From a virus (Duplodnaviria > Caudoviricetes), in the IMG/VR virus record IMGVR_UViG_643348564_000006, positions 941-64,940 of that record: a stretch of DNA of 64,000 nucleotides; one strand, 5' to 3'. Positions 1-64,000 of the stretch are shown here, piece after piece; within the stretch, counting starts at the first letter, position 1, and every line of letters begins with the position of its first letter. Under the pieces are notes generated by a model. The model saw only the letters and a program-made list of their open reading frames with translations. It was not told the DNA's origin and searched no databases. The position numbers were made by a program, and so were the translations under genes.

Positions 1-258
1 GCGGATGGCCAGGGCCAGCTCCTTCACCGCGTCCGTCAGGTCGGCGATCGCGATCGAGTCGAGGACCGCGGGGCCGGACGCGGATGCGACGTCCCGCGCG
101 GTTTCGGCCTGGAGCGCTTCGGCCTTCTTCGCCTCCAGCCGGTAATCGAGCAGCGTCTTGATGAAGCCGTTCAGCGGGACGAGGGCGCCCGCCAGCGCGG
201 CCGTGATGCCGACGACGATCGCCGGCCAGCTGTCAAAGGATACGCCCAAGTCGGCCAC
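1..258 (-). CDS. Small membrane protein of the lysis cassette (holin/antiholin-like), runs off the window
   Basis: Manual translation from GTG at 258 with AGGAGG upstream: VADLGVSFDSWPAIVVGITAALAGALVPLNGFIKTLLDYRLEAKKAE...; one TM segment then a charged helix. Confidence 0.6.
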   Translation of the reverse strand, partial: MADLGVSFDSWPAIVVGITAALAGALVPLNGFIKTLLDYRLEAKKAEALQAETARDVASASGPAVLDSIAIADLTDAVKELALAIR

Positions 259-733
259 CAGCTCGCCTCCTCTTGCGCAGGCCGAAGGTGTCTTCGGCCG
301 CCATGTCGGAGGCGGCCCGCCCCGACGAATGAAGCTCGGCCAGGGCGAGGACACCGTAGACCGCGATGCCGGTGGAGAGCGGCGGGTAGGCTGCCGCGAA
401 GCCGGCCGCGGTTGCGAGCCAGAACGCAAAGCCTGACATGCACCCGATGGTGCGGATCAGGGAGGTCTCGCGACCGCGCCGGCCGTTGATCCAGAGGGCG
501 AGGATGCGCGCCCCGCCCACCGCAACGGAGATCGTCCCGGCCGTGCGCTCGGTCACGCAGGACGCGATCACGCGCCATTCCGGGCCGACGAAGGTGGGCT
601 CGGGCAGGAGCAGCACCCCCCCGAGCGTCACCATGATGAGGGAGAGCCACACCTCGGCCCAGCGGGTTTGCCCGTAGCGGACGGCTCTGCGGATGCGCTC
701 GTTGATGACCGGATCGGGGTCGTACTGGATCAT
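233..733 (-). CDS. Multi-pass membrane protein in the lysis cassette
   Basis: ORF 233..793, likely start MIQYDPDP at 733; about four hydrophobic segments. Confidence 0.65.
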   Translation of the reverse strand: MIQYDPDPVINERIRRAVRYGQTRWAEVWLSLIMVTLGGVLLLPEPTFVGPEWRVIASCVTERTAGTISVAVGGARILALWINGRRGRETSLIRTIGCMSGFAFWLATAAGFAAAYPPLSTGIAVYGVLALAELHSSGRAASDMAAEDTFGLRKRRRAGGRLGRIL

Positions 734-820
734 GGCTCGGTGGTGCCAAGGCGCGAGGTAAGCCAGCCAGCAGTGCCGTGGGGGGATCCGCATGGCCGCC
801 TCCTGTCTGGCTATGTGCGC

Positions 821-1528
821 TTACTTCCTGGCCGCCGCCGGCAGCCCGTTCAGGACAGGCGTCAGGACGGTGTTGGCGTTCGCGGTCTCCTCCAGGTGCA
901 GGGCCCGGAAGATCGTCCTGGCGACACCCTCCGGGCCGCCCGCGGCGCGCACCACCGCCGCCGGAGCAGCGTTGAGCGCACGGTTGACCGCGGTGGCGAG
1001 CACCTTCGAGCCGATCTCGACATTGAGCGCCGTGCCCCTGGCTGCGCCCTCGACGGTGTTGAGGGCATACTCCAGGCAGGCCTCGACCATCTGCTGGATC
1101 CGCTTCTGGGTGATGAACAGCTGCAACCACGGGGCGATGCGGGCGATCGCAGCGGTGATCACGGTCACCAGGATCGGCACGAGGACTGAGGTGATGGTCT
1201 GGGCGATGGCGACGATCCAGTCGCCCCAGGGCACCACCACCGCGGTGTTGGCGACCGCCGTCACCTCGGCGGAGAGGGCTGGCCCGAGGAGTGTGAGAAG
1301 GCCTGCCAGGGCGACACCGGCCAGGGGCAGGCGGCGCAGGAGTGCGACAGCGGCCGGCAGGGCGAGCGAGACGCCACCGAGGAGCATGAGGCCGAACGCG
1401 AGGCCTCCAGCCCCAGAGCCGCCCTTCAGTGGACAGTCGGCGCAGAGCTCGGGCGGCGTCGCGCCGGCCAGAGCGGGAGCGGCGAGCGCGCACAGCGCCA
1501 GCGCCGCGAGCGAGAGCTTGCGGATCAT
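821..1528 (-). CDS. Holin-like membrane protein with N-terminal signal-like sequence
   Basis: 235 aa, several TM segments then a soluble C-terminal domain; downstream of endolysin. Confidence 0.55.
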   Translation of the reverse strand: MIRKLSLAALALCALAAPALAGATPPELCADCPLKGGSGAGGLAFGLMLLGGVSLALPAAVALLRRLPLAGVALAGLLTLLGPALSAEVTAVANTAVVVPWGDWIVAIAQTITSVLVPILVTVITAAIARIAPWLQLFITQKRIQQMVEACLEYALNTVEGAARGTALNVEIGSKVLATAVNRALNAAPAAVVRAAGGPEGVARTIFRALHLEETANANTVLTPVLNGLPAAARK

Positions 1529-1587
1529 GGGATAGTCCTTGGATGTTGCTGGGGTGGTGCCCTGTCTAAACCCGTAGGGCGAGGGTC

Positions 1588-1890
1588 TCAGGCTGCGTCG
1601 AAGTCAGGCAGCGGAACGGTTTGCCCGGCGAGGTGATGGGTGCTGTCGCCGAGAAATTGGATCTGGCCGTCCCTCACGAAGGAGTGGCAGACGGGGGAGC
1701 CCGGGTTGAAGTACGGGCCGGGCGGGTTGACGAAGACCGAGGGGGTGAAGGTCGGACGGTCGTAGTTGCCGTTGAACTGCCAGCGCGGACCTTCCCCCTC
1801 ACCGATGCGGATGCTGTGGGCGCCCGCGCACCCCGGGCACCAGAACAGAAGCCGGCCGCCCTCCACGGTGCGGAGGATGCCGCGTTTCAT
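1588..1890 (-). CDS. Small Cys/His-rich putative metal-binding protein (DUF6527-like)
   Basis: MKRGILRTVEGGRLLFWCPGC..H..W.FNG..RPTFTPSV..CHSFVRDGQIQFLGDSTH; TGATG-coupled to the endolysin stop. Confidence 0.7.
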   Translation of the reverse strand: MKRGILRTVEGGRLLFWCPGCAGAHSIRIGEGEGPRWQFNGNYDRPTFTPSVFVNPPGPYFNPGSPVCHSFVRDGQIQFLGDSTHHLAGQTVPLPDFDAA

Positions 1891-2582
1891 CAGGCGGCCC
1901 CGAAGACGCGATCGATCCAGCCGCCGAGCCGCGCCACGAAGCCCGTCGTCGCCAGTACGGCCGGGGGCACCGGGGTCGCGGGGGTCGCCGGGACCACCAC
2001 AACAGGCTCCGCGACCCGCACCACGACCAGCGCGGGCGCCGGCGCCGCGTTGCCGAGGCTCTTCGCCTTGGCGATCGCCTTCTCGACCTCGGCGGCCGTG
2101 GCGAGCACCTTGTTGATGCCATCGCCCAGGTAGTAGGTCTGCCCGCGCCTCACCGCCTTGTGGGCGCCCTTGATGTCCGAGAGCACCGGGAAGGAAGCCC
2201 ACTCCATGGCAAGTTGGTTGCCGAAGGCGGTCGCCGAGACGGTGCCGGCCATGAACTGGTCGTACTTTCGGCGCCGCAGCAGGTGGTAGCCGAGCCGGTC
2301 CTGAAGGTCCGGATCGAAAACCTGAGTGCTGCGCAGCCCGAGCTCCTTGATCAGCCCCTGCAGGGTTGCGGTCATGAACTGGTAGCGCCCGCACGCGCTC
2401 GACCCGAAGGTCTTGGTGCGCCAGGGGCCCTGCGCGACCACCTCGGCCACCGTCATGGTGGTGAGGGGATTCGGCATCATCGACATCTTGTTGTCGAACA
2501 CGGTGTTGTAGCCCCGCGGCGCCTCCTTGCTCGCGATGAAGTCGAGCAGAAACGCCGCGCCGGCGGGCACGGTCTTGTCCAT
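1890..2582 (-). CDS. Endolysin, lambda-lysozyme-like lytic transglycosylase (GH104-like)
   Basis: IASKEA..GYN..SACGRYQF..T..L..FDPDLQD..EWASFP motifs; Ala/Pro/Val-rich C-terminal tail. Confidence 0.85.
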   Translation of the reverse strand: MDKTVPAGAAFLLDFIASKEAPRGYNTVFDNKMSMMPNPLTTMTVAEVVAQGPWRTKTFGSSACGRYQFMTATLQGLIKELGLRSTQVFDPDLQDRLGYHLLRRRKYDQFMAGTVSATAFGNQLAMEWASFPVLSDIKGAHKAVRRGQTYYLGDGINKVLATAAEVEKAIAKAKSLGNAAPAPALVVVRVAEPVVVVPATPATPVPPAVLATTGFVARLGGWIDRVFGAA

Positions 2583-2619
2583 CAGCAGTCTCCTGGGGGT
2601 TGTGCCGGCGGCGCCGGGC

Positions 2620-2982
2620 TTAGGCGAGCGGAATGCCGCGCCTCTTCAGCGCCGCCAGGACGCCCTGATGGTCGGTGGCGGCGTAGACCTCCTGCGAGCA
2701 CGCGACACGCGCCAGCTCGATCTGCTCGGCCTGGGTGGCCGCGGCGTCGACCTGCTGGGCCAGCTGCGCAACCGTGAGGCCGCGGATCCGGGCCTCCTCC
2801 TCCAGCATGGTCGAGCGCACGCCCGAGGAGAGGAAGGCGCGGGCCTGGGCCGCCTTGTTGGTGTCCATGGCGCGCTGCACGGCCGAGCGCTCTTTCTGGC
2901 CGATCTCGGCGTAGAAGCGCATCAGGGCGGCGTAGGCCAGATCCTGGAACTGGTCCAGGCTCGGTCCGATGATGAGGCTCAT
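2620..2982 (-). CDS. Tail-associated/tail fibre assembly-like protein
   Basis: 120-aa helical ORF coupled to upstream tail genes; position only. Confidence 0.5.
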   Translation of the reverse strand: MSLIIGPSLDQFQDLAYAALMRFYAEIGQKERSAVQRAMDTNKAAQARAFLSSGVRSTMLEEEARIRGLTVAQLAQQVDAAATQAEQIELARVACSQEVYAATDHQGVLAALKRRGIPLA

Positions 2983-3395
2983 TGGGCAGACGGCTCCGTG
3001 ACGGTGAGGGTGAAGACGCGCCGCCGATACGGGAACGGCTCGATCGAGAGGCGATAGCTGCCCGGGACCACAAAGCCGATCGCGAGATCGCCGCCCGGGT
3101 GCGGGGTCTGGCCGGGCCCGAGCGGGCCCTCCTCGACCACGATGCTGCAGGCCGGCACGCCGGGCAGCGTCGCCTGCTCGAACGGCTTGAGGGTGGTCGT
3201 GTCGAACTCGCCCGGCAGCTCGGGGCGCCGCTTCAGGGCCGGTGTACCGCTGCTCAGGTCCACGTAGGTGTCGGTCATGTCCTGGCCGACCTCCACGAAG
3301 TTCGTGCCGGCCTCGCGCAGCAGGTCGGCGTAGCCGGGTTGGCTCTGGCCCACCATCTGGGTGATGCGGCCCGCGTCGTTGTAGATGAAGAACAC
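2979..3395 (-). CDS. Tail-associated hypothetical protein
   Basis: 138 aa, MFFIYNDAGRITQ N-terminus typical of distal tail accessory genes; position. Confidence 0.55.
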   Translation of the reverse strand: MFFIYNDAGRITQMVGQSQPGYADLLREAGTNFVEVGQDMTDTYVDLSSGTPALKRRPELPGEFDTTTLKPFEQATLPGVPACSIVVEEGPLGPGQTPHPGGDLAIGFVVPGSYRLSIEPFPYRRRVFTLTVTEPSAQ

Positions 3396-3396
3396 C

Positions 3397-3846
3397 TCAG
3401 TCTCCTCTGCCCAGCACCCAGAACTTGAGGGTGCCGGCCGTGATCATCCCTGTGCCGGAGGTGCCGCCGCCCTGGACAGACCAGTCGATGGCAAAGCGCC
3501 CGTCGCCGAGCGGGGTCAGGGTGTATTGGCAGACCCAGTAGGCCTGGGCGACGCCTTGCGTGTTGGTGATGACGAGCGCCCCCATCGGGATGATGGTCCC
3601 GTCGTTGTTGATGTAGGTCCCGCAGATCCACGGGAATGTATAGTATTTGCGCGCGGTCTCGACCCTGGGACGCCACTGCTGCGTCATATCTGCAGGCGAG
3701 CCTAAGATGAACTCCTCGGCCACGGCTGGCGGATACTGGGCCGAGAAGATCAGGGCCGGGTCGAGCGGATCGCCCGGCGCGCCGCCGGCGTGGTTCCAGA
3801 TCTTCAGCGGATCGCCATTGACGTTGAACTGAGCGTTGAAGGCCAT
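3397..3846 (-). CDS. Small tail-tip accessory protein 3
   Basis: 3' part of ORF 3397..4605 from ATG 3846 (MAFNAQFNVNG...); beta-rich. Confidence 0.6.
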   Translation of the reverse strand: MAFNAQFNVNGDPLKIWNHAGGAPGDPLDPALIFSAQYPPAVAEEFILGSPADMTQQWRPRVETARKYYTFPWICGTYINNDGTIIPMGALVITNTQGVAQAYWVCQYTLTPLGDGRFAIDWSVQGGGTSGTGMITAGTLKFWVLGRGD

Positions 3847-3851
3847 GGGTC

Positions 3852-4289
3852 TCACGAGAAGGTCTGGCGGCGATAGACGAGGTACATGATCTTGTCCGGC
3901 AGTTCGGTGTAGATGCCACCGACGCTGAAACACGAGATCACGAACTGGTTCGTGGAGATCTGGAGCTTCATGGTGTGACGCGGGACCGTCGCGTTGAAGG
4001 CGTTTCCGCTCGGCTGGAGAGCCATCGGCGGCCACTGGACCGTGCCGTTCGGGCGCACCGCGATCGGGATCACGTCCGGAGTGACGCTGTAGGGCCCAAT
4101 GCCGACCGTGGCCTGCTTCGCCCCTGACGAGGTTGGATGAGCCCCGAGGGTGACGATGCCGTGCTCCAGGATCTGACCCGTCCTGACCCCGAGGTCCATC
4201 AGGATGCCATCCCAGGACGGGTTGAACACATCGAAGCCAGGGCGCATCACCCGGAAGGCCCCGGGCCCGATATGAGTTCGCCAGGGCAT
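3852..4289 (-). CDS. Small tail-tip accessory protein 2
   Basis: 145 aa; N-terminus WR..IG...V.RPGFD resembles the neighbouring 4293..4712 gene. Confidence 0.6.
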   Translation of the reverse strand: MPWRTHIGPGAFRVMRPGFDVFNPSWDGILMDLGVRTGQILEHGIVTLGAHPTSSGAKQATVGIGPYSVTPDVIPIAVRPNGTVQWPPMALQPSGNAFNATVPRHTMKLQISTNQFVISCFSVGGIYTELPDKIMYLVYRRQTFS

Positions 4290-4292
4290 GAT

Positions 4293-4712
4293 CTATCCCT
4301 TGATCGGCAAGGTGAGGATCACATACCGGAAATAACCCGGCACGGCGTTGGGGTCCAAGTCCGGCCGCAGCTTCGCGATCTTGAATTGGGCTCGGTTCAG
4401 GTACTGGAACTGGAACCGCGGGAAGCCGTAGTTGCCTCCATAAATGTTCTCCTCTTGGGAGAGCTGCCCAGCGGAGGGGTCGTAGCGGTCGAAGTAGTAC
4501 CACGGATAGTAGCCGATGTCGGGGATATTGACGACCTGATCGAGATTGCTCGTCCCCGCCTGGAGGATGTTCGCCATCCGGCCCGCAGCGGAGGAGAACA
4601 TCCACTGCGAGTTGTTGGTCGGGTCGCAGCCGAACAGGTCATAGCCGGGTTTCGAGACGAACAGCCCCTGGTGTCCCGAGGGGTGCTGTCCGATGAGTAC
4701 GCGCCACGTCAC
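4293..4712 (-). CDS. Small tail-tip accessory protein 1
   Basis: 139 aa, WRVLIG..GLFVSKPGYD; directly after tail tip gene. Confidence 0.6.
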   Translation of the reverse strand: MTWRVLIGQHPSGHQGLFVSKPGYDLFGCDPTNNSQWMFSSAAGRMANILQAGTSNLDQVVNIPDIGYYPWYYFDRYDPSAGQLSQEENIYGGNYGFPRFQFQYLNRAQFKIAKLRPDLDPNAVPGYFRYVILTLPIKG

Positions 4713-4714
4713 GG

Positions 4715-7700
4715 TCAGCCCCAGATGATGATCCGCTTGTTGTTAAGGTCGACCTGCATCTGACCGTCGCCGCTCTGAAGCAGGCCGGCGGTCATGGTGC
4801 CGACATTGGCGGTGATGGCCGAGAGTTGCGTCACCGAGAGCTTGTTGGCGCTGACCGAGTTGACCCAGAGGCCGCCACCGTTGACGCCGGTCCCGTTGAG
4901 GATGAGGTTGCTGGCGTCATCCCACATCGCGAGACCCCAGCCGCCACCGGAGAGATCGTTGATGTAGCCAACCGCCACACGCAACGTGCCGTTGCTGTCG
5001 CGGCAGTACATGCGACCAAGGCCCGTGTTGTTCGGTGCCTCCAGCACGAAATTGTTGCCGCCGATCTGGATGACGCCGGCCGTTATCATGCCGGCCCCGA
5101 TCTTGTCCGCGGTGACCTGCCCGGCGCCGATCTTCTCTGCGGTGATCTGTCCGGCCGCGATGTGGCTGGCCTGGATCGCGTTGGCGGCGATCTGGTTGGC
5201 GGTGATGGTGCCGGTGTTGATCCGGCTGCCGTCGATGATCGTCCCGCCGTATGTCGGGTTCAGCCCAGCATAGCCGTCGTAAGAACACATAAGGACGGTG
5301 TTCTTATCGGCGAAGATGTCAGGCCAGTTGTTGGCGGCGAAGTTGAGCTGGTTCGGCCGCCGCTTGTCCCACCAGATGTAGCAGAGGGTGGCGCCTGCGT
5401 TACCGCTGCCGCCTGGGCACCAGCTCGCGACATTGTTGCCGGCGTCGTCGATCCACAGGACGTGACCTCCTGTCCACGAGACGGTGCGAGTGTTTTTGTC
5501 AACCGAGAAGTCGATGCCGACCGTGCGGACGCCGCGCAGGGCCACCGTCAGGGCGTTGACCCGGATCGAGTTAGCTTCGATCGCGCCGCCATTGATCTTG
5601 GTGGTATCCGAGCCCATCCAGCTCGTGAGCGATTGCCCGCCGCCGACCTGGATCTTGTCGGCGTAGATCGAGTTCGACTGGATGTGCCAGCCGGAGATGG
5701 TCGTGCCAGCGATCTGGTACCCGGTGATGGCGTTCGCAGCGATCCTGTCGGCCGTGATGGTGCCGGCGGTGATCTTGTTGGCGTTCATGGTGCCGGTGGC
5801 GATGGTGTCGCCCCAGATCACGGTCGAGGAGCCCGGCGCCCAGTCCGAATATTCGGCCTGATTGGGCTTGGCCTGCCCGAAGTAGAGGCCGCTCCAGAAG
5901 GTATAAGGGCCGTCACCACCATTGAACGTCGTCCGCAGGTAGATTGCGGCCGTGGCGGCGTTGGACGGGGCGGTGGCGAAGCAACCCATGCGCGCCCAGG
6001 CGCTCAGGTTGCCGTTGCTCATCGCGTTCTCGACGGTGTTGGTCCAGGCCTCCCCGCAATAGGCGTCGTTGGCATCCATCCAGACGATGATGAGGTGAGC
6101 CTTGCAGCGGTGAGCCGACACGTAGCCGGACACCTCGTATCGCTTGCCGGCGACCACCGGGAACCGCTGGCTCCAGGTGCCGTCCTGCTTCGGGGTCGAC
6201 GCATAGGTGTCCCAGACATAGCCGGCCGGCGGGGTGCCGGCGCAGCTCACCTGCAACGAGCCCATCCCGTTCGGCTGCCAGCCGGGGCCCGATTGGTTGA
6301 GCCCGATGTAGGGGGCGCGGTTGCCCAGATCCCCCAGGTTCGACCACGTCCCGTAGATGCCGGGGACGGTGCCGCCGCCCCAGTTGTTCACGCCGGGCGT
6401 GCCCGCCCGGAAGTCAGAGTTGTAGAGCAGGTTGGTCGAGTTGAGCCCGACGCCGATCTTGTCGGCCGTGATCGCGCCCGCCGCGAGCTGGTCCACGCCG
6501 ATGGCGCCGGCCGAGATCTGCCCGGCGGTGATCGAGTTCGCGACGAGCTTGTCCGCTGAGATCGTGTTGCCGGCGATGTTCCAGCCGATGATGGTCTGGC
6601 CGGCGATCTGGTTCGCGGTGATGGTGTTGGCCGCGATCTCATAAGCGGTGATGGCCCCGGCCGCGATATGGCCGGCGCCGAGCGTGCGCGCCTGGATATT
6701 CCAGCCGATGATGGTGGAGCCCGCAATCTGGTCCGCCGTGATGGTATTGGCGGCAATCTCGGTCGCGGTGATGGCGCCGACCGCGATCTGGCCCGCCGTG
6801 ATGGTGCGAGCCACCAGCCGATCCCCGTAGATCGAGCCGGTGGTGATGTTGGTGCCGGTGATCGTGGTGACCCCGGGGTCCACGTAGGGCGAGCACTCGG
6901 CCTGGCCCGCCCGCGCCGCAGCGTACATGGCCCCGACTACGAAGATGAGGGGGCCCGCCGCGGTGATGTTTTGACCGCGGTAGAGCACCTTGAACCCGTA
7001 GGCGTTGGACGGCGAGGTCGCGAGGATCGCCATCCGCGGGTAGTCGGTCAGGGCTCCGCCGACCTTCGCGAACTGACCGATGACGTTCGATCCGTCGTAG
7101 CGGATGGCGTTGCCGGCGCTGTCCAGCCACAGGACATGCATCTGCGCATCGCAGCGATGGCAGGTGACGTAGGCCGAGAACTCGTAGGGCGTGTTCGGAT
7201 AGCAGGGAAATGCTTGGAGGTTGTTGCTCGTGTCGATGCGCTGGTGCCAGGTGTCGAACCACTGTCCGCCGGCCCCAGTCCAGCCCGTGCCGTAGCCGGC
7301 GAAGCCCTTGAAGCCCGACGGCACCCAGCCCGTCTCCACGAAGATGTCGGGCGTCCCGCCCCAGGTCTGGCCGCCAGCCGTCCAGCCGGCGAGGCCCTGG
7401 GCCATGTCGGCGTTGAAGGCGAAGTTGGCGCTGGAGACGGCAAGCTTGCTGGTCGTGACCGATCCGGCCGCCAGCTCATTGGCGGTGAGCGTCCCAGTCG
7501 CGATCTGCGAGGCCGTGATGGTCCGCGACGCGATCTCGTAGGCCGTAATGGTTCCGCCTGCGATCCGGTCCGCCGTGATGGTCCGCCCGGCGATCTCGTT
7601 GGCGGTGATCGTGCCCGAGACCAGATTGCCGGCCGAGATCGTGCGCCCGGCGATCTTGTCTCCGGTGATGGTGCCGCCCGCGATCTGACCGGCCGTAATG

Positions 7701-10700
7701 GTCCCACCCGCGATCCGATCCGCGGTGATCGAGCCCGCGATGATGCGGTTGGCGTGCAGCGAGCCCGTGCGGATGGTGCCGCCGTCAATGGTGGTCAGGC
7801 CCGGCGGCGAATAGGGCGACACCTCCGTCTGGCCCTCGATGGCCTTGGCGAACATCAGGCCGGACACCATGACGTAGTGCCAGCCCTGACCGTTGATCCA
7901 GGTGTTGCCGAACCGCACCCGCGGCTGCGCGTAGACCGCACCGGCCGGAGCGACGACGATCAGCTTCGAGCGGGCGTACTGGTCCCACTCTTCCACGGAG
8001 TTGTAGAACGAACCCTGCCAGTCCAGGGTCGTCCAATTGCCCCAGGTCTCACCGATGTAACTCTGGTTGTTGTCGAGCCAGATCAAGCCGACAATGGCTT
8101 GGCAGCGGATGGTCGCCAGATAGGCACTGATCTCGTAATACTCGCCGGCCCTGACGGAGATCCTCTCGGCATTGCCGTCCGTCTTCTGGCGGTCGATGTG
8201 GACTTCTGCGATCGTGCCCTGGGCGATGTTCTCCCCGTTGGTACGGCAGCGGAAGGCCCGCATCCCGGCCGGAGCGTGGTTGGTGTCCGTCCCGTCGTTG
8301 ACGATCACCGCGCCCGAGTTGCCACCGCCGACCGACCAGCCGGCCACGAAGCCGCTGCTGTCGACGTTGGTGCAGTCGGCATTCGGCGCGAGGTTCAGCG
8401 ACGCAACCGCCAGCTTACTGGTCGTGACGGAGCCGGCTGCGAGGTTGCCCGCCTGAATGGTGCCGCCAGCAATGAGGCTGCCCGTGATGGTGCCGCCCGC
8501 GATGTTGGTCCCGGTGATGGTGCTGCCGGCGATCTTGTCGCCGGTGATCGTGCTGCCCGCAATCTCGGTCGCCGTGATGGTGCCGGTGGCGATCTGACCT
8601 GCGGTGATGGACTTCGCGGCGATCTTGGCAGCCGTGATCGCGCCATCCACGATCATCTGAGCGTTGGCAGCTTTCCGCGCCTGCACCTTGCCCCAGTAGA
8701 CGTAGCTGCCATAGGCGTAGGGCTTGTCACACAGCAGGAGCACCTGCATCCGCTGGATGCCTTCGGGGATGGTGATCTGACCCGAGAGATCGACCCATTG
8801 GTTCTTGAGGTCGGTGTAGGCCGCGGTCGGCCACTGGCCGTTCCCCCCGGCGGCATCGGTGAGAACGGCCATGAGGCTGGCCCGCTCGCCGTTTGCGTTG
8901 AAGACGCGCGCCGACAGGTTGATGACGTCGCCCGGCCGCACCGCGATCGGGTCGGAATAGGCGCAGTCGCGTGCATTCGAGCGCAGGCGGTGCATACCGC
9001 CGGGGTCGGTCGCGACCGACGTATCGATGAGCGTGTCGCCGCCGCCGAGAGACCAGCCCTCGGAGTTCGCCGAGCCGTCGATCGGGTTCGTGAAGTCCCC
9101 GTTCTTCAGCATGTTGCTGGGATCGGTGAGGACCAGCTTCGAGGCGGTGACCGATCCGGCCGCCAGCTCGCGCGCAGTCAGCGTCCCGGCGCTGATGTTC
9201 GCCCCCGTGATGGTGTTGCCGGCGATGCGGTCACCCGTGATGGTGGACCCGGCAATCCGGTCACCCGTCAGCGAGTTGACGGCGATCTCGTTCGCGGTGA
9301 GGCTGCCGGTGACGATGTGCCCGGCCCCGATGGTGCGGCCAGAGATGTTGAAGCCCGTGATCGTGGCGCCGGAGATGTTGCCTCCGGTGATCGTCCCGCC
9401 CGCGATACGGTCGCCCGTGATGGCCGAGCCGGCGATCTCGTAGGCGGTGATGGTCCCTGCGGCGAGGTTGGTCGCCGTGATGGTGCGGGCGGCGATCTCA
9501 TTGGTGGTGAGCGTCGCGGCCACGATATGCCCGGCGCTGATCGTCCGGCCGGCGATCAGCCCGCCCGTGATGGTCGCGCCCGCGATCTTGTCGCCCGTGA
9601 TGGTCGAACCGGCAATCTCGGTCGCCGTGATGGCCCCGACCGCGATCTGCCCCGCCGTGATGGTGCGGGCGACGAGCCGGTCCCCGTAGATCGAGCTGGT
9701 GCGGACGTTGCCGCCCTCGATCGTGGTCACGCCCGCGTCGGAGTACGGGCTCGGCTCGGTCTGGCCCTCGACGGCCTGGGCGAAGAACAACCCGCCCGCC
9801 ATGCAGTAGGGGTTGCTGCCGAAGTTGTACCAGCGGACCCGGATATCGGCACTGGCGGCGTTGGCCGGCGCGGTGGCGATCACCCAGGAGCGGGCGAGCC
9901 GATCCCAATCCGCCAGTGATGAGCCAGAGCCGAGCTGCGTGGCGACGATGTTGTTGCCGCCGTGCTCGGTGATGTAGGTGCCGGTGGCGTCCCACCAGAT
10001 GATCGACACATAGGCGGTGCAGCGGTGCGCCGAGACGTAGGCCGAGAACTCGTAGCGCGCATTCGGCGTGACCGGGATCCGCTGCTGGGCCCCCGTCGCA
10101 TCCGGGTTGGCGTAGATGATCTCGGAGATGCCGCTCGTCGGCTTGTTGGCATCGTCGTAGCGGACCGAGAAGACCCGCATGCCCTGCGGAGCCCAATCGG
10201 TGCGGATGCCCTCCACGAGCGGAGTGATGCCCGTGCCGCCGGCCGCGCCCCACCAGCCGGAGGTGCCCTGCTGGAGGCCGCCGTTCGCGGCGAGGTTCAG
10301 GCTCGCCACCGCCAGCTTCGAGGCCAGGATCGAGCAAGCTTCGATCTTGTCCGCGTTGACGGCGCCGGTCGCCAGCTTCGGCGTGCTGATGGCGCCGTCC
10401 GTAATCTGGGTCTGAGTGATCTGGCCTGCGAGCTTCGCCGTGCTAATGCCGGCGATCTGCGCGTCCGTGACCTGCCCCTGGAGCACGGCGGCATTGACCG
10501 AGGCCACCTGCGCGGCCACGACCTGTCCGATCAGCTTCGCCGCGCTGATGCCCGCGAGCTGGTCATCCGACAATGTGCCGCTGACCTTGGTCGCGCTGAT
10601 CGCCGCGAGCTGCGCGTCCGTGAGCTGGCCCGTCACGTCGGAGGCCCCGACCCCCGCGGTCCAAGCCCCACCCACCGCGCGGTAGATCTTGCCGTCCGAG

Positions 10701-13700
10701 TTGAGCACCACGGAGGGGCCGGTGTAGCCCGCGAGGCTCGGGAGCCCGTTGACGATGCCGAGGGCGGACAGACCGGAGGCGAGCTTCGACTGGCCAACGG
10801 CGTTGTCGGCGATCTGACTCGCGGCGATCTGGCCGATGAGCTTCGCGGTGCTGATGCCGGCGATCTGGCTATCCGACAGTGTGCCGGCGATCTGGGCCGC
10901 GTTCAGGCTCGCGATCTGGGCGGCCGTGATCTGGCCAGAGATTTGGCCGGCACCGATGCTCGCGATCTGGCTCGCAACCACCTGCCCGACGAGCTTCGCG
11001 GCCGAAACCTGGGCGATCTGGGCGTCCGTGAGGGTGCCGGTGATCTTCGAGGCGGCCAGAGCCGCGATCTTGGCATCCGTGATGGCGCCGGCCGCGATCT
11101 GGGCCTCGCCCAGTTGCCCGGTGATGTCGCCCGCAGCAACGCCGGCGGTCCAGGCCCCGGAGACCAGCCGGTAGACCTTGCCGTCCGCGCCGTTGAGCAC
11201 CACGGACGGGCCCGTGTAGCCGGCCGGGTCCGGCAGGCTGGACACGATCCCGACCGCCGAGAGGCCCAAGGCGAGCTTGGCCTGGGTGACGGCGTTGTCG
11301 GCGAGCTGCGCGGCCGTGAGCTGGCCTTGGATCGCGACCGCATTGATGCTCGCGATCTGATCCGCCGTGAGCTGGCCGGCGACCTTCGTGGCCGCAAGGC
11401 TGACGATCTGGTCGGAGGTGAGTTGCCCGCTGATCTGGGCCGCCGTGATGCTGGCGATCTGCGAGGCGACGATCTGGCCGACAACCTGGGCGGCATTGAT
11501 GCTGGCGATCTGCGAGGCGGTGAGCTGGCCGGCGACCTTCGCTGCCTCAATGGACTGGATCTGGGCGCTGGTGAGGGCGCCCGTGATGTCGACCGCCTGC
11601 ACCGCGGTCGTCCACTGCCCACCCACGAGCCGGTAGAGCTTGCCGTCCGTCGCGTTGTAAGCGAGCGCGGGGCCCGTCCAGGTTGCGGGATCCGGCAGGC
11701 TGGTGACCGCGGTCGGCGCCACGACCGAGGCGGCGAGCTTGGTCTGGTCGATGACACCGTTCTGCAGTGCCGCCGCCGGGAGGGCCGCCGTGGTCGCCGT
11801 CTTCGGGCCGACGAAGTCGCCGGCCGTGCCCGAGCTGTTGACCGGCCGGACCCAGTATTTGCGGGTCTGCACGATCTCCAGGGTGGTGTCGCTGAAGAAG
11901 TTGAGCGGCGCTGGGACTGTCGCGAACAGGCTGGCGTCCGCCCCGTCGTCGCGCGTCCCGACCCACACCTCGATCGCGGCAAGGTCCGGGTCGCTCGGGT
12001 TGACCCACGACAGGCTTGCCGTCCGGTAGGCGGCGTCCACGGTGAAGCTCGTGATCGCGCCGGGCTTCGCGGTGTTCTTGGCCGCGGTGATGGTAGCGAT
12101 CGGGGACCAGCCCGAGACCGCCACCCCGCTGTCGTTCACGGTGCGGACGCGGGCCGTGTAGAGAACGCCCGGCTTGAGGTTGCGCCAGGTGAAGGTCGGC
12201 TGGCCCTTGTCGGCGCGGTCACGGATCCAGGACGAGTTCGTGACGCCGTCGCCCTCCGTCAGCTCGAATTCGTAGATCCCGAGGTTGCTGCTGCCGACCG
12301 GGTTCCAGGTCGCGGTGATCGCGGCCGTCGCCACGCCAGTCGCCGAGACTTCCAGATCCGTCGTCAGGTTGAGCCCGGTCGGGATGTCGGGCGCCTGGAC
12401 GTCGATGATCTTGTTGGTGGTGCGGATCTCGACCTGCGGCGAGATGTTCAGCTCGGCCGGGTTCTTGCCGAAGCTGTCGTAGAAGGCGACCCGCACGTAA
12501 TAGGTCGTCTCGGCCTCGGCCGGCAGCAGCAGGAAGCCGGTCGGGGCGACATCGGCCGCAGGGGACGTGGCGAGCGGGTCGAAGTTGCTCGTCTTGGACA
12601 GCCAGACCAGCACGCCGGCGAGATCGGAGTCCGCCGGCGGGGTCATCCAGACGCCGATGCTCTCCGTCGTCCAGTCCAGCGTCGGGACGACCATGGCGGG
12701 CGCCGGATTGGACACGACGAGCACCGCCGGCTGGCTCTCGCGGCCGATCGCGTCGCGCGCCGCCACCGAGACCCGGAAGCGCCGCCGCGGGCCGCCCTCG
12801 TTGAGGTTCTCCTCGTAGTCGTAGGTCGCCTGCGCGGCGGTGATGATCTCGGTGTGGAGGAGCGCATTCGTGTCCGCGTCGAACACCCGGAAGGCGTAAC
12901 CGACCTCGTAAGGCCTCACGTCCGGCGGCCAGGTCAGGCCCCACTCCAGGGTGCAGCTCCGCCCCGTGAAGACGCTGCCGCCGCCCTTGACCTGCAGGCC
13001 GGTGACGGTGGGCCCGGCAAGCCCTTCCCAGCCCTGGACCGTGTAGGTGATCTGGGCGGCGTCCGACAGGCGCCCGTTCAACCCCTCGGCCTGGACGATG
13101 AAGGTCCACTCGCCCGTGGCCGCGTCGTCAAAGTCCGCCGAGGTGGTGCTGCGCTTCGGTAGGGTCACCAGCGAGCCGTTCGGCTTAATGGCCGTGACGT
13201 AGTAGGCGACCGAGTTGAAGGGCTGGCCAGCCGTCCAGCTGAGGAGCAGGCTCTGCCGCGGCAGGTTGTTCTCAAAGTAGGTGCTTTCCCTCACCGTGAG
13301 GTTCGTCGGGGCGAGAACGACGTTCGGGAACTCGCTGATGTTCAGCGGCTCGAAGGCCGCGCCATCGTCCACCGCCGCATAGATCGAGGGCTCGTGCTGG
13401 AGCGCCTGGATCCCGCAGATGTGCGGCTCGACCTCCTTGATGCCGACGATCCGGAACAGCTGCGGCACCACCTCGCCGGCGATCTGCCACACCGCCGCGG
13501 CGTCCGGCACGGAAGGCAGGGCGGGCGAGATGCTGACCTCGGTGAGGTCGACGCCGGCCAGCGTCGTGATCTGCCGCTCTGCCACGCTGCCGTCCGGCAG
13601 GGTGACGGAGATCTCGTAGGGCACCCCGCTCTTCAGGGTGACCGGCCGATCGAGGAGGAGGGTCGAGGCCGTCGAGCCGGCCTTGAGGCGCCCGCCGGCG

Positions 13701-15280
13701 TCGATGTTGCTGATCTGCGGGTCGGCGATGGCGATGATGTCGCCGGGGCGCCGCACGGCATGGTCGAGGCCCGCCCGGTAGGTGGCGGTCTGCGTCGCAT
13801 AGTTCTCGACCAGGAGGCGCCACAGGCCCTCGCGATGCGCCTGCCCACGCGAGGTGCAGCCGAGCAGGTCGATCTTGGTCGGGTTGTAGCCGTAGCGGGC
13901 AATGCCCTCGCCGTGCTCAACGACCTCGATCTGCGGCTTGAACAGATTGTCCGGGTCGGTCCAGCTGACCAGCGCCACCGTGTGGCGGGCCTTGCGCCCC
14001 GAGGAGCTGTAGGTGATCAGCCCCTCGATGACGTTGGCTGGCGTGACCAGCTGGCGGACGTCGTCGGGCCGGTCCTGGGTGGCCGTGACCGCGCCCGAGG
14101 ACCAGTAGGCCATGCCGCGCCAGATCGCGCTGATCTGCTGGAGCAGGTCGAAGGCGTCCTGCTGAGTGCTGATCTGGGCGTTGAAGCGGAAGCGCGGCTC
14201 CTGGCCGCCCTTGCCGTCCGAGACCAGCACGTCGCAGTAGCGGCCGATCTCGTACAGGGTCCACTTGTCGATGCTCTCGACGCTGATGAACTCGCCGAGC
14301 CCATAGCGGTCGTTCCACAGCACGTCGTAGAAGACCCAGGCCGGATTGTCCGACCACTCCTCCTTGAAGGTGCCATCCCAGATGCCGGAGTAGGTGCGCG
14401 CGACCGGATCGTAGTTCGACGGCACCTTGATGAGCAGGCCGTCCACCAGATAGGTCCGGGCCGGCACCGAGGAGCCGAACTGGCTCGCGTCCGCGGTCAG
14501 GCCGACCAGGGCCGAATGCGGATAGCTGAACTTGGCGTCCTGGATCGCGGTGAGCGAGTAGAAGACGAGATCGCTCTGGCTCGTCCACTTGTCCTGGCTG
14601 GTGTTGAAGCCGTCGGTGTCGTCGGTCAGGCGCGTGACCCGCACCTGCCAGGGCGGGCTCGACCCGGCCGGATTGCGCGGCAGGGCGACCTCGTAGGACA
14701 CGAAGTAAGGCGAGGTGTTCTTGCCGGTGATGGTGAGGTCGCCAAGCTGGTTCACCCATGGCCCGCCGCTGTAGCGGGCCTCGATCCGGAAGCTGACGCT
14801 GTTCTGGCGGACCGAGCCGTCGTTCTTGGCCAGGAACAGGGCCGGCAGCTCGATGATGACGCGGGCCCGGTCCGCCTCGCCGTCGCTGATCGCGGCGGTG
14901 ACCGGCGTCGCCTTGCTGACCTTGACCCCGACCTCCCGCGGCGTCTCCACCTCGGGATAGCCGGGCATGTAGGACTGATCCGGCGTGCCGGTGCGGAAGT
15001 CGGCGCTCAGGCCCTTGAAGTTGAAGGTGCCGTCCGCGTTCTGGACCGGGACGTCGTTGAAGTAGATGCCCTTCAGGCCGCCGACGACGCCCGTGATCTC
15101 GCCCTCGCCGAGCAGGTCCACGAGACGGACCGTCGCGTTCGAGAACAGGGTGTCGGGTGCGCTCGAGCCCGAGCCGCCGGTCTTGCCGCGGCCGGAAGAG
15201 GACTTCCTCCCCCGGATGGGAGCGTCCTGGCGCATGCTGTCCTCCGGCGCGGCGGCCGGATCGAAATCGATGCGGTCCAT
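4715..15280 (-). CDS. Giant tail-tip/host-specificity protein (lambda J-like) with FN3-like domains, repeat shafts and several carbohydrate-binding-like modules
   Basis: N-terminal J-like motifs (DLLGEGEI, GIWDGTF, WSDNPAW, GCTSRGQAHR); 3521 aa; repeated GTITADxIA and GQLTAAQIA units; follows L/K/I genes. Confidence 0.93.
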   Translation of the reverse strand: MDRIDFDPAAAPEDSMRQDAPIRGRKSSSGRGKTGGSGSSAPDTLFSNATVRLVDLLGEGEITGVVGGLKGIYFNDVPVQNADGTFNFKGLSADFRTGTPDQSYMPGYPEVETPREVGVKVSKATPVTAAISDGEADRARVIIELPALFLAKNDGSVRQNSVSFRIEARYSGGPWVNQLGDLTITGKNTSPYFVSYEVALPRNPAGSSPPWQVRVTRLTDDTDGFNTSQDKWTSQSDLVFYSLTAIQDAKFSYPHSALVGLTADASQFGSSVPARTYLVDGLLIKVPSNYDPVARTYSGIWDGTFKEEWSDNPAWVFYDVLWNDRYGLGEFISVESIDKWTLYEIGRYCDVLVSDGKGGQEPRFRFNAQISTQQDAFDLLQQISAIWRGMAYWSSGAVTATQDRPDDVRQLVTPANVIEGLITYSSSGRKARHTVALVSWTDPDNLFKPQIEVVEHGEGIARYGYNPTKIDLLGCTSRGQAHREGLWRLLVENYATQTATYRAGLDHAVRRPGDIIAIADPQISNIDAGGRLKAGSTASTLLLDRPVTLKSGVPYEISVTLPDGSVAERQITTLAGVDLTEVSISPALPSVPDAAAVWQIAGEVVPQLFRIVGIKEVEPHICGIQALQHEPSIYAAVDDGAAFEPLNISEFPNVVLAPTNLTVRESTYFENNLPRQSLLLSWTAGQPFNSVAYYVTAIKPNGSLVTLPKRSTTSADFDDAATGEWTFIVQAEGLNGRLSDAAQITYTVQGWEGLAGPTVTGLQVKGGGSVFTGRSCTLEWGLTWPPDVRPYEVGYAFRVFDADTNALLHTEIITAAQATYDYEENLNEGGPRRRFRVSVAARDAIGRESQPAVLVVSNPAPAMVVPTLDWTTESIGVWMTPPADSDLAGVLVWLSKTSNFDPLATSPAADVAPTGFLLLPAEAETTYYVRVAFYDSFGKNPAELNISPQVEIRTTNKIIDVQAPDIPTGLNLTTDLEVSATGVATAAITATWNPVGSSNLGIYEFELTEGDGVTNSSWIRDRADKGQPTFTWRNLKPGVLYTARVRTVNDSGVAVSGWSPIATITAAKNTAKPGAITSFTVDAAYRTASLSWVNPSDPDLAAIEVWVGTRDDGADASLFATVPAPLNFFSDTTLEIVQTRKYWVRPVNSSGTAGDFVGPKTATTAALPAAALQNGVIDQTKLAASVVAPTAVTSLPDPATWTGPALAYNATDGKLYRLVGGQWTTAVQAVDITGALTSAQIQSIEAAKVAGQLTASQIASINAAQVVGQIVASQIASITAAQISGQLTSDQIVSLAATKVAGQLTADQIASINAVAIQGQLTAAQLADNAVTQAKLALGLSAVGIVSSLPDPAGYTGPSVVLNGADGKVYRLVSGAWTAGVAAGDITGQLGEAQIAAGAITDAKIAALAASKITGTLTDAQIAQVSAAKLVGQVVASQIASIGAGQISGQITAAQIASLNAAQIAGTLSDSQIAGISTAKLIGQIAASQIADNAVGQSKLASGLSALGIVNGLPSLAGYTGPSVVLNSDGKIYRAVGGAWTAGVGASDVTGQLTDAQLAAISATKVSGTLSDDQLAGISAAKLIGQVVAAQVASVNAAVLQGQVTDAQIAGISTAKLAGQITQTQITDGAISTPKLATGAVNADKIEACSILASKLAVASLNLAANGGLQQGTSGWWGAAGGTGITPLVEGIRTDWAPQGMRVFSVRYDDANKPTSGISEIIYANPDATGAQQRIPVTPNARYEFSAYVSAHRCTAYVSIIWWDATGTYITEHGGNNIVATQLGSGSSLADWDRLARSWVIATAPANAASADIRVRWYNFGSNPYCMAGGLFFAQAVEGQTEPSPYSDAGVTTIEGGNVRTSSIYGDRLVARTITAGQIAVGAITATEIAGSTITGDKIAGATITGGLIAGRTISAGHIVAATLTTNEIAARTITATNLAAGTITAYEIAGSAITGDRIAGGTITGGNISGATITGFNISGRTIGAGHIVTGSLTANEIAVNSLTGDRIAGSTITGDRIAGNTITGANISAGTLTARELAAGSVTASKLVLTDPSNMLKNGDFTNPIDGSANSEGWSLGGGDTLIDTSVATDPGGMHRLRSNARDCAYSDPIAVRPGDVINLSARVFNANGERASLMAVLTDAAGGNGQWPTAAYTDLKNQWVDLSGQITIPEGIQRMQVLLLCDKPYAYGSYVYWGKVQARKAANAQMIVDGAITAAKIAAKSITAGQIATGTITATEIAGSTITGDKIAGSTITGTNIAGGTITGSLIAGGTIQAGNLAAGSVTTSKLAVASLNLAPNADCTNVDSSGFVAGWSVGGGNSGAVIVNDGTDTNHAPAGMRAFRCRTNGENIAQGTIAEVHIDRQKTDGNAERISVRAGEYYEISAYLATIRCQAIVGLIWLDNNQSYIGETWGNWTTLDWQGSFYNSVEEWDQYARSKLIVVAPAGAVYAQPRVRFGNTWINGQGWHYVMVSGLMFAKAIEGQTEVSPYSPPGLTTIDGGTIRTGSLHANRIIAGSITADRIAGGTITAGQIAGGTITGDKIAGRTISAGNLVSGTITANEIAGRTITADRIAGGTITAYEIASRTITASQIATGTLTANELAAGSVTTSKLAVSSANFAFNADMAQGLAGWTAGGQTWGGTPDIFVETGWVPSGFKGFAGYGTGWTGAGGQWFDTWHQRIDTSNNLQAFPCYPNTPYEFSAYVTCHRCDAQMHVLWLDSAGNAIRYDGSNVIGQFAKVGGALTDYPRMAILATSPSNAYGFKVLYRGQNITAAGPLIFVVGAMYAAARAGQAECSPYVDPGVTTITGTNITTGSIYGDRLVARTITAGQIAVGAITATEIAANTITADQIAGSTIIGWNIQARTLGAGHIAAGAITAYEIAANTITANQIAGQTIIGWNIAGNTISADKLVANSITAGQISAGAIGVDQLAAGAITADKIGVGLNSTNLLYNSDFRAGTPGVNNWGGGTVPGIYGTWSNLGDLGNRAPYIGLNQSGPGWQPNGMGSLQVSCAGTPPAGYVWDTYASTPKQDGTWSQRFPVVAGKRYEVSGYVSAHRCKAHLIIVWMDANDAYCGEAWTNTVENAMSNGNLSAWARMGCFATAPSNAATAAIYLRTTFNGGDGPYTFWSGLYFGQAKPNQAEYSDWAPGSSTVIWGDTIATGTMNANKITAGTITADRIAANAITGYQIAGTTISGWHIQSNSIYADKIQVGGGQSLTSWMGSDTTKINGGAIEANSIRVNALTVALRGVRTVGIDFSVDKNTRTVSWTGGHVLWIDDAGNNVASWCPGGSGNAGATLCYIWWDKRRPNQLNFAANNWPDIFADKNTVLMCSYDGYAGLNPTYGGTIIDGSRINTGTITANQIAANAIQASHIAAGQITAEKIGAGQVTADKIGAGMITAGVIQIGGNNFVLEAPNNTGLGRMYCRDSNGTLRVAVGYINDLSGGGWGLAMWDDASNLILNGTGVNGGGLWVNSVSANKLSVTQLSAITANVGTMTAGLLQSGDGQMQVDLNNKRIIIWG

Positions 15281-15287
15281 GATGTCC

Positions 15288-15857
15288 TTACGCGGTCGGC
15301 AGGCCGTTGCTGTTGGCCGTGGTCACGCCAGCAGAGATCGTGATCGGGTTCACCATGGCGCGCCCGTAGATGAGAGGAACGGGAATGCCTTGCTCCGAGA
15401 CGTTATCGGCGCCCTGGAACATGTAGGACTTCTTCTGTTTCTCGGTTTTCTTTTTGGGCGACAGCAGAGAGGACACGCCCTGGAGCGCGAGGGAGATGCC
15501 GAGGCCGAGCAGAAACTGTCCCCCGGGGATCCAGAAGGAGGCCACGGCGATCAGCGTGCCGACGATGATCTTGCCGACCGACATGCCGGATTTGCGGGCG
15601 CGGATCACCGGCACGATGTGCAGGTCGCCTTCCGGCAGCCCGAAGGTGATCAGATCCTTGTCGAGGTGGAGCGCCCTCTTCGAGCGGCGGCTCTTGCCGC
15701 ACACGACCCGGAACCGGCCGTCCTCGATCGCCTGGCGGAAGCCCGGGAGCTGCGCACCGAGCGCGCGGCAGGCCTCCGCCAGCGAGCGCACATCAAGCCG
15801 GAAGGAAGCGCCGAAGCGTTCCGCCAGCGAGCCGTAGAGGCGGACGGTCCGCATCAT
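15288..15857 (-). CDS. Tail assembly protein I (lambda gpI-like)
   Basis: MMRTVRLYGSLAERFG..LHIVPVI..GIPVPLIYG; ATGA overlap with upstream gene. Confidence 0.88.
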   Translation of the reverse strand: MMRTVRLYGSLAERFGASFRLDVRSLAEACRALGAQLPGFRQAIEDGRFRVVCGKSRRSKRALHLDKDLITFGLPEGDLHIVPVIRARKSGMSVGKIIVGTLIAVASFWIPGGQFLLGLGISLALQGVSSLLSPKKKTEKQKKSYMFQGADNVSEQGIPVPLIYGRAMVNPITISAGVTTANSNGLPTA

Positions 15858-16672
15858 GCCGGAGGCCTCCAGTCGTCGGGCAGATCCGTGTGGCGCACCA
15901 GGAAGTCGAGCTTGCTCCGCCAGACCGCTGCCGGATCGCGGCCGGAGAGCTGGTGCGCGAGGTGGTGCAGGATGAGGCCGCCCCCGATGTAGATGCCGCC
16001 GTGGTTCAGCACGGGGGAGCGGACCCGGCACAGGAAGCAGTCGCCGGGCAGCGGGCCCTCGGGGCCGCGCTCGACACGCCGGAAGCCCGCCCGCTCGAAG
16101 CCGTCGCGATAGAGATCGAGTTGGGGCTGCCCTTCCCGCGGTTGCCACCAGTCCGGGTCGCGCACGAAGTCGGGGATCTCGATGCCGGCCACCTCGCGGT
16201 GCCAGTCGCGGCCGAGCGAATAGCAGTCGTTGACCCCGTGCCGGAACGGGCGGCCGAGCAGTGGCGGGCGAGGCACTTGATCGCCGAACCAGAACGGGTC
16301 GGCGCAGCCGGTCGAGAGGCACAGCGAGATGCCCCAGGGCACCGCCATGGCCATCTGGCTCTCCATGTCGGCGCCCGACGGGCAGTCCGGCGGCGGGGTG
16401 ACCTTGCCGGTCGCCGGATCCTCGACCGAGCAGTGCGAGTGCAGGACCGCGAGGTAGCGGTGCCCGCTCACCGCCTCCACCTCGGCCGGGTCGGTCTCGA
16501 ACTCCGTCAGCGGGTCGCCGGCGATGTTGCGCAGCGGGGCGTAGGAGCCGTCCTCGCGGATCAGGCCGCCGGCCTCGCGCGGCCATTCCGCATGGGCGTG
16601 GCGCTTGTGCGCGTCCACCGCGGCGCTCCAGCGGGTGTTGAGGCCGTCGTCAAACGCGAACGCGAGCGACAC
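15854..16672 (-). CDS. Tail assembly protein K (JAB/MPN + NlpC/P60)
   Basis: E..HSH..PS..D JAB motif; F.HGVNDCY..H NlpC/P60 motif. Confidence 0.9.
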   Translation of the reverse strand: MSLAFAFDDGLNTRWSAAVDAHKRHAHAEWPREAGGLIREDGSYAPLRNIAGDPLTEFETDPAEVEAVSGHRYLAVLHSHCSVEDPATGKVTPPPDCPSGADMESQMAMAVPWGISLCLSTGCADPFWFGDQVPRPPLLGRPFRHGVNDCYSLGRDWHREVAGIEIPDFVRDPDWWQPREGQPQLDLYRDGFERAGFRRVERGPEGPLPGDCFLCRVRSPVLNHGGIYIGGGLILHHLAHQLSGRDPAAVWRSKLDFLVRHTDLPDDWRPPA

Positions 16673-17381
16673 CGGGAAAGCCTCCGAAGGGCAGTGGCGC
16701 GTCGGCGCCGAAGCGGACCTTGCAGCAGGTGGTGACGTGCCGGCTGGGCTCGTCCTTGTCGGGTGTGGTGGGATTGCCGAACCGGTCGTAGGCCTGGGCG
16801 CCCGTGTAGGGGCACGTCACGTGGGAATAGTCCCAGGCCCCCTTCTCAGCGTCCCAGCGCCGGTACCGCCACAGGCAAATGTCGCGGACGATCAGCCGGG
16901 CGGGCAGATCGCGGCCCTCCTGGTCCATGTCGGCCGCGAGATTCCAGACGATCTGGTGCTTCGAGTGCTCGACCTTCTGCTCGAAGCGGTAGATGTCCTG
17001 CGCGTAGGCCGCCTCGGGATCGGGCGTCACACCGTCGTCCAGGAACTGCGCGTAGGTGCGCGTCCGGATCAGCCGGGCGCCGATCAGGTCCTGGTAGAGC
17101 AGCGTCGCCGATGACATCAGCCGGGTGGCGTTCGAGACGCTGATCTTGGGCTGGGGCATCTGCCCGTGGCCGGTCATCTCGAAGCCTTCGGCCTTCACGT
17201 CGAGCGGGGTGTAGGTCACGCCCCGGAACGTCAGCGGGCCGCGCGCCCGGTCCGCCTCGGAGGTGAACGCGAACTGCTGGTTCACCCGGATCGGCGACAG
17301 GTCGATGATGAACAGCGCAACGAGATCGCCCGGCGTGAGGCTCTGGCCCGCGCGGATGAGTGCGGTATTCGGAGAAGTCAT
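16650..17381 (-). CDS. Minor tail protein L (lambda gpL-like, Cys-ligated)
   Basis: GFEMTG..PQPKISVSN, C.WRYR..C.YTG..CC..RFG...FGGFPG motifs. Confidence 0.9.
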   Translation of the reverse strand: MTSPNTALIRAGQSLTPGDLVALFIIDLSPIRVNQQFAFTSEADRARGPLTFRGVTYTPLDVKAEGFEMTGHGQMPQPKISVSNATRLMSSATLLYQDLIGARLIRTRTYAQFLDDGVTPDPEAAYAQDIYRFEQKVEHSKHQIVWNLAADMDQEGRDLPARLIVRDICLWRYRRWDAEKGAWDYSHVTCPYTGAQAYDRFGNPTTPDKDEPSRHVTTCCKVRFGADAPLPFGGFPGVARVRV

Positions 17382-17743
17382 GGATCGAAGTTCTCCTTGA
17401 ACGTCGCCGTCAGCGTGCTGTGCAGCGGGTTCGCGTAGTCCGTGGTCCAAGTGTCGCAGATGAACTGCCGCGCGGCGTCCTCGTAGGGGACGAGGAACAT
17501 AAAGGGCAGGTAACCCTTCCGGCTGATCAAGAAGTCTTCAAGCTGCCTGATCTTGTCGGACCGGAGCGGGATGGACCGATAGTTGAAGTCGCGCGTCAGC
17601 GGATTGATGCCGTCACCGGTCCGCTGCGAGTATCGATCCCCGAAGGTCGCGGTGAGCACCGCGACCTTCGCCGGCTTGGACGAGCCGGTGGTGACCGGCC
17701 CGTAGGGTTGGATCCCGAGCGTCGGGAAAGGCGGGTAGGCCAC
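17378..17743 (-). CDS. Minor tail protein M (distal tail)
   Basis: FGD.YSQRTGDGINP..FL..RKG..PF motif; between TMP region and L. Confidence 0.85.
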   Translation of the reverse strand: MAYPPFPTLGIQPYGPVTTGSSKPAKVAVLTATFGDRYSQRTGDGINPLTRDFNYRSIPLRSDKIRQLEDFLISRKGYLPFMFLVPYEDAARQFICDTWTTDYANPLHSTLTATFKENFDP

Positions 17744-17753
17744 CGGCGGCCCC

Positions 17754-18158
17754 TTACGCGGCCGGCGTCGGGCTGGGGTACGTCATCGGCGCCGTCACCG
17801 TCTGCGGCGGGACGCTCACGAGGAGCACCGTGTAGGGCTCCATCGGGTGCAGCGCCTCGGCGCCGTACTGCCTCTCCAGCGCATCGAACAGCGCCGCGTC
17901 GGCGGCGTAGTAGCCGGGCGTCGCGGCGGCCGTCGGGGCGGCGAACACGTTCTGCCCGACGAAGCGCTGGCAGAGGTTGAAGAAGCGGCCGACCTCGGTG
18001 GAGACGATCACGCCCTGGGCGGAGGTGCCGTCCTTGCCCTGGATCTGGACGGGGCCGCGCATCGTGAAGGCGTCGAAGCCGCGCTGGAACACCGCCACGG
18101 GCGTACCGCGGGCGATCGCGTTTGCATTGAGGTCGAGCGTCAAGGTCTGATCTGCCAT
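17754..18158 (-). CDS. Hypothetical protein
   Basis: 134-aa ORF with GGAG upstream and normal codon pattern. Confidence 0.6.
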   Translation of the reverse strand: MADQTLTLDLNANAIARGTPVAVFQRGFDAFTMRGPVQIQGKDGTSAQGVIVSTEVGRFFNLCQRFVGQNVFAAPTAAATPGYYAADAALFDALERQYGAEALHPMEPYTVLLVSVPPQTVTAPMTYPSPTPAA

Positions 18159-18184
18159 CGATCTGCTCCTGGCCTGTCAGGCTC

Positions 18185-18511
18185 TCAGTGCTGCCCCAGC
18201 GGGGTCATGAAGCGGCGGGCACTGTCGCTCAGCTGCTCGACGCGCTCGGGCGCGAGGGTGACGCTGCGCAGGGCGCCCTTCTCGACCTGGACCGGGCTGT
18301 TGGTGAGCTGGATCCAGAACATCAGGGCGATCTCGATCACGTCGCCCGTGTTGATGCCGGCGCCCGGCTTGAAGACGCAGGGCGGGTTGTTCTCGACCGT
18401 GGGCATCGGCACGTCGCCGGAGGCCTGCGCGGTCGCCTGGGGCGCTGACGGGGGCGCGGGCGGAGGGATCTGTGCGTCTTCGGCCTTGCGGTCGATCGGG
18501 GGCTTCTTCAC
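18185..18511 (-). CDS. Hypothetical protein
   Basis: 108-aa ORF with GGAG upstream. Confidence 0.55.
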   Translation of the reverse strand: MKKPPIDRKAEDAQIPPPAPPSAPQATAQASGDVPMPTVENNPPCVFKPGAGINTGDVIEIALMFWIQLTNSPVQVEKGALRSVTLAPERVEQLSDSARRFMTPLGQH

Positions 18512-18569
18512 GGGCTGCTCCTAGGGTGTGCTGCCGGCCCATTCCCGGGGCCGCGACGGGACGGGGCCG

Positions 18570-18911
18570 TCAGGCGCCGAAGCTGAGGGCACCGATCAGG
18601 CGGTCCTGACCGGTGCAGAAGGGATCGATGGGCGTCTCGACGCGCAGCTTGCTGATGCTGATCGAGCCGGCCGGGATCTCGGCGGCGCCGATGTGCTCGG
18701 CGCGAATTCTGTCGGCGGTGATCGAGCCGCAGCCGATCCGGGGGCCGTCGATGACGGTGTCAGAGTGACCGGGCGCCCACCCGGTGACCGTCAGGTTCTG
18801 GATGGAGCTGTGCAGCACGGTCTCGTGGACGGCCTGCTTGGCGGTGGCCAGGGCGACGGGGGCGGCCACGGGCGCGAGCCCGAGCATCGCCAGCAGCGAG
18901 CGACGATTCAT
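18570..18911 (-). CDS. Small Tat-signal-like protein containing a tail-tip-type repeat
   Basis: MNRRSLLAMLGLAPVAAPVALA N-terminus; VIDGPRIGCGSITADRIRAEHIGAAEIPAGSISISKL resembles tail-tip repeats. Confidence 0.55.
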   Translation of the reverse strand: MNRRSLLAMLGLAPVAAPVALATAKQAVHETVLHSSIQNLTVTGWAPGHSDTVIDGPRIGCGSITADRIRAEHIGAAEIPAGSISISKLRVETPIDPFCTGQDRLIGALSFGA

Positions 18912-19202
18912 GAGGTGGTCCTGTGTGAGTGGATGCAAGATTAGGCCGGGGAGCTTGCGTCGCTCACCCGGCCCTTTCACCATCGGCGGGGCCACCCAAC
19001 CTGATGGAGAGCCCAGTGTCTGAGGAAAAGAAGCCGGAAGTCCCGAGACCAACGCCGGTCACACGCTGGCCACCGGAGGTCTAGAAGGCGCTCTTCGAAC
19101 TGGTTGCCTTCGCGCACAATCAGGGGACGCAATGTCTTTTGTTCAACTAACTCACGACGGGCAGCCGCTCGGCTCCTTCGAGGTTGCGATCACGCGAACC
19201 GA

Positions 19203-22200
19203 TTAGGCAGTGCGGCGGGCGCCCGCGGCGTGCAACATACCGCCCGGCCGCATCTGCTGCTGGGCGGTCGCCATCCACATCCGCTCGAACTCCGCCCGCA
19301 TGGCCTTGGCGTTCGCCTCGGCCGCGCGCTGGTCGGCCTGCTCGTCGCCGGTCGACTGCGAGGTGATCTGGGCGATGAAGGTCGGGCCAGCCGCAGGCTG
19401 GTTATTGTTCGCGGGCGCGGGCGCGCCGGCGGGCATCGCCGGATAATCCGCTGGGCCGACATAGCCGCCGTCCGCGTAGCCGCGCAGGCGGCCCCGCAGC
19501 GCCTCCAGATAGCCCACGCCGACCCGCGAGACCGACGCGGCATCGAACACATACTCGCCGCGGTGGACGATGCCGGCGGGCTCGAAGCGGCCGCCCGCGC
19601 CGGTGTATCCGCCGTCGGCAAAGCCGAAGAACTTGGAGATGGTGCTGAAGAAGCTGGCAGCGGACGCTGCCGATGGCATATCGGGACCGTAGCCGCCCTG
19701 CGCCATCGTCGGCAGGCCGCGCGAGCCGCCGCCGATGCCGTCGAACAAGCCGCTGACCAGGGCGTCGATGCTCTTGTTCAGCAGCTTGTCGATGATGCGC
19801 TGGAGGGCGTTGTTGAGGGCCTCGGCGGCCGTCGCGCCGCGCATCATGTCGGAGGCGAAGCCGGAGAAGGCCTCCTTCGCGAGATCCTTCGTCTGCTTCA
19901 GATTGTCGTTCAGCTGCGCTTGCTGAATGGCTGCCTGCGCGGCCGGGCTCGACACGTCGCCGAATGCGCTGCGGGCCCGGCTGTAGGCCGCCTGCTCGCT
20001 GTCGGTGCGCCCCAGCTGCTCGCGTTCGAACCGGAGGTCGGCGCCAAGGCGGGTCGAGGCGAGCGCGCGGCTCGCCTGGGCCGTCGCCAGCGCGCTGGCG
20101 TAGACCGATTTCCGGTACTCGTCGGTGATGGGGATGCCGGCGAGCATATCGCGCTGAAGGCGCTCGTCCGCGGCGTTGCGCGCCTCCAGAGCGACCGCGT
20201 CGCGGCCATAAAGCTCCGTCGAGTTCTGGACGGCGCGGTTCTGCAACTCCAAGGCCGCCGTGCGCTCACGCTCGGCCTTGAGCTGCTCGTCCAGGCCGGG
20301 GGGGCGGGTCGTAATCGCCGGGATGTATTTCTGGGTTTCCTTCGGGAGGGTGCTGATGTCCTCGCCGCTGGCCAGGAACCGCTGAACCCGCCTGGGGCCG
20401 GCATTGTACCCGATCATGGTGAGGTCTTCGCGCTGATTGTACTGCCGCATCAGCTGCGAGAGCAGACGCGCCGAGGCGTCGAGGTTTTCGTCCGGATCCC
20501 AGACGTTGCGGACCCCCAACCCGCGCGCCGTGTCAGGCATCAGCTGGCCCATGCCCTGCGCGCCGGCTTTAGACAGCGCGTTCGGGTTGAATCCGCTCTC
20601 CTGCTTGATCAACGAGGCGAAGAAGTCCGCGTTCAGGCCGTACCGATTGGCGGCATGGTAGACCATATCACGGTATCGATCTGGCACCTGATTGATGCTG
20701 ATCGCGTAGCGGCCGCTGCTGTTGTTGTAAGTTTCCTTCTTGATCCGGTCCGTGTCGAGCTGCAGCTCCCGCGCGAGTCCCTCGCGGGTTAGGGCGTTCT
20801 GGAGCGCCTCATCGCGGGACTTCGTCAGGCTGGCAAGGTCCCTCGAGTCCGCATTCGCGATGCGGCCCTCGTAGTCTGCCCGGATCTGGGCCGAGGACAG
20901 GCCGTTCGGGTCGATGCCCCGGGCCTGGAGCTCGTCGAGATATCTCTGCTGGCCTCGGGCCACTTCCTTGGCGACCGGGGAGAATCCGACGGTGCGGTTG
21001 TTGAACTCGGCCGCCCGCACAGATGCCGCAACGGACACATCGCCGAACCGCGCGATGTCGTCGGCCGTCGTCCTTGCGAGGCGGCTAAGCCGCTGGAACA
21101 GCTGCTCCGCCGCGGCCAGCTGGGCTAGATCGAGACCCCACCGCACCGGGACGCTGATCGCCTTTCGCAACTGCTCGGCGGCGTCCTCGGTTTTCTTCAG
21201 CTCCTGGCGGCTGGGATCGAAGGACCGCACCAGATCCCCGATCACGAGGCTGTTCCGGTTCGCGGAGGCCCGCTCGTTGGCCTTGTTGCGCTGGTCGACG
21301 AGGGCCTGGATCCGCCGTAGGTTCGCCTCGGCCGCCTCCAGTTCGTCAGCGGTCCGCCCAGGGGACAGCGAGCCAAGCCAGCTCTCTCTCTGCGTCCGCG
21401 CGTCCTGGGCCCACCGCTGGGCGTCGGCTAGCTGCTGATCGAGGTTGCCGCCGGTCAGCACCCGATCGACCTTCTGGCCGATCGTGTCCCAGAAGCTCGA
21501 GATCGCGTTGCCAGCGGTGGTGGTGATCCTGGCCCATCCGCTGGTCAGATCCGATGCCTTCTGGAGGCTGGACGAGTAGGCATCGAGCAGCACGCGCTGG
21601 GCGCCCAGGCGGTCGCCCTGGGCTTGCAGCCGCTGGATCGTCTCCCGGGTCCGGTCGTTCAGGAAGCCGAGCTTCTCGTTCAGCATGTCGGCGCCACGGG
21701 ACGGATCCGCGAACGCCTGGGCCTGCATCTGCGCCACGTCAGCGAGGTCCTGGCCGGTGGTCGCGGCGAAGTCCTTGGCCGTCCGGGCGAGCCCGTCGAA
21801 CATCTCCCGACCGATCCGGCCGGTCGAGGCATAGACCCCGGCGAGCTCGCGGTACTGGCGCGTGGAGAGGCCCGCCGCGGCAGCGTTGGCGCTTGCCATT
21901 GCGTTGACCTCGGCAACCGTGGTGCCCGACGCGCGGCCGACGCCGGCGAGGCTCTGCGCTAGCTCTCGCTGCGAACTCGAATAGGACTGCTGGGCCACGA
22001 TCGCCGTGACCGCGGCGGCCGTGAGCCCGCCGAGCGCGCCGCCTACGATGCCGATCCGCGCGGCGAGGCTCGTGGCGGCATCCCCCGCGGCCTTGAACAT
22101 GCCGGTGATGCTGGCGCCGCCAGGGCCGAAGACCTGGGCGATCTGCGGGCCCTGCTGCATCAGGATCATCGCCGGGCTCGCGCCCGAGGCCGCCGAGGAG

Positions 22201-22685
22201 AGGATGTCGCCGGCCTGGAAGGTCAGGTTGCGGATCTCGTCCACGCGCGGCGCCCGCCCGGCCTGGGAGGTGGACGGTGCGGCGCCGGTGCTCGACAGGC
22301 TGCCCAGCCGCGCAGCGGCCTGAGCGTTGAGATGCGCCTGCCGGCCCGCCTCACCGAGCGCCTTCCAGCCGGCCGCCTGACGCGCGAGCGCCGCGGTGGT
22401 GTCATTGACCGCCCGGGTGGTCTCGCCCTGGCGGGTCACATAGTTCCCGAGATTACTCCCCGCCGCGCTGATCTGGGCGGCCAAATCCCGGTGCGCGGTC
22501 GCGGCCGCCCGTGCCCCGGTCGTCGTCTGCGTGAGCGCAGCCCCGGCCCGCGCCGCGCTCGCTTGGAGCGCCTGCGCGGCGGACTCGGCACCGCCAGCGG
22601 CCTGCTGGAGGTTGCCGAGCGCGGTTGCTGCCTCTACGGCAGGGCGCGCGTCGATCGCGAGGCCGAGAGTAGCGAGGTCAGTCAT
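19203..22685 (-). CDS. Tape measure protein with soluble lytic transglycosylase domain
   Basis: 1160 aa Ala-rich; QQGPQIAQ lambda-type TMP motif; LIKQESGFNPNALS.AGAQG.GQLMP..A..YNAG SLT motif at about 20330-20680. Confidence 0.95.
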   Translation of the reverse strand: MTDLATLGLAIDARPAVEAATALGNLQQAAGGAESAAQALQASAARAGAALTQTTTGARAAATAHRDLAAQISAAGSNLGNYVTRQGETTRAVNDTTAALARQAAGWKALGEAGRQAHLNAQAAARLGSLSSTGAAPSTSQAGRAPRVDEIRNLTFQAGDILSSAASGASPAMILMQQGPQIAQVFGPGGASITGMFKAAGDAATSLAARIGIVGGALGGLTAAAVTAIVAQQSYSSSQRELAQSLAGVGRASGTTVAEVNAMASANAAAAGLSTRQYRELAGVYASTGRIGREMFDGLARTAKDFAATTGQDLADVAQMQAQAFADPSRGADMLNEKLGFLNDRTRETIQRLQAQGDRLGAQRVLLDAYSSSLQKASDLTSGWARITTTAGNAISSFWDTIGQKVDRVLTGGNLDQQLADAQRWAQDARTQRESWLGSLSPGRTADELEAAEANLRRIQALVDQRNKANERASANRNSLVIGDLVRSFDPSRQELKKTEDAAEQLRKAISVPVRWGLDLAQLAAAEQLFQRLSRLARTTADDIARFGDVSVAASVRAAEFNNRTVGFSPVAKEVARGQQRYLDELQARGIDPNGLSSAQIRADYEGRIANADSRDLASLTKSRDEALQNALTREGLARELQLDTDRIKKETYNNSSGRYAISINQVPDRYRDMVYHAANRYGLNADFFASLIKQESGFNPNALSKAGAQGMGQLMPDTARGLGVRNVWDPDENLDASARLLSQLMRQYNQREDLTMIGYNAGPRRVQRFLASGEDISTLPKETQKYIPAITTRPPGLDEQLKAERERTAALELQNRAVQNSTELYGRDAVALEARNAADERLQRDMLAGIPITDEYRKSVYASALATAQASRALASTRLGADLRFEREQLGRTDSEQAAYSRARSAFGDVSSPAAQAAIQQAQLNDNLKQTKDLAKEAFSGFASDMMRGATAAEALNNALQRIIDKLLNKSIDALVSGLFDGIGGGSRGLPTMAQGGYGPDMPSAASAASFFSTISKFFGFADGGYTGAGGRFEPAGIVHRGEYVFDAASVSRVGVGYLEALRGRLRGYADGGYVGPADYPAMPAGAPAPANNNQPAAGPTFIAQITSQSTGDEQADQRAAEANAKAMRAEFERMWMATAQQQMRPGGMLHAAGARRTA

Positions 22686-22926
22686 GAAGTGGGTGCTTCT
22701 CTGGATAGCGATAGGAGCAAATGGCGATCTGACGAGCGGATCCGCTCAGTTCGATACAATTGACGCATGTTACGCCGCCGAGAAGGCGTACAAGGCTATG
22801 TATAAAGATTATGATTTTCGCAATATAACGGCGGGGAGGCGAACAATTTACAACGATGTAAGAACGGTTTGTATCAATTCAGAAAAAGGCGACGCCATGT
22901 CGATTATAAGCCCGCCCGCCAAATAG
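22684..22926 (+). CDS. Low-GC hypothetical moron protein (80 aa)
   Basis: MKWVLLWIAIGANG..C..C; AT-richer than flanks; opposite strand to tail operon. Confidence 0.5.
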   Translation: MKWVLLWIAIGANGDLTSGSAQFDTIDACYAAEKAYKAMYKDYDFRNITAGRRTIYNDVRTVCINSEKGDAMSIISPPAK

Positions 22927-23003
22927 CATTCTGGCTTGAACTTGGGAGCGAGGCGGATCACACCGCCTCGCCCTTGGCACAGATGGGCTGCAAGCCACTC
23001 ACT

Positions 23004-23058
23004 AAGTACGGCCAGACCGCACTTTTCGCTTGACACAACTACGGCCAGCCCGTAGTTT
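23004..23058 (+). promoter_or_regulatory. Sigma70-type promoter of the TA operon with two palindromic operator copies
   Basis: TTGACA (23030-35), 17 bp, TAGTTT (23053-58); palindromes AAGTACGG-N5-CCGCACTT (23004-24) and AACTACGG-N5-CCGTAGTT (23037-57). Confidence 0.8.
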
Positions 23059-23064
23059 CTTATC

Positions 23065-23427
23065 ATGCAGACCGTCATCGAAACCGCTCATTTCCTGCGC
23101 CGCGCCGATGCGAGCGGCATGACGGAGGCCGATCGCGCTGCGCTCGTCACGATGATCGCTCGGCACCCGGACGCAGGCGATGTCATCGCCGGGACCGGTG
23201 GGGTGCGGAAGGTGCGCTTCGGCGCAGAGGGACGGGGCAAGAGCGGAAGCCATCGCGTCATCACCTTCTTCACCGGGCCGGACCTGCCGGTCTTCCTGAT
23301 CACCATCTACTCCAAAGGCGAGAAGGCGAACCTCAGCAAGGCCGAGCGGAACGATCTGGCAAAGCTGACGAAGATCCTGGTTGAGACATACCGCGCGAAG
23401 GTGCGGCCATTGCGGGCAGTGGAGTGA
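23065..23427 (+). CDS. higB: RelE/HigB-family toxin
   Basis: GDVI.GTGGVRKVR..GKSG..RVI..VFLITIY.K.EKANL; toxin-first order. Confidence 0.88.
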   Translation: MQTVIETAHFLRRADASGMTEADRAALVTMIARHPDAGDVIAGTGGVRKVRFGAEGRGKSGSHRVITFFTGPDLPVFLITIYSKGEKANLSKAERNDLAKLTKILVETYRAKVRPLRAVE

Positions 23428-23726
23428 AACAGATGACGAAGCGAGTGTTCGAAGACATCAAGGCCGGACTGGAGGAAGCCATTGCGATCGCGCAGGGTGA
23501 CATCGGCGAGGCCCGCATTCACGTTCCCTCCTCGATCGACGTGCGTGGCCTGCGTAAGCGTCTTGGGCTCACCCAGGGCCAGTTCGCCGACCGTTATGGC
23601 TTCTCGATCGGCGCGGTGCGGGATTGGGAGCAGGGCCGCGCCACACCCGAGGGGGCAACACGCGCATTTCTCCTTGTGATCGAGCGCGAGCCGGAGGCAG
23701 TCGAGCGGGCCCTTCGGGCGGCCTGA
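23424..23726 (+). CDS. higA: HigA-type XRE HTH antitoxin
   Basis: I.AGLEEAIA..DVRGLRKRLGLTQ.QFA..YG..V.DWEQGR..P; GTGA overlap with toxin. Confidence 0.88.
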   Translation: MKQMTKRVFEDIKAGLEEAIAIAQGDIGEARIHVPSSIDVRGLRKRLGLTQGQFADRYGFSIGAVRDWEQGRATPEGATRAFLLVIEREPEAVERALRAA

Positions 23727-23747
23727 GCACTCCCGCCCCTCCCTGGC

Positions 23748-24149
23748 TCACGCATCGATCACCGTCCCGAAGCGGTCAAAGGCCCGCTCGAAGGCGTCCA
23801 CGTCCGAGGCGGATGCCAGCCGGGTGACGGTGGGTCTCTCGGGGTCGTCGGGCTTGGGGAAGGCGGCGCGGCGGGCGCGGTCCATCGCCAGGATGATCCG
23901 CACCTCCCAGGGCCGCAACCGGACGTCCATGGTCCGGCAGTAGGCGTCGATCTCTTGGTAGGTGAAGGAGAGGGCCCCCCAACCCGCCTGCCGCGTCTCC
24001 TCCAGCTCCCAGAACACGTCCCAGAGGTAGGCGCCGCCGGGCGGCACCCGCTCTAGGGATTTGGCGAGGGGAACTTTCGCGGTCTGCGCGAGGGTGATGC
24101 GCCGGACCTCGGCGCACAGCCGCTCGGTCAGCCGCGCCCGAAGTTTCCC
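23748..24149 (-). CDS. Tail assembly chaperone, frameshift extension (gpGT-like)
   Basis: The -1 frame is open from the GGGAAAC site through YLWDVFWEL..EIDAY..WEV..I.AMD. Confidence 0.75.
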   Translation of the reverse strand, partial: GKLRARLTERLCAEVRRITLAQTAKVPLAKSLERVPPGGAYLWDVFWELEETRQAGWGALSFTYQEIDAYCRTMDVRLRPWEVRIILAMDRARRAAFPKPDDPERPTVTRLASASDVDAFERAFDRFGTVIDA

Positions 24150-24517
24150 CGCATCGCGGTGAAGCCGAGCACCTGATCCGCGAACCAGGGCCGCTTGGTG
24201 CCGAGCTCGATCGCGGCCTCGAGGCTGAACTCGATCGGTGAGCCGCCGAAGCCGATGTTCGTCCAGCCGGTGATGGCCGCCGCCGCGTTGCGGGCCCGCG
24301 ACAGCATCAGCTGGGTGTCCTCGTCGGCCGGCTCCCGCTCGGGCGCGGCCGCCACCATGTCGCGGATCCGGCGCAGGTTGGCCCGGTACTGCGCCGACTC
24401 CTGCCCGATGACTCGCAGGACGGCATCGGTCGGCTTGCCGGTCTTGGGGTCGTGCACGGTCATCTCGGCGCCGCGCGTGGCCTCGGCATCCAGATCATAG
24501 TCAGCAAGATCAAGCAT
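24128..24517 (-). CDS. Tail assembly chaperone (gpG-like)
   Basis: 129 aa between tail tube and TMP; ends at slippery site. Confidence 0.8.
   Translation of the reverse strand: MLDLADYDLDAEATRGAEMTVHDPKTGKPTDAVLRVIGQESAQYRANLRRIRDMVAAAPEREPADEDTQLMLSRARNAAAAITGWTNIGFGGSPIEFSLEAAIELGTKRPWFADQVLGFTAMRGNFGRG
24143..24149 (-). other. Programmed -1 frameshift slippery site G GGA AAC
   Basis: XXXYYYZ heptamer just before the chaperone stop; -1 frame joins ORF 23748..24047. Confidence 0.8.
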
Positions 24518-24552
24518 AATCCCTCGGTCCTCCGTTTCCCTTCACGGTCGGC

Positions 24553-25029
24553 TTAGGTCGCCGCCACGCGGTAGATCGGCGTGTTGATGCCGACGTTGAT
24601 GTTCATGGTGATGGCATTGTTGGCCGCGCCGGGGTTCTCGCGGCAGGACATGACCTGCCCGGCGAAGTAACGCTTGCCGTTGGTCCCGGTCGCTGTCTTC
24701 TTGTTCGGGTATTCGATATAAAAGGCGTAATCGAAGTTGGTCGCCGCAGCGGCAATCGCCGCCTCCTGACCCGGATCGCCGTCCTTCAGATCGACCACGA
24801 ACGACGGCGTGCCAGCGTCCTTGGTGCCCTTGGCCTTGAGAGTGCGGCTGTTCCCAAGTTGGTTCGAGGTGATCGACGTGGCCTCGTCACCAAAGGACCC
24901 GAGATCCTTCAGGCCCTTGATCTCGGTGAAGGCCAGTCCGGAGAGATCATCGACGGCGTCGATGGTGTCGATGTCGATGCTCGGCCCGATGAACAGCTTC
25001 GAGCCGTTGGACGGCGTGAACCCGGACAT
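24553..25029 (-). CDS. Major tail tube protein
   Basis: MSGFTPSNG start with GGAGG; FGDEA..K.KGT.DAG..DPGQ..YFAGQVMS motifs. Confidence 0.85.
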   Translation of the reverse strand: MSGFTPSNGSKLFIGPSIDIDTIDAVDDLSGLAFTEIKGLKDLGSFGDEATSITSNQLGNSRTLKAKGTKDAGTPSFVVDLKDGDPGQEAAIAAAATNFDYAFYIEYPNKKTATGTNGKRYFAGQVMSCRENPGAANNAITMNINVGINTPIYRVAAT

Positions 25030-25107
25030 GATGGTGCCCTCCTGGGACATGGTGAGAGACCGCACTCAGGCGGTAGGGACGGGCTGAGCCCGAACTCGGG
25101 GGGCGGA

Positions 25108-25542
25108 TCAGGGGGCAGCGGGGACGCCGACGCGCCAGCGGACGGTCACCGGGAAGCGCACCCAGGGGGCGTCGTCGATGGGCCCGGCAACCTCGGGGGT
25201 CTCGTCGATGCAGACGGTGAGGTCGTTGCGCCAAAGGCGCGTGCCAGCCGCGAACGCTTGGCGGACCTGGGCGGCGACCTGAAGCGGCTTCACGAAGCCC
25301 TGGCCCGCCGGCCACACGACCGAGAGCTGAAACAGCCCAAGGTGGGTCACGTCACTGTCGAAGGGCAAACCGTCGAGGCGCGACGTATTTGGGAAATAGT
25401 CGACCGCGAGGAAGGGCTTGCCCTGCTCTGGCGTGAACGCGACCCCCGGCATCGCCACCCTCAGTGCCGGGTCGAAGGTCTGCTGCGACACGTACCAGAC
25501 CAGTGCGTCGTAGATCCGAGCCTCAACGCCGGTCACGGCCAT
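25108..25542 (-). CDS. Tail terminator/completion protein (DUF4128-like)
   Basis: GVAFTP..GLFQLSVVWPAGQG..F..G..PVTVRW; position before tail tube. Confidence 0.75.
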   Translation of the reverse strand: MAVTGVEARIYDALVWYVSQQTFDPALRVAMPGVAFTPEQGKPFLAVDYFPNTSRLDGLPFDSDVTHLGLFQLSVVWPAGQGFVKPLQVAAQVRQAFAAGTRLWRNDLTVCIDETPEVAGPIDDAPWVRFPVTVRWRVGVPAAP

Positions 25543-25559
25543 GTGCTACGCTCCCGGCG

Positions 25560-25895
25560 ATGTCCGATCCCGCCGACCACCCGCTCACCGATGAAGACGT
25601 GCACGAGCGGCTGCACGCAGCCCTGGAGGCGCTTGGCCATGGCCGGCCGGTCACGGTGCGGGGCCGAACCCTGATGGAAGCCGCCCGCACCGCCCTCGTC
25701 ACGATGCAGCTCGCGCTGGTCTATGCGATGGAGCATGGCGAAGATCGGATCCGCTGCCTGATCACCGACGACGAGGACGGTTCTGGCCCGCCTGATTCGC
25801 CGCCACCGCCGCCTGCGCGTCCCGCGCCGCCTCCTCGACGAGGCGGGGCCACTGCTGCGCGGCGCGCCGGGTCCAGCCGAGGCCGGCCTGATTGA
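25560..25895 (+). CDS. Possible antisense hypothetical protein
   Basis: MSDPADHPLTDEDVHERLHAAL..; fills the 25543-25761 gap but its 3' end overlaps the opposite gene. Confidence 0.35.
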   Translation: MSDPADHPLTDEDVHERLHAALEALGHGRPVTVRGRTLMEAARTALVTMQLALVYAMEHGEDRIRCLITDDEDGSGPPDSPPPPPARPAPPPRRGGATAARRAGSSRGRPD

Positions 25896-26310
25896 TGTTG
25901 CGGCCCAGGCTGTCCTGGCCAACGAATCCGTACTCGAGCCGTCGCGCGTAGGCGGTGGTGTAGGCCGCAGTGATCACGTCGCCGGCATGGGCGGTGGCGA
26001 TGGTGCTGATCACCATGCTCTCATCCCATGTCGTGGTGGGGTGCTTGGGCTCCTCCTCGCGCGGCTGCGGCGGCGGGCCGTTGACCACGACGACAAGCGA
26101 GGCGCGCAGGGCGCCGGTATCCAGGGGCACGTAGCTGCCCGGGGTCTGCATCAGCTGGATCAGGCGCAGGGTCGCCGTCCGGAACACGGCATCCATGCGC
26201 GCCTTGGTCTGCTGCACCCAGGCGTCCACGTCGGCAGCAAACCGGGCCTGCCCCTGCGACGCTCGTCCGGAACGAAGGAAGACGCCTGCGGTGGGTCCGG
26301 AGCTCGCCAT
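25762..26310 (-). CDS. HK97 gp10-like neck/tail completion protein
   Basis: P.DTGALRAS..YARRLEYG..W...AAQQW motifs. Confidence 0.8.
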   Translation of the reverse strand: MASSGPTAGVFLRSGRASQGQARFAADVDAWVQQTKARMDAVFRTATLRLIQLMQTPGSYVPLDTGALRASLVVVVNGPPPQPREEEPKHPTTTWDESMVISTIATAHAGDVITAAYTTAYARRLEYGFVGQDSLGRNINQAGLGWTRRAAQQWPRLVEEAARDAQAAVAANQAGQNRPRRR

Positions 26311-27317
26311 CAGGTGAGCCCCGCAAAGAAGTCGACGGCCGTCGACATCCAGCACCGGCAGCACACGGTCTCCTCTGCTGGGGCCGCCGGATCGCACGGA
26401 TAGGCGAGGAAGGCGCCAGAAGGTGACCGAAACATCGAGCGGAACGGCACGCGCTGTCCGTCGAGCACGCTGTGGGTATGGCGCACGCGCTCATCCTTGG
26501 CCGAGTGCCACACCTTCGACACCAGCGCCTCGCTCACCTCGCCCCGCTCAATCATCTGCCGGGCCGACTCGAACGCTGCCGCGTTCATCGCCCGCAGCGT
26601 CTCGGTCCTGGCGATGGTGATGGCGCGGTGCCGCAGGGCGCGATTGCGGTAGGCGGCGACCAGCTTGGTGATCGTCTCGGCTGGAATCGGCTGCCCGCTC
26701 TTGATCGCCTTCGTGACTGCGCCGTCAAAACGGCGGTCCCTGAGCTTCCGCGTCAGCGCCGCCGGATTGCCACTGGCAAGCTCCTCCGCGTAGCGGCGGC
26801 ACCAGCCCTCCTGGCTCGCCGTCAGACCAATCGCGCCGCCCTCACGCCGCCCTGTGGCGGGGTTGATGCGGCCGACGAGATCCAGCGCCGTCGCCTTCGG
26901 GTTGCGACCCGCCGCGGTGCCGGCAGCGAGAACATCACGGATCAGAACGCGCTGGTCGTCGGTGATCTCGCGGATGAGCGTGCTGGAATACGAGCGCAGC
27001 CATCCCTCCGCGGTGGGGTTGCGCATGTCGAACTGCACGACAAAGCGCGATTGGCCCGGCACCTTCGCGCCCGCAGCGGCGTTCTCGCCGCCTGCCTCGT
27101 AAGCGTCCGAGATGGCGCGATCGAGCGGGCGGAACGAGGCCGGGTTGATCTTGAGTTCGGCCAGGATGCCGTCCACGTCATTCGCCTCCGCGAGTTCCAC
27201 CAGCCGCGCCATTCTGGCCGGATTGCGGATCGTGCGAATGCTCTCCTCGAAGGCTTTGCGGACCTCCGGCTCCCATTTGGCGACGAGATCGGGGATGCGG
27301 ATCGGTGTCCGAGCCAT
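26310..27317 (-). CDS. Phage head morphogenesis protein (MuF/SPP1 gp7-like)
   Basis: RAITIARTE..K.WHSAKD.RVR.TH..LDGQ..F...L.YP.D..E...CRC. Confidence 0.88.
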   Translation of the reverse strand: MARTPIRIPDLVAKWEPEVRKAFEESIRTIRNPARMARLVELAEANDVDGILAELKINPASFRPLDRAISDAYEAGGENAAAGAKVPGQSRFVVQFDMRNPTAEGWLRSYSSTLIREITDDQRVLIRDVLAAGTAAGRNPKATALDLVGRINPATGRREGGAIGLTASQEGWCRRYAEELASGNPAALTRKLRDRRFDGAVTKAIKSGQPIPAETITKLVAAYRNRALRHRAITIARTETLRAMNAAAFESARQMIERGEVSEALVSKVWHSAKDERVRHTHSVLDGQRVPFRSMFRSPSGAFLAYPCDPAAPAEETVCCRCWMSTAVDFFAGLT

Positions 27318-27547
27318 CACGCCCGCTCCCGGCAGGGGCCGAGCCCGCAGACAGCGCAGTGGCTCGGGGCGGTCTTGTCCTGGGCCAACAGGATCTCGCG
27401 GCACACCGCCGGGCCGGGACGGCTCGCGGACGGGGAGATGATGAGCAAGGCGACCTCGCAGGGCACGACCGCGCGGATCGCCTCGGCGGCCGCCTCGGCC
27501 GCCCGATGGCCATCGCGACCCGGGTCGGGGACGATCAGAACGCGCAT
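27317..27547 (-). CDS. Small hypothetical protein with CxxC
   Basis: Coupled (TGATG) to both neighbours; CAVCGLGPC. Confidence 0.5.
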   Translation of the reverse strand: MRVLIVPDPGRDGHRAAEAAAEAIRAVVPCEVALLIISPSASRPGPAVCREILLAQDKTAPSHCAVCGLGPCRERA

Positions 27548-27918
27548 CAGAGGCGGCACCTCAGAACCCACGCGGCGCCCGCCGGGTCGGAGCTAACGGC
27601 TGGCGCGCTGCCGCCGGACGAGGCGATGGTGAGGGTCTGCCCGCCAATCGTGATCCGGCCGCCCTCTACAGGCTGGACGTCGAGGGTCTTGGTGAGCACC
27701 ATGACCTTCCAATCCTTCGCCGCGACGAGGCCGCCCTGGCGCTCGTAGGCGGTCCACTCGTCGCGCTGGGCTTTGCAGGGGAAGGTCTGTGGCGCGCCCG
27801 GCGTTGGGTCGTAGCTCGGCCCGGACGCCGGCCCGTCGACCTCATAGACGGCGTCGACGTACATCCAGGAGAAGGCCGCGCCGAACACGCCCGCGAGGCC
27901 ACCGTCGAGCAGGCCCAT
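27547..27918 (-). CDS. Head closure/head-tail joining protein
   Basis: MGLLDG..SSDPAGAAWVLRCR; position. Confidence 0.7.
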   Translation of the reverse strand: MGLLDGGLAGVFGAAFSWMYVDAVYEVDGPASGPSYDPTPGAPQTFPCKAQRDEWTAYERQGGLVAAKDWKVMVLTKTLDVQPVEGGRITIGGQTLTIASSGGSAPAVSSDPAGAAWVLRCRL

Positions 27919-28175
27919 CAGCCGAACATCACTTCTGGCATATCGATCTTGACGACGCCGCGCCACCACTCGCGGCGGACCTCGTTGCCATCGACGACAG
28001 GATGGCCATTCCCATCCACGACCCCGACAAGCACCTCGCCGAGTTCCTCGTCGGCGGTGATGCACCGGAAGACCTCCTGGCCATTCAGGGTCACCTTGAT
28101 CGCCGCAGGCGGGCCGCCCCACTGCAGCAGGGTGCGGTAGCCGCTATCGCGCTCGTCGACCGAAATTCGCATCAC
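27918..28175 (-). CDS. Hypothetical protein
   Basis: 85 aa coupled to neighbours; V.LNG.EV..CITADEE.G.V. Confidence 0.6.
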   Translation of the reverse strand: MMRISVDERDSGYRTLLQWGGPPAAIKVTLNGQEVFRCITADEELGEVLVGVVDGNGHPVVDGNEVRREWWRGVVKIDMPEVMFG

Positions 28176-28555
28176 ACCACCAGCACGGCCGGGAAGCGGG
28201 AGCGGATCAGGTCGAGCAGCTCGCGCCCGTAGGCGGTCTGGCTGAGGGCACCGTTAGCCGAGGCCGCGGCGGCGGTTCCCGACCGATCGAGCTGCAGCTG
28301 GCCGGAGCGGAACGAGGTGAATCCGAGCGCGCCGGCTGCGGCCAGTTCCGCCTCGGCGCCCGTGCCGATCCCGCGGGTCGTCATGTCATGGGCGGCCTGG
28401 AGCATCACGGCCTTGCGCCGATCCGTGTCAGCCCACCCGTCGTCGGCCACCGACGCCGCGTCCTCCAAGAACCCGGCGATCCGCTGATCCGGCACGGCGT
28501 CGAAGGCGGGAAAGCGGAGCTTGAAGTCCGCGGCGGTCGGGGGCGTATAGGCCAT
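28172..28555 (-). CDS. Head-tail adaptor (DUF4054-like)
   Basis: F..RFPAF..VPD..I..AH..T.YG..LL motifs. Confidence 0.85.
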   Translation of the reverse strand: MAYTPPTAADFKLRFPAFDAVPDQRIAGFLEDAASVADDGWADTDRRKAVMLQAAHDMTTRGIGTGAEAELAAAGALGFTSFRSGQLQLDRSGTAAAASANGALSQTAYGRELLDLIRSRFPAVLVV

Positions 28556-28558
28556 GGA

Positions 28559-28900
28559 TCAGCCCTGCGCCGCCTTCGCCCGCTCGGCCTCGGTCAGGAG
28601 GCGTCGGCGGCCCCAATTCCCGACCTGAACGCCGCGCTCGGTGAGGTAGGCGCGCAGCTCGTCGTCAGTGAGCTGATCGAGCTCGGCGTCCTCCGAGCCG
28701 GCGGCCTCGTCGCTCTCGACCACCTCGCCCAGGACGATCTCGCCCTTCTCGACCCAGACCTTCAGGATCGGATCGTCGGGGTTATGCAGCTGGACGTCGG
28801 CGGTCTCGCCTCTCCGGAGGGTGCGCTGAACGGGTTTGCCCCGCTCGCCCTTCTCCCAGACGATGCGCGGGCCCAGGGCCCGGTTCGTGATCTCTACCAT
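28559..28900 (-). CDS. Capsid-associated/packaging accessory protein
   Basis: Directly after capsid gene; acidic linker and LDQLTDDELRAYL HeH-like tail. Confidence 0.6.
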   Translation of the reverse strand: MVEITNRALGPRIVWEKGERGKPVQRTLRRGETADVQLHNPDDPILKVWVEKGEIVLGEVVESDEAAGSEDAELDQLTDDELRAYLTERGVQVGNWGRRRLLTEAERAKAAQG

Positions 28901-28958
28901 TGCGGGTCCTCTCGGATGGTCCTCGGATCGCACTCAGGGGCCTGGGGCGCCTTGCGGC

Positions 28959-29912
28959 TCAGATCCCGTCGAGGTAGCGGAAAGCGCCGGGGCGCCGGAT
29001 GTCGACGCCGCCCAGGCGGAAGGCGCCGGGCACGTCGAAGCGGAAGGGCCCGGTCTGCCACGCCGGGAAGAACCGGAAGGGCATGGGCATCCAGAGCTTC
29101 ACGACCTCCGGGTCGCGCAGGTACGCGACCATTCGGGCGGTCCCGCCGGCGCCCGCCGTCTCCAGGCCGCGCACGCCGAACACGTTGAGCGGCTGGCCGG
29201 TCTCGATGGTGTAGACGTTCTTCCGCTGGATCCAGTCCAGCAGAGTCATCTGGTTGTACTGGTCGATGCGCCGCAGGCTCAGCGCGATCATCTGCTCGTA
29301 GGGCAGCAGCGCCGTGTCCGCCAGCTCGACGGTGTTGGAGCCGGTGAAGATGCCGGTCAGCAGCCCGTTGACGTCGGCCAGCACAAGCTCCGGATCCTTA
29401 TCGGCCCAGCGCGTGCTGCCGCCCGCGCCCGTGGGAGCCGCCGAACCCTGGGTGACGGCCGGGCTGTTGACGAGGCCGCTGTAGCCCTTGGCCGGGTCAC
29501 CGAACAGGGCAACCCGGTCGATGAACTCCTCGGAGGCACGCCGCGCGGCCGCGGCCTTGTCCGCCGAGAGGCTCATGTTCATCAGCTGCGCCTTGCCGAG
29601 CTCCTCGAGGTCGTAGCCGTAGCCGATGCCGGCCATCGAGACCGTGGTCTCGAACTGGCTGCGGAGCACGTCGGCCCGCGGCACGTCGTTGGCCTGGCCG
29701 GTGATCCACTTGGCGGCCCCGACCTGATCCAGCGAGAAGTAGGTGACCGAGGGGATCCACTCGGGGGCGTTGGTGTCCACCGGGACAAGCCGCGGGTAGC
29801 GGATCTCGGGGTACCGCGTCCGATACACCTGGGGCTCGATGAACGTCTGCTGGCTGACCAGGAAGGCCAGAGCACGGCGCATGTCGGCATCAGTGAAGAA
29901 CTGGCCTCGCAT
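28959..29912 (-). CDS. Major capsid protein (DUF2184-like, HK97 fold)
   Basis: YPRLVPV..GYGYDLEEL.KA..GLVN..G..GGVDIRRP.A.RYLDGI. Confidence 0.92.
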   Translation of the reverse strand: MRGQFFTDADMRRALAFLVSQQTFIEPQVYRTRYPEIRYPRLVPVDTNAPEWIPSVTYFSLDQVGAAKWITGQANDVPRADVLRSQFETTVSMAGIGYGYDLEELGKAQLMNMSLSADKAAAARRASEEFIDRVALFGDPAKGYSGLVNSPAVTQGSAAPTGAGGSTRWADKDPELVLADVNGLLTGIFTGSNTVELADTALLPYEQMIALSLRRIDQYNQMTLLDWIQRKNVYTIETGQPLNVFGVRGLETAGAGGTARMVAYLRDPEVVKLWMPMPFRFFPAWQTGPFRFDVPGAFRLGGVDIRRPGAFRYLDGI

Positions 29913-29972
29913 GGTCAGTCTCTCCTTGCGATTGACTTCGATTGTGGGTGGGGAGATCCGGCTCGCGTCGGA

Positions 29973-30416
29973 TCAGGGGAGGTTGAGCTTCAGCTTGACG
30001 AGCGCGCCGCTCGCGCCGCTGCTGTCGAACACGGCCCGCAGCGCCGTGTTGTCCGTGGCGGTGACCGTGAAGGCGCCAGCAGCGGTCAGGTAGGCGGGGG
30101 CGCCGGCCGTGACGGGTCCGGAGGCCTTCACCCAGACGGTGCCGCGCTCCATCACCGACACCGTGTCGCCCTTCGGGTGCAGGTCGCCCGTGGCGTTCGC
30201 CAGCGGGAAGTGATCGGCGACCGTGACACCGCGGAACACCGAGCCGGTGGCGGCGATGCCGTTGGCATCGGCGCCCTGGAAGGCCGGCTTGCCGAAGCCG
30301 ATCCCACCGGCCGACTCGATGACGCGGGAGATGATCCCGCCCGGCTCCATGGAGGCGATCATGCCCTCGAAGGCCGGGGCCATCTCGCCGGGATACGTGG
30401 TCTGAACCGCAGGCAT
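29973..30416 (-). CDS. Capsid decoration/cement protein
   Basis: AFEGMIA..GIGFG..V.VM.RGTVWV..G.PAY; before capsid gene. Confidence 0.8.
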   Translation of the reverse strand: MPAVQTTYPGEMAPAFEGMIASMEPGGIISRVIESAGGIGFGKPAFQGADANGIAATGSVFRGVTVADHFPLANATGDLHPKGDTVSVMERGTVWVKASGPVTAGAPAYLTAAGAFTVTATDNTALRAVFDSSGASGALVKLKLNLP

Positions 30417-30469
30417 TTACTGCGCTCCTCTTGGGGATGATCTGGACATGGCCGAGGAATGGCCTTGGA

Positions 30470-31690
30470 TTACTGCGCCGCCTGACCGGGCCGCTCCTTG
30501 TAGGCGTTGGTGAGATAGTCGACGTTCGCTGCGTAAGCGTCCGCGAGGACGTTCTGACCGCCGGCCGGCTTGATGCCGTCCGCGATGGTGCGGGCGAGGG
30601 GATCGGCCGGCTTGTGGTCCTTGGCGATCGCCAGGAAGGCGCCCTCGACCGCGCCGTCCGTGAGATCCTTGGCGCTGTCGCCGAGGCGGGCGGACACGAC
30701 CTCGCGGCGGATCTGGGCGTCGGTCTTGCCGGCATCCGTGAAGGTCGCGCCGATCACGCTCTTGGCCACGTCGATGACGCTGGCACGCGCCGCCACCGCG
30801 GCCGCCAGCTTATCGGGCGTAAGGGCCGCATCCTCGACCTGCTTCTTGAGGACCGCGATCTCGCCGTCCTTGGCCTCGATGGTCTTGCGCGCCTCGGCGA
30901 GCTCGCCATCCTTCGCCTCGATCGCCCGGGCGTGGGTCGAATTCGCCTCGTTCAGCTGCGTGGTGAGCGACACGTTGTCCGTCGTCAGCTGGCCGATCTG
31001 CTTCTGCAGGCCGGACACCGCGACCACCGCAGCGTCGCTCATCTCGACGGTGTGGCCGTCGATTGTCAGGGTCTTCATGGGGATGGCATCCCTCTGCTGT
31101 TGCTGGTCGGAGAGCACCCGCATGGTCTTCACGTCGGCGGGGTGCTGATCGCCGATGCGGCAGTCGGGGCCGGCCCGCCCGCGATCCACGATCGCGACGT
31201 GATCGACCACGATGTTGGTCTGGCGGGCGTCGTAGGGCCGCCCATCCGGGGTGGTGCCGGGGGTGAAGTCGAGGTCGCAGGTGTAGCCGACCGACAGCTC
31301 TCGCTTGCCGTTCTTGACGGCCTCGATGGCGCCCTGGTCCGCGATGAGCATCGGGATCCGGACGAACTCGCCGTCGCGCAGCACCTCCTCGCCGACGTGC
31401 CCTCGCGCCACGCTCCGCCAGGTGGCCGGGGTGACGGGGGAGGACGGGTGATCGAGGGTGACCGGCTTGTGGCCGAAGGTGCGCAGGGAATCGGCCCGGA
31501 ATACCTCGTCGGCGTCTCGGTAGATCCGGACGATCGGCATCTCGGGCTTGCCCACCTCGGCGCCCTGGTAGAGCTGCACGTTGCCCCCCTGGGCGGCCTT
31601 GGCCTGGACGACGAGCGAGCCGTTGCGCATCTCGCGTGCGTTCGCGATCTCGGCGGCCTCGCCGAGCGACAGGTGATCGAAGAACTGCAT
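30470..31690 (-). CDS. Prohead protease-scaffold fusion (DUF2213-like)
   Basis: PVTLDHP..ELSVGY.C..DHVAIVDRGRAG, then coiled-coil scaffold. Confidence 0.9.
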   Translation of the reverse strand: MQFFDHLSLGEAAEIANAREMRNGSLVVQAKAAQGGNVQLYQGAEVGKPEMPIVRIYRDADEVFRADSLRTFGHKPVTLDHPSSPVTPATWRSVARGHVGEEVLRDGEFVRIPMLIADQGAIEAVKNGKRELSVGYTCDLDFTPGTTPDGRPYDARQTNIVVDHVAIVDRGRAGPDCRIGDQHPADVKTMRVLSDQQQQRDAIPMKTLTIDGHTVEMSDAAVVAVSGLQKQIGQLTTDNVSLTTQLNEANSTHARAIEAKDGELAEARKTIEAKDGEIAVLKKQVEDAALTPDKLAAAVAARASVIDVAKSVIGATFTDAGKTDAQIRREVVSARLGDSAKDLTDGAVEGAFLAIAKDHKPADPLARTIADGIKPAGGQNVLADAYAANVDYLTNAYKERPGQAAQ

Positions 31691-31764
31691 GGGGATCCTG
31701 CCTGAAGGCCCGCCGGCGGATGGCGTTGTTGAAGCGCGGACGCTGCGGCGCTATATTTGGGTCA

Positions 31765-31828
31765 GTCGCGAGCCGTTTTGGACGTAAAGCTCGGGGGGAT
31801 CTTCGGATCAGGCATCGAGCATCGCGAC
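31765..31828. ncRNA. Candidate structured RNA/DNA element immediately downstream of the PBECR-like domain
   Basis: Nested pairings GTCGCGA/TCGCGAC, GCTCG/CGAGC and GATC-TTCG-GATC (cUUCGg loop on plus strand). Confidence 0.35.
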
Positions 31829-31831
31829 ACC

Positions 31832-32233
31832 TCACCTCTTCCACATCGACACCATCTCGATCCGTCGTTTCGCACGCTGAACCTCCCCGATGTAGGTATA
31901 GGTTCGCCCGCGGATCGACTTCTCAATGATGATTCGCGGCTGGCCATTCGCTGGGTTCGGGTCACCCGGCAAGAGTCTGTCCGGCTGCCGAACGATCTCG
32001 CGAGCGAGTGCGAAATCCAGCTGTGTGATGGCGACTTGGCCGCGCGCTGCCTCAGCTTTTGCATTGCCATGCTTCTTCAGCGTGTGGCTAATACCATCCT
32101 GTGAGATCGAGTGCCGGAAGCCTCGAACGTCGATGTTAGTCAATCTGCCGATTTCGCCCGACCGCGACACCCGACCCAACGAGGCGCGCAGCACGCCGGA
32201 ACGTGGCTGGCCAACAGCCTCGAGGAGTTGGGC
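31832..32233 (-). pseudogene. Orphaned 3' part of the portal fusion: PBECR-like (RelE/colicin E5-fold) RNase domain
   Basis: ISHTLKKHG..E..RGQ.AIT..DF..IVRQPD..R..IEK..TY.GEV..VSMWK; in frame with the portal ORF once the IS630 and one TA are removed. Confidence 0.75.
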
Positions 32234-32235
32234 TA

Positions 32236-33293
32236 GAGCGGGGTCCGAGCGGGTTGAAACCGTGGTGATGGCAACGCGTTGGCCGGTCCCCGGGGGGGCG
32301 GCTCAACGGAGGTGGCCCATGCCCTCAGCTTTGTCTGTCGACCTGCGCCAGCGCGTCGTCTCGGCCGTTGCAGAAGGCGCCTCCTGCCATCAGGCCGCCG
32401 CGCGCTTCGGGGTCAGCGTGGCCAGCGTCAGCCGCTGGTCCAGGCAGCAGGAGGGCCAGGGAGATGTCACGCCCAAGCCCATGGGCGGCGACCAGCGCTC
32501 GCAGCGCATCGAGGCTCATGCCGAGCTCATCCTGCAGACCTACCAAGCCCACCCGCAGAGCTTCCTGCATGAGCTCTGCGAGACGCTCCAGGAGCAAGGC
32601 GTTCCGGTCAGCCGCAGTAGCCTGTCGCGCTTCTTCGCCCGGCACCGCATCACGCGGAAAAAAGGGCGACGTACGCAGCTGAGCAGGAGCGGGAGGATGT
32701 AAAGGCGGCTCGTGAGGCGTGGTTTGCCGGCCAGCTTGAGCTGGATCCGGAGCGACTGGTGTTCCTGGATGAGACCGCCGCCACCACCAGCATGGTCCGC
32801 CGCTACGGCTGGGCCCCGCGCGGCGAGCGTTGCCGCCTCGCGGCACCCGCAGGGCACTGGAAAACCACCACTGTGATTGCCGGGCTGCGCACGAGCGGGC
32901 CTGACGCGATCGCTCTGCTGGACGGCCCTGTGACGGGCGAACGCTTCCGCGCCTACGTGACCGACACCCTGGTCCCCACCCTGAGACCCGGCGACACCGT
33001 GATCCTGGACAATCTGGGCGCTCACAAGGTGGCCGGCGTGCGCGAGGCGATCGCGGCAACCGGGGCCCGGCTGCTTTATCTTCCTCCGTACTCACCTGAG
33101 TTCAACCCGATTGAGCAGGCCTTCGCCAAGCTGAAAGCGCTGTTGCGCAGGGCGGCGGCCCGCAGTGTCAGTGAACTCTGGGCGGCGATCCACCAAGCCT
33201 TCAAATGCTTCTCGCCGGCTGAGTGCCGCAACTACTTCACAGCTGCTGGATACGAGGATGATGCTTACGCTTCAACCTGATCGGGAGCGGCTC
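32236..33293 (+). mobile_element. IS630-family insertion sequence (1058 bp, TA duplication)
   Basis: TA at 32234-35 and 33294-95; imperfect terminal IRs GAGCGGGGTCCGA / GAGCCGCTCCCGA (rc). Confidence 0.93.
32319..33280 (+). CDS. IS630 transposase (HTH + DDE, -1 frameshift at A6G 32658-64)
   Basis: MPSALSVDLRQRVV HTH; -1 frame gives VFLDE..VILDNL..H..LPPYSPEFNPIE. Confidence 0.93.
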
Positions 33294-35261
33294 TAGGCCA
33301 GAGGTCCACCGCCCGCGCGCGTCACGCCGCTGGTTCGGGTTGTACGCGTCCCGAAAAGGGAGGGTGGCGTTCGGCCCACCTCCCAGGCTGTCCTCGGCGA
33401 GCCTTGCCCGCCAGTTCTCGGTGATCGGCTCGAAGATCTCCGGCCCGAACACGAGCGGCCCGTTGTAGGGCTGGACCTGATCCAGATCGACGCCGTCGGC
33501 CGAGAGCGCGAAGCTGACGTGCGGCTGGTAGTCCGGGTGGTCCCACGCCGCGCCGGCGTCCCGGATCTCCTGCCAGCGCCAGCGCAACTCGCTGGATGAG
33601 AACAGCAGAACGACGACATCGCCGAAGCGCTCGACGAGGCGCGGCCCGCCAGCCTCGACCTTGAGCTCGGCGCCCTGCCAGGTCGGGCCGACCGCCATCC
33701 AGTCCACGGGCTGGCGGCTGTAGGCGATGGTCACGTGGAGCTCACCGGCCGGATAGAGATCGGTGAAGCCCTGGCTCTTCGCCCAGGCGAGGAGATCGGC
33801 GCCATTGAGCAGCTTGCGGCTGACGTAGAGCGTGCGGGGCGCGGCATCGGCAACCTGCTGGCCGCCGGCCACTCGGCCGCGGAGCGGGACCACGTTGCCG
33901 GTGCCGGTGAAGCCCTCGGCCGGCTGGCCGTCCGGCCCGAACTGGTCGGCGTCGAGCTCGCCCTCGGTCAGCGGCGCGTCGCCGTGCTCCTCATAGGCTG
34001 CGTCGATACCCGGGAAGAGGCCGCTGTCGACCGCGGCGCCCTTGGTGCCTTGCGCGAGGATTTCCAGAGGCGCGAGCTTAGCCTTGGCGAGGACCGCCAC
34101 CGCGTCCGCCACCGTCTTGAAGGCGTCGGCCTTCTCCTTCTGGGTCGGCTGGTAGAGCGGGTTCCACTCGTACCAAACCTCGGGCGGACGGGCGCCGAGC
34201 GCGTGGCGGATCAGCAGCTCGTCGAGGCGGCGGATCGCCGGGGTGAGCTCCACCTTCTGCCGGGCCGCCACGTGGTCGTAGTAGTTGCGGGTGTCGCTGT
34301 CCCCAGTGGCGTTGAGACCGGACGGCGACTGGCCGAGCAGGCGTGTCGCCGGGATGTCGGCCGCGCCGGCCGCGATGAGCAGGAACAGCCGCACCACGTC
34401 GGGCAGGCCAGCAAAGCTGATCTGCTTCTGCTCGAACACCTCGCCGTCGGGGCTCTTCCCATCGCCCTCCAGCAGGAGCATGCCGAACATGCTCTTCATC
34501 CGGGCGGCGTAGGCGAAGCGGTCGGTGAGCCGCCGGGTGCCCTCCTCGGTCGAGAGATGCTGCGACAGGCCCGGGACGCTGATGACGTCCTGCTTGGCCT
34601 CGGGCAGCATGGCGTTGACGTAGGCGGCCGAAGACGTGGCCTGGTCCACGGCCTCGAACACGGCCTGCAGCACGCTGTCGCCCCAGCCCCGCTCGGTCGC
34701 GCTCTGCACGCTCTCCAGAATGGGCGCGCCGATGAGACGGACCACGCGGGAGGGGTGGATCGCCTGCTGGCCGCGCGTCGCGCTGACGAGCTGCCAGGAC
34801 ACGGGCTCCCCGAACCAGGGCGAGGCCGGATCCCGGTCCGGCTCGCCGGGCGTGATCTCCTCCCGGCCGAGCACGTGGAGGTAGCGGATGCTGCCCTTGC
34901 CCAGGCGCTCCGGCACCAATGGCTGCGCCGGATCCGACGCTCCATCACCGATGAGGAGCGCTGCGCCGCCGTCGCGCCGGGCCATCCGCAGGCCGTCGAG
35001 CAGCTTCTGCCGGACGCCGAGCGCGGTTTCCGCTGCCTCGATCGCCTCGACCTGCGCATCCTCCGCCTTCCAGGCGCGCCACTCGCGCAGCATGTCGAAG
35101 GCGACCACGTCCACGACCTTGCGGGCGATCCAGTTGCCCCGATAGGCCGCCTGGATCTCGGGCAGGGGCCGCGGGACGAAGACGTGGACGTTGCCGACCG
35201 TCTTGTCCTTGGCCGTGCCGAGGCCGGAGATCAGGTTGAAGAGGTTGTCGACGAGCCACAT
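33237..35261 (-). CDS. Portal protein (DUF1073-like) fused to an Acb1/gp57B-like 2H phosphoesterase; C-terminus truncated by IS630
   Basis: Portal motifs (AAY..NWIARK.VD, WGDSVL, IP.T.LLGQSP.G.NATG.SD..YYD); C-terminal LYV..LHVTIAYSR..VLLF.S..L..GA.WDHPDYQPHVS; last 18 aa come from IS antisense sequence. Confidence 0.9.
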   Translation of the reverse strand: MWLVDNLFNLISGLGTAKDKTVGNVHVFVPRPLPEIQAAYRGNWIARKVVDVVAFDMLREWRAWKAEDAQVEAIEAAETALGVRQKLLDGLRMARRDGGAALLIGDGASDPAQPLVPERLGKGSIRYLHVLGREEITPGEPDRDPASPWFGEPVSWQLVSATRGQQAIHPSRVVRLIGAPILESVQSATERGWGDSVLQAVFEAVDQATSSAAYVNAMLPEAKQDVISVPGLSQHLSTEEGTRRLTDRFAYAARMKSMFGMLLLEGDGKSPDGEVFEQKQISFAGLPDVVRLFLLIAAGAADIPATRLLGQSPSGLNATGDSDTRNYYDHVAARQKVELTPAIRRLDELLIRHALGARPPEVWYEWNPLYQPTQKEKADAFKTVADAVAVLAKAKLAPLEILAQGTKGAAVDSGLFPGIDAAYEEHGDAPLTEGELDADQFGPDGQPAEGFTGTGNVVPLRGRVAGGQQVADAAPRTLYVSRKLLNGADLLAWAKSQGFTDLYPAGELHVTIAYSRQPVDWMAVGPTWQGAELKVEAGGPRLVERFGDVVVLLFSSSELRWRWQEIRDAGAAWDHPDYQPHVSFALSADGVDLDQVQPYNGPLVFGPEIFEPITENWRARLAEDSLGGGPNATLPFRDAYNPNQRRDARGRWTSGLEPLPIRLKRKHHPRIQQL

Positions 35262-36733
35262 CAGCCGGTCACCGCCAGCATGCCGTAGGCCGGTTTCGCG
35301 ACCTCGCCGAAGGCGCGCGACAGCGCATCGACCTGGTCCTTGAAGGCGCCGTTCGGGAAGGACGCGACCTCATCGAGGAAGGCGTCGTTCCAGGCCCCCT
35401 CGACAAGCACGATGTTGCCCGCCTCGGCCTGGGCGGAGACCGGCTCGGCCCGGGTGACCTTGTCCCCGCTCTCAGGCGTGGCCCGCACGACGAAGCCCTC
35501 GAGCTGGCGGATCAGATACTGCGCCTGGGCCTTGCCGGCCTGCCCAGGATCCTGGGGGAGCGAGATGCGGCAGTCGCGGCCGTCCTGCTGGGCCGTGTTG
35601 ACGATCATGCGCTCCACCCCGCCGGGCGACAGCCGATCCCGGCGCACGTCCGCGATGTAGAGCCGCTTGTCCGGGCCGCGCCCGAGCTTCAGGCCGGCGG
35701 TGTAGGCGGGCTGGCTGCCCTGCTTGGCCTCGCTGGCGGCGAGGTCCCAGGCCCGCACCCAGACGCAGCCCGCCGGCGCGGCGCGCACGACGGAGAACCA
35801 GGAGCGCTTGAACAGGCCGCCCTCGCGCGGGGCCGGGCGCTGCTGGTACTGCCCCGCGTAGGCGTAGGAGCCGGCATCGCGCTTCAGCGCCTCGACGGTG
35901 GCGCGCGGGAATCGCACCGGGTCGAGGAGCTCGCCGTCCTGCGTCCGCGGGTCGACGAAGAAGGGCGTCCGGCACCGCCGCTCCGGCTCGAACTCCATCG
36001 GCAGGCAGAGGTGGGTGTAGCCCATGCCGAGCTTCAGGATCGTGCCCGAGATGTCGTCCTCGTGCAGGCGCTGCATCACCACCACGATCGCCGATCGCTC
36101 CTGGTCGTTGAGGCGGTTGATCGCGCCCTCGCGGAACTTGCGGGTGGTCCGGTTGCGCTCGGCCGCGCTCTCGGCGGTCTCCGTGCTATGGGGATCGTCA
36201 ATCAGCAATCTGTCCCCACGCTGCGAGGTGAGCGATCCGAACGGCACGCCCTCGCGGGTCCCCGTCGAGCTGTTCGCGAAACTCGTCTCGCCGGCGCGGC
36301 TCAACACGACCTCGGGCCACAGGCGGCGGTACCAGGGCGACAGGACGAGGTCGCGCATCTTGCGGGTGTCGCGCGTCACCGGCCCGTCGTTGAAGGCGGT
36401 GGCGAGGTAGCGCAGGGAGCGCCGCCCCTTCGGGCCCCACTCCCAGGCCGGCCAGATCACCGAGACGACGAGGCTTTTCGACGAGCCGGGCGGCACGTTG
36501 ATCAGGAGCCGGTTCAGCCGCCCGGCCGTGATCGCCTCGAGGTGGACGCAGAACGCGTCAAGGTGCCAGTTCCAGATCAGCGGGGCGTTGGGCTCCAGAA
36601 CGTGCCAGGCCTCGCGCACGAACCCGGCGAGGGATTGGCAGCGGGCCCGGATGACCTCGGCGTCGCGGTCGAGGGCTTGCCGTTGGGCCTCAGCCGTCCG
36701 CCGGGCCCTCTCCTCCCTCACCATCCTCAGCAT
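35261..36733 (-). CDS. terL: Terminase large subunit
   Basis: LLINVPPGSSKS Walker A, LLIDDPH Walker B, WDLAAS and DQVDA nuclease motifs; start uncertain (36724-36793). Confidence 0.95.
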   Translation of the reverse strand: MLRMVREERARRTAEAQRQALDRDAEVIRARCQSLAGFVREAWHVLEPNAPLIWNWHLDAFCVHLEAITAGRLNRLLINVPPGSSKSLVVSVIWPAWEWGPKGRRSLRYLATAFNDGPVTRDTRKMRDLVLSPWYRRLWPEVVLSRAGETSFANSSTGTREGVPFGSLTSQRGDRLLIDDPHSTETAESAAERNRTTRKFREGAINRLNDQERSAIVVVMQRLHEDDISGTILKLGMGYTHLCLPMEFEPERRCRTPFFVDPRTQDGELLDPVRFPRATVEALKRDAGSYAYAGQYQQRPAPREGGLFKRSWFSVVRAAPAGCVWVRAWDLAASEAKQGSQPAYTAGLKLGRGPDKRLYIADVRRDRLSPGGVERMIVNTAQQDGRDCRISLPQDPGQAGKAQAQYLIRQLEGFVVRATPESGDKVTRAEPVSAQAEAGNIVLVEGAWNDAFLDEVASFPNGAFKDQVDALSRAFGEVAKPAYGMLAVTG

Positions 36734-37070
36734 CACCGCCGGCGGTGCCGGCAAGCGGACCGAGGAGAGCTTCGAGCGCGTCAAGCTGCTCATTCGTGGC
36801 CCTGGTCAGGTCGGCGGTGAGGATTGGCCCGTTGTTCGGTCCAGTGTGGGCCACCGCCTGAAGGCGAGGGTGCATGTAGGGGGCAGCATCCTTGGCGAGC
36901 GCCGCGGCCTGATCCCAGCGCCGAGCCTTCGCGTGGCGGCGCATGGCGGTCAGCATCACTTCGAGGGGCGATATGCCCTCGGCCGATGCGCGGGCGACGA
37001 TCTCCTGCGACCGCCGCGTGATGGAGCCCTTCTTACGCCCGGCACCGGCGCGCCTACCGCCGTGCGCCAT
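36690..37070 (-). CDS. terS: Terminase small subunit
   Basis: GGRRAGAGRKKG..PLEVML..AK.AAPYMHPRL; upstream of TerL. Confidence 0.8.
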   Translation of the reverse strand: MAHGGRRAGAGRKKGSITRRSQEIVARASAEGISPLEVMLTAMRRHAKARRWDQAAALAKDAAPYMHPRLQAVAHTGPNNGPILTADLTRATNEQLDALEALLGPLAGTAGGDAEDGEGGEGPADG

Positions 37071-37223
37071 CTTGAAATGCCTTGATTGTTTTCAAGCGGA
37101 CGCAGAATCCGCCCTTCGCGGTGGTCGGCACATCCGCCACCTGGGCCGGCAGGCACACCCTCTGAGGAGCGCAGCTCACAATCCGGTCATCCGCGCGCAT
37201 GGATTCAGAACGCTGTCCCAGAG
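37071..37223 (-). promoter_or_regulatory. Hairpin-rich leader between NusG-like gene and late operon
   Basis: Minus-strand stems GGTGG-CGG..CCG-A-CCACC and GCGGA..TCCGC. Confidence 0.35.
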
Positions 37224-37760
37224 TCAAGCGGCATCCAGCTGATCGGGTGTGAATTCTACGGGCGTGATCCGCCCGAAGATCCGCACACCAGCCTTGATGA
37301 TTCCGTTCGACAGCACCTCCTCGACCTCGGCGAAGAAGCTCATGAACGGGCCGTTGATGATCCTCCGCATCTCGCCGACCTGGATCTTCGCGGCTTCGGT
37401 GCGGCGCCTACCCTCCTCGGTCTCGTCGCGGTTATGACCTGCCAGCCGATCGGCGAGGACCTGCAGTGCATCAGCCGGGAATGGCAGCGGCCTGTCGACG
37501 CCGAGCACGTCCAACACATGGTCGCAGTCGAACAGCACCGAGGTGCCCCGCCGCCGCATCGTCTCCTCGTCAAGGCCGGCGAAGACGTAGCTCGCGAAGA
37601 CCTTCTCGAAGTCATCGACCTTGCGCCCCCGCCGGACGGTCGTGACGCGGAAGAGCGGCAGCCAGGTATCGGCGCCCTCGCGCGCCAGGAGCTCCACGAC
37701 GCGGCGCTCCCGCGCCGGGCCGGTCTGGACGACGAACCAGGTCTTGGCTTGGTCGATCAT
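37224..37760 (-). CDS. NusG/RfaH-family transcription antiterminator
   Basis: WFVVQT..E..F.SYVF NGN domain; G...I..GPF..F...V..V.IFGR.TPV KOW domain; GGAGG before MIDQ. Confidence 0.88.
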   Translation of the reverse strand: MIDQAKTWFVVQTGPARERRVVELLAREGADTWLPLFRVTTVRRGRKVDDFEKVFASYVFAGLDEETMRRRGTSVLFDCDHVLDVLGVDRPLPFPADALQVLADRLAGHNRDETEEGRRRTEAAKIQVGEMRRIINGPFMSFFAEVEEVLSNGIIKAGVRIFGRITPVEFTPDQLDAA

Positions 37761-37865
37761 GCGACGTTCCTCCGTCCTGCGGCGCTTCCGGTTCCCACGC
37801 TTGCGGCTCATCTCGCGCCCCGATGGCTGGATCAGGCCGGCACCGCAGCGCCGGCCGATAGGGCC

Positions 37866-38300
37866 TCAGGCGGCGATCTTCGGAAGGCCGGTTCGGGCGC
37901 CATGCCGGCCCAACCCCGAGGCCTTAGCGAGTTCCGATCGATGCGCCGCGTAGTTCGCCGCGACCATCGGGTAGTCGACTGGCAGGCCCCACTTGGCCCG
38001 ATACTGCTCGGGCGTGAGGCCGCGACCGGCGAGGTGGCGCTCCAGGGTCCGGTACGGCTTGCCGTCCTCCAGCGAGATGATCGCGTCGGGCGTGACGGTC
38101 TTGCGGATCGGCACGGGCGGGACGAGGGCGGGCGCCTCGGGCTCGGCCGGTCGGCTCAGCGCCTCGAGCGCGCCATGCACCGAGGCGATGAGGCCGGGCA
38201 GCTCTGCAGGGGGAACGGCGGTGTGGGCGACGTAGGCGCCGACGATGCGGGCGGTCAGGCCGGCGTGGTGGTCGGGCGTGGTGGTGGGCGTGTCGGACAT
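37866..38300 (-). CDS. mucR: MucR/Ros-family regulator (zinc-less type)
   Basis: LTA.IV.AYV..ELP.LI.SVH.AL..I.SLEDGKPY.TL.RHL..GLTP.QYR.KWGLP.DYPMVA.NY..RSELAK..GLG. Confidence 0.93.
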   Translation of the reverse strand: MSDTPTTTPDHHAGLTARIVGAYVAHTAVPPAELPGLIASVHGALEALSRPAEPEAPALVPPVPIRKTVTPDAIISLEDGKPYRTLERHLAGRGLTPEQYRAKWGLPVDYPMVAANYAAHRSELAKASGLGRHGARTGLPKIAA

Positions 38301-38365
38301 GGTCGGTCTCCGGTGTGGGGCGGCTCGGCCGCCCGGGTTGGCCCGCGGTGGGGCGGGATTCGGGG

Positions 38366-39237
38366 TCAGTGCAGGCTCTGCGGCAGGAGGTTGGGTGGTA
38401 CGCGGCAGCCGGGCGCGCCAGGTGGTGGGCCAAGAGCGGATTCCGGCCAGCGCGTCGGATCCTCCTGCCAGTTCGCAATGGCCTTCTCAACACTACTTCG
38501 CGGCCAGACAAATCCGCCCCCGAAGTCTATTCGTGGCTCTCCATTCGGATCTTCGGTCCGATGTAGCGTTTTGCCGCTCGTTCGCGCTTCGGATAGTCGT
38601 TTATCGAAGTAACTCAAGGACCCGACGTCTGGCTTGCGGGCCAGCACTTCACGAACGACGGCAACGATCAACTCGGGCTCGTAACCCTGAGCCAGCCACA
38701 CCGCGACGCGGTTGGTGTCTGGCACAAGGCGCTGGGGGGCCAGTTCCTTGAACGCCTCAGCCACCCTCTTCCGGGTCTCGCGCGCGCAGCCAGCGCTAGC
38801 TGGCTTCTGGCTTCTGGCTTCTGGGTGTTAAGGCCCCCCTTATCCGGGGGGTTATCCCGGTCCGGAATTCCCTTTTGTTTTCTGAGGTTTGGGTTACCTC
38901 CCTTTTTGCCGTTTTCGCGCGAGATTTTCGCGCTCTTGGCCTCGCGGACCATGCGGCGGCTGTAGATCCTGCCGTGCCTGTCGCGGGTGAAGACGCCGTT
39001 CCGTGCTAGCTCGTCGAGAAGGATTTCCACCTCAGAGGCGTCACCGCCGGTCAGTCGGGCGATGTCTGATGCGATGAGGGGTCGGCCGTTCAAGACGACG
39101 TAGCCGGTCGGGTCGGCCGTCGCCGCAATGCAGAGCAGATCCATCCAGAGCCCGCGGGCGGCGTACGAAGACGCGCGCACGCCGGGGTCGGACAGCCAAT
39201 CGCTCCAGTACCACTTGCCATAGACGGTGCCGGTCAT
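38366..39237 (-). pseudogene. Replication initiator (DnaD/O-like), split by a frameshift at a 7-bp tandem repeat
   Basis: 5' ORF (WYWSDWLSD..AARGLW.DLLC..IYSRRM) and 3' ORF 38366..38764 (SLSYF) are in adjacent frames; adding one CAGAAGC unit gives a 292-aa ORF. Confidence 0.7.
38800..38823 (-). repeat. (CAGAAGC)x3 + CAG tandem repeat
   Basis: Read directly from sequence: plus strand ctggcttctggcttctggcttctg. Confidence 0.95.
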
Positions 39238-39755
39238 GTGGTCGGCACCTCCGTCATGCGGGCAAGGCACCAATCGAGCGCCTCACACGCGCACCGCACC
39301 GGATCCCGGTAGACCTCCGAGCCGGTGAAGCGCATCACCACACAGCCGCGCGCCTGCAGCGCACGGTCGCGGGATCGATCTCGAGCGGCTTGCTCCTTGG
39401 TCCGCTCATGAAACTCATGGCCGTCGCACTCGACGACGACCCGGAACACAGCGCCGTCCTCGATGCGCTGAACCGACAGGAGGAAGTCGGCCGGCCAGTC
39501 GAGTACCCGCACCTGCCGGCCGAGCAGCAAGTAACCGCGATGATTGAAGTCTGCGGCGTCAGGCACCCGGTCGCAGCCACCAAGGCCGAGCTGCTCATAT
39601 TTCGGAACGTGCGCGCACAGGCCGAGGATTGCCGCCAGGAACAGCCGCTCAATCGGGCTGTCTATTGAACGAGCAGATCCGTCGAACGAGGAGCGGATTT
39701 CCGCCTCGACCATCTCGGCGATCTGGGTGGCGAGCTTGTCGATGCCGAACGCCAT
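39234..39755 (-). CDS. DUF559/Vsr-like endonuclease domain protein
   Basis: ESP.E-like SPIE..ADF..VVECDGHEFH..RD..RD..L...G..V.RFTGSEV. Confidence 0.85.
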   Translation of the reverse strand: MAFGIDKLATQIAEMVEAEIRSSFDGSARSIDSPIERLFLAAILGLCAHVPKYEQLGLGGCDRVPDAADFNHRGYLLLGRQVRVLDWPADFLLSVQRIEDGAVFRVVVECDGHEFHERTKEQAARDRSRDRALQARGCVVMRFTGSEVYRDPVRCACEALDWCLARMTEVPTT

Positions 39756-39758
39756 CGC

Positions 39759-41198
39759 TCACCACCGCTGCACATCGCGCACGGCCGAGCGCGCGACGCT
39801 GCACCAGAGCTCGACATTGCCGGTCGGCCCGAGGCGGTTCTTGCCCAGACCAAGATGCAGCACATGCTCCTGCTGTGCGGCCCGGTCGACAATCACGGGG
39901 TCACCGTCCCTGAAGCCCGGGGAATTCACGGTGTAGTAGTGCGGGCGGTAGAGCAGTCCGACCACGTCGGCGTGCTCCTCGATGTTCCCGGAATCGCGCA
40001 GGTCGGACATCAGCGGGCGCTTGTCCTCGCGCCCCTCCACACCGCGGTTCAACTGCGCCAACAGCACGACGCACACGCCGAGCTTCTTTGCCATCTCCTT
40101 GCAGGCGAGCGCGATCTCGCCGACCTCGTCTACCTTCTGCCCGCGGTAGCGATCGCTCGGACACACGAGGCCGAGGTAGTCGATCACGACGACGCCGAGC
40201 GGCGTGCCCGCCTTCCGGAAGTGGTCCTGGACAGCTTTCGCCCGCGCCGCGATCTGGGCGATGGTCAGCCCGGATTCGGCATCGAGGTGGAGCGGCAGGC
40301 GCTCCAGGGTGAGTGCCGCGGTCTGGATGCGCTCAACGTCGCCGTCGGTGAGTTCCTGACCCGCGAGGATGTCGCGATAGGCCAGCGGGTACTGCGACCG
40401 AGCGAGCATATCGGCGATGCATCGCGCGCCCAGCTCCTCATCATCGATTTCGAGACTGAAGAAAGCCGCGCCAGCCCCGCTCTTGGCGCTTCGACGCGCG
40501 ATCCCGAGGCCGAGGATCGTCTTCCCCATGCCGGGCCTGCCGGCGAGAACGATCAACCGGCCCGCTCGCAGTCCGCCGCCAATGGCGCGATCGATGTCCT
40601 TGAAGCCGCTCGTCGGCACCGGGGAGGACGTCCCGCTGCGCGCGGCCGCGATCGCTGCCAGCAGTGTGTCCGTGATCTGCTGCAAGCCCTTCCGCGGCGC
40701 CGTGAGGCGCGACACGTCAAGCCGGATCTCTTGCAGCTTGGCCTCGACCTCGTCGATGATCTCGTCGGAGGTCACCTCCACGCCGCCGAACCGGGCGCGC
40801 TCCTCCATCCGTCGAGCGGCCTTGATGAGGTCGCGGCGGGTGGCGAGCGAGCGGATGATCTGGGCGTAGCCGGGTGCCCCAGACACGGTGGACGCCTCGG
40901 CCGAGAGGCGGGCGAGGTACTGGCTCACCGTCATGCCGCCGAGATCGGCGTCGCCCAGGTAGGGTTTCAGCGTCAGCGCATTGGCATTGAGGCCGGCGCT
41001 CACCATGGCCGCGACCTGCTGGAAGATCGTGGCGTGCTCCGGCACGAAGAAGTGCTCGGGGCCAACGAGTACCGAGACGAGCGCCAGCGCGTCGTTGTTG
41101 ACCAGGATTGCGCCAAGCAGGGCCTGCTCGGTCTCCACACTGTGCGGGAGCGTCTCGTCGAGCGCAGGCGCTGCGAAGGGGACGATGCGGCCACTCAT
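39759..41198 (-). CDS. dnaB: Replicative DNA helicase, DnaB-like
   Basis: PHS.E.EQALLG, AGRPGMGKT, FFSLE, VIDYL, LAQLNR.VE.R..KRP..SDLRDSG.IE..AD, KNR.GP.G. Confidence 0.96.
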   Translation of the reverse strand: MSGRIVPFAAPALDETLPHSVETEQALLGAILVNNDALALVSVLVGPEHFFVPEHATIFQQVAAMVSAGLNANALTLKPYLGDADLGGMTVSQYLARLSAEASTVSGAPGYAQIIRSLATRRDLIKAARRMEERARFGGVEVTSDEIIDEVEAKLQEIRLDVSRLTAPRKGLQQITDTLLAAIAAARSGTSSPVPTSGFKDIDRAIGGGLRAGRLIVLAGRPGMGKTILGLGIARRSAKSGAGAAFFSLEIDDEELGARCIADMLARSQYPLAYRDILAGQELTDGDVERIQTAALTLERLPLHLDAESGLTIAQIAARAKAVQDHFRKAGTPLGVVVIDYLGLVCPSDRYRGQKVDEVGEIALACKEMAKKLGVCVVLLAQLNRGVEGREDKRPLMSDLRDSGNIEEHADVVGLLYRPHYYTVNSPGFRDGDPVIVDRAAQQEHVLHLGLGKNRLGPTGNVELWCSVARSAVRDVQRW

Positions 41199-41383
41199 CG
41201 CCGCCCCCGCTCGTTCTCAAGCTCGCGGCTCACCGCCATCCACGCGTCGAAGGCCTCGACAGCGACGCGCATGTCGACGAGCCGCCCTGAGGACTGAGCG
41301 CGCTGCAGAGAGGCGCGAAAGGCGTCGTACGCCTCGCGCTCACGGGCGTCCGGCCGCGGGCAGAGATGGATAACCTCACCCAT
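41195..41383 (-). CDS. Small hypothetical protein
   Basis: 62 aa, MGEVIHLCP; coupled to dnaB. Confidence 0.55.
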   Translation of the reverse strand: MGEVIHLCPRPDAREREAYDAFRASLQRAQSSGRLVDMRVAVEAFDAWMAVSRELENERGRR

Positions 41384-41717
41384 GGCGGCGCTCCGCCGTC
41401 TGGCGAGCAGCCTCGGCTGCCGCCTCGAGCTCCTCGATGCGGCCGTGGATCATCCGGCGCACCTCGCGCTCTCCGCCGGGCAGGAAGGCCGCGAGTTTCG
41501 CCAGATCCGCAACAAGGTGCGCGGCGTCCTCAAGCGCGTCCGGAATGTCGATCCACGCCCAGTGGTCCGGCAGCTTGAAGGTCGGGTTGTCGGCGAAGCG
41601 GCCGAGATAGGACCAATACCCGAGCGGGTGGCGCAGGATGGCGAAGGCCATGCACTCGGCCATGCGCGCGAGCGGCACGGGCCGGGTCGGATGCTTCGGG
41701 TTGTAGGGCTCGGCCAT
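41376..41717 (-). CDS. Hypothetical protein
   Basis: MAEPYNPKHPTRP start with GGAGG; 113 aa. Confidence 0.6.
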   Translation of the reverse strand: MAEPYNPKHPTRPVPLARMAECMAFAILRHPLGYWSYLGRFADNPTFKLPDHWAWIDIPDALEDAAHLVADLAKLAAFLPGGEREVRRMIHGRIEELEAAAEAARQTAERRHG

Positions 41718-42077
41718 GGTCAGGCCTCCGCCAAAGCGAGCAGCGGGGCATCCGCCTGAACGCCGTAGCGGCGGGCATCGTCCGGGCGCGTGCAGCGGGC
41801 TCGGGTCCCGGGCGGGATCCAGGTGAACTCCGCGCGTGGCGAGCGATTGCGGAGAAGCCACACGCACCACGCATACGAGGTCGCCGTCGTGGCAGACGGA
41901 TCCCATCGGCCTTTCGTCATGGCCACGCGCTCGCAGAATTGCGCCACGATGGTCGGCGGGCGCTCGGCGAACAGGCGGCGGTGGCGCTCGCCACCTTCCA
42001 GCCAGGACGTCCTGACCAAGACGGCGACCCCGCGCGTGGCAATCGCCAGCCCCCTCTCCACGAAATCGACCGCCTTA

Positions 42078-43001
42078 GAGTCCGTTGGGAAAGGGTGGCC
42101 AAGAGAAAATGCGGGATGATAGAGCATGTCTGCTCGTCTCGAATGGATGAATGGCCCCTCCTTGGTCTGGACCGCTGCAAATCGGCCGCGCTATGATCGT
42201 CGCAGCCAGAGATACCCGAGTGATATGACGAACGACGAGTGGCTCACCCTGGAGCCACTGCTTCCTGTCGCGGAGGGGATCGGGCGGCCCCGGACCTATC
42301 CTATTCGGGACATCATGAACGGCATCCGCTACGTGCAGCGGTACGGCATTCCCTGGGATGCCATGCCAAAGGATCTGCCGCCCGCCAGTCTCTGCTACGA
42401 TTACTGGCGGTTGCTCACCGATGGCGGCCACATGGACCGGATCAACCATCATCTCGTGATGAGGGATCGTGAGAAGTCCGGGAAAGAAGCCAGTCCAACG
42501 CTGGCGATTGTGGATGCCCAGGCGGTGAAGTGTGACGCCCCGCAAGGCGAGCGCGGGTACGATGCGGCGAAACAAGTGCTGGGGCGCAAGCGGCATCTGG
42601 CGGTCGACAGCGACGGACGCCTGCTTGCGGTGATGATCACTCCGGCCAACGTTCAGGATCAAGAGGGCGGGATCCCGCTCGTCAAGCGCTTGGTTCGTCT
42701 CTGTCCCTGGATCAAGACAATCGTGGTGGACGGTGGGTACAAGGCCCGTTTCATTGAGGCGGTTCAGGCTGGCACGAGCCGTGTCGTGGAAGTGGTCGTA
42801 CGGCCGCAATTTGGGAAGGGCTTTGTGCTTCTGCCGAAACGATGGCGGATTGAGCAAAGCATCGGCGCTCTCACGGTGTCGCGCCGTCTCAAGCTGGATT
42901 ACGATACGCTGCTTCACATCTCGGCGGCGGCTATGCTTTTCGCCTCTATAACTCGGCTTCTCGCGTCAATCACTATGAAATGACCCTTTCCCAACGGACT
43001 C
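42078..43001 (+). mobile_element. IS5-family (IS1031-like) insertion sequence, 924 bp, TTA duplication
   Basis: Perfect 19-bp IRs GAGTCCGTTGGGAAAGGGT; TTA at 42075-77 and 43002-04. Confidence 0.95.
42126..42983 (+). CDS. IS5-family transposase
   Basis: YPSDMT..EW..LEPLLP, W..MPKD.PP, IVDAQ.VK, GYDAAK...GRKRH.AVD, VDGGY, RWRIE. Confidence 0.95.
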   Translation: MSARLEWMNGPSLVWTAANRPRYDRRSQRYPSDMTNDEWLTLEPLLPVAEGIGRPRTYPIRDIMNGIRYVQRYGIPWDAMPKDLPPASLCYDYWRLLTDGGHMDRINHHLVMRDREKSGKEASPTLAIVDAQAVKCDAPQGERGYDAAKQVLGRKRHLAVDSDGRLLAVMITPANVQDQEGGIPLVKRLVRLCPWIKTIVVDGGYKARFIEAVQAGTSRVVEVVVRPQFGKGFVLLPKRWRIEQSIGALTVSRRLKLDYDTLLHISAAAMLFASITRLLASITMK

Positions 43002-43320
43002 TTAGAGAAGGGCGGGTTCGTCACCACGAAGGCTGGCCGCAGCGCGCTCTCGCCCTCCTGAAGGAAGTCATGGACGCGGAAGCCGCGCCCATAATCGAAG
43101 ATGTCGCTCGCCTCGACGTGCTGGAAATACTCGCCCAGCGGCCCGACCATGTGGCCCTGTCCGCAGGCGGGCTCCCATGCGTGGAGCGCGTAAAGCGGGA
43201 TCTCGCGAGCCCGCAGCAGCTCGCAGAGCGCGCGAGTAGACCAGGGAGGCGTCGGGAAAAACTCTAAGCTGTCAGGCGGCTCGCGCCGGCTCGCCATCAC
43301 CGCTCGGTGGTCGCGCGTCT

Positions 43321-43965
43321 TCATGCGGCCCTCAGCGGTCGGGCGCCGAGGGGACCGGCCAGGAAGCGGCCGGCGTGCCGAGGAGCACGGCCGCAATATG
43401 CCTGCTGTGCCTCCGCCGCGCCGAGGAGCAGCGATTCCGGCACGTCGACATGCGCCCACGCTGTTCGCGCAAGCACCTTGTTCACCGAATTGCGGTTCAT
43501 ACCGAAGAGGTCAGCAATCTCCTCTCCCGTAAGGCCGCGTCGGCGAAGCACGAAGATGGCGATAACCTCATGCTCGTCGACGAGCCTCGCCGATCTGTGT
43601 TTCTCGCCGAGGAGATCGCGGCCGTGCAGTCTCCGGTCGGCGGCGTTCTCCTTCGCCGTTCCCCATGCGAGATTTTCCGGGACATTGTTCAGCGGATCGC
43701 CATTGAGATGGCGCGGGATCGCGCCCACAAACGGCGATGGGCCGTGGAACGCCTCGCAGATGAGTCGATGAAAACCGACCGCGAGCCTCTTACCCTTGGG
43801 CTGCCCGAAGGTGGTCTGCAGGTAGCGATATCCATTGCTGAACACCGTTCCCTTGATCTGGAGCGGCTTGCCATCCGCACAGGCCGAGCTGACGCGCCGG
43901 AGGTTGCCGAGGGAGGATGCCTCATAGATCGGCAGCGAGGGGACGAGGCGCCATTCCTCCTTCAT
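43321..43965 (-). CDS. NUMOD4-HNH homing endonuclease
   Basis: EEWR.VP...YEASSLG..R; HRL.CEAF.G..HLNGDP.NN..NL.WGT.KEN. Confidence 0.9.
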   Translation of the reverse strand: MKEEWRLVPSLPIYEASSLGNLRRVSSACADGKPLQIKGTVFSNGYRYLQTTFGQPKGKRLAVGFHRLICEAFHGPSPFVGAIPRHLNGDPLNNVPENLAWGTAKENAADRRLHGRDLLGEKHRSARLVDEHEVIAIFVLRRRGLTGEEIADLFGMNRNSVNKVLARTAWAHVDVPESLLLGAAEAQQAYCGRAPRHAGRFLAGPLGARPLRAA

Positions 43966-44480
43966 GCGACACCTGCCCGGGCAAGACCACCGACGGCAAA
44001 TCGAGAGGCAAAGCGCGGCGCTTCCTGATGAACCGAGAAGGCCCAAAGCCCGAGCGCGTCAGCTTCATCCGAGGTCTTCGGCGCCCAGCCGAACCGGCGA
44101 GCGGCTGCGATCATGGCCTCCTTGTCTGCGCGCCCTGACCCCGCGAAGAACTTCTTCACGCTCTGAAGGTGCGCCTCCTTGCAGCGCACCTCCCGCACCC
44201 TGCACACGAACTCGGTGTGCCAAGCCAATCCGGTGAGCTTGCGCGCAGTGGCGAGCGTGGTCTGGCCGGCGAGGATCGGTGCCTCGAACACGATCAGCGC
44301 CGGGTTTTCCAGCGTGATCATGTCGAGCAGCCACGTGTTGAAGGCGTCTGCGAAGCGCCCGATGTCCTCGCCTGTCGAGGGCAGGACCTTCGTCCCGTAG
44401 GTCGGTTCCGACCCGGGCGCGCCGCAGGCCCAGCCGCAGCGCGTGGCGAGGTCGAGAGTGAGGATCTTGCGCAGGGCCAT
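43962..44480 (-). CDS. RuvC-like Holliday junction resolvase
   Basis: ILTLDLAT..GWA, IVFEAP, VKKFF.GSGRADK..M, DEADAL. Confidence 0.85.
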   Translation of the reverse strand: MALRKILTLDLATRCGWACGAPGSEPTYGTKVLPSTGEDIGRFADAFNTWLLDMITLENPALIVFEAPILAGQTTLATARKLTGLAWHTEFVCRVREVRCKEAHLQSVKKFFAGSGRADKEAMIAAARRFGWAPKTSDEADALGLWAFSVHQEAPRFASRFAVGGLARAGVA

Positions 44481-44483
44481 GGC

Positions 44484-44918
44484 TCAGTGCACCGCCTCGG
44501 CCGAGCCGCCCCGCTTCCGACCGGAGCCAGTGGGCTTGATGCCCTCCTTGATCGCCTCGGCGTTCGCCTTCGCGGTTGCGGCGCCCTCGTCCGCCGGCTC
44601 CTCCGCCCCGGTCTCACCGGTCTCGTCGTCTTCGAACATGTCGAGCTGGGCGTTGAACCCGAGCTTGTTGCAATAGTCGCGGAACGAGCGGATGAAATCG
44701 GCGCGCTTGTCCGGCTCCATGCGATTGCATTGCAGGGCCAGCTTGAAGGCTTTGCGGTTGATACCGTGCGTCTCCTCGGCATCCTTGATCAGCGCTCCGA
44801 GTTCGCCGCGGGACTCGTCCATGTCGGACTTCAGCCCGTCGCACCGGCTGATCAGGGTCTTCAGCACCTCATGATGCACGCCGGTCTTGCCACCGGCCTT
44901 GCTCATCCTCTCCGCCAC
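44484..44918 (-). CDS. GapR/DUF2312-like nucleoid-associated protein with acidic tail
   Basis: LKTLISRCDGLKSD..IKDAE..GINRKAFK..M...R..F..Y..LG pattern recalls GapR. Confidence 0.55.
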   Translation of the reverse strand: MAERMSKAGGKTGVHHEVLKTLISRCDGLKSDMDESRGELGALIKDAEETHGINRKAFKLALQCNRMEPDKRADFIRSFRDYCNKLGFNAQLDMFEDDETGETGAEEPADEGAATAKANAEAIKEGIKPTGSGRKRGGSAEAVH

Positions 44919-45013
44919 GACGTCGCTCCACGGTTGGGCGGCGCCGGGCCGCCAGGGTTATTCAGGAATCGGAGGTCTCATCGGCCCAGCCGGCAGGGGA
45001 GCGCTCGACGCGC

Positions 45014-45490
45014 TCAGCCACGGCTCACCGCCTCCGGCGATCGAACCGCTCCAGCCGGCGCTCTCGCTGCCAGAGGCGCGGGAACCAGTCGCGCGAGGGC
45101 CTCCCGGACCCGCTCCAGATCCGCTTCCACCTCCGCAACCGCACGCAGATCGACGTCCAGGCCGGCGAGATGAGCGACCTCAAGCTCATGGGTGAGCGCC
45201 TTCAACTCGTGCTGCAGGTCGGCGATGACGCGGGCGCGGAGGCGCCGGAACAGCCAGGACCGGACGCCCTTGGTCCGGCCCTCGCTGACGTTGCGGATCA
45301 TCCCGGCGGTGGTGGCGCCGCCGACTTCGCGGGCCACCTGTTCTCGGACCTCGTCGATGGGGCGCCCGAGACGTGCTGCGGTCTGGCGTTCAAGGCGACG
45401 CGTCCACGCCTGCGCGAGGCTGTCGTCGTCGATCTCCATGGCGATCGAGAGGGCGGCTACCACTTTTTGGCGCTCCGACTTCCTGAACAT
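45014..45490 (-). CDS. Hypothetical regulator (CII-like position)
   Basis: 158 aa helical with an HTH-like AREVG..TAGMIRN segment. Confidence 0.55.
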   Translation of the reverse strand: MFRKSERQKVVAALSIAMEIDDDSLAQAWTRRLERQTAARLGRPIDEVREQVAREVGGATTAGMIRNVSEGRTKGVRSWLFRRLRARVIADLQHELKALTHELEVAHLAGLDVDLRAVAEVEADLERVREALARLVPAPLAARAPAGAVRSPEAVSRG

Positions 45491-45706
45491 GGGGGCTCGT
45501 CCGTGCTTCTTCTTGGGCGAAGAGACGGGGGCCACACATGAGGAGGGTTGAGACCAAACGCAGATACGCAGGCGCGACCGGCTTTGCTTGCCGGCTTGTG
45601 ACGGTCGCGCAGAAGAGGAGCGCCCGCGCCAGGGTCGTGATCTGGAAGGGAGTACAAGGCGCGGGCGCACATGCCGCCGAACGCGGCACGTCGGAATTGC
45701 GGCCCC

Positions 45707-45740
45707 AAAAAGCCCCCCTCTCCGCACGGGGAGAGGGGGT
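45707..45740 (-). terminator. Rho-independent terminator in the cro-led operon
   Basis: 10-bp stem CCCCCTCTCC/GGAGAGGGGG followed by T5 on minus strand. Confidence 0.65.
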
Positions 45741-46015
45741 CAGACAGGGAGGAATCGCCCACGAGGGGCCTCGGGGCGCGGGCTGGGTGGCCGGCGCGAA
45801 CGGAATGGGTGCGCCCAGCCAGCGACAGGTCTCGAAGCCGGCTGGGCGCTTGGCGGTCTCTCCCGCCCGTCACGTCGGTAGGGCGACGTTCACCGCGGCT
45901 GCTACTCGCACCTCCTTGAGGAGGGTTCCCCCGACGTTTCCCGGCGTCTGCGCCACCCTCGAAGCGCCCCCCCGTCTCGTATGCCCGAGCGGGCATGTTG
46001 GTTGAGGACGCCATG

Positions 46016-46495
46016 TCAGCGCCCTCTCTGTGCGGCGATCGCCGCCACGGCCTCGACCGGGCCGACGCCGAACACCATCGCGATGTCGTCGAGGGTCAGC
46101 CCGGCGGCGTGGGCCGCAGCGATCCGGCGGGCATCGGCCGGCATCGGACCGGCAATGCGGACGCGAGCGCGCAGAGCGTGAATGGCACGCGCGAGGCATG
46201 CCGCAATTCTCTCGGGCTTGCCCTGGTTCGCGGCTCGCAGGGCGGCCAGTTGATCGTGAGCCTGCTCCGTCCGGATGCGCGTCCAGCTCGAATTCGCGTT
46301 GCCCAGCACCGACGCCTCGGACCGCGTCCGCAGACGGACGCCGCATCGGCGACGCAGCGCGCGAGCGACGCGGCCTTTGCTAACCTGATGAAGGGCGGCG
46401 ACCTGACCCACGGTGGCGCCGGCTTCATAGGCCGCCGCGAAGGCGTCCGAGAGCGGATCCACCTGAAGCGGACGAAGCCGTGCGGGGCCCGTCAT
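46016..46495 (-). CDS. Double HTH DNA-binding protein
   Basis: YEAGATV.QVAA...VS...V.RAL and HAAGLTLDDIA..FGV segments. Confidence 0.65.
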   Translation of the reverse strand: MTGPARLRPLQVDPLSDAFAAAYEAGATVGQVAALHQVSKGRVARALRRRCGVRLRTRSEASVLGNANSSWTRIRTEQAHDQLAALRAANQGKPERIAACLARAIHALRARVRIAGPMPADARRIAAAHAAGLTLDDIAMVFGVGPVEAVAAIAAQRGR

Positions 46496-46650
46496 GACCC
46501 GCGCTCCAGCAGGATGATGCCCGAGCCGTTTGGCGCGACGGGGACGGCCCGGGCGGGCCGGAGCGCCGCGGCGCCCGCGACCGCGCCGGCGAGCAGCGCC
46601 AGCAGCGCGAGATGGGCAGCGAGGATCGCCGGGAGATCAGTCGCGCGCAT
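46492..46650 (-). CDS. Small hydrophobic protein
   Basis: MRATDLPAILAAHLALLALLAG; GAGG upstream; ATGA coupling. Confidence 0.45.
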   Translation of the reverse strand: MRATDLPAILAAHLALLALLAGAVAGAAALRPARAVPVAPNGSGIILLERGS

Positions 46651-46903
46651 CGCCGGCCTCCTCGAACATGGGGCGGTCGCCGTCGGCAGAGAGGCCACGG
46701 ACGAGGCGCAGGCCGGTCGGGGCGGGGACGGCGCAGCAGCCGTCCCCGTCGAGGAATCGGTCGCACCAGTCCCGGAGCTGCGCGACCTCGCTGCGAGCGA
46801 GCTGCCAGTCGGCGTAGGGGCCGGCGGAGGGGACCTGCACCCGGGCGCGGTTGCCGATGGTGGCGTAGCGGAAGGGGCCGATCTGCTGCGGGGCGGCACG
46901 CAT
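46637..46903 (-). CDS. Hypothetical protein
   Basis: 88 aa with GGAGG upstream. Confidence 0.5.
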   Translation of the reverse strand: MRAAPQQIGPFRYATIGNRARVQVPSAGPYADWQLARSEVAQLRDWCDRFLDGDGCCAVPAPTGLRLVRGLSADGDRPMFEEAGDARD

Positions 46904-46996
46904 CAGGCGCCTCCCACAGCAAATGCAGACGCCGGGCGGCGGAACAGGTCGGAACGCCGCCCGGCACTGCTACCATCGGAGGCGCCAACCGAACCG

Positions 46997-47320
46997 ATGG
47001 AAGATGAGATGACCGATAAAGACGCAAGGGCAGAAATCGCTGCACTCAATCTCGTGTTGGCAATGATCTTCCGGATAGCATGCGATAGAGACCAGCGACG
47101 AATGGTCATCGCGTTGCTCCGTGATGCTGAGGATGATTTGATGCAAACGGGCGGTTATGACATTGGTTGTGCGGTGGGCCATCTTCGGCGCCGTCTGTCA
47201 TTCGAGACAGCATTCGACCAATTGTCTGATCTAAAGCGCGAGATTCGCGAGCGCGCTGCTCAATCTCCACCTGCTCCGCGGTCAGGCGATCATCAGCCAA
47301 ACGAAGATGATGAGCGCTGA
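46997..47320 (+). CDS. Lower-GC antisense hypothetical protein inserted in the cro operon
   Basis: MEDEMTDKDARAEIAALNLVL..; GGAGG upstream; AT-richer segment. Confidence 0.55.
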   Translation: MEDEMTDKDARAEIAALNLVLAMIFRIACDRDQRRMVIALLRDAEDDLMQTGGYDIGCAVGHLRRRLSFETAFDQLSDLKREIRERAAQSPPAPRSGDHQPNEDDER

Positions 47321-47365
47321 TCCGCGCATCGATGCGCCGGTCCAGCCAGGAGAGGAGGAGGCGGA

Positions 47366-47605
47366 TCACGGCGCCGCCTCCGCCATGGTGGGGATGGGGA
47401 GAGACGGGACGGTAGGCGCGTCCGACAGAAAGTCGTTGGGGGTAACTTGACCGTCCGTAGCGCGCGAGATCCGCTCCAATACGTCCCACTCAGGCCGGCG
47501 CTCGCCGGACTTGTAGCGCCAGAGCGTCTGACGCGTGACGCCGATCCGCGCAGCGAAGTCGGAGTCCTTGATCTCTCGATCGGCAAGGTAGGCGGCGAGC
47601 TTCAT
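47366..47605 (-). CDS. cro: Cro-like HTH regulator
   Basis: L..YL.....D.DFAARIGVTRQTL.RY..G.RRP..I...T.G.VTPNDF; divergent from CI. Confidence 0.88.
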   Translation of the reverse strand: MKLAAYLADREIKDSDFAARIGVTRQTLWRYKSGERRPEWDVLERISRATDGQVTPNDFLSDAPTVPSLPIPTMAEAAP

Positions 47606-47616
47606 GCCTCAAGTAT

Positions 47617-47663
47617 GTCACCATCCTGGATACGAAGCAAGAGCTCGTCACCATCTCGGTGCG
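47617..47663. promoter_or_regulatory. Right operator region: two GTCACC-N5-GG(T/A)(G/T)(A/C)(C/G) sites
   Basis: GTCACCatcctGGATAC (47617-33) and GTCACCatctcGGTGCG (47647-63) between cro and cI. Confidence 0.7.
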
Positions 47664-47687
47664 TGGTGCTGTTGCCGGAAAGGCGAC

Positions 47688-48350
47688 ATGGTCGGCTCTA
47701 TGAAGGGGAAGTACCCAAATGGGCTCGCTGCAGCCCTGCAGGCGTCCGGCGTAAGCGCTAGCGAGCTGGCGCGTCGGCTGGGCACGTCGCGGCAGAACGT
47801 CCATCGTTGGGCAGACGGCAGCCGAGAATTGCTCCCTCCTGTCGCTCAACTAATCGCCTCGAAATTGGGCGTTTCGGCATCAGCATTGTTGCTGATGGAA
47901 GAAGCTGGTCCGAGCTATATCAGGGTGGCCGGTCTTGTCGGGGCGGGCGGTCATATCAACAACGACGTCACTCAAGTGCATCAAAACGAAGCTGTGCGCG
48001 TCCGGATCAACATTCCGCTACCTGACGGTCTCTCGGCCTACGAAGTCTGGGGTGATAGCATGCTGCCGAGGTACGATCCGGGAGATCTGATCATTGTAAC
48101 TGATCAGCCGGTGCCTGTGTCGCGGGTGGTCGGGGACGTGGCCCTAGTGAAGACGGCCGACGGGAACCGGTATTTGAAGCGCGTCCTGCGTGGCAGCGAG
48201 CCCGATCTCTACACTCTGGAGAGCTACAACGCCTCTCCGATGGAGGATGTGGAGATAGCCGAGGCCACCATGATCTATCTCATCCTCCCGCGAAGGCAGG
48301 TGACGATCGTGCACGATGATGCTCCGGCGCCGAAGCAGGCACCACAGTAG
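47688..48350 (+). CDS. cI: CI-like repressor (XRE HTH + S24 peptidase)
   Basis: L..ALQASG.S.SELAR.LGTS.QNV.RW; VAGLVGAG cleavage-like site; V.GDSM.P.Y..GD..K..Y.LKR; start uncertain. Confidence 0.92.
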   Translation: MVGSMKGKYPNGLAAALQASGVSASELARRLGTSRQNVHRWADGSRELLPPVAQLIASKLGVSASALLLMEEAGPSYIRVAGLVGAGGHINNDVTQVHQNEAVRVRINIPLPDGLSAYEVWGDSMLPRYDPGDLIIVTDQPVPVSRVVGDVALVKTADGNRYLKRVLRGSEPDLYTLESYNASPMEDVEIAEATMIYLILPRRQVTIVHDDAPAPKQAPQ

Positions 48351-48517
48351 CTGAAGCGCATCATTGGCGAGGCGGCTGAGTGAGCAGTGCTCCCTTCGCC
48401 ATCGGACTTCGCGGCCTTACGCAGCAGCTGCACCGAGGGGCGCGTGAGAGGTTCCGGTCTTTATTGACCTATATTCTGGCCGTGCTACGAGTCCATCCAT
48501 AACAATCTGGGGGTAGG

Positions 48518-49414
48518 ATGATGTCGGCCGACCAATTGAGTCTCTACCTTGATTTGGAAGAAGGTCAAAAGGCGGATCTTGAGGTGGCCGCCCGTGCAGC
48601 AATTGCCCTGACTGCAACCGTCCGTGAAATTGCAGCCTTTATAGATCCTTTTAGCGACGTTAAACTGGAACTTATTGACAGTTCCGAGGGCAGTCTATTT
48701 CTGAATACAAAGGTTAGATTTCTTTCAGCCGCGGGGCCGAAAGAGATGACGTTGTATGCCGTTTTATTTGTTTGCTTAACTTGGATTGGGACAAGCGCGG
48801 TTGGATTTGTCGTGGAAAAAATAGAAGATCATGTTTGGGAGCAGGCATTCGGGAAAGATTTCGCAAAACTCTCTGACGACGACAAGAAAGACATTGCAGA
48901 TCTCGTTGCAAGGGCGATAGAGGCCAATGCTGGCAAAAAGCCATCAGAGCGGCTATATGCGGAGCTGTCTCAAGACCCTGCTGTTAAGGGTGTGGCGGTA
49001 ACAAAAGATAGAAATAAAAAGCCTTCGAGCATTGTCCCGCGATCCGAATTTGCAAGTCGAAGCGGTGGCGCCGTAAGAAACGAAAGAGTTATCCAGCGCC
49101 GGACTACGAGAGGGATTAGAAAAGTTATCCTTGTAAGCCCGGTTCTTGTACCTGGAAAAAGAAGATGGAAATTTCGCATTGGCAAGGAGGAGTTCGGCGC
49201 CCCCGTTCACGATACACAATTTGTTGATGCCGTCTTGTCAGGAAAATTTCCAATTGTAATGAAAAGCAATGTAGAGATGACTGTCGATCTTGAGGTAACC
49301 GAAGAACTAAATGACGGCCATTGGGAAGCAATGGACTATAACGTCTGGCGGGTTCTTGGCGCCCCTGTGCAGTTCCAAGGAGAGCAGACCTCATTTCCGC
49401 TCGATAAGAAGTAG
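48518..49414 (+). CDS. Low-GC immunity-region moron protein (298 aa), function unknown
   Basis: Clearly AT-richer than flanks; central hydrophobic segment; beta-rich C-terminus; directly downstream of cI. Confidence 0.8.
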   Translation: MMSADQLSLYLDLEEGQKADLEVAARAAIALTATVREIAAFIDPFSDVKLELIDSSEGSLFLNTKVRFLSAAGPKEMTLYAVLFVCLTWIGTSAVGFVVEKIEDHVWEQAFGKDFAKLSDDDKKDIADLVARAIEANAGKKPSERLYAELSQDPAVKGVAVTKDRNKKPSSIVPRSEFASRSGGAVRNERVIQRRTTRGIRKVILVSPVLVPGKRRWKFRIGKEEFGAPVHDTQFVDAVLSGKFPIVMKSNVEMTVDLEVTEELNDGHWEAMDYNVWRVLGAPVQFQGEQTSFPLDKK

Positions 49415-49585
49415 GCAACAAGCCCAACCGCCAATCAGCACGGCACAAAACAATGCCGCAATCTGACTCTGACTGTTGATAGCCCGTAAGACAAGCCAAA
49501 GACAGCTTCCCGCCAGGATGGCGGAAAGCCAAGCTTTTGCGCGGCCTGTCCACATGCTCATAGCGTTAATATAGAGCGTCGCCAT
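49391..49585 (-). CDS. Small two-TM membrane protein convergent with the moron
   Basis: 64 aa with two hydrophobic helices in low-GC DNA. Confidence 0.4.
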   Translation of the reverse strand: MATLYINAMSMWTGRAKAWLSAILAGSCLWLVLRAINSQSQIAALFCAVLIGGWACCLLLIERK

Positions 49586-49795
49586 CTGTAAATCAAGAGT
49601 TAAAATTCATTAATTTATCGCATAAGACATTAGATTGAGAAGACAGTTATAAATTCTCCTCTATCCAATTTGCTTCAAATGTTTGGGACAGCATCCTTCA
49701 CAACGATGAGTCCAGCTCCCGTCTCGTGCGCATCGAGCAGGCGGTCAAGGCTATTGTGGCGTAGCCGCTCTGCGCAACAGCAGTCTCCTCCACAG

Positions 49796-49824
49796 CCCCG
49801 CCCTTGCGGGGGGCATTTTCGTTT
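49796..49824 (+). terminator. Possible terminator after the immunity moron
   Basis: CCCCGC-CCTT-GCGGGG followed by GGCATTTTCGTTT. Confidence 0.4.
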
Positions 49825-49829
49825 GCGGC

Positions 49830-49906
49830 GTCACCATCGCGCGGACAAATTTTGTCACCTAGTTGGAAACGCGTGCTTGACCCGTTACCGGGTTGGTGAC
49901 AGCATT
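49830..49906 (+). promoter_or_regulatory. Left operator/promoter (PL-like): three operator sites and TTGACC -35
   Basis: GTCACCatcgcGCGGAC (49830-46), GTCACCtagttGGAAAC (49854-70), GTTACCgggttGGTGAC (49884-900); TTGACC at 49877-82. Confidence 0.75.
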
Positions 49907-49932
49907 AAGCCATCCACCACGGATGGCCCGCC

Positions 49933-50190
49933 ATGCTCACCCGCCCCCAACCCGACCTGATCGCATCCGCGCCGCGCCCGCGTGCGCCGCGCTTCCCCGC
50001 CGAGATCTTCCCCGCCTTCGAGCCGCCGCTGTTCCTGCGCGGGCCGCTGCCCGAGGATGAGCCGCAGCGCGAGCCCGCGGACCGCGATTGGCTCGCGACG
50101 GGCCTCGTCATCATCGCGGCGGCGATCCTCATCGCGCTGGCCCTGAGCGGCGGCGCGCTGGTCAACGCGGTGCGTGGGGGCGTGCTCTGA
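49933..50190 (+). CDS. First early gene, Pro-rich with C-terminal TM helix
   Basis: 85 aa, one TM; follows PL-like promoter. Confidence 0.55.
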   Translation: MLTRPQPDLIASAPRPRAPRFPAEIFPAFEPPLFLRGPLPEDEPQREPADRDWLATGLVIIAAAILIALALSGGALVNAVRGGVL

Positions 50191-50603
50191 TGGCCGCCCT
50201 CACCCTCCCCGCCAGGCGCATCACCGCCCGGTCCCTCGTCGCTGCCCGGCTGGCGGCCGCCCGCGACGCCCTGCTCTGCGCCGAGCGCTACCTCGACGAG
50301 GTCACCGTCGCACTCCACGCCGGCGACACCGGGCTGTCCCGGGTTGGCGCCTCGGATGACGCGGTGATCCGCGAGGTCCGGGAGCGGGCCTTCGCCGCCC
50401 GCCGCGCCTACGACACCCTGCGCCTCGAGCTGCTGACGCCTGAGGAGCACGCGCTCACCCCGAACGACGAGGACGACATGGCCTCGGCGCTGCGGCTGCG
50501 GCTGTGCGCCAACGAGGAGGCCGAGACGGCCCCGGGCGAGCTCGACTTCATCGAGGAAAGCCGCCGCGAATACGTCCTCCAGGCGCACGGGCGGGGGTGC
50601 TGA
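50190..50603 (+). CDS. Hypothetical protein
   Basis: TGATG-coupled, 137 aa. Confidence 0.6.
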   Translation: MAALTLPARRITARSLVAARLAAARDALLCAERYLDEVTVALHAGDTGLSRVGASDDAVIREVRERAFAARRAYDTLRLELLTPEEHALTPNDEDDMASALRLRLCANEEAETAPGELDFIEESRREYVLQAHGRGC

Positions 50604-50974
50604 TGAGCGCGCCCTACAGTCTTCCCTGGTCGCTCGGCTCGGTCGAACACGCAAACGGCGACCCCGTCGCCGACACGACGGTCATCTGGCTATCGAATGG
50701 CGGGACGATCGAAGTCGAGGAGACCAAGAACGCGGGCCGGATCGCGAACCTGATTCTAGCCGCGCCGGATCTGCTCGATGCACTACACGGAGATCCAGAC
50801 TGCCCGGAGATTAGCCCTCTCTCGTGGCTCAAGTCTCTGATCGACCACTGCAAGGAACGTGGCCCGAAGCCGGACGAGGAAGATCCGGACGCGTGGTTCA
50901 CGATGGTGCGGGAGGCCGAGGAGCTTCACCGCAAGGGCACGGCTGCCGTCTCGAAGGCGGAGGGCCGGTCATGA
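50603..50974 (+). CDS. Hypothetical protein
   Basis: TGATG-coupled; PW..ANLILAAPDLLDAL motif common in phage early genes. Confidence 0.65.
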   Translation: MSAPYSLPWSLGSVEHANGDPVADTTVIWLSNGGTIEVEETKNAGRIANLILAAPDLLDALHGDPDCPEISPLSWLKSLIDHCKERGPKPDEEDPDAWFTMVREAEELHRKGTAAVSKAEGRS

Positions 50975-51246
50975 CCGGCTCCGTCATCAGCCTCAGCACC
51001 GGTCGGCCGATCGACGCACGCTTCCTGCCCGCCTTCGCGAGCCTCGAAGCGCAGCGGCGCGCCGCGGTGGCGGCGGAGAGCGTCAGCGCTCTCCTGGTCG
51101 TTGCGACCGACCTGGTGCGCATCGATGCGCTCCTTGCATTCGCTGACCCGGTCCTGGCGGATCAGGTGCGGGAGGTCCTGCGGCACGCAGCCGGGGTGAT
51201 CATCCCCGAACTGGACGCGGCAGTCGCGCAGGCGCGGAGGGCGTGA
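50971..51246 (+). CDS. Hypothetical protein
   Basis: ATGA-coupled, 91 aa. Confidence 0.55.
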   Translation: MTGSVISLSTGRPIDARFLPAFASLEAQRRAAVAAESVSALLVVATDLVRIDALLAFADPVLADQVREVLRHAAGVIIPELDAAVAQARRA

Positions 51247-52013
51247 CCATGCGCGTCTCTCCCGACGTCCTGGCGGTGCTCGACCGCGCCACCTGCACCG
51301 GCAACGCCCTGTCGCTTGCGCATCTCGGGCAACTCGATCGCAAGCTCTACGCCGCCGTCGACAACGTGCTGCAGGCGGCGGGCGGAAAGTGGAACCGCAA
51401 GGCTGCGGCCCACCTGTTCGACGGCGATGCGGCCGACGCGATAGAGCCCATCTTGCTCACCGGCGAGGTCACGTCTCGCAGGCAAGAATTCCAGCAGTTC
51501 GACACGCCGCCCGAGCTTGCCGCTCACGTCGTCGCTCTAGCTGACATTCACCCTGGCATGTTCGTGCTGGAGCCCAGCGCTGGCAATGGCGCGCTGGCAA
51601 TCCCGGCAGCGGACGCGGGCGCTGACGTCCAATGCTTCGAGCTTGATCCGAAGCGGGCATTTGCGCTGAGCGAGATCGGGCCGGGACGTTTCGACGTCAC
51701 TTGCTGCGACTTCGTGGCCGTGCCACCTGCGCCGGTCAACGACCGCGTCGTGATGAACCCACCGTACTCGAAGCGGCAGGACATCCGCCACGTGCGCCAT
51801 GCGGTGCGGTTCCTTAAGCCCGGCGGCCGGCTCATCGCCATCATGGCGGCGAGCATCACCTTTTCGACTGTGCGCGAGGTCGCCGAATTCCGCGACTTCC
51901 TGGCCGAGCACAACGCCACCGTCGAGACGCTGCCGGAGGGGTCGTTCAAGGCGTCCGGCACAAGCGTCAACACCGTGCTGGTCGCCCTCGACATGCCAGG
52001 AGGCGCGTCGTGA
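51243..52013 (+). CDS. SAM-dependent amino (N6A-type) DNA methyltransferase
   Basis: QQFDTP, VLEPSAG.G.LA motif I, VVMNPPYS motif IV, LKPGGRL.AI, LPEGSF..SGT.V.TV. Confidence 0.88.
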   Translation: MTMRVSPDVLAVLDRATCTGNALSLAHLGQLDRKLYAAVDNVLQAAGGKWNRKAAAHLFDGDAADAIEPILLTGEVTSRRQEFQQFDTPPELAAHVVALADIHPGMFVLEPSAGNGALAIPAADAGADVQCFELDPKRAFALSEIGPGRFDVTCCDFVAVPPAPVNDRVVMNPPYSKRQDIRHVRHAVRFLKPGGRLIAIMAASITFSTVREVAEFRDFLAEHNATVETLPEGSFKASGTSVNTVLVALDMPGGAS

Positions 52014-52531
52014 TGGCCGCCGCCCGCACTCCGCGCGCGAAGCGCCCCGACGAGATGACCCGCTTCCGCGCGTGGCTCACGGCCAACGGCGCGGAGGTCC
52101 TGGCGCCGACCAACCCCTACGAAGTGGTCCGCTTCCGCGGCTCGCAGGGCGTGTCGATCATCTACCGAAGCGACACCAAGCCGATCTCGCGCATGACGGG
52201 GCAGGCTGCCGAGGCGCTCGCCACCTTCCGGCGCGGCGAGGCGATGCGCTTCGTCCCGGCGACGGGCAAGACAGCGCCCGCGAAGATCGAGCCGATTGTC
52301 CGGGCACTCCTCGAGCGCGACGGCCCGACCTGCTTCTACTGCGACGCGCCGTTCAGCGAGACCTTGCCGCCGACGCGCGAGCACCTCCTGAGCCGCACGC
52401 ACAGCGGCCCGGATCACATCGCGAACCAAGCGCTCGCCTGCCAGCCCTGCAACCTGAAGGCCGGTCACCTCTCGCTCGTCGAGAAGATCCGCCTGCGCGA
52501 TCGGCTTCGGGCCGAGAGGAGCGCGTCGTGA
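52010..52531 (+). CDS. HNH endonuclease
   Basis: RDGPTCFYC..T.EHL...SG..N..LAC..CN..K. Confidence 0.88.
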   Translation: MMAAARTPRAKRPDEMTRFRAWLTANGAEVLAPTNPYEVVRFRGSQGVSIIYRSDTKPISRMTGQAAEALATFRRGEAMRFVPATGKTAPAKIEPIVRALLERDGPTCFYCDAPFSETLPPTREHLLSRTHSGPDHIANQALACQPCNLKAGHLSLVEKIRLRDRLRAERSAS

Positions 52532-52839
52532 CGCCCGCCGAATCCTCCCAGACCTTCCGTGCCTACCTCGGCGCGCTCGGCTGCCCGGCCCCGTGGGCAG
52601 TCGTTGAGCGGTCCGGCCGGATGATCGTCGACGCCGAGGGCAAGCCCTGCGCTTCGGCGATGCCGGTCGCCTCGGTGGCCATCGTGCATGAGCGGGCCGA
52701 GATCATCTGCTCGGCGGTCAACGCGATGGCCGGTGTCCTGCCGGCAGGCGCCATGGCGCCGCTCGACCCGGCCCACCTCGATGCGCTGTCGGCCGAGACG
52801 GCGCACTTCCTCCGGCGCGTCGGCGGGGGCGCGTCGTGA
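52528..52839 (+). CDS. Hypothetical protein
   Basis: GTGA-coupled; PW..VDAEG..AE.IC.AVN. Confidence 0.55.
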   Translation: MTPAESSQTFRAYLGALGCPAPWAVVERSGRMIVDAEGKPCASAMPVASVAIVHERAEIICSAVNAMAGVLPAGAMAPLDPAHLDALSAETAHFLRRVGGGAS

Positions 52840-53786
52840 AGATCGAGCGCCACCGCATCAACCCGGCAAAGGATCGCGCCGGCTGGCTCGCGCTGCGGGC
52901 CCAGGACATCACCGCCTCGGTGGCGGGGGCCGTGCTGGGGGTCCACGAGTACACGACCCGCTTCGAGCTCCACGCGCTCAAGGCCGGGCTTCTCTCCGAG
53001 GATCCGACCGAGACCCTGGCGATGCGCCGGGGCCGACTCCTCGAGGACGATGCGCTGCAGGTCCTGCGCGAGGACCGGCCGCGCTGGAAGGTGACCCCGG
53101 CGAACAATGTCTACCTGCGCGCCCCGGAGCTGCGGATCGGCTGCACGCCGGACGCCTACGCCGTCGATCCCGAGCGCCCCGGGCGGGGCATCATTCAGGT
53201 GAAGACGACCTCCGATATCGTCTTCCGGCACAAGTGGCGGACCGAGGGCGGCGAGATCGAACTGCCGCTCTGGATCGCCGTCCAGGCGATTGTCGAGGCG
53301 AGGCTGACCAAAGCCGCCTGGGCGGCGGTCGCGCTCCTCGTGGTCGGGCACGACCTCAATCTGCACGTAGTCGAGATCCCGCTGCACGCCGGGATCTGGG
53401 ATCGCCTCGTGCAGGAGGTCCGCGCCTTCTGGCAGGGCGTCGCGGACGGCGTGCCGCCGCCGGCCGACTACAGCCGCGACGGCGATGCCCTCGCCGCGCT
53501 CTACCCGCCAGATGACGGCCTGCCGGTGCTCGACCTGTCGGGCGACAACCGGGCGCCAGCCTTGGTCGATGAGCGCGCCGCCGCGGCGGTCACAATCCGC
53601 GAAGCCGAGAAGGTCAAGAAGGCCCTCGATGCCGAGTTGATCGAGAAGCTCGCCGGCTACACCCAGGCGACCCTCGGCGACGGCCGGCTGATCGTCCGCA
53701 AAACCCAGCACCGGGCCTCCTACACGGTCCAGGCGACCTTCTTCCCCACCATCACCATCCGCACCCCCCGAAAGGCAGCCGCATGA
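52836..53786 (+). CDS. YqaJ-like (lambda exonuclease family) recombination nuclease
   Basis: WL..R...ITAS..M.RG..LE..GCTPDA..IQVKT..Q. Confidence 0.9.
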   Translation: MKIERHRINPAKDRAGWLALRAQDITASVAGAVLGVHEYTTRFELHALKAGLLSEDPTETLAMRRGRLLEDDALQVLREDRPRWKVTPANNVYLRAPELRIGCTPDAYAVDPERPGRGIIQVKTTSDIVFRHKWRTEGGEIELPLWIAVQAIVEARLTKAAWAAVALLVVGHDLNLHVVEIPLHAGIWDRLVQEVRAFWQGVADGVPPPADYSRDGDALAALYPPDDGLPVLDLSGDNRAPALVDERAAAAVTIREAEKVKKALDAELIEKLAGYTQATLGDGRLIVRKTQHRASYTVQATFFPTITIRTPRKAAA

Positions 53787-54694
53787 CCGCTGGAGCCCTC
53801 ACCCTGTCCGATGCCGAGCGCCGCGTGGCCGAGCGCGTTGATCCCGCCGCCACCGCGGCCCTGTCCGTATCCGCCGAGAGCGGCGGCGTCGCGTTCGCCA
53901 ATGCCGGCCAGCTGATGGAGTTCGCCAAGCTGATGGCCGTCTCGTCAGCGGGCGTCCGCAAGCACCTGCGTGGCAACCCGGGCGCCTGCCTCGCGATCTG
54001 CACCCAGGCCGTCGAGTGGGGGATGTCGCCCTACGCGGTCGCGAACAACTCCTACTTCGTCAACGACCAGATCGCCTTCGAGTCGAAGCTGGTTCAGGCC
54101 GTCATCCTGAAGCGCGCGCCGATTAAGGGCCGGATCCGGTTCGAGTACACAGGCGACGGCGACGAGCGGCGGTGCCGCGCCTGGGCCCGTCTCGCCGACG
54201 AGCCGGACGAGGTGGTCGACTACCTCTCCCCGCCGCTCGGCAAGATCACGCCGAAGAACTCGCCCCTGTGGAAGCAGGACCCCGACCAGCAGCTCGCCTA
54301 CTTCTCGGGTCGGGCGCTTTGCCGGCGGCACTTCCCGGACGTGTTGCTCGGCGTCTACGCGGACGACGAGATCGAGGTCGCGCCGCGCGGGCCGGATCAG
54401 GCCCGCGATGTCACGCCTAGGGGGTTGGCCGGGCGACTCGACGCGCTCGCTGCAGCCCCACCGCCGACCGCTTCGGCTGCTGTGGACGCCTTCACCGATA
54501 CCGAGGCCCCCGGGAATGGCCCGGCGACAGCTCCGGCCGAGGATGAGCCCGAAACCGGCGCGCAGGGCGCCGACGTCGGCGAGAGCGGCGACTGGCACGA
54601 CCCGGCCTTGGGCGGCGCCGCAGACGATTTCCCGGGCAACGACGCCCTGAGCGACATGCGCACGGGCCGCCGCTCGTCCAGGTGGGAGGCCTGA
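53783..54694 (+). CDS. recT: RecT/Redbeta-like single-strand annealing protein
   Basis: LRGNPG.C.AI..QA..WGM.P.AVA...Y.VN..I.FE.K..PLW..DP.QQL.Y..R..FP.VLLGVY..DE; follows YqaJ. Confidence 0.8.
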   Translation: MTAGALTLSDAERRVAERVDPAATAALSVSAESGGVAFANAGQLMEFAKLMAVSSAGVRKHLRGNPGACLAICTQAVEWGMSPYAVANNSYFVNDQIAFESKLVQAVILKRAPIKGRIRFEYTGDGDERRCRAWARLADEPDEVVDYLSPPLGKITPKNSPLWKQDPDQQLAYFSGRALCRRHFPDVLLGVYADDEIEVAPRGPDQARDVTPRGLAGRLDALAAAPPPTASAAVDAFTDTEAPGNGPATAPAEDEPETGAQGADVGESGDWHDPALGGAADDFPGNDALSDMRTGRRSSRWEA

Positions 54695-54697
54695 CCG

Positions 54698-55156
54698 ATG
54701 CGCGCCCTCCCCATCACGATCACGGCCGACGACTCGAGGCACTTCAACCTCGCTATCGGGAACGGCGAGAACACCCAGCACGCCACGGGCCTCGCGTGGG
54801 ACGAGCTCCTCGGCATGGTGGGTGTGCTCACCCACCCCGAAATCCGATCCGCGCCCTACGGCATCAGCAAGGTCCGCGCGGTGGCGGCCGAGGAGGCGCC
54901 TTGCGTCCCGCGGCGCGAGGAGCCGGCGCTGACCACCGAGCCGCTCGCCGTCATCCGCATGACCATCGTCCAAGCCGAGCGGCTCACGGCCGCGATGTCG
55001 GAACTGCTGGCTTGGTGCGAGGGCTTTCGGGCGGCTCTCGGCGACGATCCAACCCGCCAGCCTCCCGGCATCGAGCACGCCTTTGCGGCGCGCAACCTCA
55101 TCCGGACTGCGCTCCACGAAGCTCGCGGCGACGAGTCCGGCGACCTGCCGTTCTGA
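54698..55156 (+). CDS. Hypothetical protein
   Basis: 152 aa with GGAGG; ends DLPF. Confidence 0.6.
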   Translation: MRALPITITADDSRHFNLAIGNGENTQHATGLAWDELLGMVGVLTHPEIRSAPYGISKVRAVAAEEAPCVPRREEPALTTEPLAVIRMTIVQAERLTAAMSELLAWCEGFRAALGDDPTRQPPGIEHAFAARNLIRTALHEARGDESGDLPF

Positions 55157-55166
55157 GGGCCCGGCG

Positions 55167-55613
55167 ATGCTCAGCACCACCGCGCTCCAGACCGACCGCC
55201 ACAACATCCGCTCGCGCCGCACTTACGCCGCGCGCGAGGCGGCCGAGCGGCCTGTCCTACCGCTGCCGACGATCATCATCGTGGAGGCCTGCGGCTACGA
55301 CACCGCGCTCGCCAACCCCGGCGCCGTGGTGCTGGACAAGGCTTATCGCTGCGTCCGGTGCGGCCGGCATCGCCTCGACCTCCGTCACGTCGGCACGTTC
55401 GAGCTGCTCGCCTTCCTGTTCAGCGAGCGGGTCGGGCTGGCGGTGAGCCGCGCCGAGGCCATGGCTGCGGCCCGCCCCGGCAAGCCGATGAGCGATGCCC
55501 GGCAATCCCAGCTCGTGCGCCGCGCCAACGCGGTGCTCGCCCCTCTGCACCTGCACGTCGAAACGATCTGGGGCGGCTCCCTCCGCCTCGTCGCCATCCC
55601 GGGAGACGCCTGA
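55167..55613 (+). CDS. Winged-helix (OmpR-type C-terminal-like) protein
   Basis: FELLAFL...G..VSR.E..V.R....L..L.L.VET.WG. Confidence 0.55.
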   Translation: MLSTTALQTDRHNIRSRRTYAAREAAERPVLPLPTIIIVEACGYDTALANPGAVVLDKAYRCVRCGRHRLDLRHVGTFELLAFLFSERVGLAVSRAEAMAAARPGKPMSDARQSQLVRRANAVLAPLHLHVETIWGGSLRLVAIPGDA

Positions 55614-55615
55614 CC

Positions 55616-56023
55616 ATGCGCGCTGCTGATCTCCGCGAACTCGACATCCCCTCGCTGCGCCTTGCCGCCGATATCGCGGCGCGCAACCAGGGTGACGTTG
55701 CCCTCCTCGCAGCCCGGTTCGTGGCGGGCGCAGACGACTGCCTGCCACATACCCGGGTCGCAGCGGCGCACACCGAGGCGCAGGCGCGGGACATGGTCGC
55801 GATCGCGGGGCTCGTCGCGCTGGTCGAGCGCCACGCTGACCAGCTGCTCCCGATCTTCGAAGCGCTGGAGCGCGGCGAGGAGGTGACCATCCGCCAGAGC
55901 CGGGCGGCGGAGCTGGTCCGGCCGCGCAGCGCGGTCCCGGTGAGGTCCCACTGGCCGGTGATGCGGCGGCCCGGGACGGTGATGGGACCCGTCGCGGTCG
56001 CGATGGCGGCGGAGGTGCGGTGA
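55616..56023 (+). CDS. Hypothetical protein
   Basis: 135 aa with GGAG upstream. Confidence 0.5.
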   Translation: MRAADLRELDIPSLRLAADIAARNQGDVALLAARFVAGADDCLPHTRVAAAHTEAQARDMVAIAGLVALVERHADQLLPIFEALERGEEVTIRQSRAAELVRPRSAVPVRSHWPVMRRPGTVMGPVAVAMAAEVR

Positions 56024-56220
56024 TGCGCTCCGACCTCGTCGACCTCACCGTTGAGATCGCCCGCGAGACGGACCTCGCCGTGCTCGTCCACGAGGGCGAC
56101 AAGAGCAAGGCCGTGTGGCTGCCGAAGAGCGTCGTGGAAATCGTCCGCGACGATCCGATGCCCGGCCTCGCCACCATCACCCTGCCCGAGCGGGTCGCTG
56201 TCGAGAAAGGGCTGGTCTGA
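56020..56220 (+). CDS. Conserved small phage protein
   Basis: ETD.AVL..G....WLPKS.VE..T.TLPE..A.EKGL. Confidence 0.7.
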   Translation: MMRSDLVDLTVEIARETDLAVLVHEGDKSKAVWLPKSVVEIVRDDPMPGLATITLPERVAVEKGLV

Positions 56221-56939
56221 TGGTCGATCGTCCCATCATCTTCAGCGCGCCCATGATCAGGGCGCTCCTCGCCGGCCGGAAGACGCAGACGCGACGCCTC
56301 TGCAAACCCATGAACAAGTGGGTGCACCAGGAGGGCCGAGAGGTCCGCCTGCATCAAGGGCAGTGGTGCCACTTCCTGCAGGACGCCGAACTGCCGATCG
56401 AGCGGCTCCGCTTGCCCTGGCAGGTCGGAGACCGCCTCTGGGTCCGGGAGACCTGGGCTGTCGGCAACATCTACGACGGCATCCCGCCGCGCAACATCAA
56501 CCCGGGCGGCAAGCCGAATTGGTGCGGCATCCGGTACGCCGCAACCGATGAGCGCCTTGGGATCAAGGATCGCTCGCCGATCCACATGCCGCGGTGGGCC
56601 TCGCGCCTCACCCTGATCGTCACGGACGTCCGCGTCGAGCGGCTGCAGGACATCAGCGAGGAGGACGCCCGAGCCGAGGGCTGCGAGCACGATCTCTGGG
56701 ACCATGCGCTTGCCGTCCGCGACTACAGCGCGCCCGACAAGTGGCTCTGCGGTTGGGGGACGCTCGAAGGGCGACCCGGCTACGTGCCGGAGGAGCGCAT
56801 CTTCCGCGAGAGCTTTCGCTCTCTCTGGGAGAGCATCAACGGCGCCAAGTCCTGGGCGGATAATCCATGGATCTGTGCCAGTAGTTTCCGCGTCATCCAG
56901 CAGAACATCGACGCGATCGACATCGGGAGGGCTGCGTGA
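56220..56939 (+). CDS. ASCH/PUA-like phage protein
   Basis: RPIIFSAPMIRALLAGRKTQTRR..GDRLWVRET..SPIHMPRWASR.TL.VT.VRVERLQDISE.DA.AEG..NPW. Confidence 0.85.
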   Translation: MVDRPIIFSAPMIRALLAGRKTQTRRLCKPMNKWVHQEGREVRLHQGQWCHFLQDAELPIERLRLPWQVGDRLWVRETWAVGNIYDGIPPRNINPGGKPNWCGIRYAATDERLGIKDRSPIHMPRWASRLTLIVTDVRVERLQDISEEDARAEGCEHDLWDHALAVRDYSAPDKWLCGWGTLEGRPGYVPEERIFRESFRSLWESINGAKSWADNPWICASSFRVIQQNIDAIDIGRAA

Positions 56940-57379
56940 TGGACCGCCTCCCGACCAAGGCCCTCTCGATCCGGCAGCCTTGGGCACACCTGATCCTGCA
57001 CCACGGCAAGGACGTCGAGAACCGCTCCTGGTCGACCCGCTACCGCGGCCCGGTCCTGATCCATGCCGCAAAGGGCATGACGGACGACGAGTGGGACGAT
57101 GCGATGGACCTGCTCGACGCCATCTCGCGCCAGGACCGCGAAACCGTCCTGCGCCGCCGGGCGCGGGTGCACAACGGGATGCGCCGCGGCGGCATCGTGG
57201 GTGTCGTCGACATCACGGACTGCGTTCGTGACAGCGGGTCTCCGTGGTTCTTCGGACCCATCGGCTTCGTGCTCACCAATCCGCGACCGCTGCCCTTCGT
57301 GCCCTGCCGCGGCCAGCTCGGCTTCTTCGACGTGCCGGGCGAAGTTCTCGACGCCCTCCAGACGGGAAGGGCCGCCTGA
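56936..57379 (+). CDS. ASCH domain protein
   Basis: ALSIRQPWA.LI..GKDVENR.W.T.YRG..LIHA..GGIVG..W..G..GF..P.P....RGQLG. Confidence 0.92.
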   Translation: MMDRLPTKALSIRQPWAHLILHHGKDVENRSWSTRYRGPVLIHAAKGMTDDEWDDAMDLLDAISRQDRETVLRRRARVHNGMRRGGIVGVVDITDCVRDSGSPWFFGPIGFVLTNPRPLPFVPCRGQLGFFDVPGEVLDALQTGRAA

Positions 57380-57807
57380 TGCCTATGACCCTCCGCATCC
57401 TCAAGAAGAAGAGCAAGCAGGCCGCCGAGATCCTGACCAAGCACTATGCCGACCAGATCTCGGACATCTTCCTCGCCGAACGGTGTGAGAACTATCACGG
57501 GCTCGTCATCCGCTGCGGCTGCCCGAAGCGAGACGACGACCTTCGGAGGTGCGACCACCAGTGGCACCCGCTGCCCGGCACGCCGATGACCGGCGAGGTA
57601 TCCGGCTACTACGAACCCGAGTGGAACGAGCGCACCGCGTGGGAGACGCTGTGGCAGCTCGTGCATTGGGGCGAGCGCCCGGCGACCATGACGGACCGGG
57701 AGTGGTGGCGCACCAAAGCCATCACCGGCACCGAGCCGGTCGACGTGGACGCGCTCGTCGCCGAGTGGGAGCGCGAAGACGCCCTCGACGCAGCGAGGGC
57801 CGCATGA
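57379..57807 (+). CDS. Hypothetical protein
   Basis: TGATG-coupled; LPGTPM.G.VSGYYEPEW. Confidence 0.6.
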   Translation: MPMTLRILKKKSKQAAEILTKHYADQISDIFLAERCENYHGLVIRCGCPKRDDDLRRCDHQWHPLPGTPMTGEVSGYYEPEWNERTAWETLWQLVHWGERPATMTDREWWRTKAITGTEPVDVDALVAEWEREDALDAARAA

Positions 57808-58946
57808 GCAGCCATCTCGTGATCGACAGCTTCGCGGGCAGGCGCGCCTATTACAACGAGGTGGACCCGTATGCCGCGGCCTGGATCCGCAACCTCATCG
57901 CCACCGGACTTGTTGCGCCCGGAGACGTGGACGAGCGGGACATCCGGGACGTCCGACCCAGCGACCTCGCCGGCTACACCCGCTGCCACTTCTTCGCGGG
58001 GATCGGCGTCTGGGACTATGCTCTCGGCCTTGCTGGCTGGCCGGCGCACCGGCCCGTCTGGACCGGCTCCTGTCCCTGCCAACCTTTCTCCACGGCAGGC
58101 CGCGGAGATGGGTTTGCTGACGAGCGGCATCTGTGGCCGTCCTGGTTCCACCTCATCCGCGAGTGCGGTCCTGCAGTCGTCTTTGGAGAGCAGGTTGCGA
58201 GCACGGATGGGCTCGCATGGCTCGACCTTGTTTCGGCTGACCTGGAGAGTGCGGGTTACGCCTTTGCGGCGGCGGATCTGCCAGCTGCAGGCGTCGGCGC
58301 GCCCCACATCAGACAGCGCTCCTGGTTCGTGGCCCACGCCGCGGAGCGTGGAAGCTGGGCACGCGACCGGCAACCCGGAGCGGGCTCTCGACCACAAGAG
58401 CCGCTTGGAGGATGCGGTTTTCCTGGCCGCTTGGTCGACGCCGATTTCCTCAAACGCCAATGGGGCTCGTCAGCCGGACGGGAAGCGGGGGATTGGTCTG
58501 AACAGCGAGGCCAAACTGGCCTCCTGGCCCACGCCGACGCGCACGGACGCGCTCCGGCACCCGGGGCCGGACTTCACGACCCGGAACATAACCCTGAACC
58601 ACTGCGCCTCGTGGGCCACCCCGGCAGCCCGGGACTATCGGCACGCGAACGCCAAGAGCTTCTCGGAGCGGGGCGGTGGCAAGAAGGGCGAGCAGCTCAA
58701 CAACCAGGTCGTTCATTCTGGTCCGACGCCGAGTGGATCCCCTGCCGAGATGGGAAAGCCCGGCCAGTTGAACCCGGCACATTCCCGCTGGCTCATGGGG
58801 CTCCCGCCCGAGTGGGACGCCTGCGCGCCTACGGCAACGCGATCGTCGCGCAGGTCGCGGCCGAGTTCATCGCCACCGTCCTCGACCTGAGCGCCGGCTA
58901 CGCCACCGCGCCCGGCGCCGATCTCCCCCTCTTCGCTGCGGAGTGA
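57804..58946 (+). CDS. C5-cytosine DNA methyltransferase, alpha polypeptide (circularly arranged motifs)
   Basis: [39 protein letters not shown]. Confidence 0.92.
58108..58890 (+). CDS. Nested alternative-frame polypeptide (beta subunit/TRD) of the C5-methyltransferase
   Basis: Part of ORF 57871..58890: repeated WPTP/WSTP/WATP units and [16 protein letters not shown] (motif IX-like); start uncertain. Confidence 0.7.
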
Positions 58947-58950
58947 GCCG

Positions 58951-59274
58951 ATGACCTCCGCTGCCCGCGCGCCCACGCCCTTCGACGTCCTCGGCGACTC
59001 TCTGCCCTGCCGGTGTCCCGGCATGGGCTACGACCCGGATCTCGGCCTCGACCTGTGCGCCTGTATAGCCGCCGAGAAGGCGCTGCGCGCCTATCGCGAC
59101 CGGCGACATCTGCCGCCGATGACGGATGAGCAGCGCGCATGGTGCCTCTCCGAGATCGAGCGCGCCGAGGGATACGAGCGCGCCTGTCATGCGAGCGAGA
59201 CGGACAACGAGCTTGCCGGCACGGTGCTTTGTGCGTGGCTCGACTTCGCGCGGGACAAGGGGCTGGTGCGATGA
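58951..59274 (+). CDS. Hypothetical protein, Cys-containing
   Basis: 107 aa; LPC.C..CAC.. Confidence 0.55.
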   Translation: MTSAARAPTPFDVLGDSLPCRCPGMGYDPDLGLDLCACIAAEKALRAYRDRRHLPPMTDEQRAWCLSEIERAEGYERACHASETDNELAGTVLCAWLDFARDKGLVR

Positions 59275-59323
59275 CCTCTGCCCGCCTCACAGGCCTGTGC
59301 GCAGAGGGTGGGGAGCGGCCGTG

Positions 59324-59878
59324 ATGCTCGTCCCTCCGCTCGCGCACATCGAGGCCATCGACCGGACCGACCTCAACCGGCTCCTGACCCGCTGGGGTCA
59401 TCGCATGGGCGCCTACACGCGCCCGAGCTACGCAATCGAGGCACATCACGCCCTGTTCGAACACGGCGAGCCGGTCGCGGTCACTGCCGCTGGCGAGACG
59501 GTGCGCGAGACGATTGGGCGGACCGGCATCTCGCGGGCGCGGTGCGTCGAGCTTGCCCGCCTGTGCGCGGCGCGCCGCGATCTCTGCCGGCCCATGCTCC
59601 GGCTCTGGCGCGAGATGATCTTCCCCGCCGTGGCGGCGGTCCACGGGCGGGATCTCGCCGTCTCCTATCAGGACGAGGCCCTGCATACGGGCGACCTCTA
59701 CCGGTTCGATGGCTGGCTCCTGCTCGGCAAGGGCGGTGGCGGCGGACCGGACACCCGCACCGGCCGTCCTGGGCGCCGCATGAAGATCTGGGCTTGGCCG
59801 CCCGATCTCGCGACCGCCGCCCTCTCCCGCCTCACCCCGCCATCAGGGCGCCCCGATCCCTCATCCGCAGGAGCCTGA
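59324..59878 (+). CDS. Mom-like GNAT-fold DNA/nucleotide modification protein
   Basis: CVELARLC..R..VSYQD...H.G.LYRFDGW pattern matches Mu Mom-type proteins from memory. Confidence 0.6.
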   Translation: MLVPPLAHIEAIDRTDLNRLLTRWGHRMGAYTRPSYAIEAHHALFEHGEPVAVTAAGETVRETIGRTGISRARCVELARLCAARRDLCRPMLRLWREMIFPAVAAVHGRDLAVSYQDEALHTGDLYRFDGWLLLGKGGGGGPDTRTGRPGRRMKIWAWPPDLATAALSRLTPPSGRPDPSSAGA

Positions 59879-59881
59879 CCA

Positions 59882-60361
59882 GTGTCCCGTCGCATCTACG
59901 TCGCCTCGTCCTGGCGCAACCCGAAGCAGCCGGCGGTCGTCGCCGCACTGCGCGCGGCGGGCCACGAGGTCTACGACTTCCGCAACCCCTTCAATGGCGT
60001 GCCGGGCTTCGCGTGGTCGGAGATCGACCCGAATTGGGAGGCATGGTCGGCTGCGGAGTACCGGCGCCTGCTGACCACGCACCCGATCGCCGCCCGCGGC
60101 TTCGTCAGTGACCTGCGGGGCATGCAGTGGGCGGACACCTGCGTCCTCGTCCTGCCATGCGGGCGCTCCGCCCATCTGGAGGCCGGCTGGTTCTGCGGCG
60201 CCGGCAAGCGGTGCCTGATCCTCACCCAGGATGGCGAGGAGCCCGAGCTGATGGCGCTCCTCGCCACCGACATCTGCATCTCGCTTGAGGAGGTGGTTCG
60301 GGCGCTCGCGACCAGGCGGACCGCGCCGCTCGCCGCGGCCGCGGAGGTGAGTCATGCCTGA
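59882..60361 (+). CDS. Nucleoside 2-deoxyribosyltransferase-like (NDT/YtoQ/TIR-related fold) protein
   Basis: IYVASSW..L...GHEVYDF..D...M..AD.CVLVLP.G.SAHLEAGW. Confidence 0.75.
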   Translation: MSRRIYVASSWRNPKQPAVVAALRAAGHEVYDFRNPFNGVPGFAWSEIDPNWEAWSAAEYRRLLTTHPIAARGFVSDLRGMQWADTCVLVLPCGRSAHLEAGWFCGAGKRCLILTQDGEEPELMALLATDICISLEEVVRALATRRTAPLAAAAEVSHA

Positions 60362-60506
60362 CCGTCTCTCCCTCCTCGACCTCATCTGCATCGCTGCCGC
60401 GACCGTCGAACTGCTGATCGCCACCGTCTGGCGGATGCCGGCGGCGGTGATGGCCGATTGGCTCGACCTCGCTGCCGGGCGCGGCGGGGCAACGGTGGGA
60501 GTGTGA
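60354..60506 (+). CDS. Small hydrophobic protein
   Basis: 50 aa, GGAGG upstream, one TM. Confidence 0.4.
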   Translation: MPDRLSLLDLICIAAATVELLIATVWRMPAAVMADWLDLAAGRGGATVGV

Positions 60507-60850
60507 CCGTGGCTCAGCTTTTACGCGCCATCTATCCGCCCGAGCACGCCTCGCGCCTTTCTGATCGCGCAGGCGAGCCCTACCGCCCCAGCAACGGCAC
60601 CGAGGGCGACATCTTCGCCGCCGCCTGGTGCTCGGACTGCCGCAAGCGCCCGCGCTGCCGGATCCCGCTGCGGGCCATGGCTCATGACATCAGCGAGCGC
60701 GGCTACCCGCACCAGTGGCGGTACGGCGGGGATGGGCAGCCGATCTGCACGGCTCACGACAATGGCCCGCCTCCGCCACGCCGTGCGCGACCCTGCCGCC
60801 GCACGGGAGACCTGTTCGGCCAGATGCCGGAGGTGCGCCATGTCGGGTGA
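60503..60850 (+). CDS. Small Cys-rich phage protein
   Basis: YRPSNGTEG..F...WC..C...C..W...G.P.CT. Confidence 0.65.
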   Translation: MTVAQLLRAIYPPEHASRLSDRAGEPYRPSNGTEGDIFAAAWCSDCRKRPRCRIPLRAMAHDISERGYPHQWRYGGDGQPICTAHDNGPPPPRRARPCRRTGDLFGQMPEVRHVG

Positions 60851-61172
60851 GCGCATCCCCGCGCACCTCTCCGGCCTCAGCGACGACGCCAAGGCCGTGG
60901 CTGGTGGCCACTTCGGCTTCATGCAGCCGGGCAAGGGCACGCTCACTTTCAAGACGCCCTCGCGCATGACTGAACGCGGAAAGGCCGCCCTCGACGAGCT
61001 CGTAGCCGCCGGCGTCTGCACTGTGGAGCCGTTCAACCAGCTCGACGGCCTCGTCTACCGGCCCGTCATCAACTGCCGGCCGTTCGCGCGGTGGCTGATG
61101 CGCAACGAAGCTGCGGGCCGCTTCGCGATGGTGAAGTCGGATTCCTCGTCGACCGAGGAGGCCTGCCCATGA
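60840..61172 (+). CDS. Hypothetical protein
   Basis: 110 aa, GGAGG upstream. Confidence 0.55.
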   Translation: MSGERIPAHLSGLSDDAKAVAGGHFGFMQPGKGTLTFKTPSRMTERGKAALDELVAAGVCTVEPFNQLDGLVYRPVINCRPFARWLMRNEAAGRFAMVKSDSSSTEEACP

Positions 61173-61423
61173 TCCGCATCGCCTGCTGCGTCCCGTTCTG
61201 CCGGCGCATGACAGACGCCAGCAAGCTCCAGCCCTGGGGCGCGAGCGAATGGCTCTGCCAGGAGCATTGGAGCGGGATCCCCGCCCGGCGGCGCAAGGCC
61301 TACCGCCGGGCCGTCCGGCGCATGGACAGCCGCACGCCCGCCTCGGTGCGCCTGTGGCGGCGGATCAAGGCCCAGGCGATCGAGGCCGCCGCGGGCATCG
61401 AGGGAGGCGCCCGTGTCGGTTGA
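61169..61423 (+). CDS. Small zinc-finger-like protein
   Basis: CCVPFC..WLC..HW..P...R. Confidence 0.6.
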   Translation: MIRIACCVPFCRRMTDASKLQPWGASEWLCQEHWSGIPARRRKAYRRAVRRMDSRTPASVRLWRRIKAQAIEAAAGIEGGARVG

Positions 61424-61721
61424 TCCCGCCCGCGCCGCCTACGAGGCGCGCTTTGCCGACATGACGCTCGGGCCGTGCGGTGCGGCGCCGGCCTGGAACG
61501 ACCTCCCGCCCGAGGGCAAGGCGGTGTGGCAGCGGGTGGCTCAAGCGGCTGTTGCTGCCGCCCTCAAGCCGACCGGCGAGCGCCCCTGTGACTGCGAGCG
61601 GTGTGACTGCGGCAACGTCGGAGATGCTGCCGAGGTCGCCGAGTGGGACGCGCAGCAGCGAGCCTACGAGGCCGCCCTGTCTGCCCTCTCCGCCCCGAGC
61701 CAGGAGGCGCGCGATGCGTGA
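61413..61721 (+). CDS. Hypothetical protein
   Basis: ARAAYEA..W.DLP...K..W..VA; CDCERCDC. Confidence 0.6.
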   Translation: MSVDPARAAYEARFADMTLGPCGAAPAWNDLPPEGKAVWQRVAQAAVAAALKPTGERPCDCERCDCGNVGDAAEVAEWDAQQRAYEAALSALSAPSQEARDA

Positions 61722-61917
61722 TGACCCTATCCGGACCGTGCTCGGCCTCGCACTCGGCGCTCTCATAGAACGTGAGGGCGCCCGGCAGCCCTGTCGAACC
61801 GCACCGAGCCCGAAGGCCATTGCCGCTGACAGGGCCGCAGCCGAGGCCAAGCGTGCCCGCAGAAATGCTCGCCGCGCCGCCCTCGCCGCCCCGAGCACGG
61901 GAGGCGAGCGTGAGTGA
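61714..61917 (+). CDS. Small basic hypothetical protein
   Basis: 67 aa; AEAKRARRNARR. Confidence 0.5.
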   Translation: MRDDPIRTVLGLALGALIEREGARQPCRTAPSPKAIAADRAAAEAKRARRNARRAALAAPSTGGERE

Positions 61918-62545
61918 GATGGTAGAGCGGGTGGCGCGCGCGTTGGCGACAGAGCGCGGCCACGACGACATCAACGAGTGCTTTCCCTGCGCCGATGGGC
62001 GGCTGCGCCCGATCTGGTCGTTTTTCATTCCCGATGCGCGGGTCGCCCTCGCGGCCATGCGCGAGCCGACAGTCGAGATGATCGCCGCCTTCTGGCGGGT
62101 GAAGAACACCGGTTCGACCGAGCCCGGCGAGACTGGCGAGGACCGCAGCGATTACGCCGCCTACCGCGCGATGATCGACGCCGCGCGGCCCGCCCCGAGC
62201 ACAGACACGATCAGCCCGGCCCCGTACATCTCGGAAGAGCTGCGTTACGACCGCGAGGGGCGCCGCATCCGCACACTGGCTGAGGCCCGCGTCGAGCGGC
62301 CCGCCTCGAACGCGGAGGAGATGCGCTCAAGGCCCACCACTCACGTCGCGCTGGCCGCTGCCGCTGCCCGGGTGGCCTGCGGACTGGACATCACCGCCGA
62401 GGCCGTCGCCGCCCGAAGCCGGGAGGCCGCCAAGGACATCCGGGAGGCGGCCCGCCAACTCCGCGCCGCCCTCTCCCCATCCGCTCCCGCGGCAGGAGCG
62501 GGAGGTCTGCAGGACAGAGGAGAACCACCCCATGCGCAGGGCTGA
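61910..62545 (+). CDS. Hypothetical protein
   Basis: MVERVARAL..AR.A.AAMREPT.EM..MIDAA motif common in alphaproteobacterial phages. Confidence 0.6.
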   Translation: MSEMVERVARALATERGHDDINECFPCADGRLRPIWSFFIPDARVALAAMREPTVEMIAAFWRVKNTGSTEPGETGEDRSDYAAYRAMIDAARPAPSTDTISPAPYISEELRYDREGRRIRTLAEARVERPASNAEEMRSRPTTHVALAAAAARVACGLDITAEAVAARSREAAKDIREAARQLRAALSPSAPAAGAGGLQDRGEPPHAQG

Positions 62546-62588
62546 GCGCATCCCCAGCCAGAGAGAAACACCAATACAGGAGCGATCC

Positions 62589-62798
62589 GTGAAGCGCGCG
62601 CAGTCATCCATCACGCCACTGGCCCATCGGGTTGAGGATGCGGCCGGCATGGTGGGGGTCAGCACTTCCATGATCTGGAAGCTGATCCGCGAGGGCAAGC
62701 TGCGCTCCAGCAAGATCGGCCGCGCAACCGTGATCCCTCACGGCGATCTGGTCGCGCTCATTGGCGGCTCGGCCGTGGATGCTCCGCCGCAGACATAG
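62589..62798 (+). CDS. xis: Excisionase/AlpA-like HTH protein
   Basis: RVEDAA.MVGVS.S.IWKLIREGKL...KIGRAT.I; convergent with integrase. Confidence 0.85.
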   Translation: MKRAQSSITPLAHRVEDAAGMVGVSTSMIWKLIREGKLRSSKIGRATVIPHGDLVALIGGSAVDAPPQT

Positions 62799-63964
62799 GC
62801 GCCCCAATCATCCATCAGCCGGCGGCGCTTCGTGAGCGCGTCGCCGCGGCGGTAGGCCCGTTCGGTGGCGTCTCCCACCATGTGCGCCAGGGCCGCTTCG
62901 ATCACCTCGCGCGGATGGTCAGTCTCATCCGCCGCCCAATCTCGGAATGACGACCGGAAGCCATGAGCGGTGATGTCAGGGTGCTTGGCTCGGCGTAGCA
63001 GGGCCGCGAACACCATGTCGGACAGCGCCGTGTCATTGCGGCTTGGGAAAATCAGGCCGTCCTCGTCCGAGGACTCCATGTGCAGTTTGGACAGGATCTC
63101 GACAGCGCGGGCACAGAGCGGCACGCGATGCGGCCGCTTCGCCTTCATCCGTTCCTTCGGCACGGTCCAGAGCGCGCCCGCCAGATCCACCTCGGCCCAG
63201 GTCATGCCGCGGATCTCGCCGGACCGGGCCGCCGTGAGGATCAGCAGCTCAAGCGCACGCGCGGTCTGCGCCTCGCGCTGGCGGATCTCGGCAACAAAGG
63301 CCGGCACTTCCTTATATGGGAGCGCGGTGTGATGCCCGCGCTGGAGCTTACCGGCTCGCGGCAACAGGACGTCGAGATGTCCCTTCCACCGGGCGGGGTT
63401 CTCGGACCCGCGGTGCCCTGCCACCCGGGCGGCATCCAGGATGCGTTCGATCCGGCCGCGCAGCCGGCGCGCCGTCTCGGCCTTGGTGTGCCAGATCGGT
63501 CGCAGCACCGCCAGCACGGCTTCCGTGTCGACATCCGCGACCGGCATCGCCCAGAGCGATGCCGCCTGCACCTCGAGCGTCTGGCGCCACTGCCGGCGGT
63601 GCGCGGCGTTGCGCCACGCCCGCTCGCGATCGGTCATGTAGACCTCGGCGACCTCGGCGAATGTGATCCGGTGGGGTGGCGGCTCATCGCTTGGTGGGGC
63701 GCGCCGGGCGTCGATTGGATCGACCCCAGCAGCGACCTGTGCCCTGGCTTCAGCGGCGAGCTCGCGGGCGCGGGCGAGCGGCACGGACAGGACAGGCCCG
63801 AGGCCCATCTCGCGGCGCCTGCCGGCCATCCGATAGAGAAAGACCCAGCGCTTGCCGCCGGCCGGATCGACGACAAGATAGAGGCCGCCGCCGTCCGCGT
63901 GCCGACCGGGCTCCGTCAGCGTCTGGACACGCCGCGCCGAGAGCTTGTTGACCTCCCGCCCCAC
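62738..63964 (-). CDS. int: P4-like tyrosine integrase
   Basis: GRHADGGGLYL arm domain; TAARSGE (R), K.K.PH, HGFRSSFR (HxxR), LAH, YRR (Y); start GTG at 63964. Confidence 0.96.
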   Translation of the reverse strand: MGREVNKLSARRVQTLTEPGRHADGGGLYLVVDPAGGKRWVFLYRMAGRRREMGLGPVLSVPLARARELAAEARAQVAAGVDPIDARRAPPSDEPPPHRITFAEVAEVYMTDRERAWRNAAHRRQWRQTLEVQAASLWAMPVADVDTEAVLAVLRPIWHTKAETARRLRGRIERILDAARVAGHRGSENPARWKGHLDVLLPRAGKLQRGHHTALPYKEVPAFVAEIRQREAQTARALELLILTAARSGEIRGMTWAEVDLAGALWTVPKERMKAKRPHRVPLCARAVEILSKLHMESSDEDGLIFPSRNDTALSDMVFAALLRRAKHPDITAHGFRSSFRDWAADETDHPREVIEAALAHMVGDATERAYRRGDALTKRRRLMDDWGAYVCGGASTAEPPMSATRSP

Positions 63965-63998
63965 CGCACCCCACCATTCGCCCCATCGGCGCCCCACC
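63959..63998. repeat. Four CCCCA(C/T)C direct repeats upstream of int, possible integrase arm sites
   Basis: CCCCACC at 63959, 63969, 63992 and CCCCATC at 63981. Confidence 0.45.
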
Positions 63999-64000
63999 AT

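What the first reader, a model, noticed from the sequence alone, without database searches (positions are those of the whole stretch)
31832..35261. Portal protein carrying an anti-CBASS Acb1-like nuclease and a PBECR-like RNase (789-aa tripartite fusion)
Seen: the portal ORF continues through an acidic linker into a domain at about 33390-33840 with two 2H motifs, HVT (33729-37) and HVS (33513-21). Its sequence LYV..LHVTIAYSR..VLLF.S..L..GA.WDHPDYQPHVS..EIFEP...W parallels T4 gp57B/Acb1 as I recall it. It is followed by YNPNQRRDARGRWTS, a motif typical of MuF/polyvalent proteins. Removing IS630 and one TA gives ...WTSGL-AQLLEAVGQPRSGVLRASLG... in frame into the 31832..32233 nuclease-like domain (656+133 aa). 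Established: Acb1 degrades CBASS cyclic nucleotides, and polyvalent phage proteins carry 2H and PBECR domains. Inference: a virion-borne effector cassette on the portal, possibly processed by the prohead protease and injected with DNA, combining immune-signal destruction with an RNase.
Basis: partly seen in the sequence, partly recalled or inferred. Interest (0 to 1): 0.9.

Follow-up and report, generated by a model that had tools for sequence, protein, structure and literature searches.

The report
IS-broken phage portal with Acb1 and RNase
A prophage portal gene really does carry an Acb1-type (anti-CBASS family) phosphodiesterase domain and, before a recent IS630 jump cut it off, a PBECR3 RNase domain, but this portal-plus-effector design is already common in databases and was described in 2017.

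Summary
The minus-strand ORF 33237-35261 has a Phage_portal_3 domain (E 7e-125) and a full-length Acb1 domain (PF23474, E 2.7e-40). Both 2H motifs are present, HVT at 33729-37 and HVS at 33513-21. A 1058-bp IS630 element (32236-33293) sits in a CTAG site with a TA duplication and has 14 identical copies in the genome. Removing it joins the ORF in frame to a PBECR3 domain (31832-32233, E 5.6e-16), giving 789 aa. IS-free proteins of the same three-part design exist, and the joined C-terminus aligns with them along its length.

The design is not new. More than 1200 portal-Acb1 proteins are in the database, and NCBI names some of them Acb1 family proteins. PHROG 146 models the portal with this domain. 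The solved Pam3 portal (8HDS) aligns over the portal and Acb1 parts (aa 4-622). Iyer et al. 2017 described 2H and PBECR domains fused to portals and predicted nucleotide-signal degradation.

The PBECR3 unit is a lower-GC3 cassette in a variable slot between portal and head protease. The IS target was the only CTAG in 14.7 kb, so chance is enough to explain the insertion point. Cleavage by the protease and injection remain untested. The scan's other notes are all on this same window.

Verdict: a new, IS-disrupted member of a known kind, of modest interest.

The parts
35261..36793 (-). Terminase large subunit, directly upstream of the portal gene
   Evidence: Terminase_6C, E 5e-15. Its stop overlaps the portal start codon.
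33987..35261 (-). Portal core (aa 1 to about 425; Pfam Phage_portal_3 covers aa 35-389)
   Evidence: PF06381 E 7e-125. phrog_146 E 3e-131. Pam3 portal 8HDS E 1.4e-134.
33855..33986 (-). Acidic, Gly/Pro-rich linker between the portal core and the 2H domain (aa about 426-469)
   Evidence: Read from the translation. No Pfam domain here. Disorder is inferred, not measured.
33405..33836 (-). Acb1-family 2H phosphodiesterase domain (aa 476-619), with HVT at 33729-33737 and HVS at 33513-33521
   Evidence: PF23474 E 2.7e-40, full length. AF2 model pLDDT 87; Foldseek 7T26 E 7e-9, TM 0.73/0.82. Catalytic His residues invariant.
33294..33392 (-). Connector that comes with the cassette (GGGPNATLPF..AYNPNQRRDARGRWTSGL, aa about 624-656)
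   Evidence: Aligns with the same connector in the IS-free tripartite proteins. Absent from the three paralogous portals of this genome, which end just after Acb1. The motif is unique in the genome.
33237..33293 (-). IS-encoded tail of 18 codons plus stop that now ends the portal ORF
   Evidence..TSGL then EPLPIRLKRKHHPRIQQL, then stop.
32236..33293 (+). IS630-family insertion sequence, 1058 bp. Its DDE_3 transposase reads on the + strand in two frames. TA duplication at 32234-32235 and 33294-33295.
   Evidence: DDE_3 E 3.5e-35. 14 identical copies. CTA|IS|TAG flanks and imperfect terminal inverted repeats.
31832..32233 (-). Severed PBECR3 RNase domain (133 codons plus stop), formerly the C-terminus of the portal protein
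   Evidence: PF18812 E 5.6e-16. AF2 pLDDT 93. Best structural neighbours are BECR RNase toxins: BrnT Z 7.4, a Salmonella toxin-antitoxin toxin 7VD7 Z 6.8, CdiA-CT, RelE, colicin D. Family-conserved H50, H55, G56, E61, R64, G65, Q66, D73 are kept. GC3 is 0.70 against 0.93 for the portal.
30470..31690 (-). Head maturation protease (DUF2213), next gene downstream. DNA homology with the paralogous prophages resumes here.
   Evidence: PF09979 E 8e-60. phrog_530 E 2e-94. blastn to a paralog resumes at 31693.

Best explanation
This is the portal gene of a prophage in a high-GC alphaproteobacterium. The nearest relatives are from Methylobacterium. It belongs to the large DUF1073/phrog_146 portal family, in which an Acb1-type 2H phosphodiesterase is fused to the portal C-terminus.

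This copy also acquired a lower-GC3 cassette: a connector plus a PBECR3 metal-independent RNase domain. That made a 789-aa three-part 'polyvalent' portal. A currently active IS630 element then inserted into the only CTAG site of the head module, which lies at the border between connector and RNase.

The gene now encodes portal-Acb1-connector with an 18-residue IS-derived tail. The RNase domain is an orphan fragment with no obvious start signal.

Shown here:
- the domain identities;
- the intact catalytic motifs;
- the exact insertion site and the in-frame pre-insertion state;
- the cassette nature of the RNase unit;
- the prevalence of the architecture.

Inferred:
- The 2H domain hydrolyses cyclic di- and trinucleotide immune signals of the CBASS type, as T4 and FBB1 Acb1 do.
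- It sits on the capsid-interior side of the portal, 12 copies per particle.
- It acts either as free or procapsid portal late in infection, when CBASS is triggered by assembly proteins, or after proteolytic release and ejection.
- The PBECR3 domain was an RNA-cleaving effector aimed at the host, and its loss is probably neutral or mildly beneficial to the lysogen.
For: Domain calls and motifs:
- Domain calls.
- Invariant HxT / Hx(S/T) motifs.
- Alignment to the Acb1 catalytic motifs and the C-terminal Trp.
- Acb1 fold match.
- BECR fold neighbours.
- Conserved PBECR3 residues kept.

Insertion:
- IS limits from 14 identical copies.
- CTAG/TA target.
- In-frame 789-aa join, colinear with the IS-free tripartite proteins.
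- The target was the only CTAG between 24053 and 38796.

Cassette:
- GC3 0.70 against 0.93.
- Three paralogous portals end just after Acb1.
- DNA homology with a paralog stops near 33400 and resumes at 31693.

Prevalence:
- 1232 portal-Acb1 hits, some with PBECR3 or an ADP-ribosyltransferase as third domain.
- The phrog_146 profile spans the 2H domain.
- The Pam3 portal 8HDS aligns over aa 4-622.

Literature:
- 2H and PBECR fusions to portal and MuF, with predicted degradation of defence nucleotides: PMC5512222.
- Acb1 mechanism and catalytic tetrad: PMC9117128.
- CBASS activation tied to late assembly: 10.1101/2023.05.21.541620.
Against: - No enzymatic or phenotypic data exist for any portal-tethered Acb1 domain in the papers I could search.
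- Identity to characterised Acb1 is only about 25%.
- The second catalytic motif is HVS rather than HxT.
- In the tripartite form the Acb1 C-terminal lid is no longer a free C-terminus.
[quoted passage not shown] The location and integrity of the 2H domain in virions are therefore unknown.
- A domain covalently bound to the portal cannot leave the capsid without cleavage, and no cleavage site is known.
Confidence: 0.8

Rival explanations
1. Injected effector. The head maturation protease cuts the acidic linker and/or the NPNQ..GRW connector inside the procapsid. This frees Acb1, and formerly PBECR3, which are ejected with the DNA and act at the very start of the next infection.
For: - The protease gene lies immediately downstream.
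- Long low-complexity linkers flank the effector domains.
- The connector recurs upstream of variable C-terminal domains on head proteins.
- Iyer et al. predict packaging and injection of portal- and MuF-fused effectors and cite T4 Alt as a packaged, injected enzyme.
- An Acb1-DUF2213 fusion (P0064) shows the domain also travels with another head-internal protein.
Against: - No cleavage site, mass-spectrometry data or structural data are available.
- The portal itself stays in the particle.
- CBASS is reported to fire late, on assembly proteins, so an enzyme delivered early is not obviously needed.
Confidence: 0.3
2. The 2H domain is not an anti-CBASS enzyme. It is an RNA-end or 2'-5' phosphodiesterase of the LigT/CPDase type. 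It might heal or process RNA ends, for example those made by host anticodon nucleases or by the fused RNase, or degrade other signals such as cyclic oligoadenylates.
For: - phrog_755 ('RNA ligase') matches aa 488-619, E 9e-19.
- There are weak 2_5_RNA_ligase2 / LigT matches.
- LigT and CPDase structures are significant Foldseek neighbours.
- Iyer et al. considered RNase or 2'-5' oligoadenylate roles.
- The physical link to an RNase domain is suggestive.
Against: - The specific Acb1 model scores far better (137.8 bits against 17.5 for 2_5_RNA_ligase2, which is below its cut-off).
- The top structural matches are Acb1 and a phage phosphodiesterase, ahead of LigT.
- The Acb1 C-terminal Trp (the lid Trp by its position; my mapping) and the Glu of the PEIFE stretch are conserved.
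- Most family members carry no RNase at all.
Confidence: 0.12
3. The IS insertion was selected because leaky expression of the RNase harmed the lysogen. On this view the break is an adaptive detoxification of the prophage rather than a chance hit.
For: - Only the RNase domain is removed, while portal and Acb1 stay open.
- There is no immunity-like ORF in the 140-nt gap after the RNase.
- The same IS also breaks the large terminase of a paralogous prophage, which fits IS-driven prophage taming.
Against: - The IS inserts only at CTAG. That site is about 12-fold under-represented, and this was the only one in 14.7 kb of head genes, so chance suffices.
- Sense-strand RNA over the portal and RNase region is about zero in two RNA runs, which fits a repressed late operon that would not be toxic.
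- 14 identical copies show a recent burst that hit many loci.
Confidence: 0.15
4. The RNase was never fused. It was a separate gene downstream of the portal, and the in-frame join is a coincidence.
For: In Rhizobium phage RHph_N28_2 a PBECR3-like protein is a standalone gene between portal and head precursor. Short proteins that carry connector plus PBECR3 also exist: P0124 and P0137.
Against: - The join has no stop codon and no start or RBS context.
- The joined sequence aligns residue by residue with the IS-free fused proteins across connector and domain.
- The connector that precedes the break is absent from the paralogs that lack the RNase.
Confidence: 0.03

Closest known systems
Acb1 (T4 gp57B; Erwinia phage FBB1 Acb1, PDB 7T26/7T27; Pfam PF23474)
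   Same: Full-length match to the family model. Same 2H fold (TM 0.73/0.82). Two catalytic His motifs, and conserved C-terminal Trp and Glu.
   Different: It is a C-terminal domain of a portal rather than a free protein of about 150 aa. Identity to FBB1 Acb1 is about 25%. The second motif is HVS. In the pre-IS form a further domain follows the lid. No activity data exist.
Portal gp3 of cyanophage Pam3 (PDB 8HDS) and the phrog_146 / DUF1073 portal family
   Same: Aligns over aa 4-622, including the 2H domain, E 1.4e-134. The neighbouring genes are the same: cement protein, DUF2213 protease and PF09950 capsid.
   Different: By its length and aligned range, Pam3 gp3 (621 aa) ends about two residues after the aligned Acb1 part, like this genome's three paralogs. 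The window copy has the extra connector and RNase cassette and an IS break.
Polyvalent proteins: portal- and MuF-fused 2H and PBECR domains (Iyer, Burroughs, Anand, de Souza, Aravind 2017, PMC5512222)
   Same: Same idea and same domains. Effector domains are fused to head proteins of terminase-portal phages, are predicted to be packaged, and the 2H domain is predicted to degrade defence nucleotides.
   Different: The text I read describes the two fusions separately. Here both effectors sit on one portal, and the last one has been cut off by an IS.
IS-free tripartite portal-Acb1-PBECR3 proteins (P0004 from Methylobacterium sp. ID0610, 1086 aa; P0020 768 aa; P0023 801 aa; P0099 797 aa)
   Same: Same three Pfam domains in the same order, with the same connector. 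Five genomes of the same genus carry long open frames that end in a PBECR3 about 53% identical.
   Different: The RNase part is only 41-54% identical. P0004 has an insert of about 300 aa. No near-identical IS-free allele was found.
T4 Alt and other packaged, injected phage enzymes
   Same: An enzyme carried in the head and delivered with the DNA. This is the analogy used for polyvalent proteins.
   Different: Alt is a separate protein targeted to the capsid. Here the enzyme is covalently part of the portal, and no release has been shown.

Membership tests
Acb1 (PF23474) | Score above the curated family cut-off over the whole model | tested here: met
   137.8 bits against 27, profile positions 1-143 of 144.
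Acb1 (PF23474) | 2H phosphoesterase fold most similar to solved Acb1 | tested here: met
   AF2 pLDDT 87. The top Foldseek hits are 7T26 and 7T27, E 7e-9, TM 0.73/0.82.
Acb1 (PF23474) | HxT/HxT catalytic tetrad | tested here: met
   HVT at 509-511 and HVS at 581-583. The second motif has Ser, a usual 2H variant. The His residues are invariant in 27 relatives and align with the FBB1 motifs.
Acb1 (PF23474) | Base-stacking aromatic residues, adenine-contacting Glu and C-terminal lid Trp | tested here: inconclusive
   W617 and E608 align with a Trp and a Glu of 7T26, and the aromatic residues are conserved in the family. The N-terminal Tyr was not aligned by HMMER, and residue numbering against the paper was not resolved.
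Acb1 (PF23474) | Cleavage of 3'3'-cGAMP/cAAA and rescue from CBASS | not testable with these tools
   Needs biochemistry and plaque assays.
Phage_portal_3 / DUF1073 portal (PF06381, phrog_146) | Family model match, homology to a solved dodecameric portal, and position next to the large terminase | tested here: met
   E 7e-125. phrog_146 E 3e-131. 8HDS E 1.4e-134. TerL lies directly upstream.
PBECR3 (PF18812) | Score above the curated cut-off | tested here: met
   58.9 bits against 30. 1319 relatives at E <= 1e-3.
PBECR3 (PF18812) | BECR fold (N-terminal helix followed by a 4-5 stranded sheet) | tested here: met
   AF2 pLDDT 93. Nearly all top VIA-align rows are BECR RNase toxins: BrnT Z 7.4, a Salmonella toxin-antitoxin toxin (7VD7) 6.8, CdiA-CT 5.8, RelE 5.5, colicin D 5.0. 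The Z values are middling, and Foldseek alone gave no hit below E 1e-3.
PBECR3 (PF18812) | Conserved His in the N-terminal helix plus a C-terminal Ser/Thr active-site configuration | tested here: inconclusive
   H50 and H55 and the RGQ and D73 positions are kept. Which Ser/Thr is catalytic was not identified.
PBECR3 (PF18812) | RNase activity | not testable with these tools
   Needs expression and RNA cleavage assays.
Polyvalent phage proteins (Iyer et al. 2017) | Two or more conflict-related effector domains in one polypeptide fused to a virion (portal/MuF) module in a head gene cluster | tested here: met
   The pre-IS protein is portal + Acb1 + PBECR3, lying between TerL and the head protease. 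The definition is from PMC5512222.
IS630 family | DDE_3 transposase, terminal inverted repeats, TA duplication at a CTAG-type target, multiple copies | tested here: met
Polymorphic toxin with cognate immunity gene | Immunity ORF immediately downstream of the toxin domain | tested here: not met
   The gap to the protease gene is 140 nt and has no ORF of 50 aa or more in sense and no evident short one. RHph_N28_2 also has no annotated gene in the gap.

The most novel reading that the evidence does not exclude
The C-terminus of this portal family is a modular delivery platform. A conserved connector (GGGPNA..PF..NPxQxRDxxGRW) marks a swap point and a head-protease cleavage site. Twelve copies each of a cyclic-nucleotide phosphodiesterase and a variable effector (RNase, ADP-ribosyltransferase or an unknown domain) would then be freed inside the capsid and ejected ahead of or with the DNA, pre-arming the phage against signalling defences.
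Probability: 0.2. Interest if true: 0.6.

Novelty: new member of a known kind. Interest (0 to 1): 0.3.

Why it matters
Acb1 has been studied as a small free protein of T4-like phages. In more than a thousand prophages and phages of proteobacteria and cyanobacteria the same enzyme is welded to the portal, and I found no test of that form in the papers searched.

The open question is whether a portal-tethered phosphodiesterase acts in the cytoplasm late in infection or is released and injected. That question bears on when CBASS-type signalling matters during infection.

This locus adds three small points:
- The slot after Acb1 accepts swappable effector cassettes.
- The RNase cassette is dispensable enough to be lost to an IS.
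- An active IS630 is eroding the head modules of two related prophages in one genome.

None of this changes current understanding. It gives a convenient natural 'domain deletion' next to intact relatives.

Tried and rejected
- IS-free allele: none found. The closest PBECR3 relatives are 59% identical or less. The genus-wide search gave at most 54%. Laying two DNA and two RNA runs showed no read or contig that skips the IS. The DNA contigs stop 16-24 nt inside the IS, as expected at a repeat.
- Expression: no listed holder of the stretch is on record as RNA. In the two RNA runs laid, sense-strand depth over the portal and RNase region is about zero, and many reads come from paralogs. This does not show the gene is silent in general.
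- PBECR3 against solved structures by sequence: no hit even at E 10. Foldseek gave nothing below E 1e-3. PHROGs gave no family at 1e-5.
- CD-NTase in the host: PF18144 (SMODS) was not found in the complete genome. This says nothing about the phage's other hosts, and other cyclase families were not searched.
- Immunity gene after the RNase: none.
- Terminator inside the IS that could make the insertion polar: the scan found one weak site, within the chance expectation.
- Literature link between Acb1 and portals: Hobbs 2022, the 2025 2H-PDE survey and two 2026 reviews do not mention portal fusions. The Pam3 paper does not mention the 2H domain.


Full report
**Layout**

The minus strand of the window carries a phage head module:

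| Coordinates | Gene |
|---|---|
| 35261-36793 | large terminase |
| 33237-35261 | 674-aa ORF, the portal |
| 32236-33293 | IS630-type element |
| 31832-32233 | 133-codon open piece |
| 30470-31690 | DUF2213 head maturation protease |
| 29973-30416 | cement protein |
| 28959-29912 | major capsid protein |

The genome is 8.8 Mb in 8 contigs and is high in GC. The nearest protein relatives come from Methylobacterium. The 7,772,460-bp chromosome matches my memory of M. nodulans ORS 2060, but I did not verify that.

**Checking the observation**

- Pfam places Phage_portal_3 at aa 35-389 (E 7e-125).
- Pfam places a complete Acb1 domain at aa 476-619 (E 2.7e-40, 137.8 bits against a cut-off of 27).
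- Their His residues are invariant in 27 relatives of 53-76% identity.
- They align with the catalytic motifs of FBB1 Acb1. Hobbs et al. define the tetrad as H44/T46/H113/T115 (PMC9117128).
- An AlphaFold model of the domain (pLDDT 87) has 7T26 and 7T27 as top Foldseek hits (E 7e-9, TM 0.73/0.82). These rank ahead of another phage phosphodiesterase and LigT.

**The insertion**

- Searching the genome with 32236-33293 returned 14 copies, each 100% identical over exactly 1-1058. That fixes the IS ends.
- All eleven insertions inspected (this one and the ten other copies fetched as loci) are flanked CTA|IS|TA(G/A), 10 of 11 TAG. The target is therefore CTAG-like, with TA duplicated.
- The pre-insertion sequence was GGC CTA GCC.
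- Removing the IS and one TA gives one 789-aa frame reading ...GRWTSGL-AQLLEAV....
- The downstream piece is a PBECR3 domain (E 5.6e-16, 58.9 bits against 30).
- Its model (pLDDT 93) has a neighbour list made almost wholly of BECR RNase toxins: BrnT, a Salmonella toxin-antitoxin toxin (7VD7), CdiA-CT, RelE, colicin D and colicin E5. The Z values are middling at 5-7.4.
- The residues that are nearly invariant in 32 family members are all kept.

**Was it really one protein?**

Yes. The joined C-terminus aligns along its length with IS-free proteins that carry the same three Pfam domains. These are P0004 (1086 aa, Methylobacterium sp.), P0020 (768 aa), P0023 (801 aa) and P0099 (797 aa). The alignment includes the connector GGGPNA..PF..NPxQxRDxxGRW. 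Five other genomes of the genus have frames of 1089-1573 aa that end in a PBECR3 about 53% identical.

**A cassette in a variable slot**

- The genome holds three more portal-Acb1 genes, about 75% identical. All end a few residues after the Acb1 domain.
- DNA similarity to a paralogous prophage stops near 33400 and resumes at 31693, the protease start.
- The connector motif is unique in the genome.
- The RNase piece has GC3 of 0.70 against 0.93 for the portal.
- Elsewhere the same position carries an ADP-ribosyltransferase, unknown domains, or a free-standing PBECR3 gene, as in Rhizobium phage RHph_N28_2.
- PBECR3 is also fused to other portals and to MuF.

**How new is it?**

- The search from the Acb1 part returned 1232 proteins. 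Nearly all of the 120 listed carry portal plus Acb1, and NCBI names some of them 'anti-CBASS protein Acb1 family protein'.
- The PHROG portal family 146 models the 2H domain as part of the portal.
- The solved Pam3 portal aligns over aa 4-622. Its paper does not discuss that domain.
- Iyer et al. 2017 described fusions of 2H and of PBECR domains to portal and MuF. They proposed packaging and injection, and suggested the 2H domains degrade nucleotides of defence systems.
- The Acb1 literature I could read does not mention portal fusions.
- So the enzyme in this context is predicted and catalogued, but I found no test of it.

**Mechanism**

- Shown: an intact catalytic set in a bona fide Acb1-family fold at the portal C-terminus.
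- Inferred: the domain hydrolyses CBASS-type cyclic oligonucleotides. It lies inside the capsid, because portal C-termini (crown and barrel) face the interior.
- One route to the substrate is that free or procapsid portal acts late. This fits the report that CBASS activation is tied to late assembly.
No data here separate the two.

**Why the IS is there**

CTAG occurs 16 times in the window against about 190 expected from base composition. Two of those 16 are the halves of this one site. No other CTAG lies between 24053 and 38796. Chance is therefore enough to explain an insertion at the RNase border.

The same IS also splits the large terminase of a paralogous prophage.

The portal ORF now ends 18 codons into the IS. 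Shorter natural portals end just after Acb1, so the truncated protein is probably functional. Polarity on the downstream head genes is unknown.

Public reads showed no IS-free form and almost no sense RNA over the locus.

**Verdict**

The delivery model is untested. The finding is an IS-disrupted member of a known and abundant class.

Noticed in passing
G000:C1:6362663-6363720 (outside the window; paralogous prophage): The same 1058-bp IS630 copy interrupts the large terminase gene of a related prophage. tblastn with the window's TerL matches on both sides of the IS, aa 1-361 and 345-508, at about 73% identity. Two of the four related prophages therefore have IS hits in their head or packaging genes.
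   Followed up: partly
G000:C1:6576047-6577105 (outside the window): One of the four portal-Acb1 genes is N-terminally truncated. The open frame is 352 aa, of which about 310 aa match the window's portal (its aa ~305-620). This looks like a decayed prophage copy.
   Followed up: no
window 4715-15280 (-): A single 3521-aa ORF with gene-like GC3 (0.92) lies in the tail region of the same prophage. Another note of this scan covers it.
   Followed up: no
window 31712-32203 (+ strand RNA): The low-depth RNA-seq reads here lie with their first mate on the - strand, which in most stranded libraries means + strand RNA. That is antisense to the RNase piece and runs toward the IS transposase. A sigma-70-like site lies at 31729-31757 (+). 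Depth is only 1-5, so this is a hint at most.
   Followed up: partly
window-wide: CTAG is about 12-fold under-represented: 16 sites against about 190 expected from base composition. This channels the active IS630 into very few sites.
   Followed up: partly
P0064 (metagenomic protein, 485 aa): Here an Acb1 domain is fused to the N-terminus of a DUF2213 head protease instead of to the portal. The domain can evidently attach to either neighbour in this slot. Alternatively the gene call merges two genes.
   Followed up: no
G000:C1:7076931-7077373 (paralog slot between portal stop and protease): In a paralogous prophage the same slot holds about 440 bp of unrelated high-GC sequence with small ORFs instead of the RNase cassette.
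   Followed up: partly
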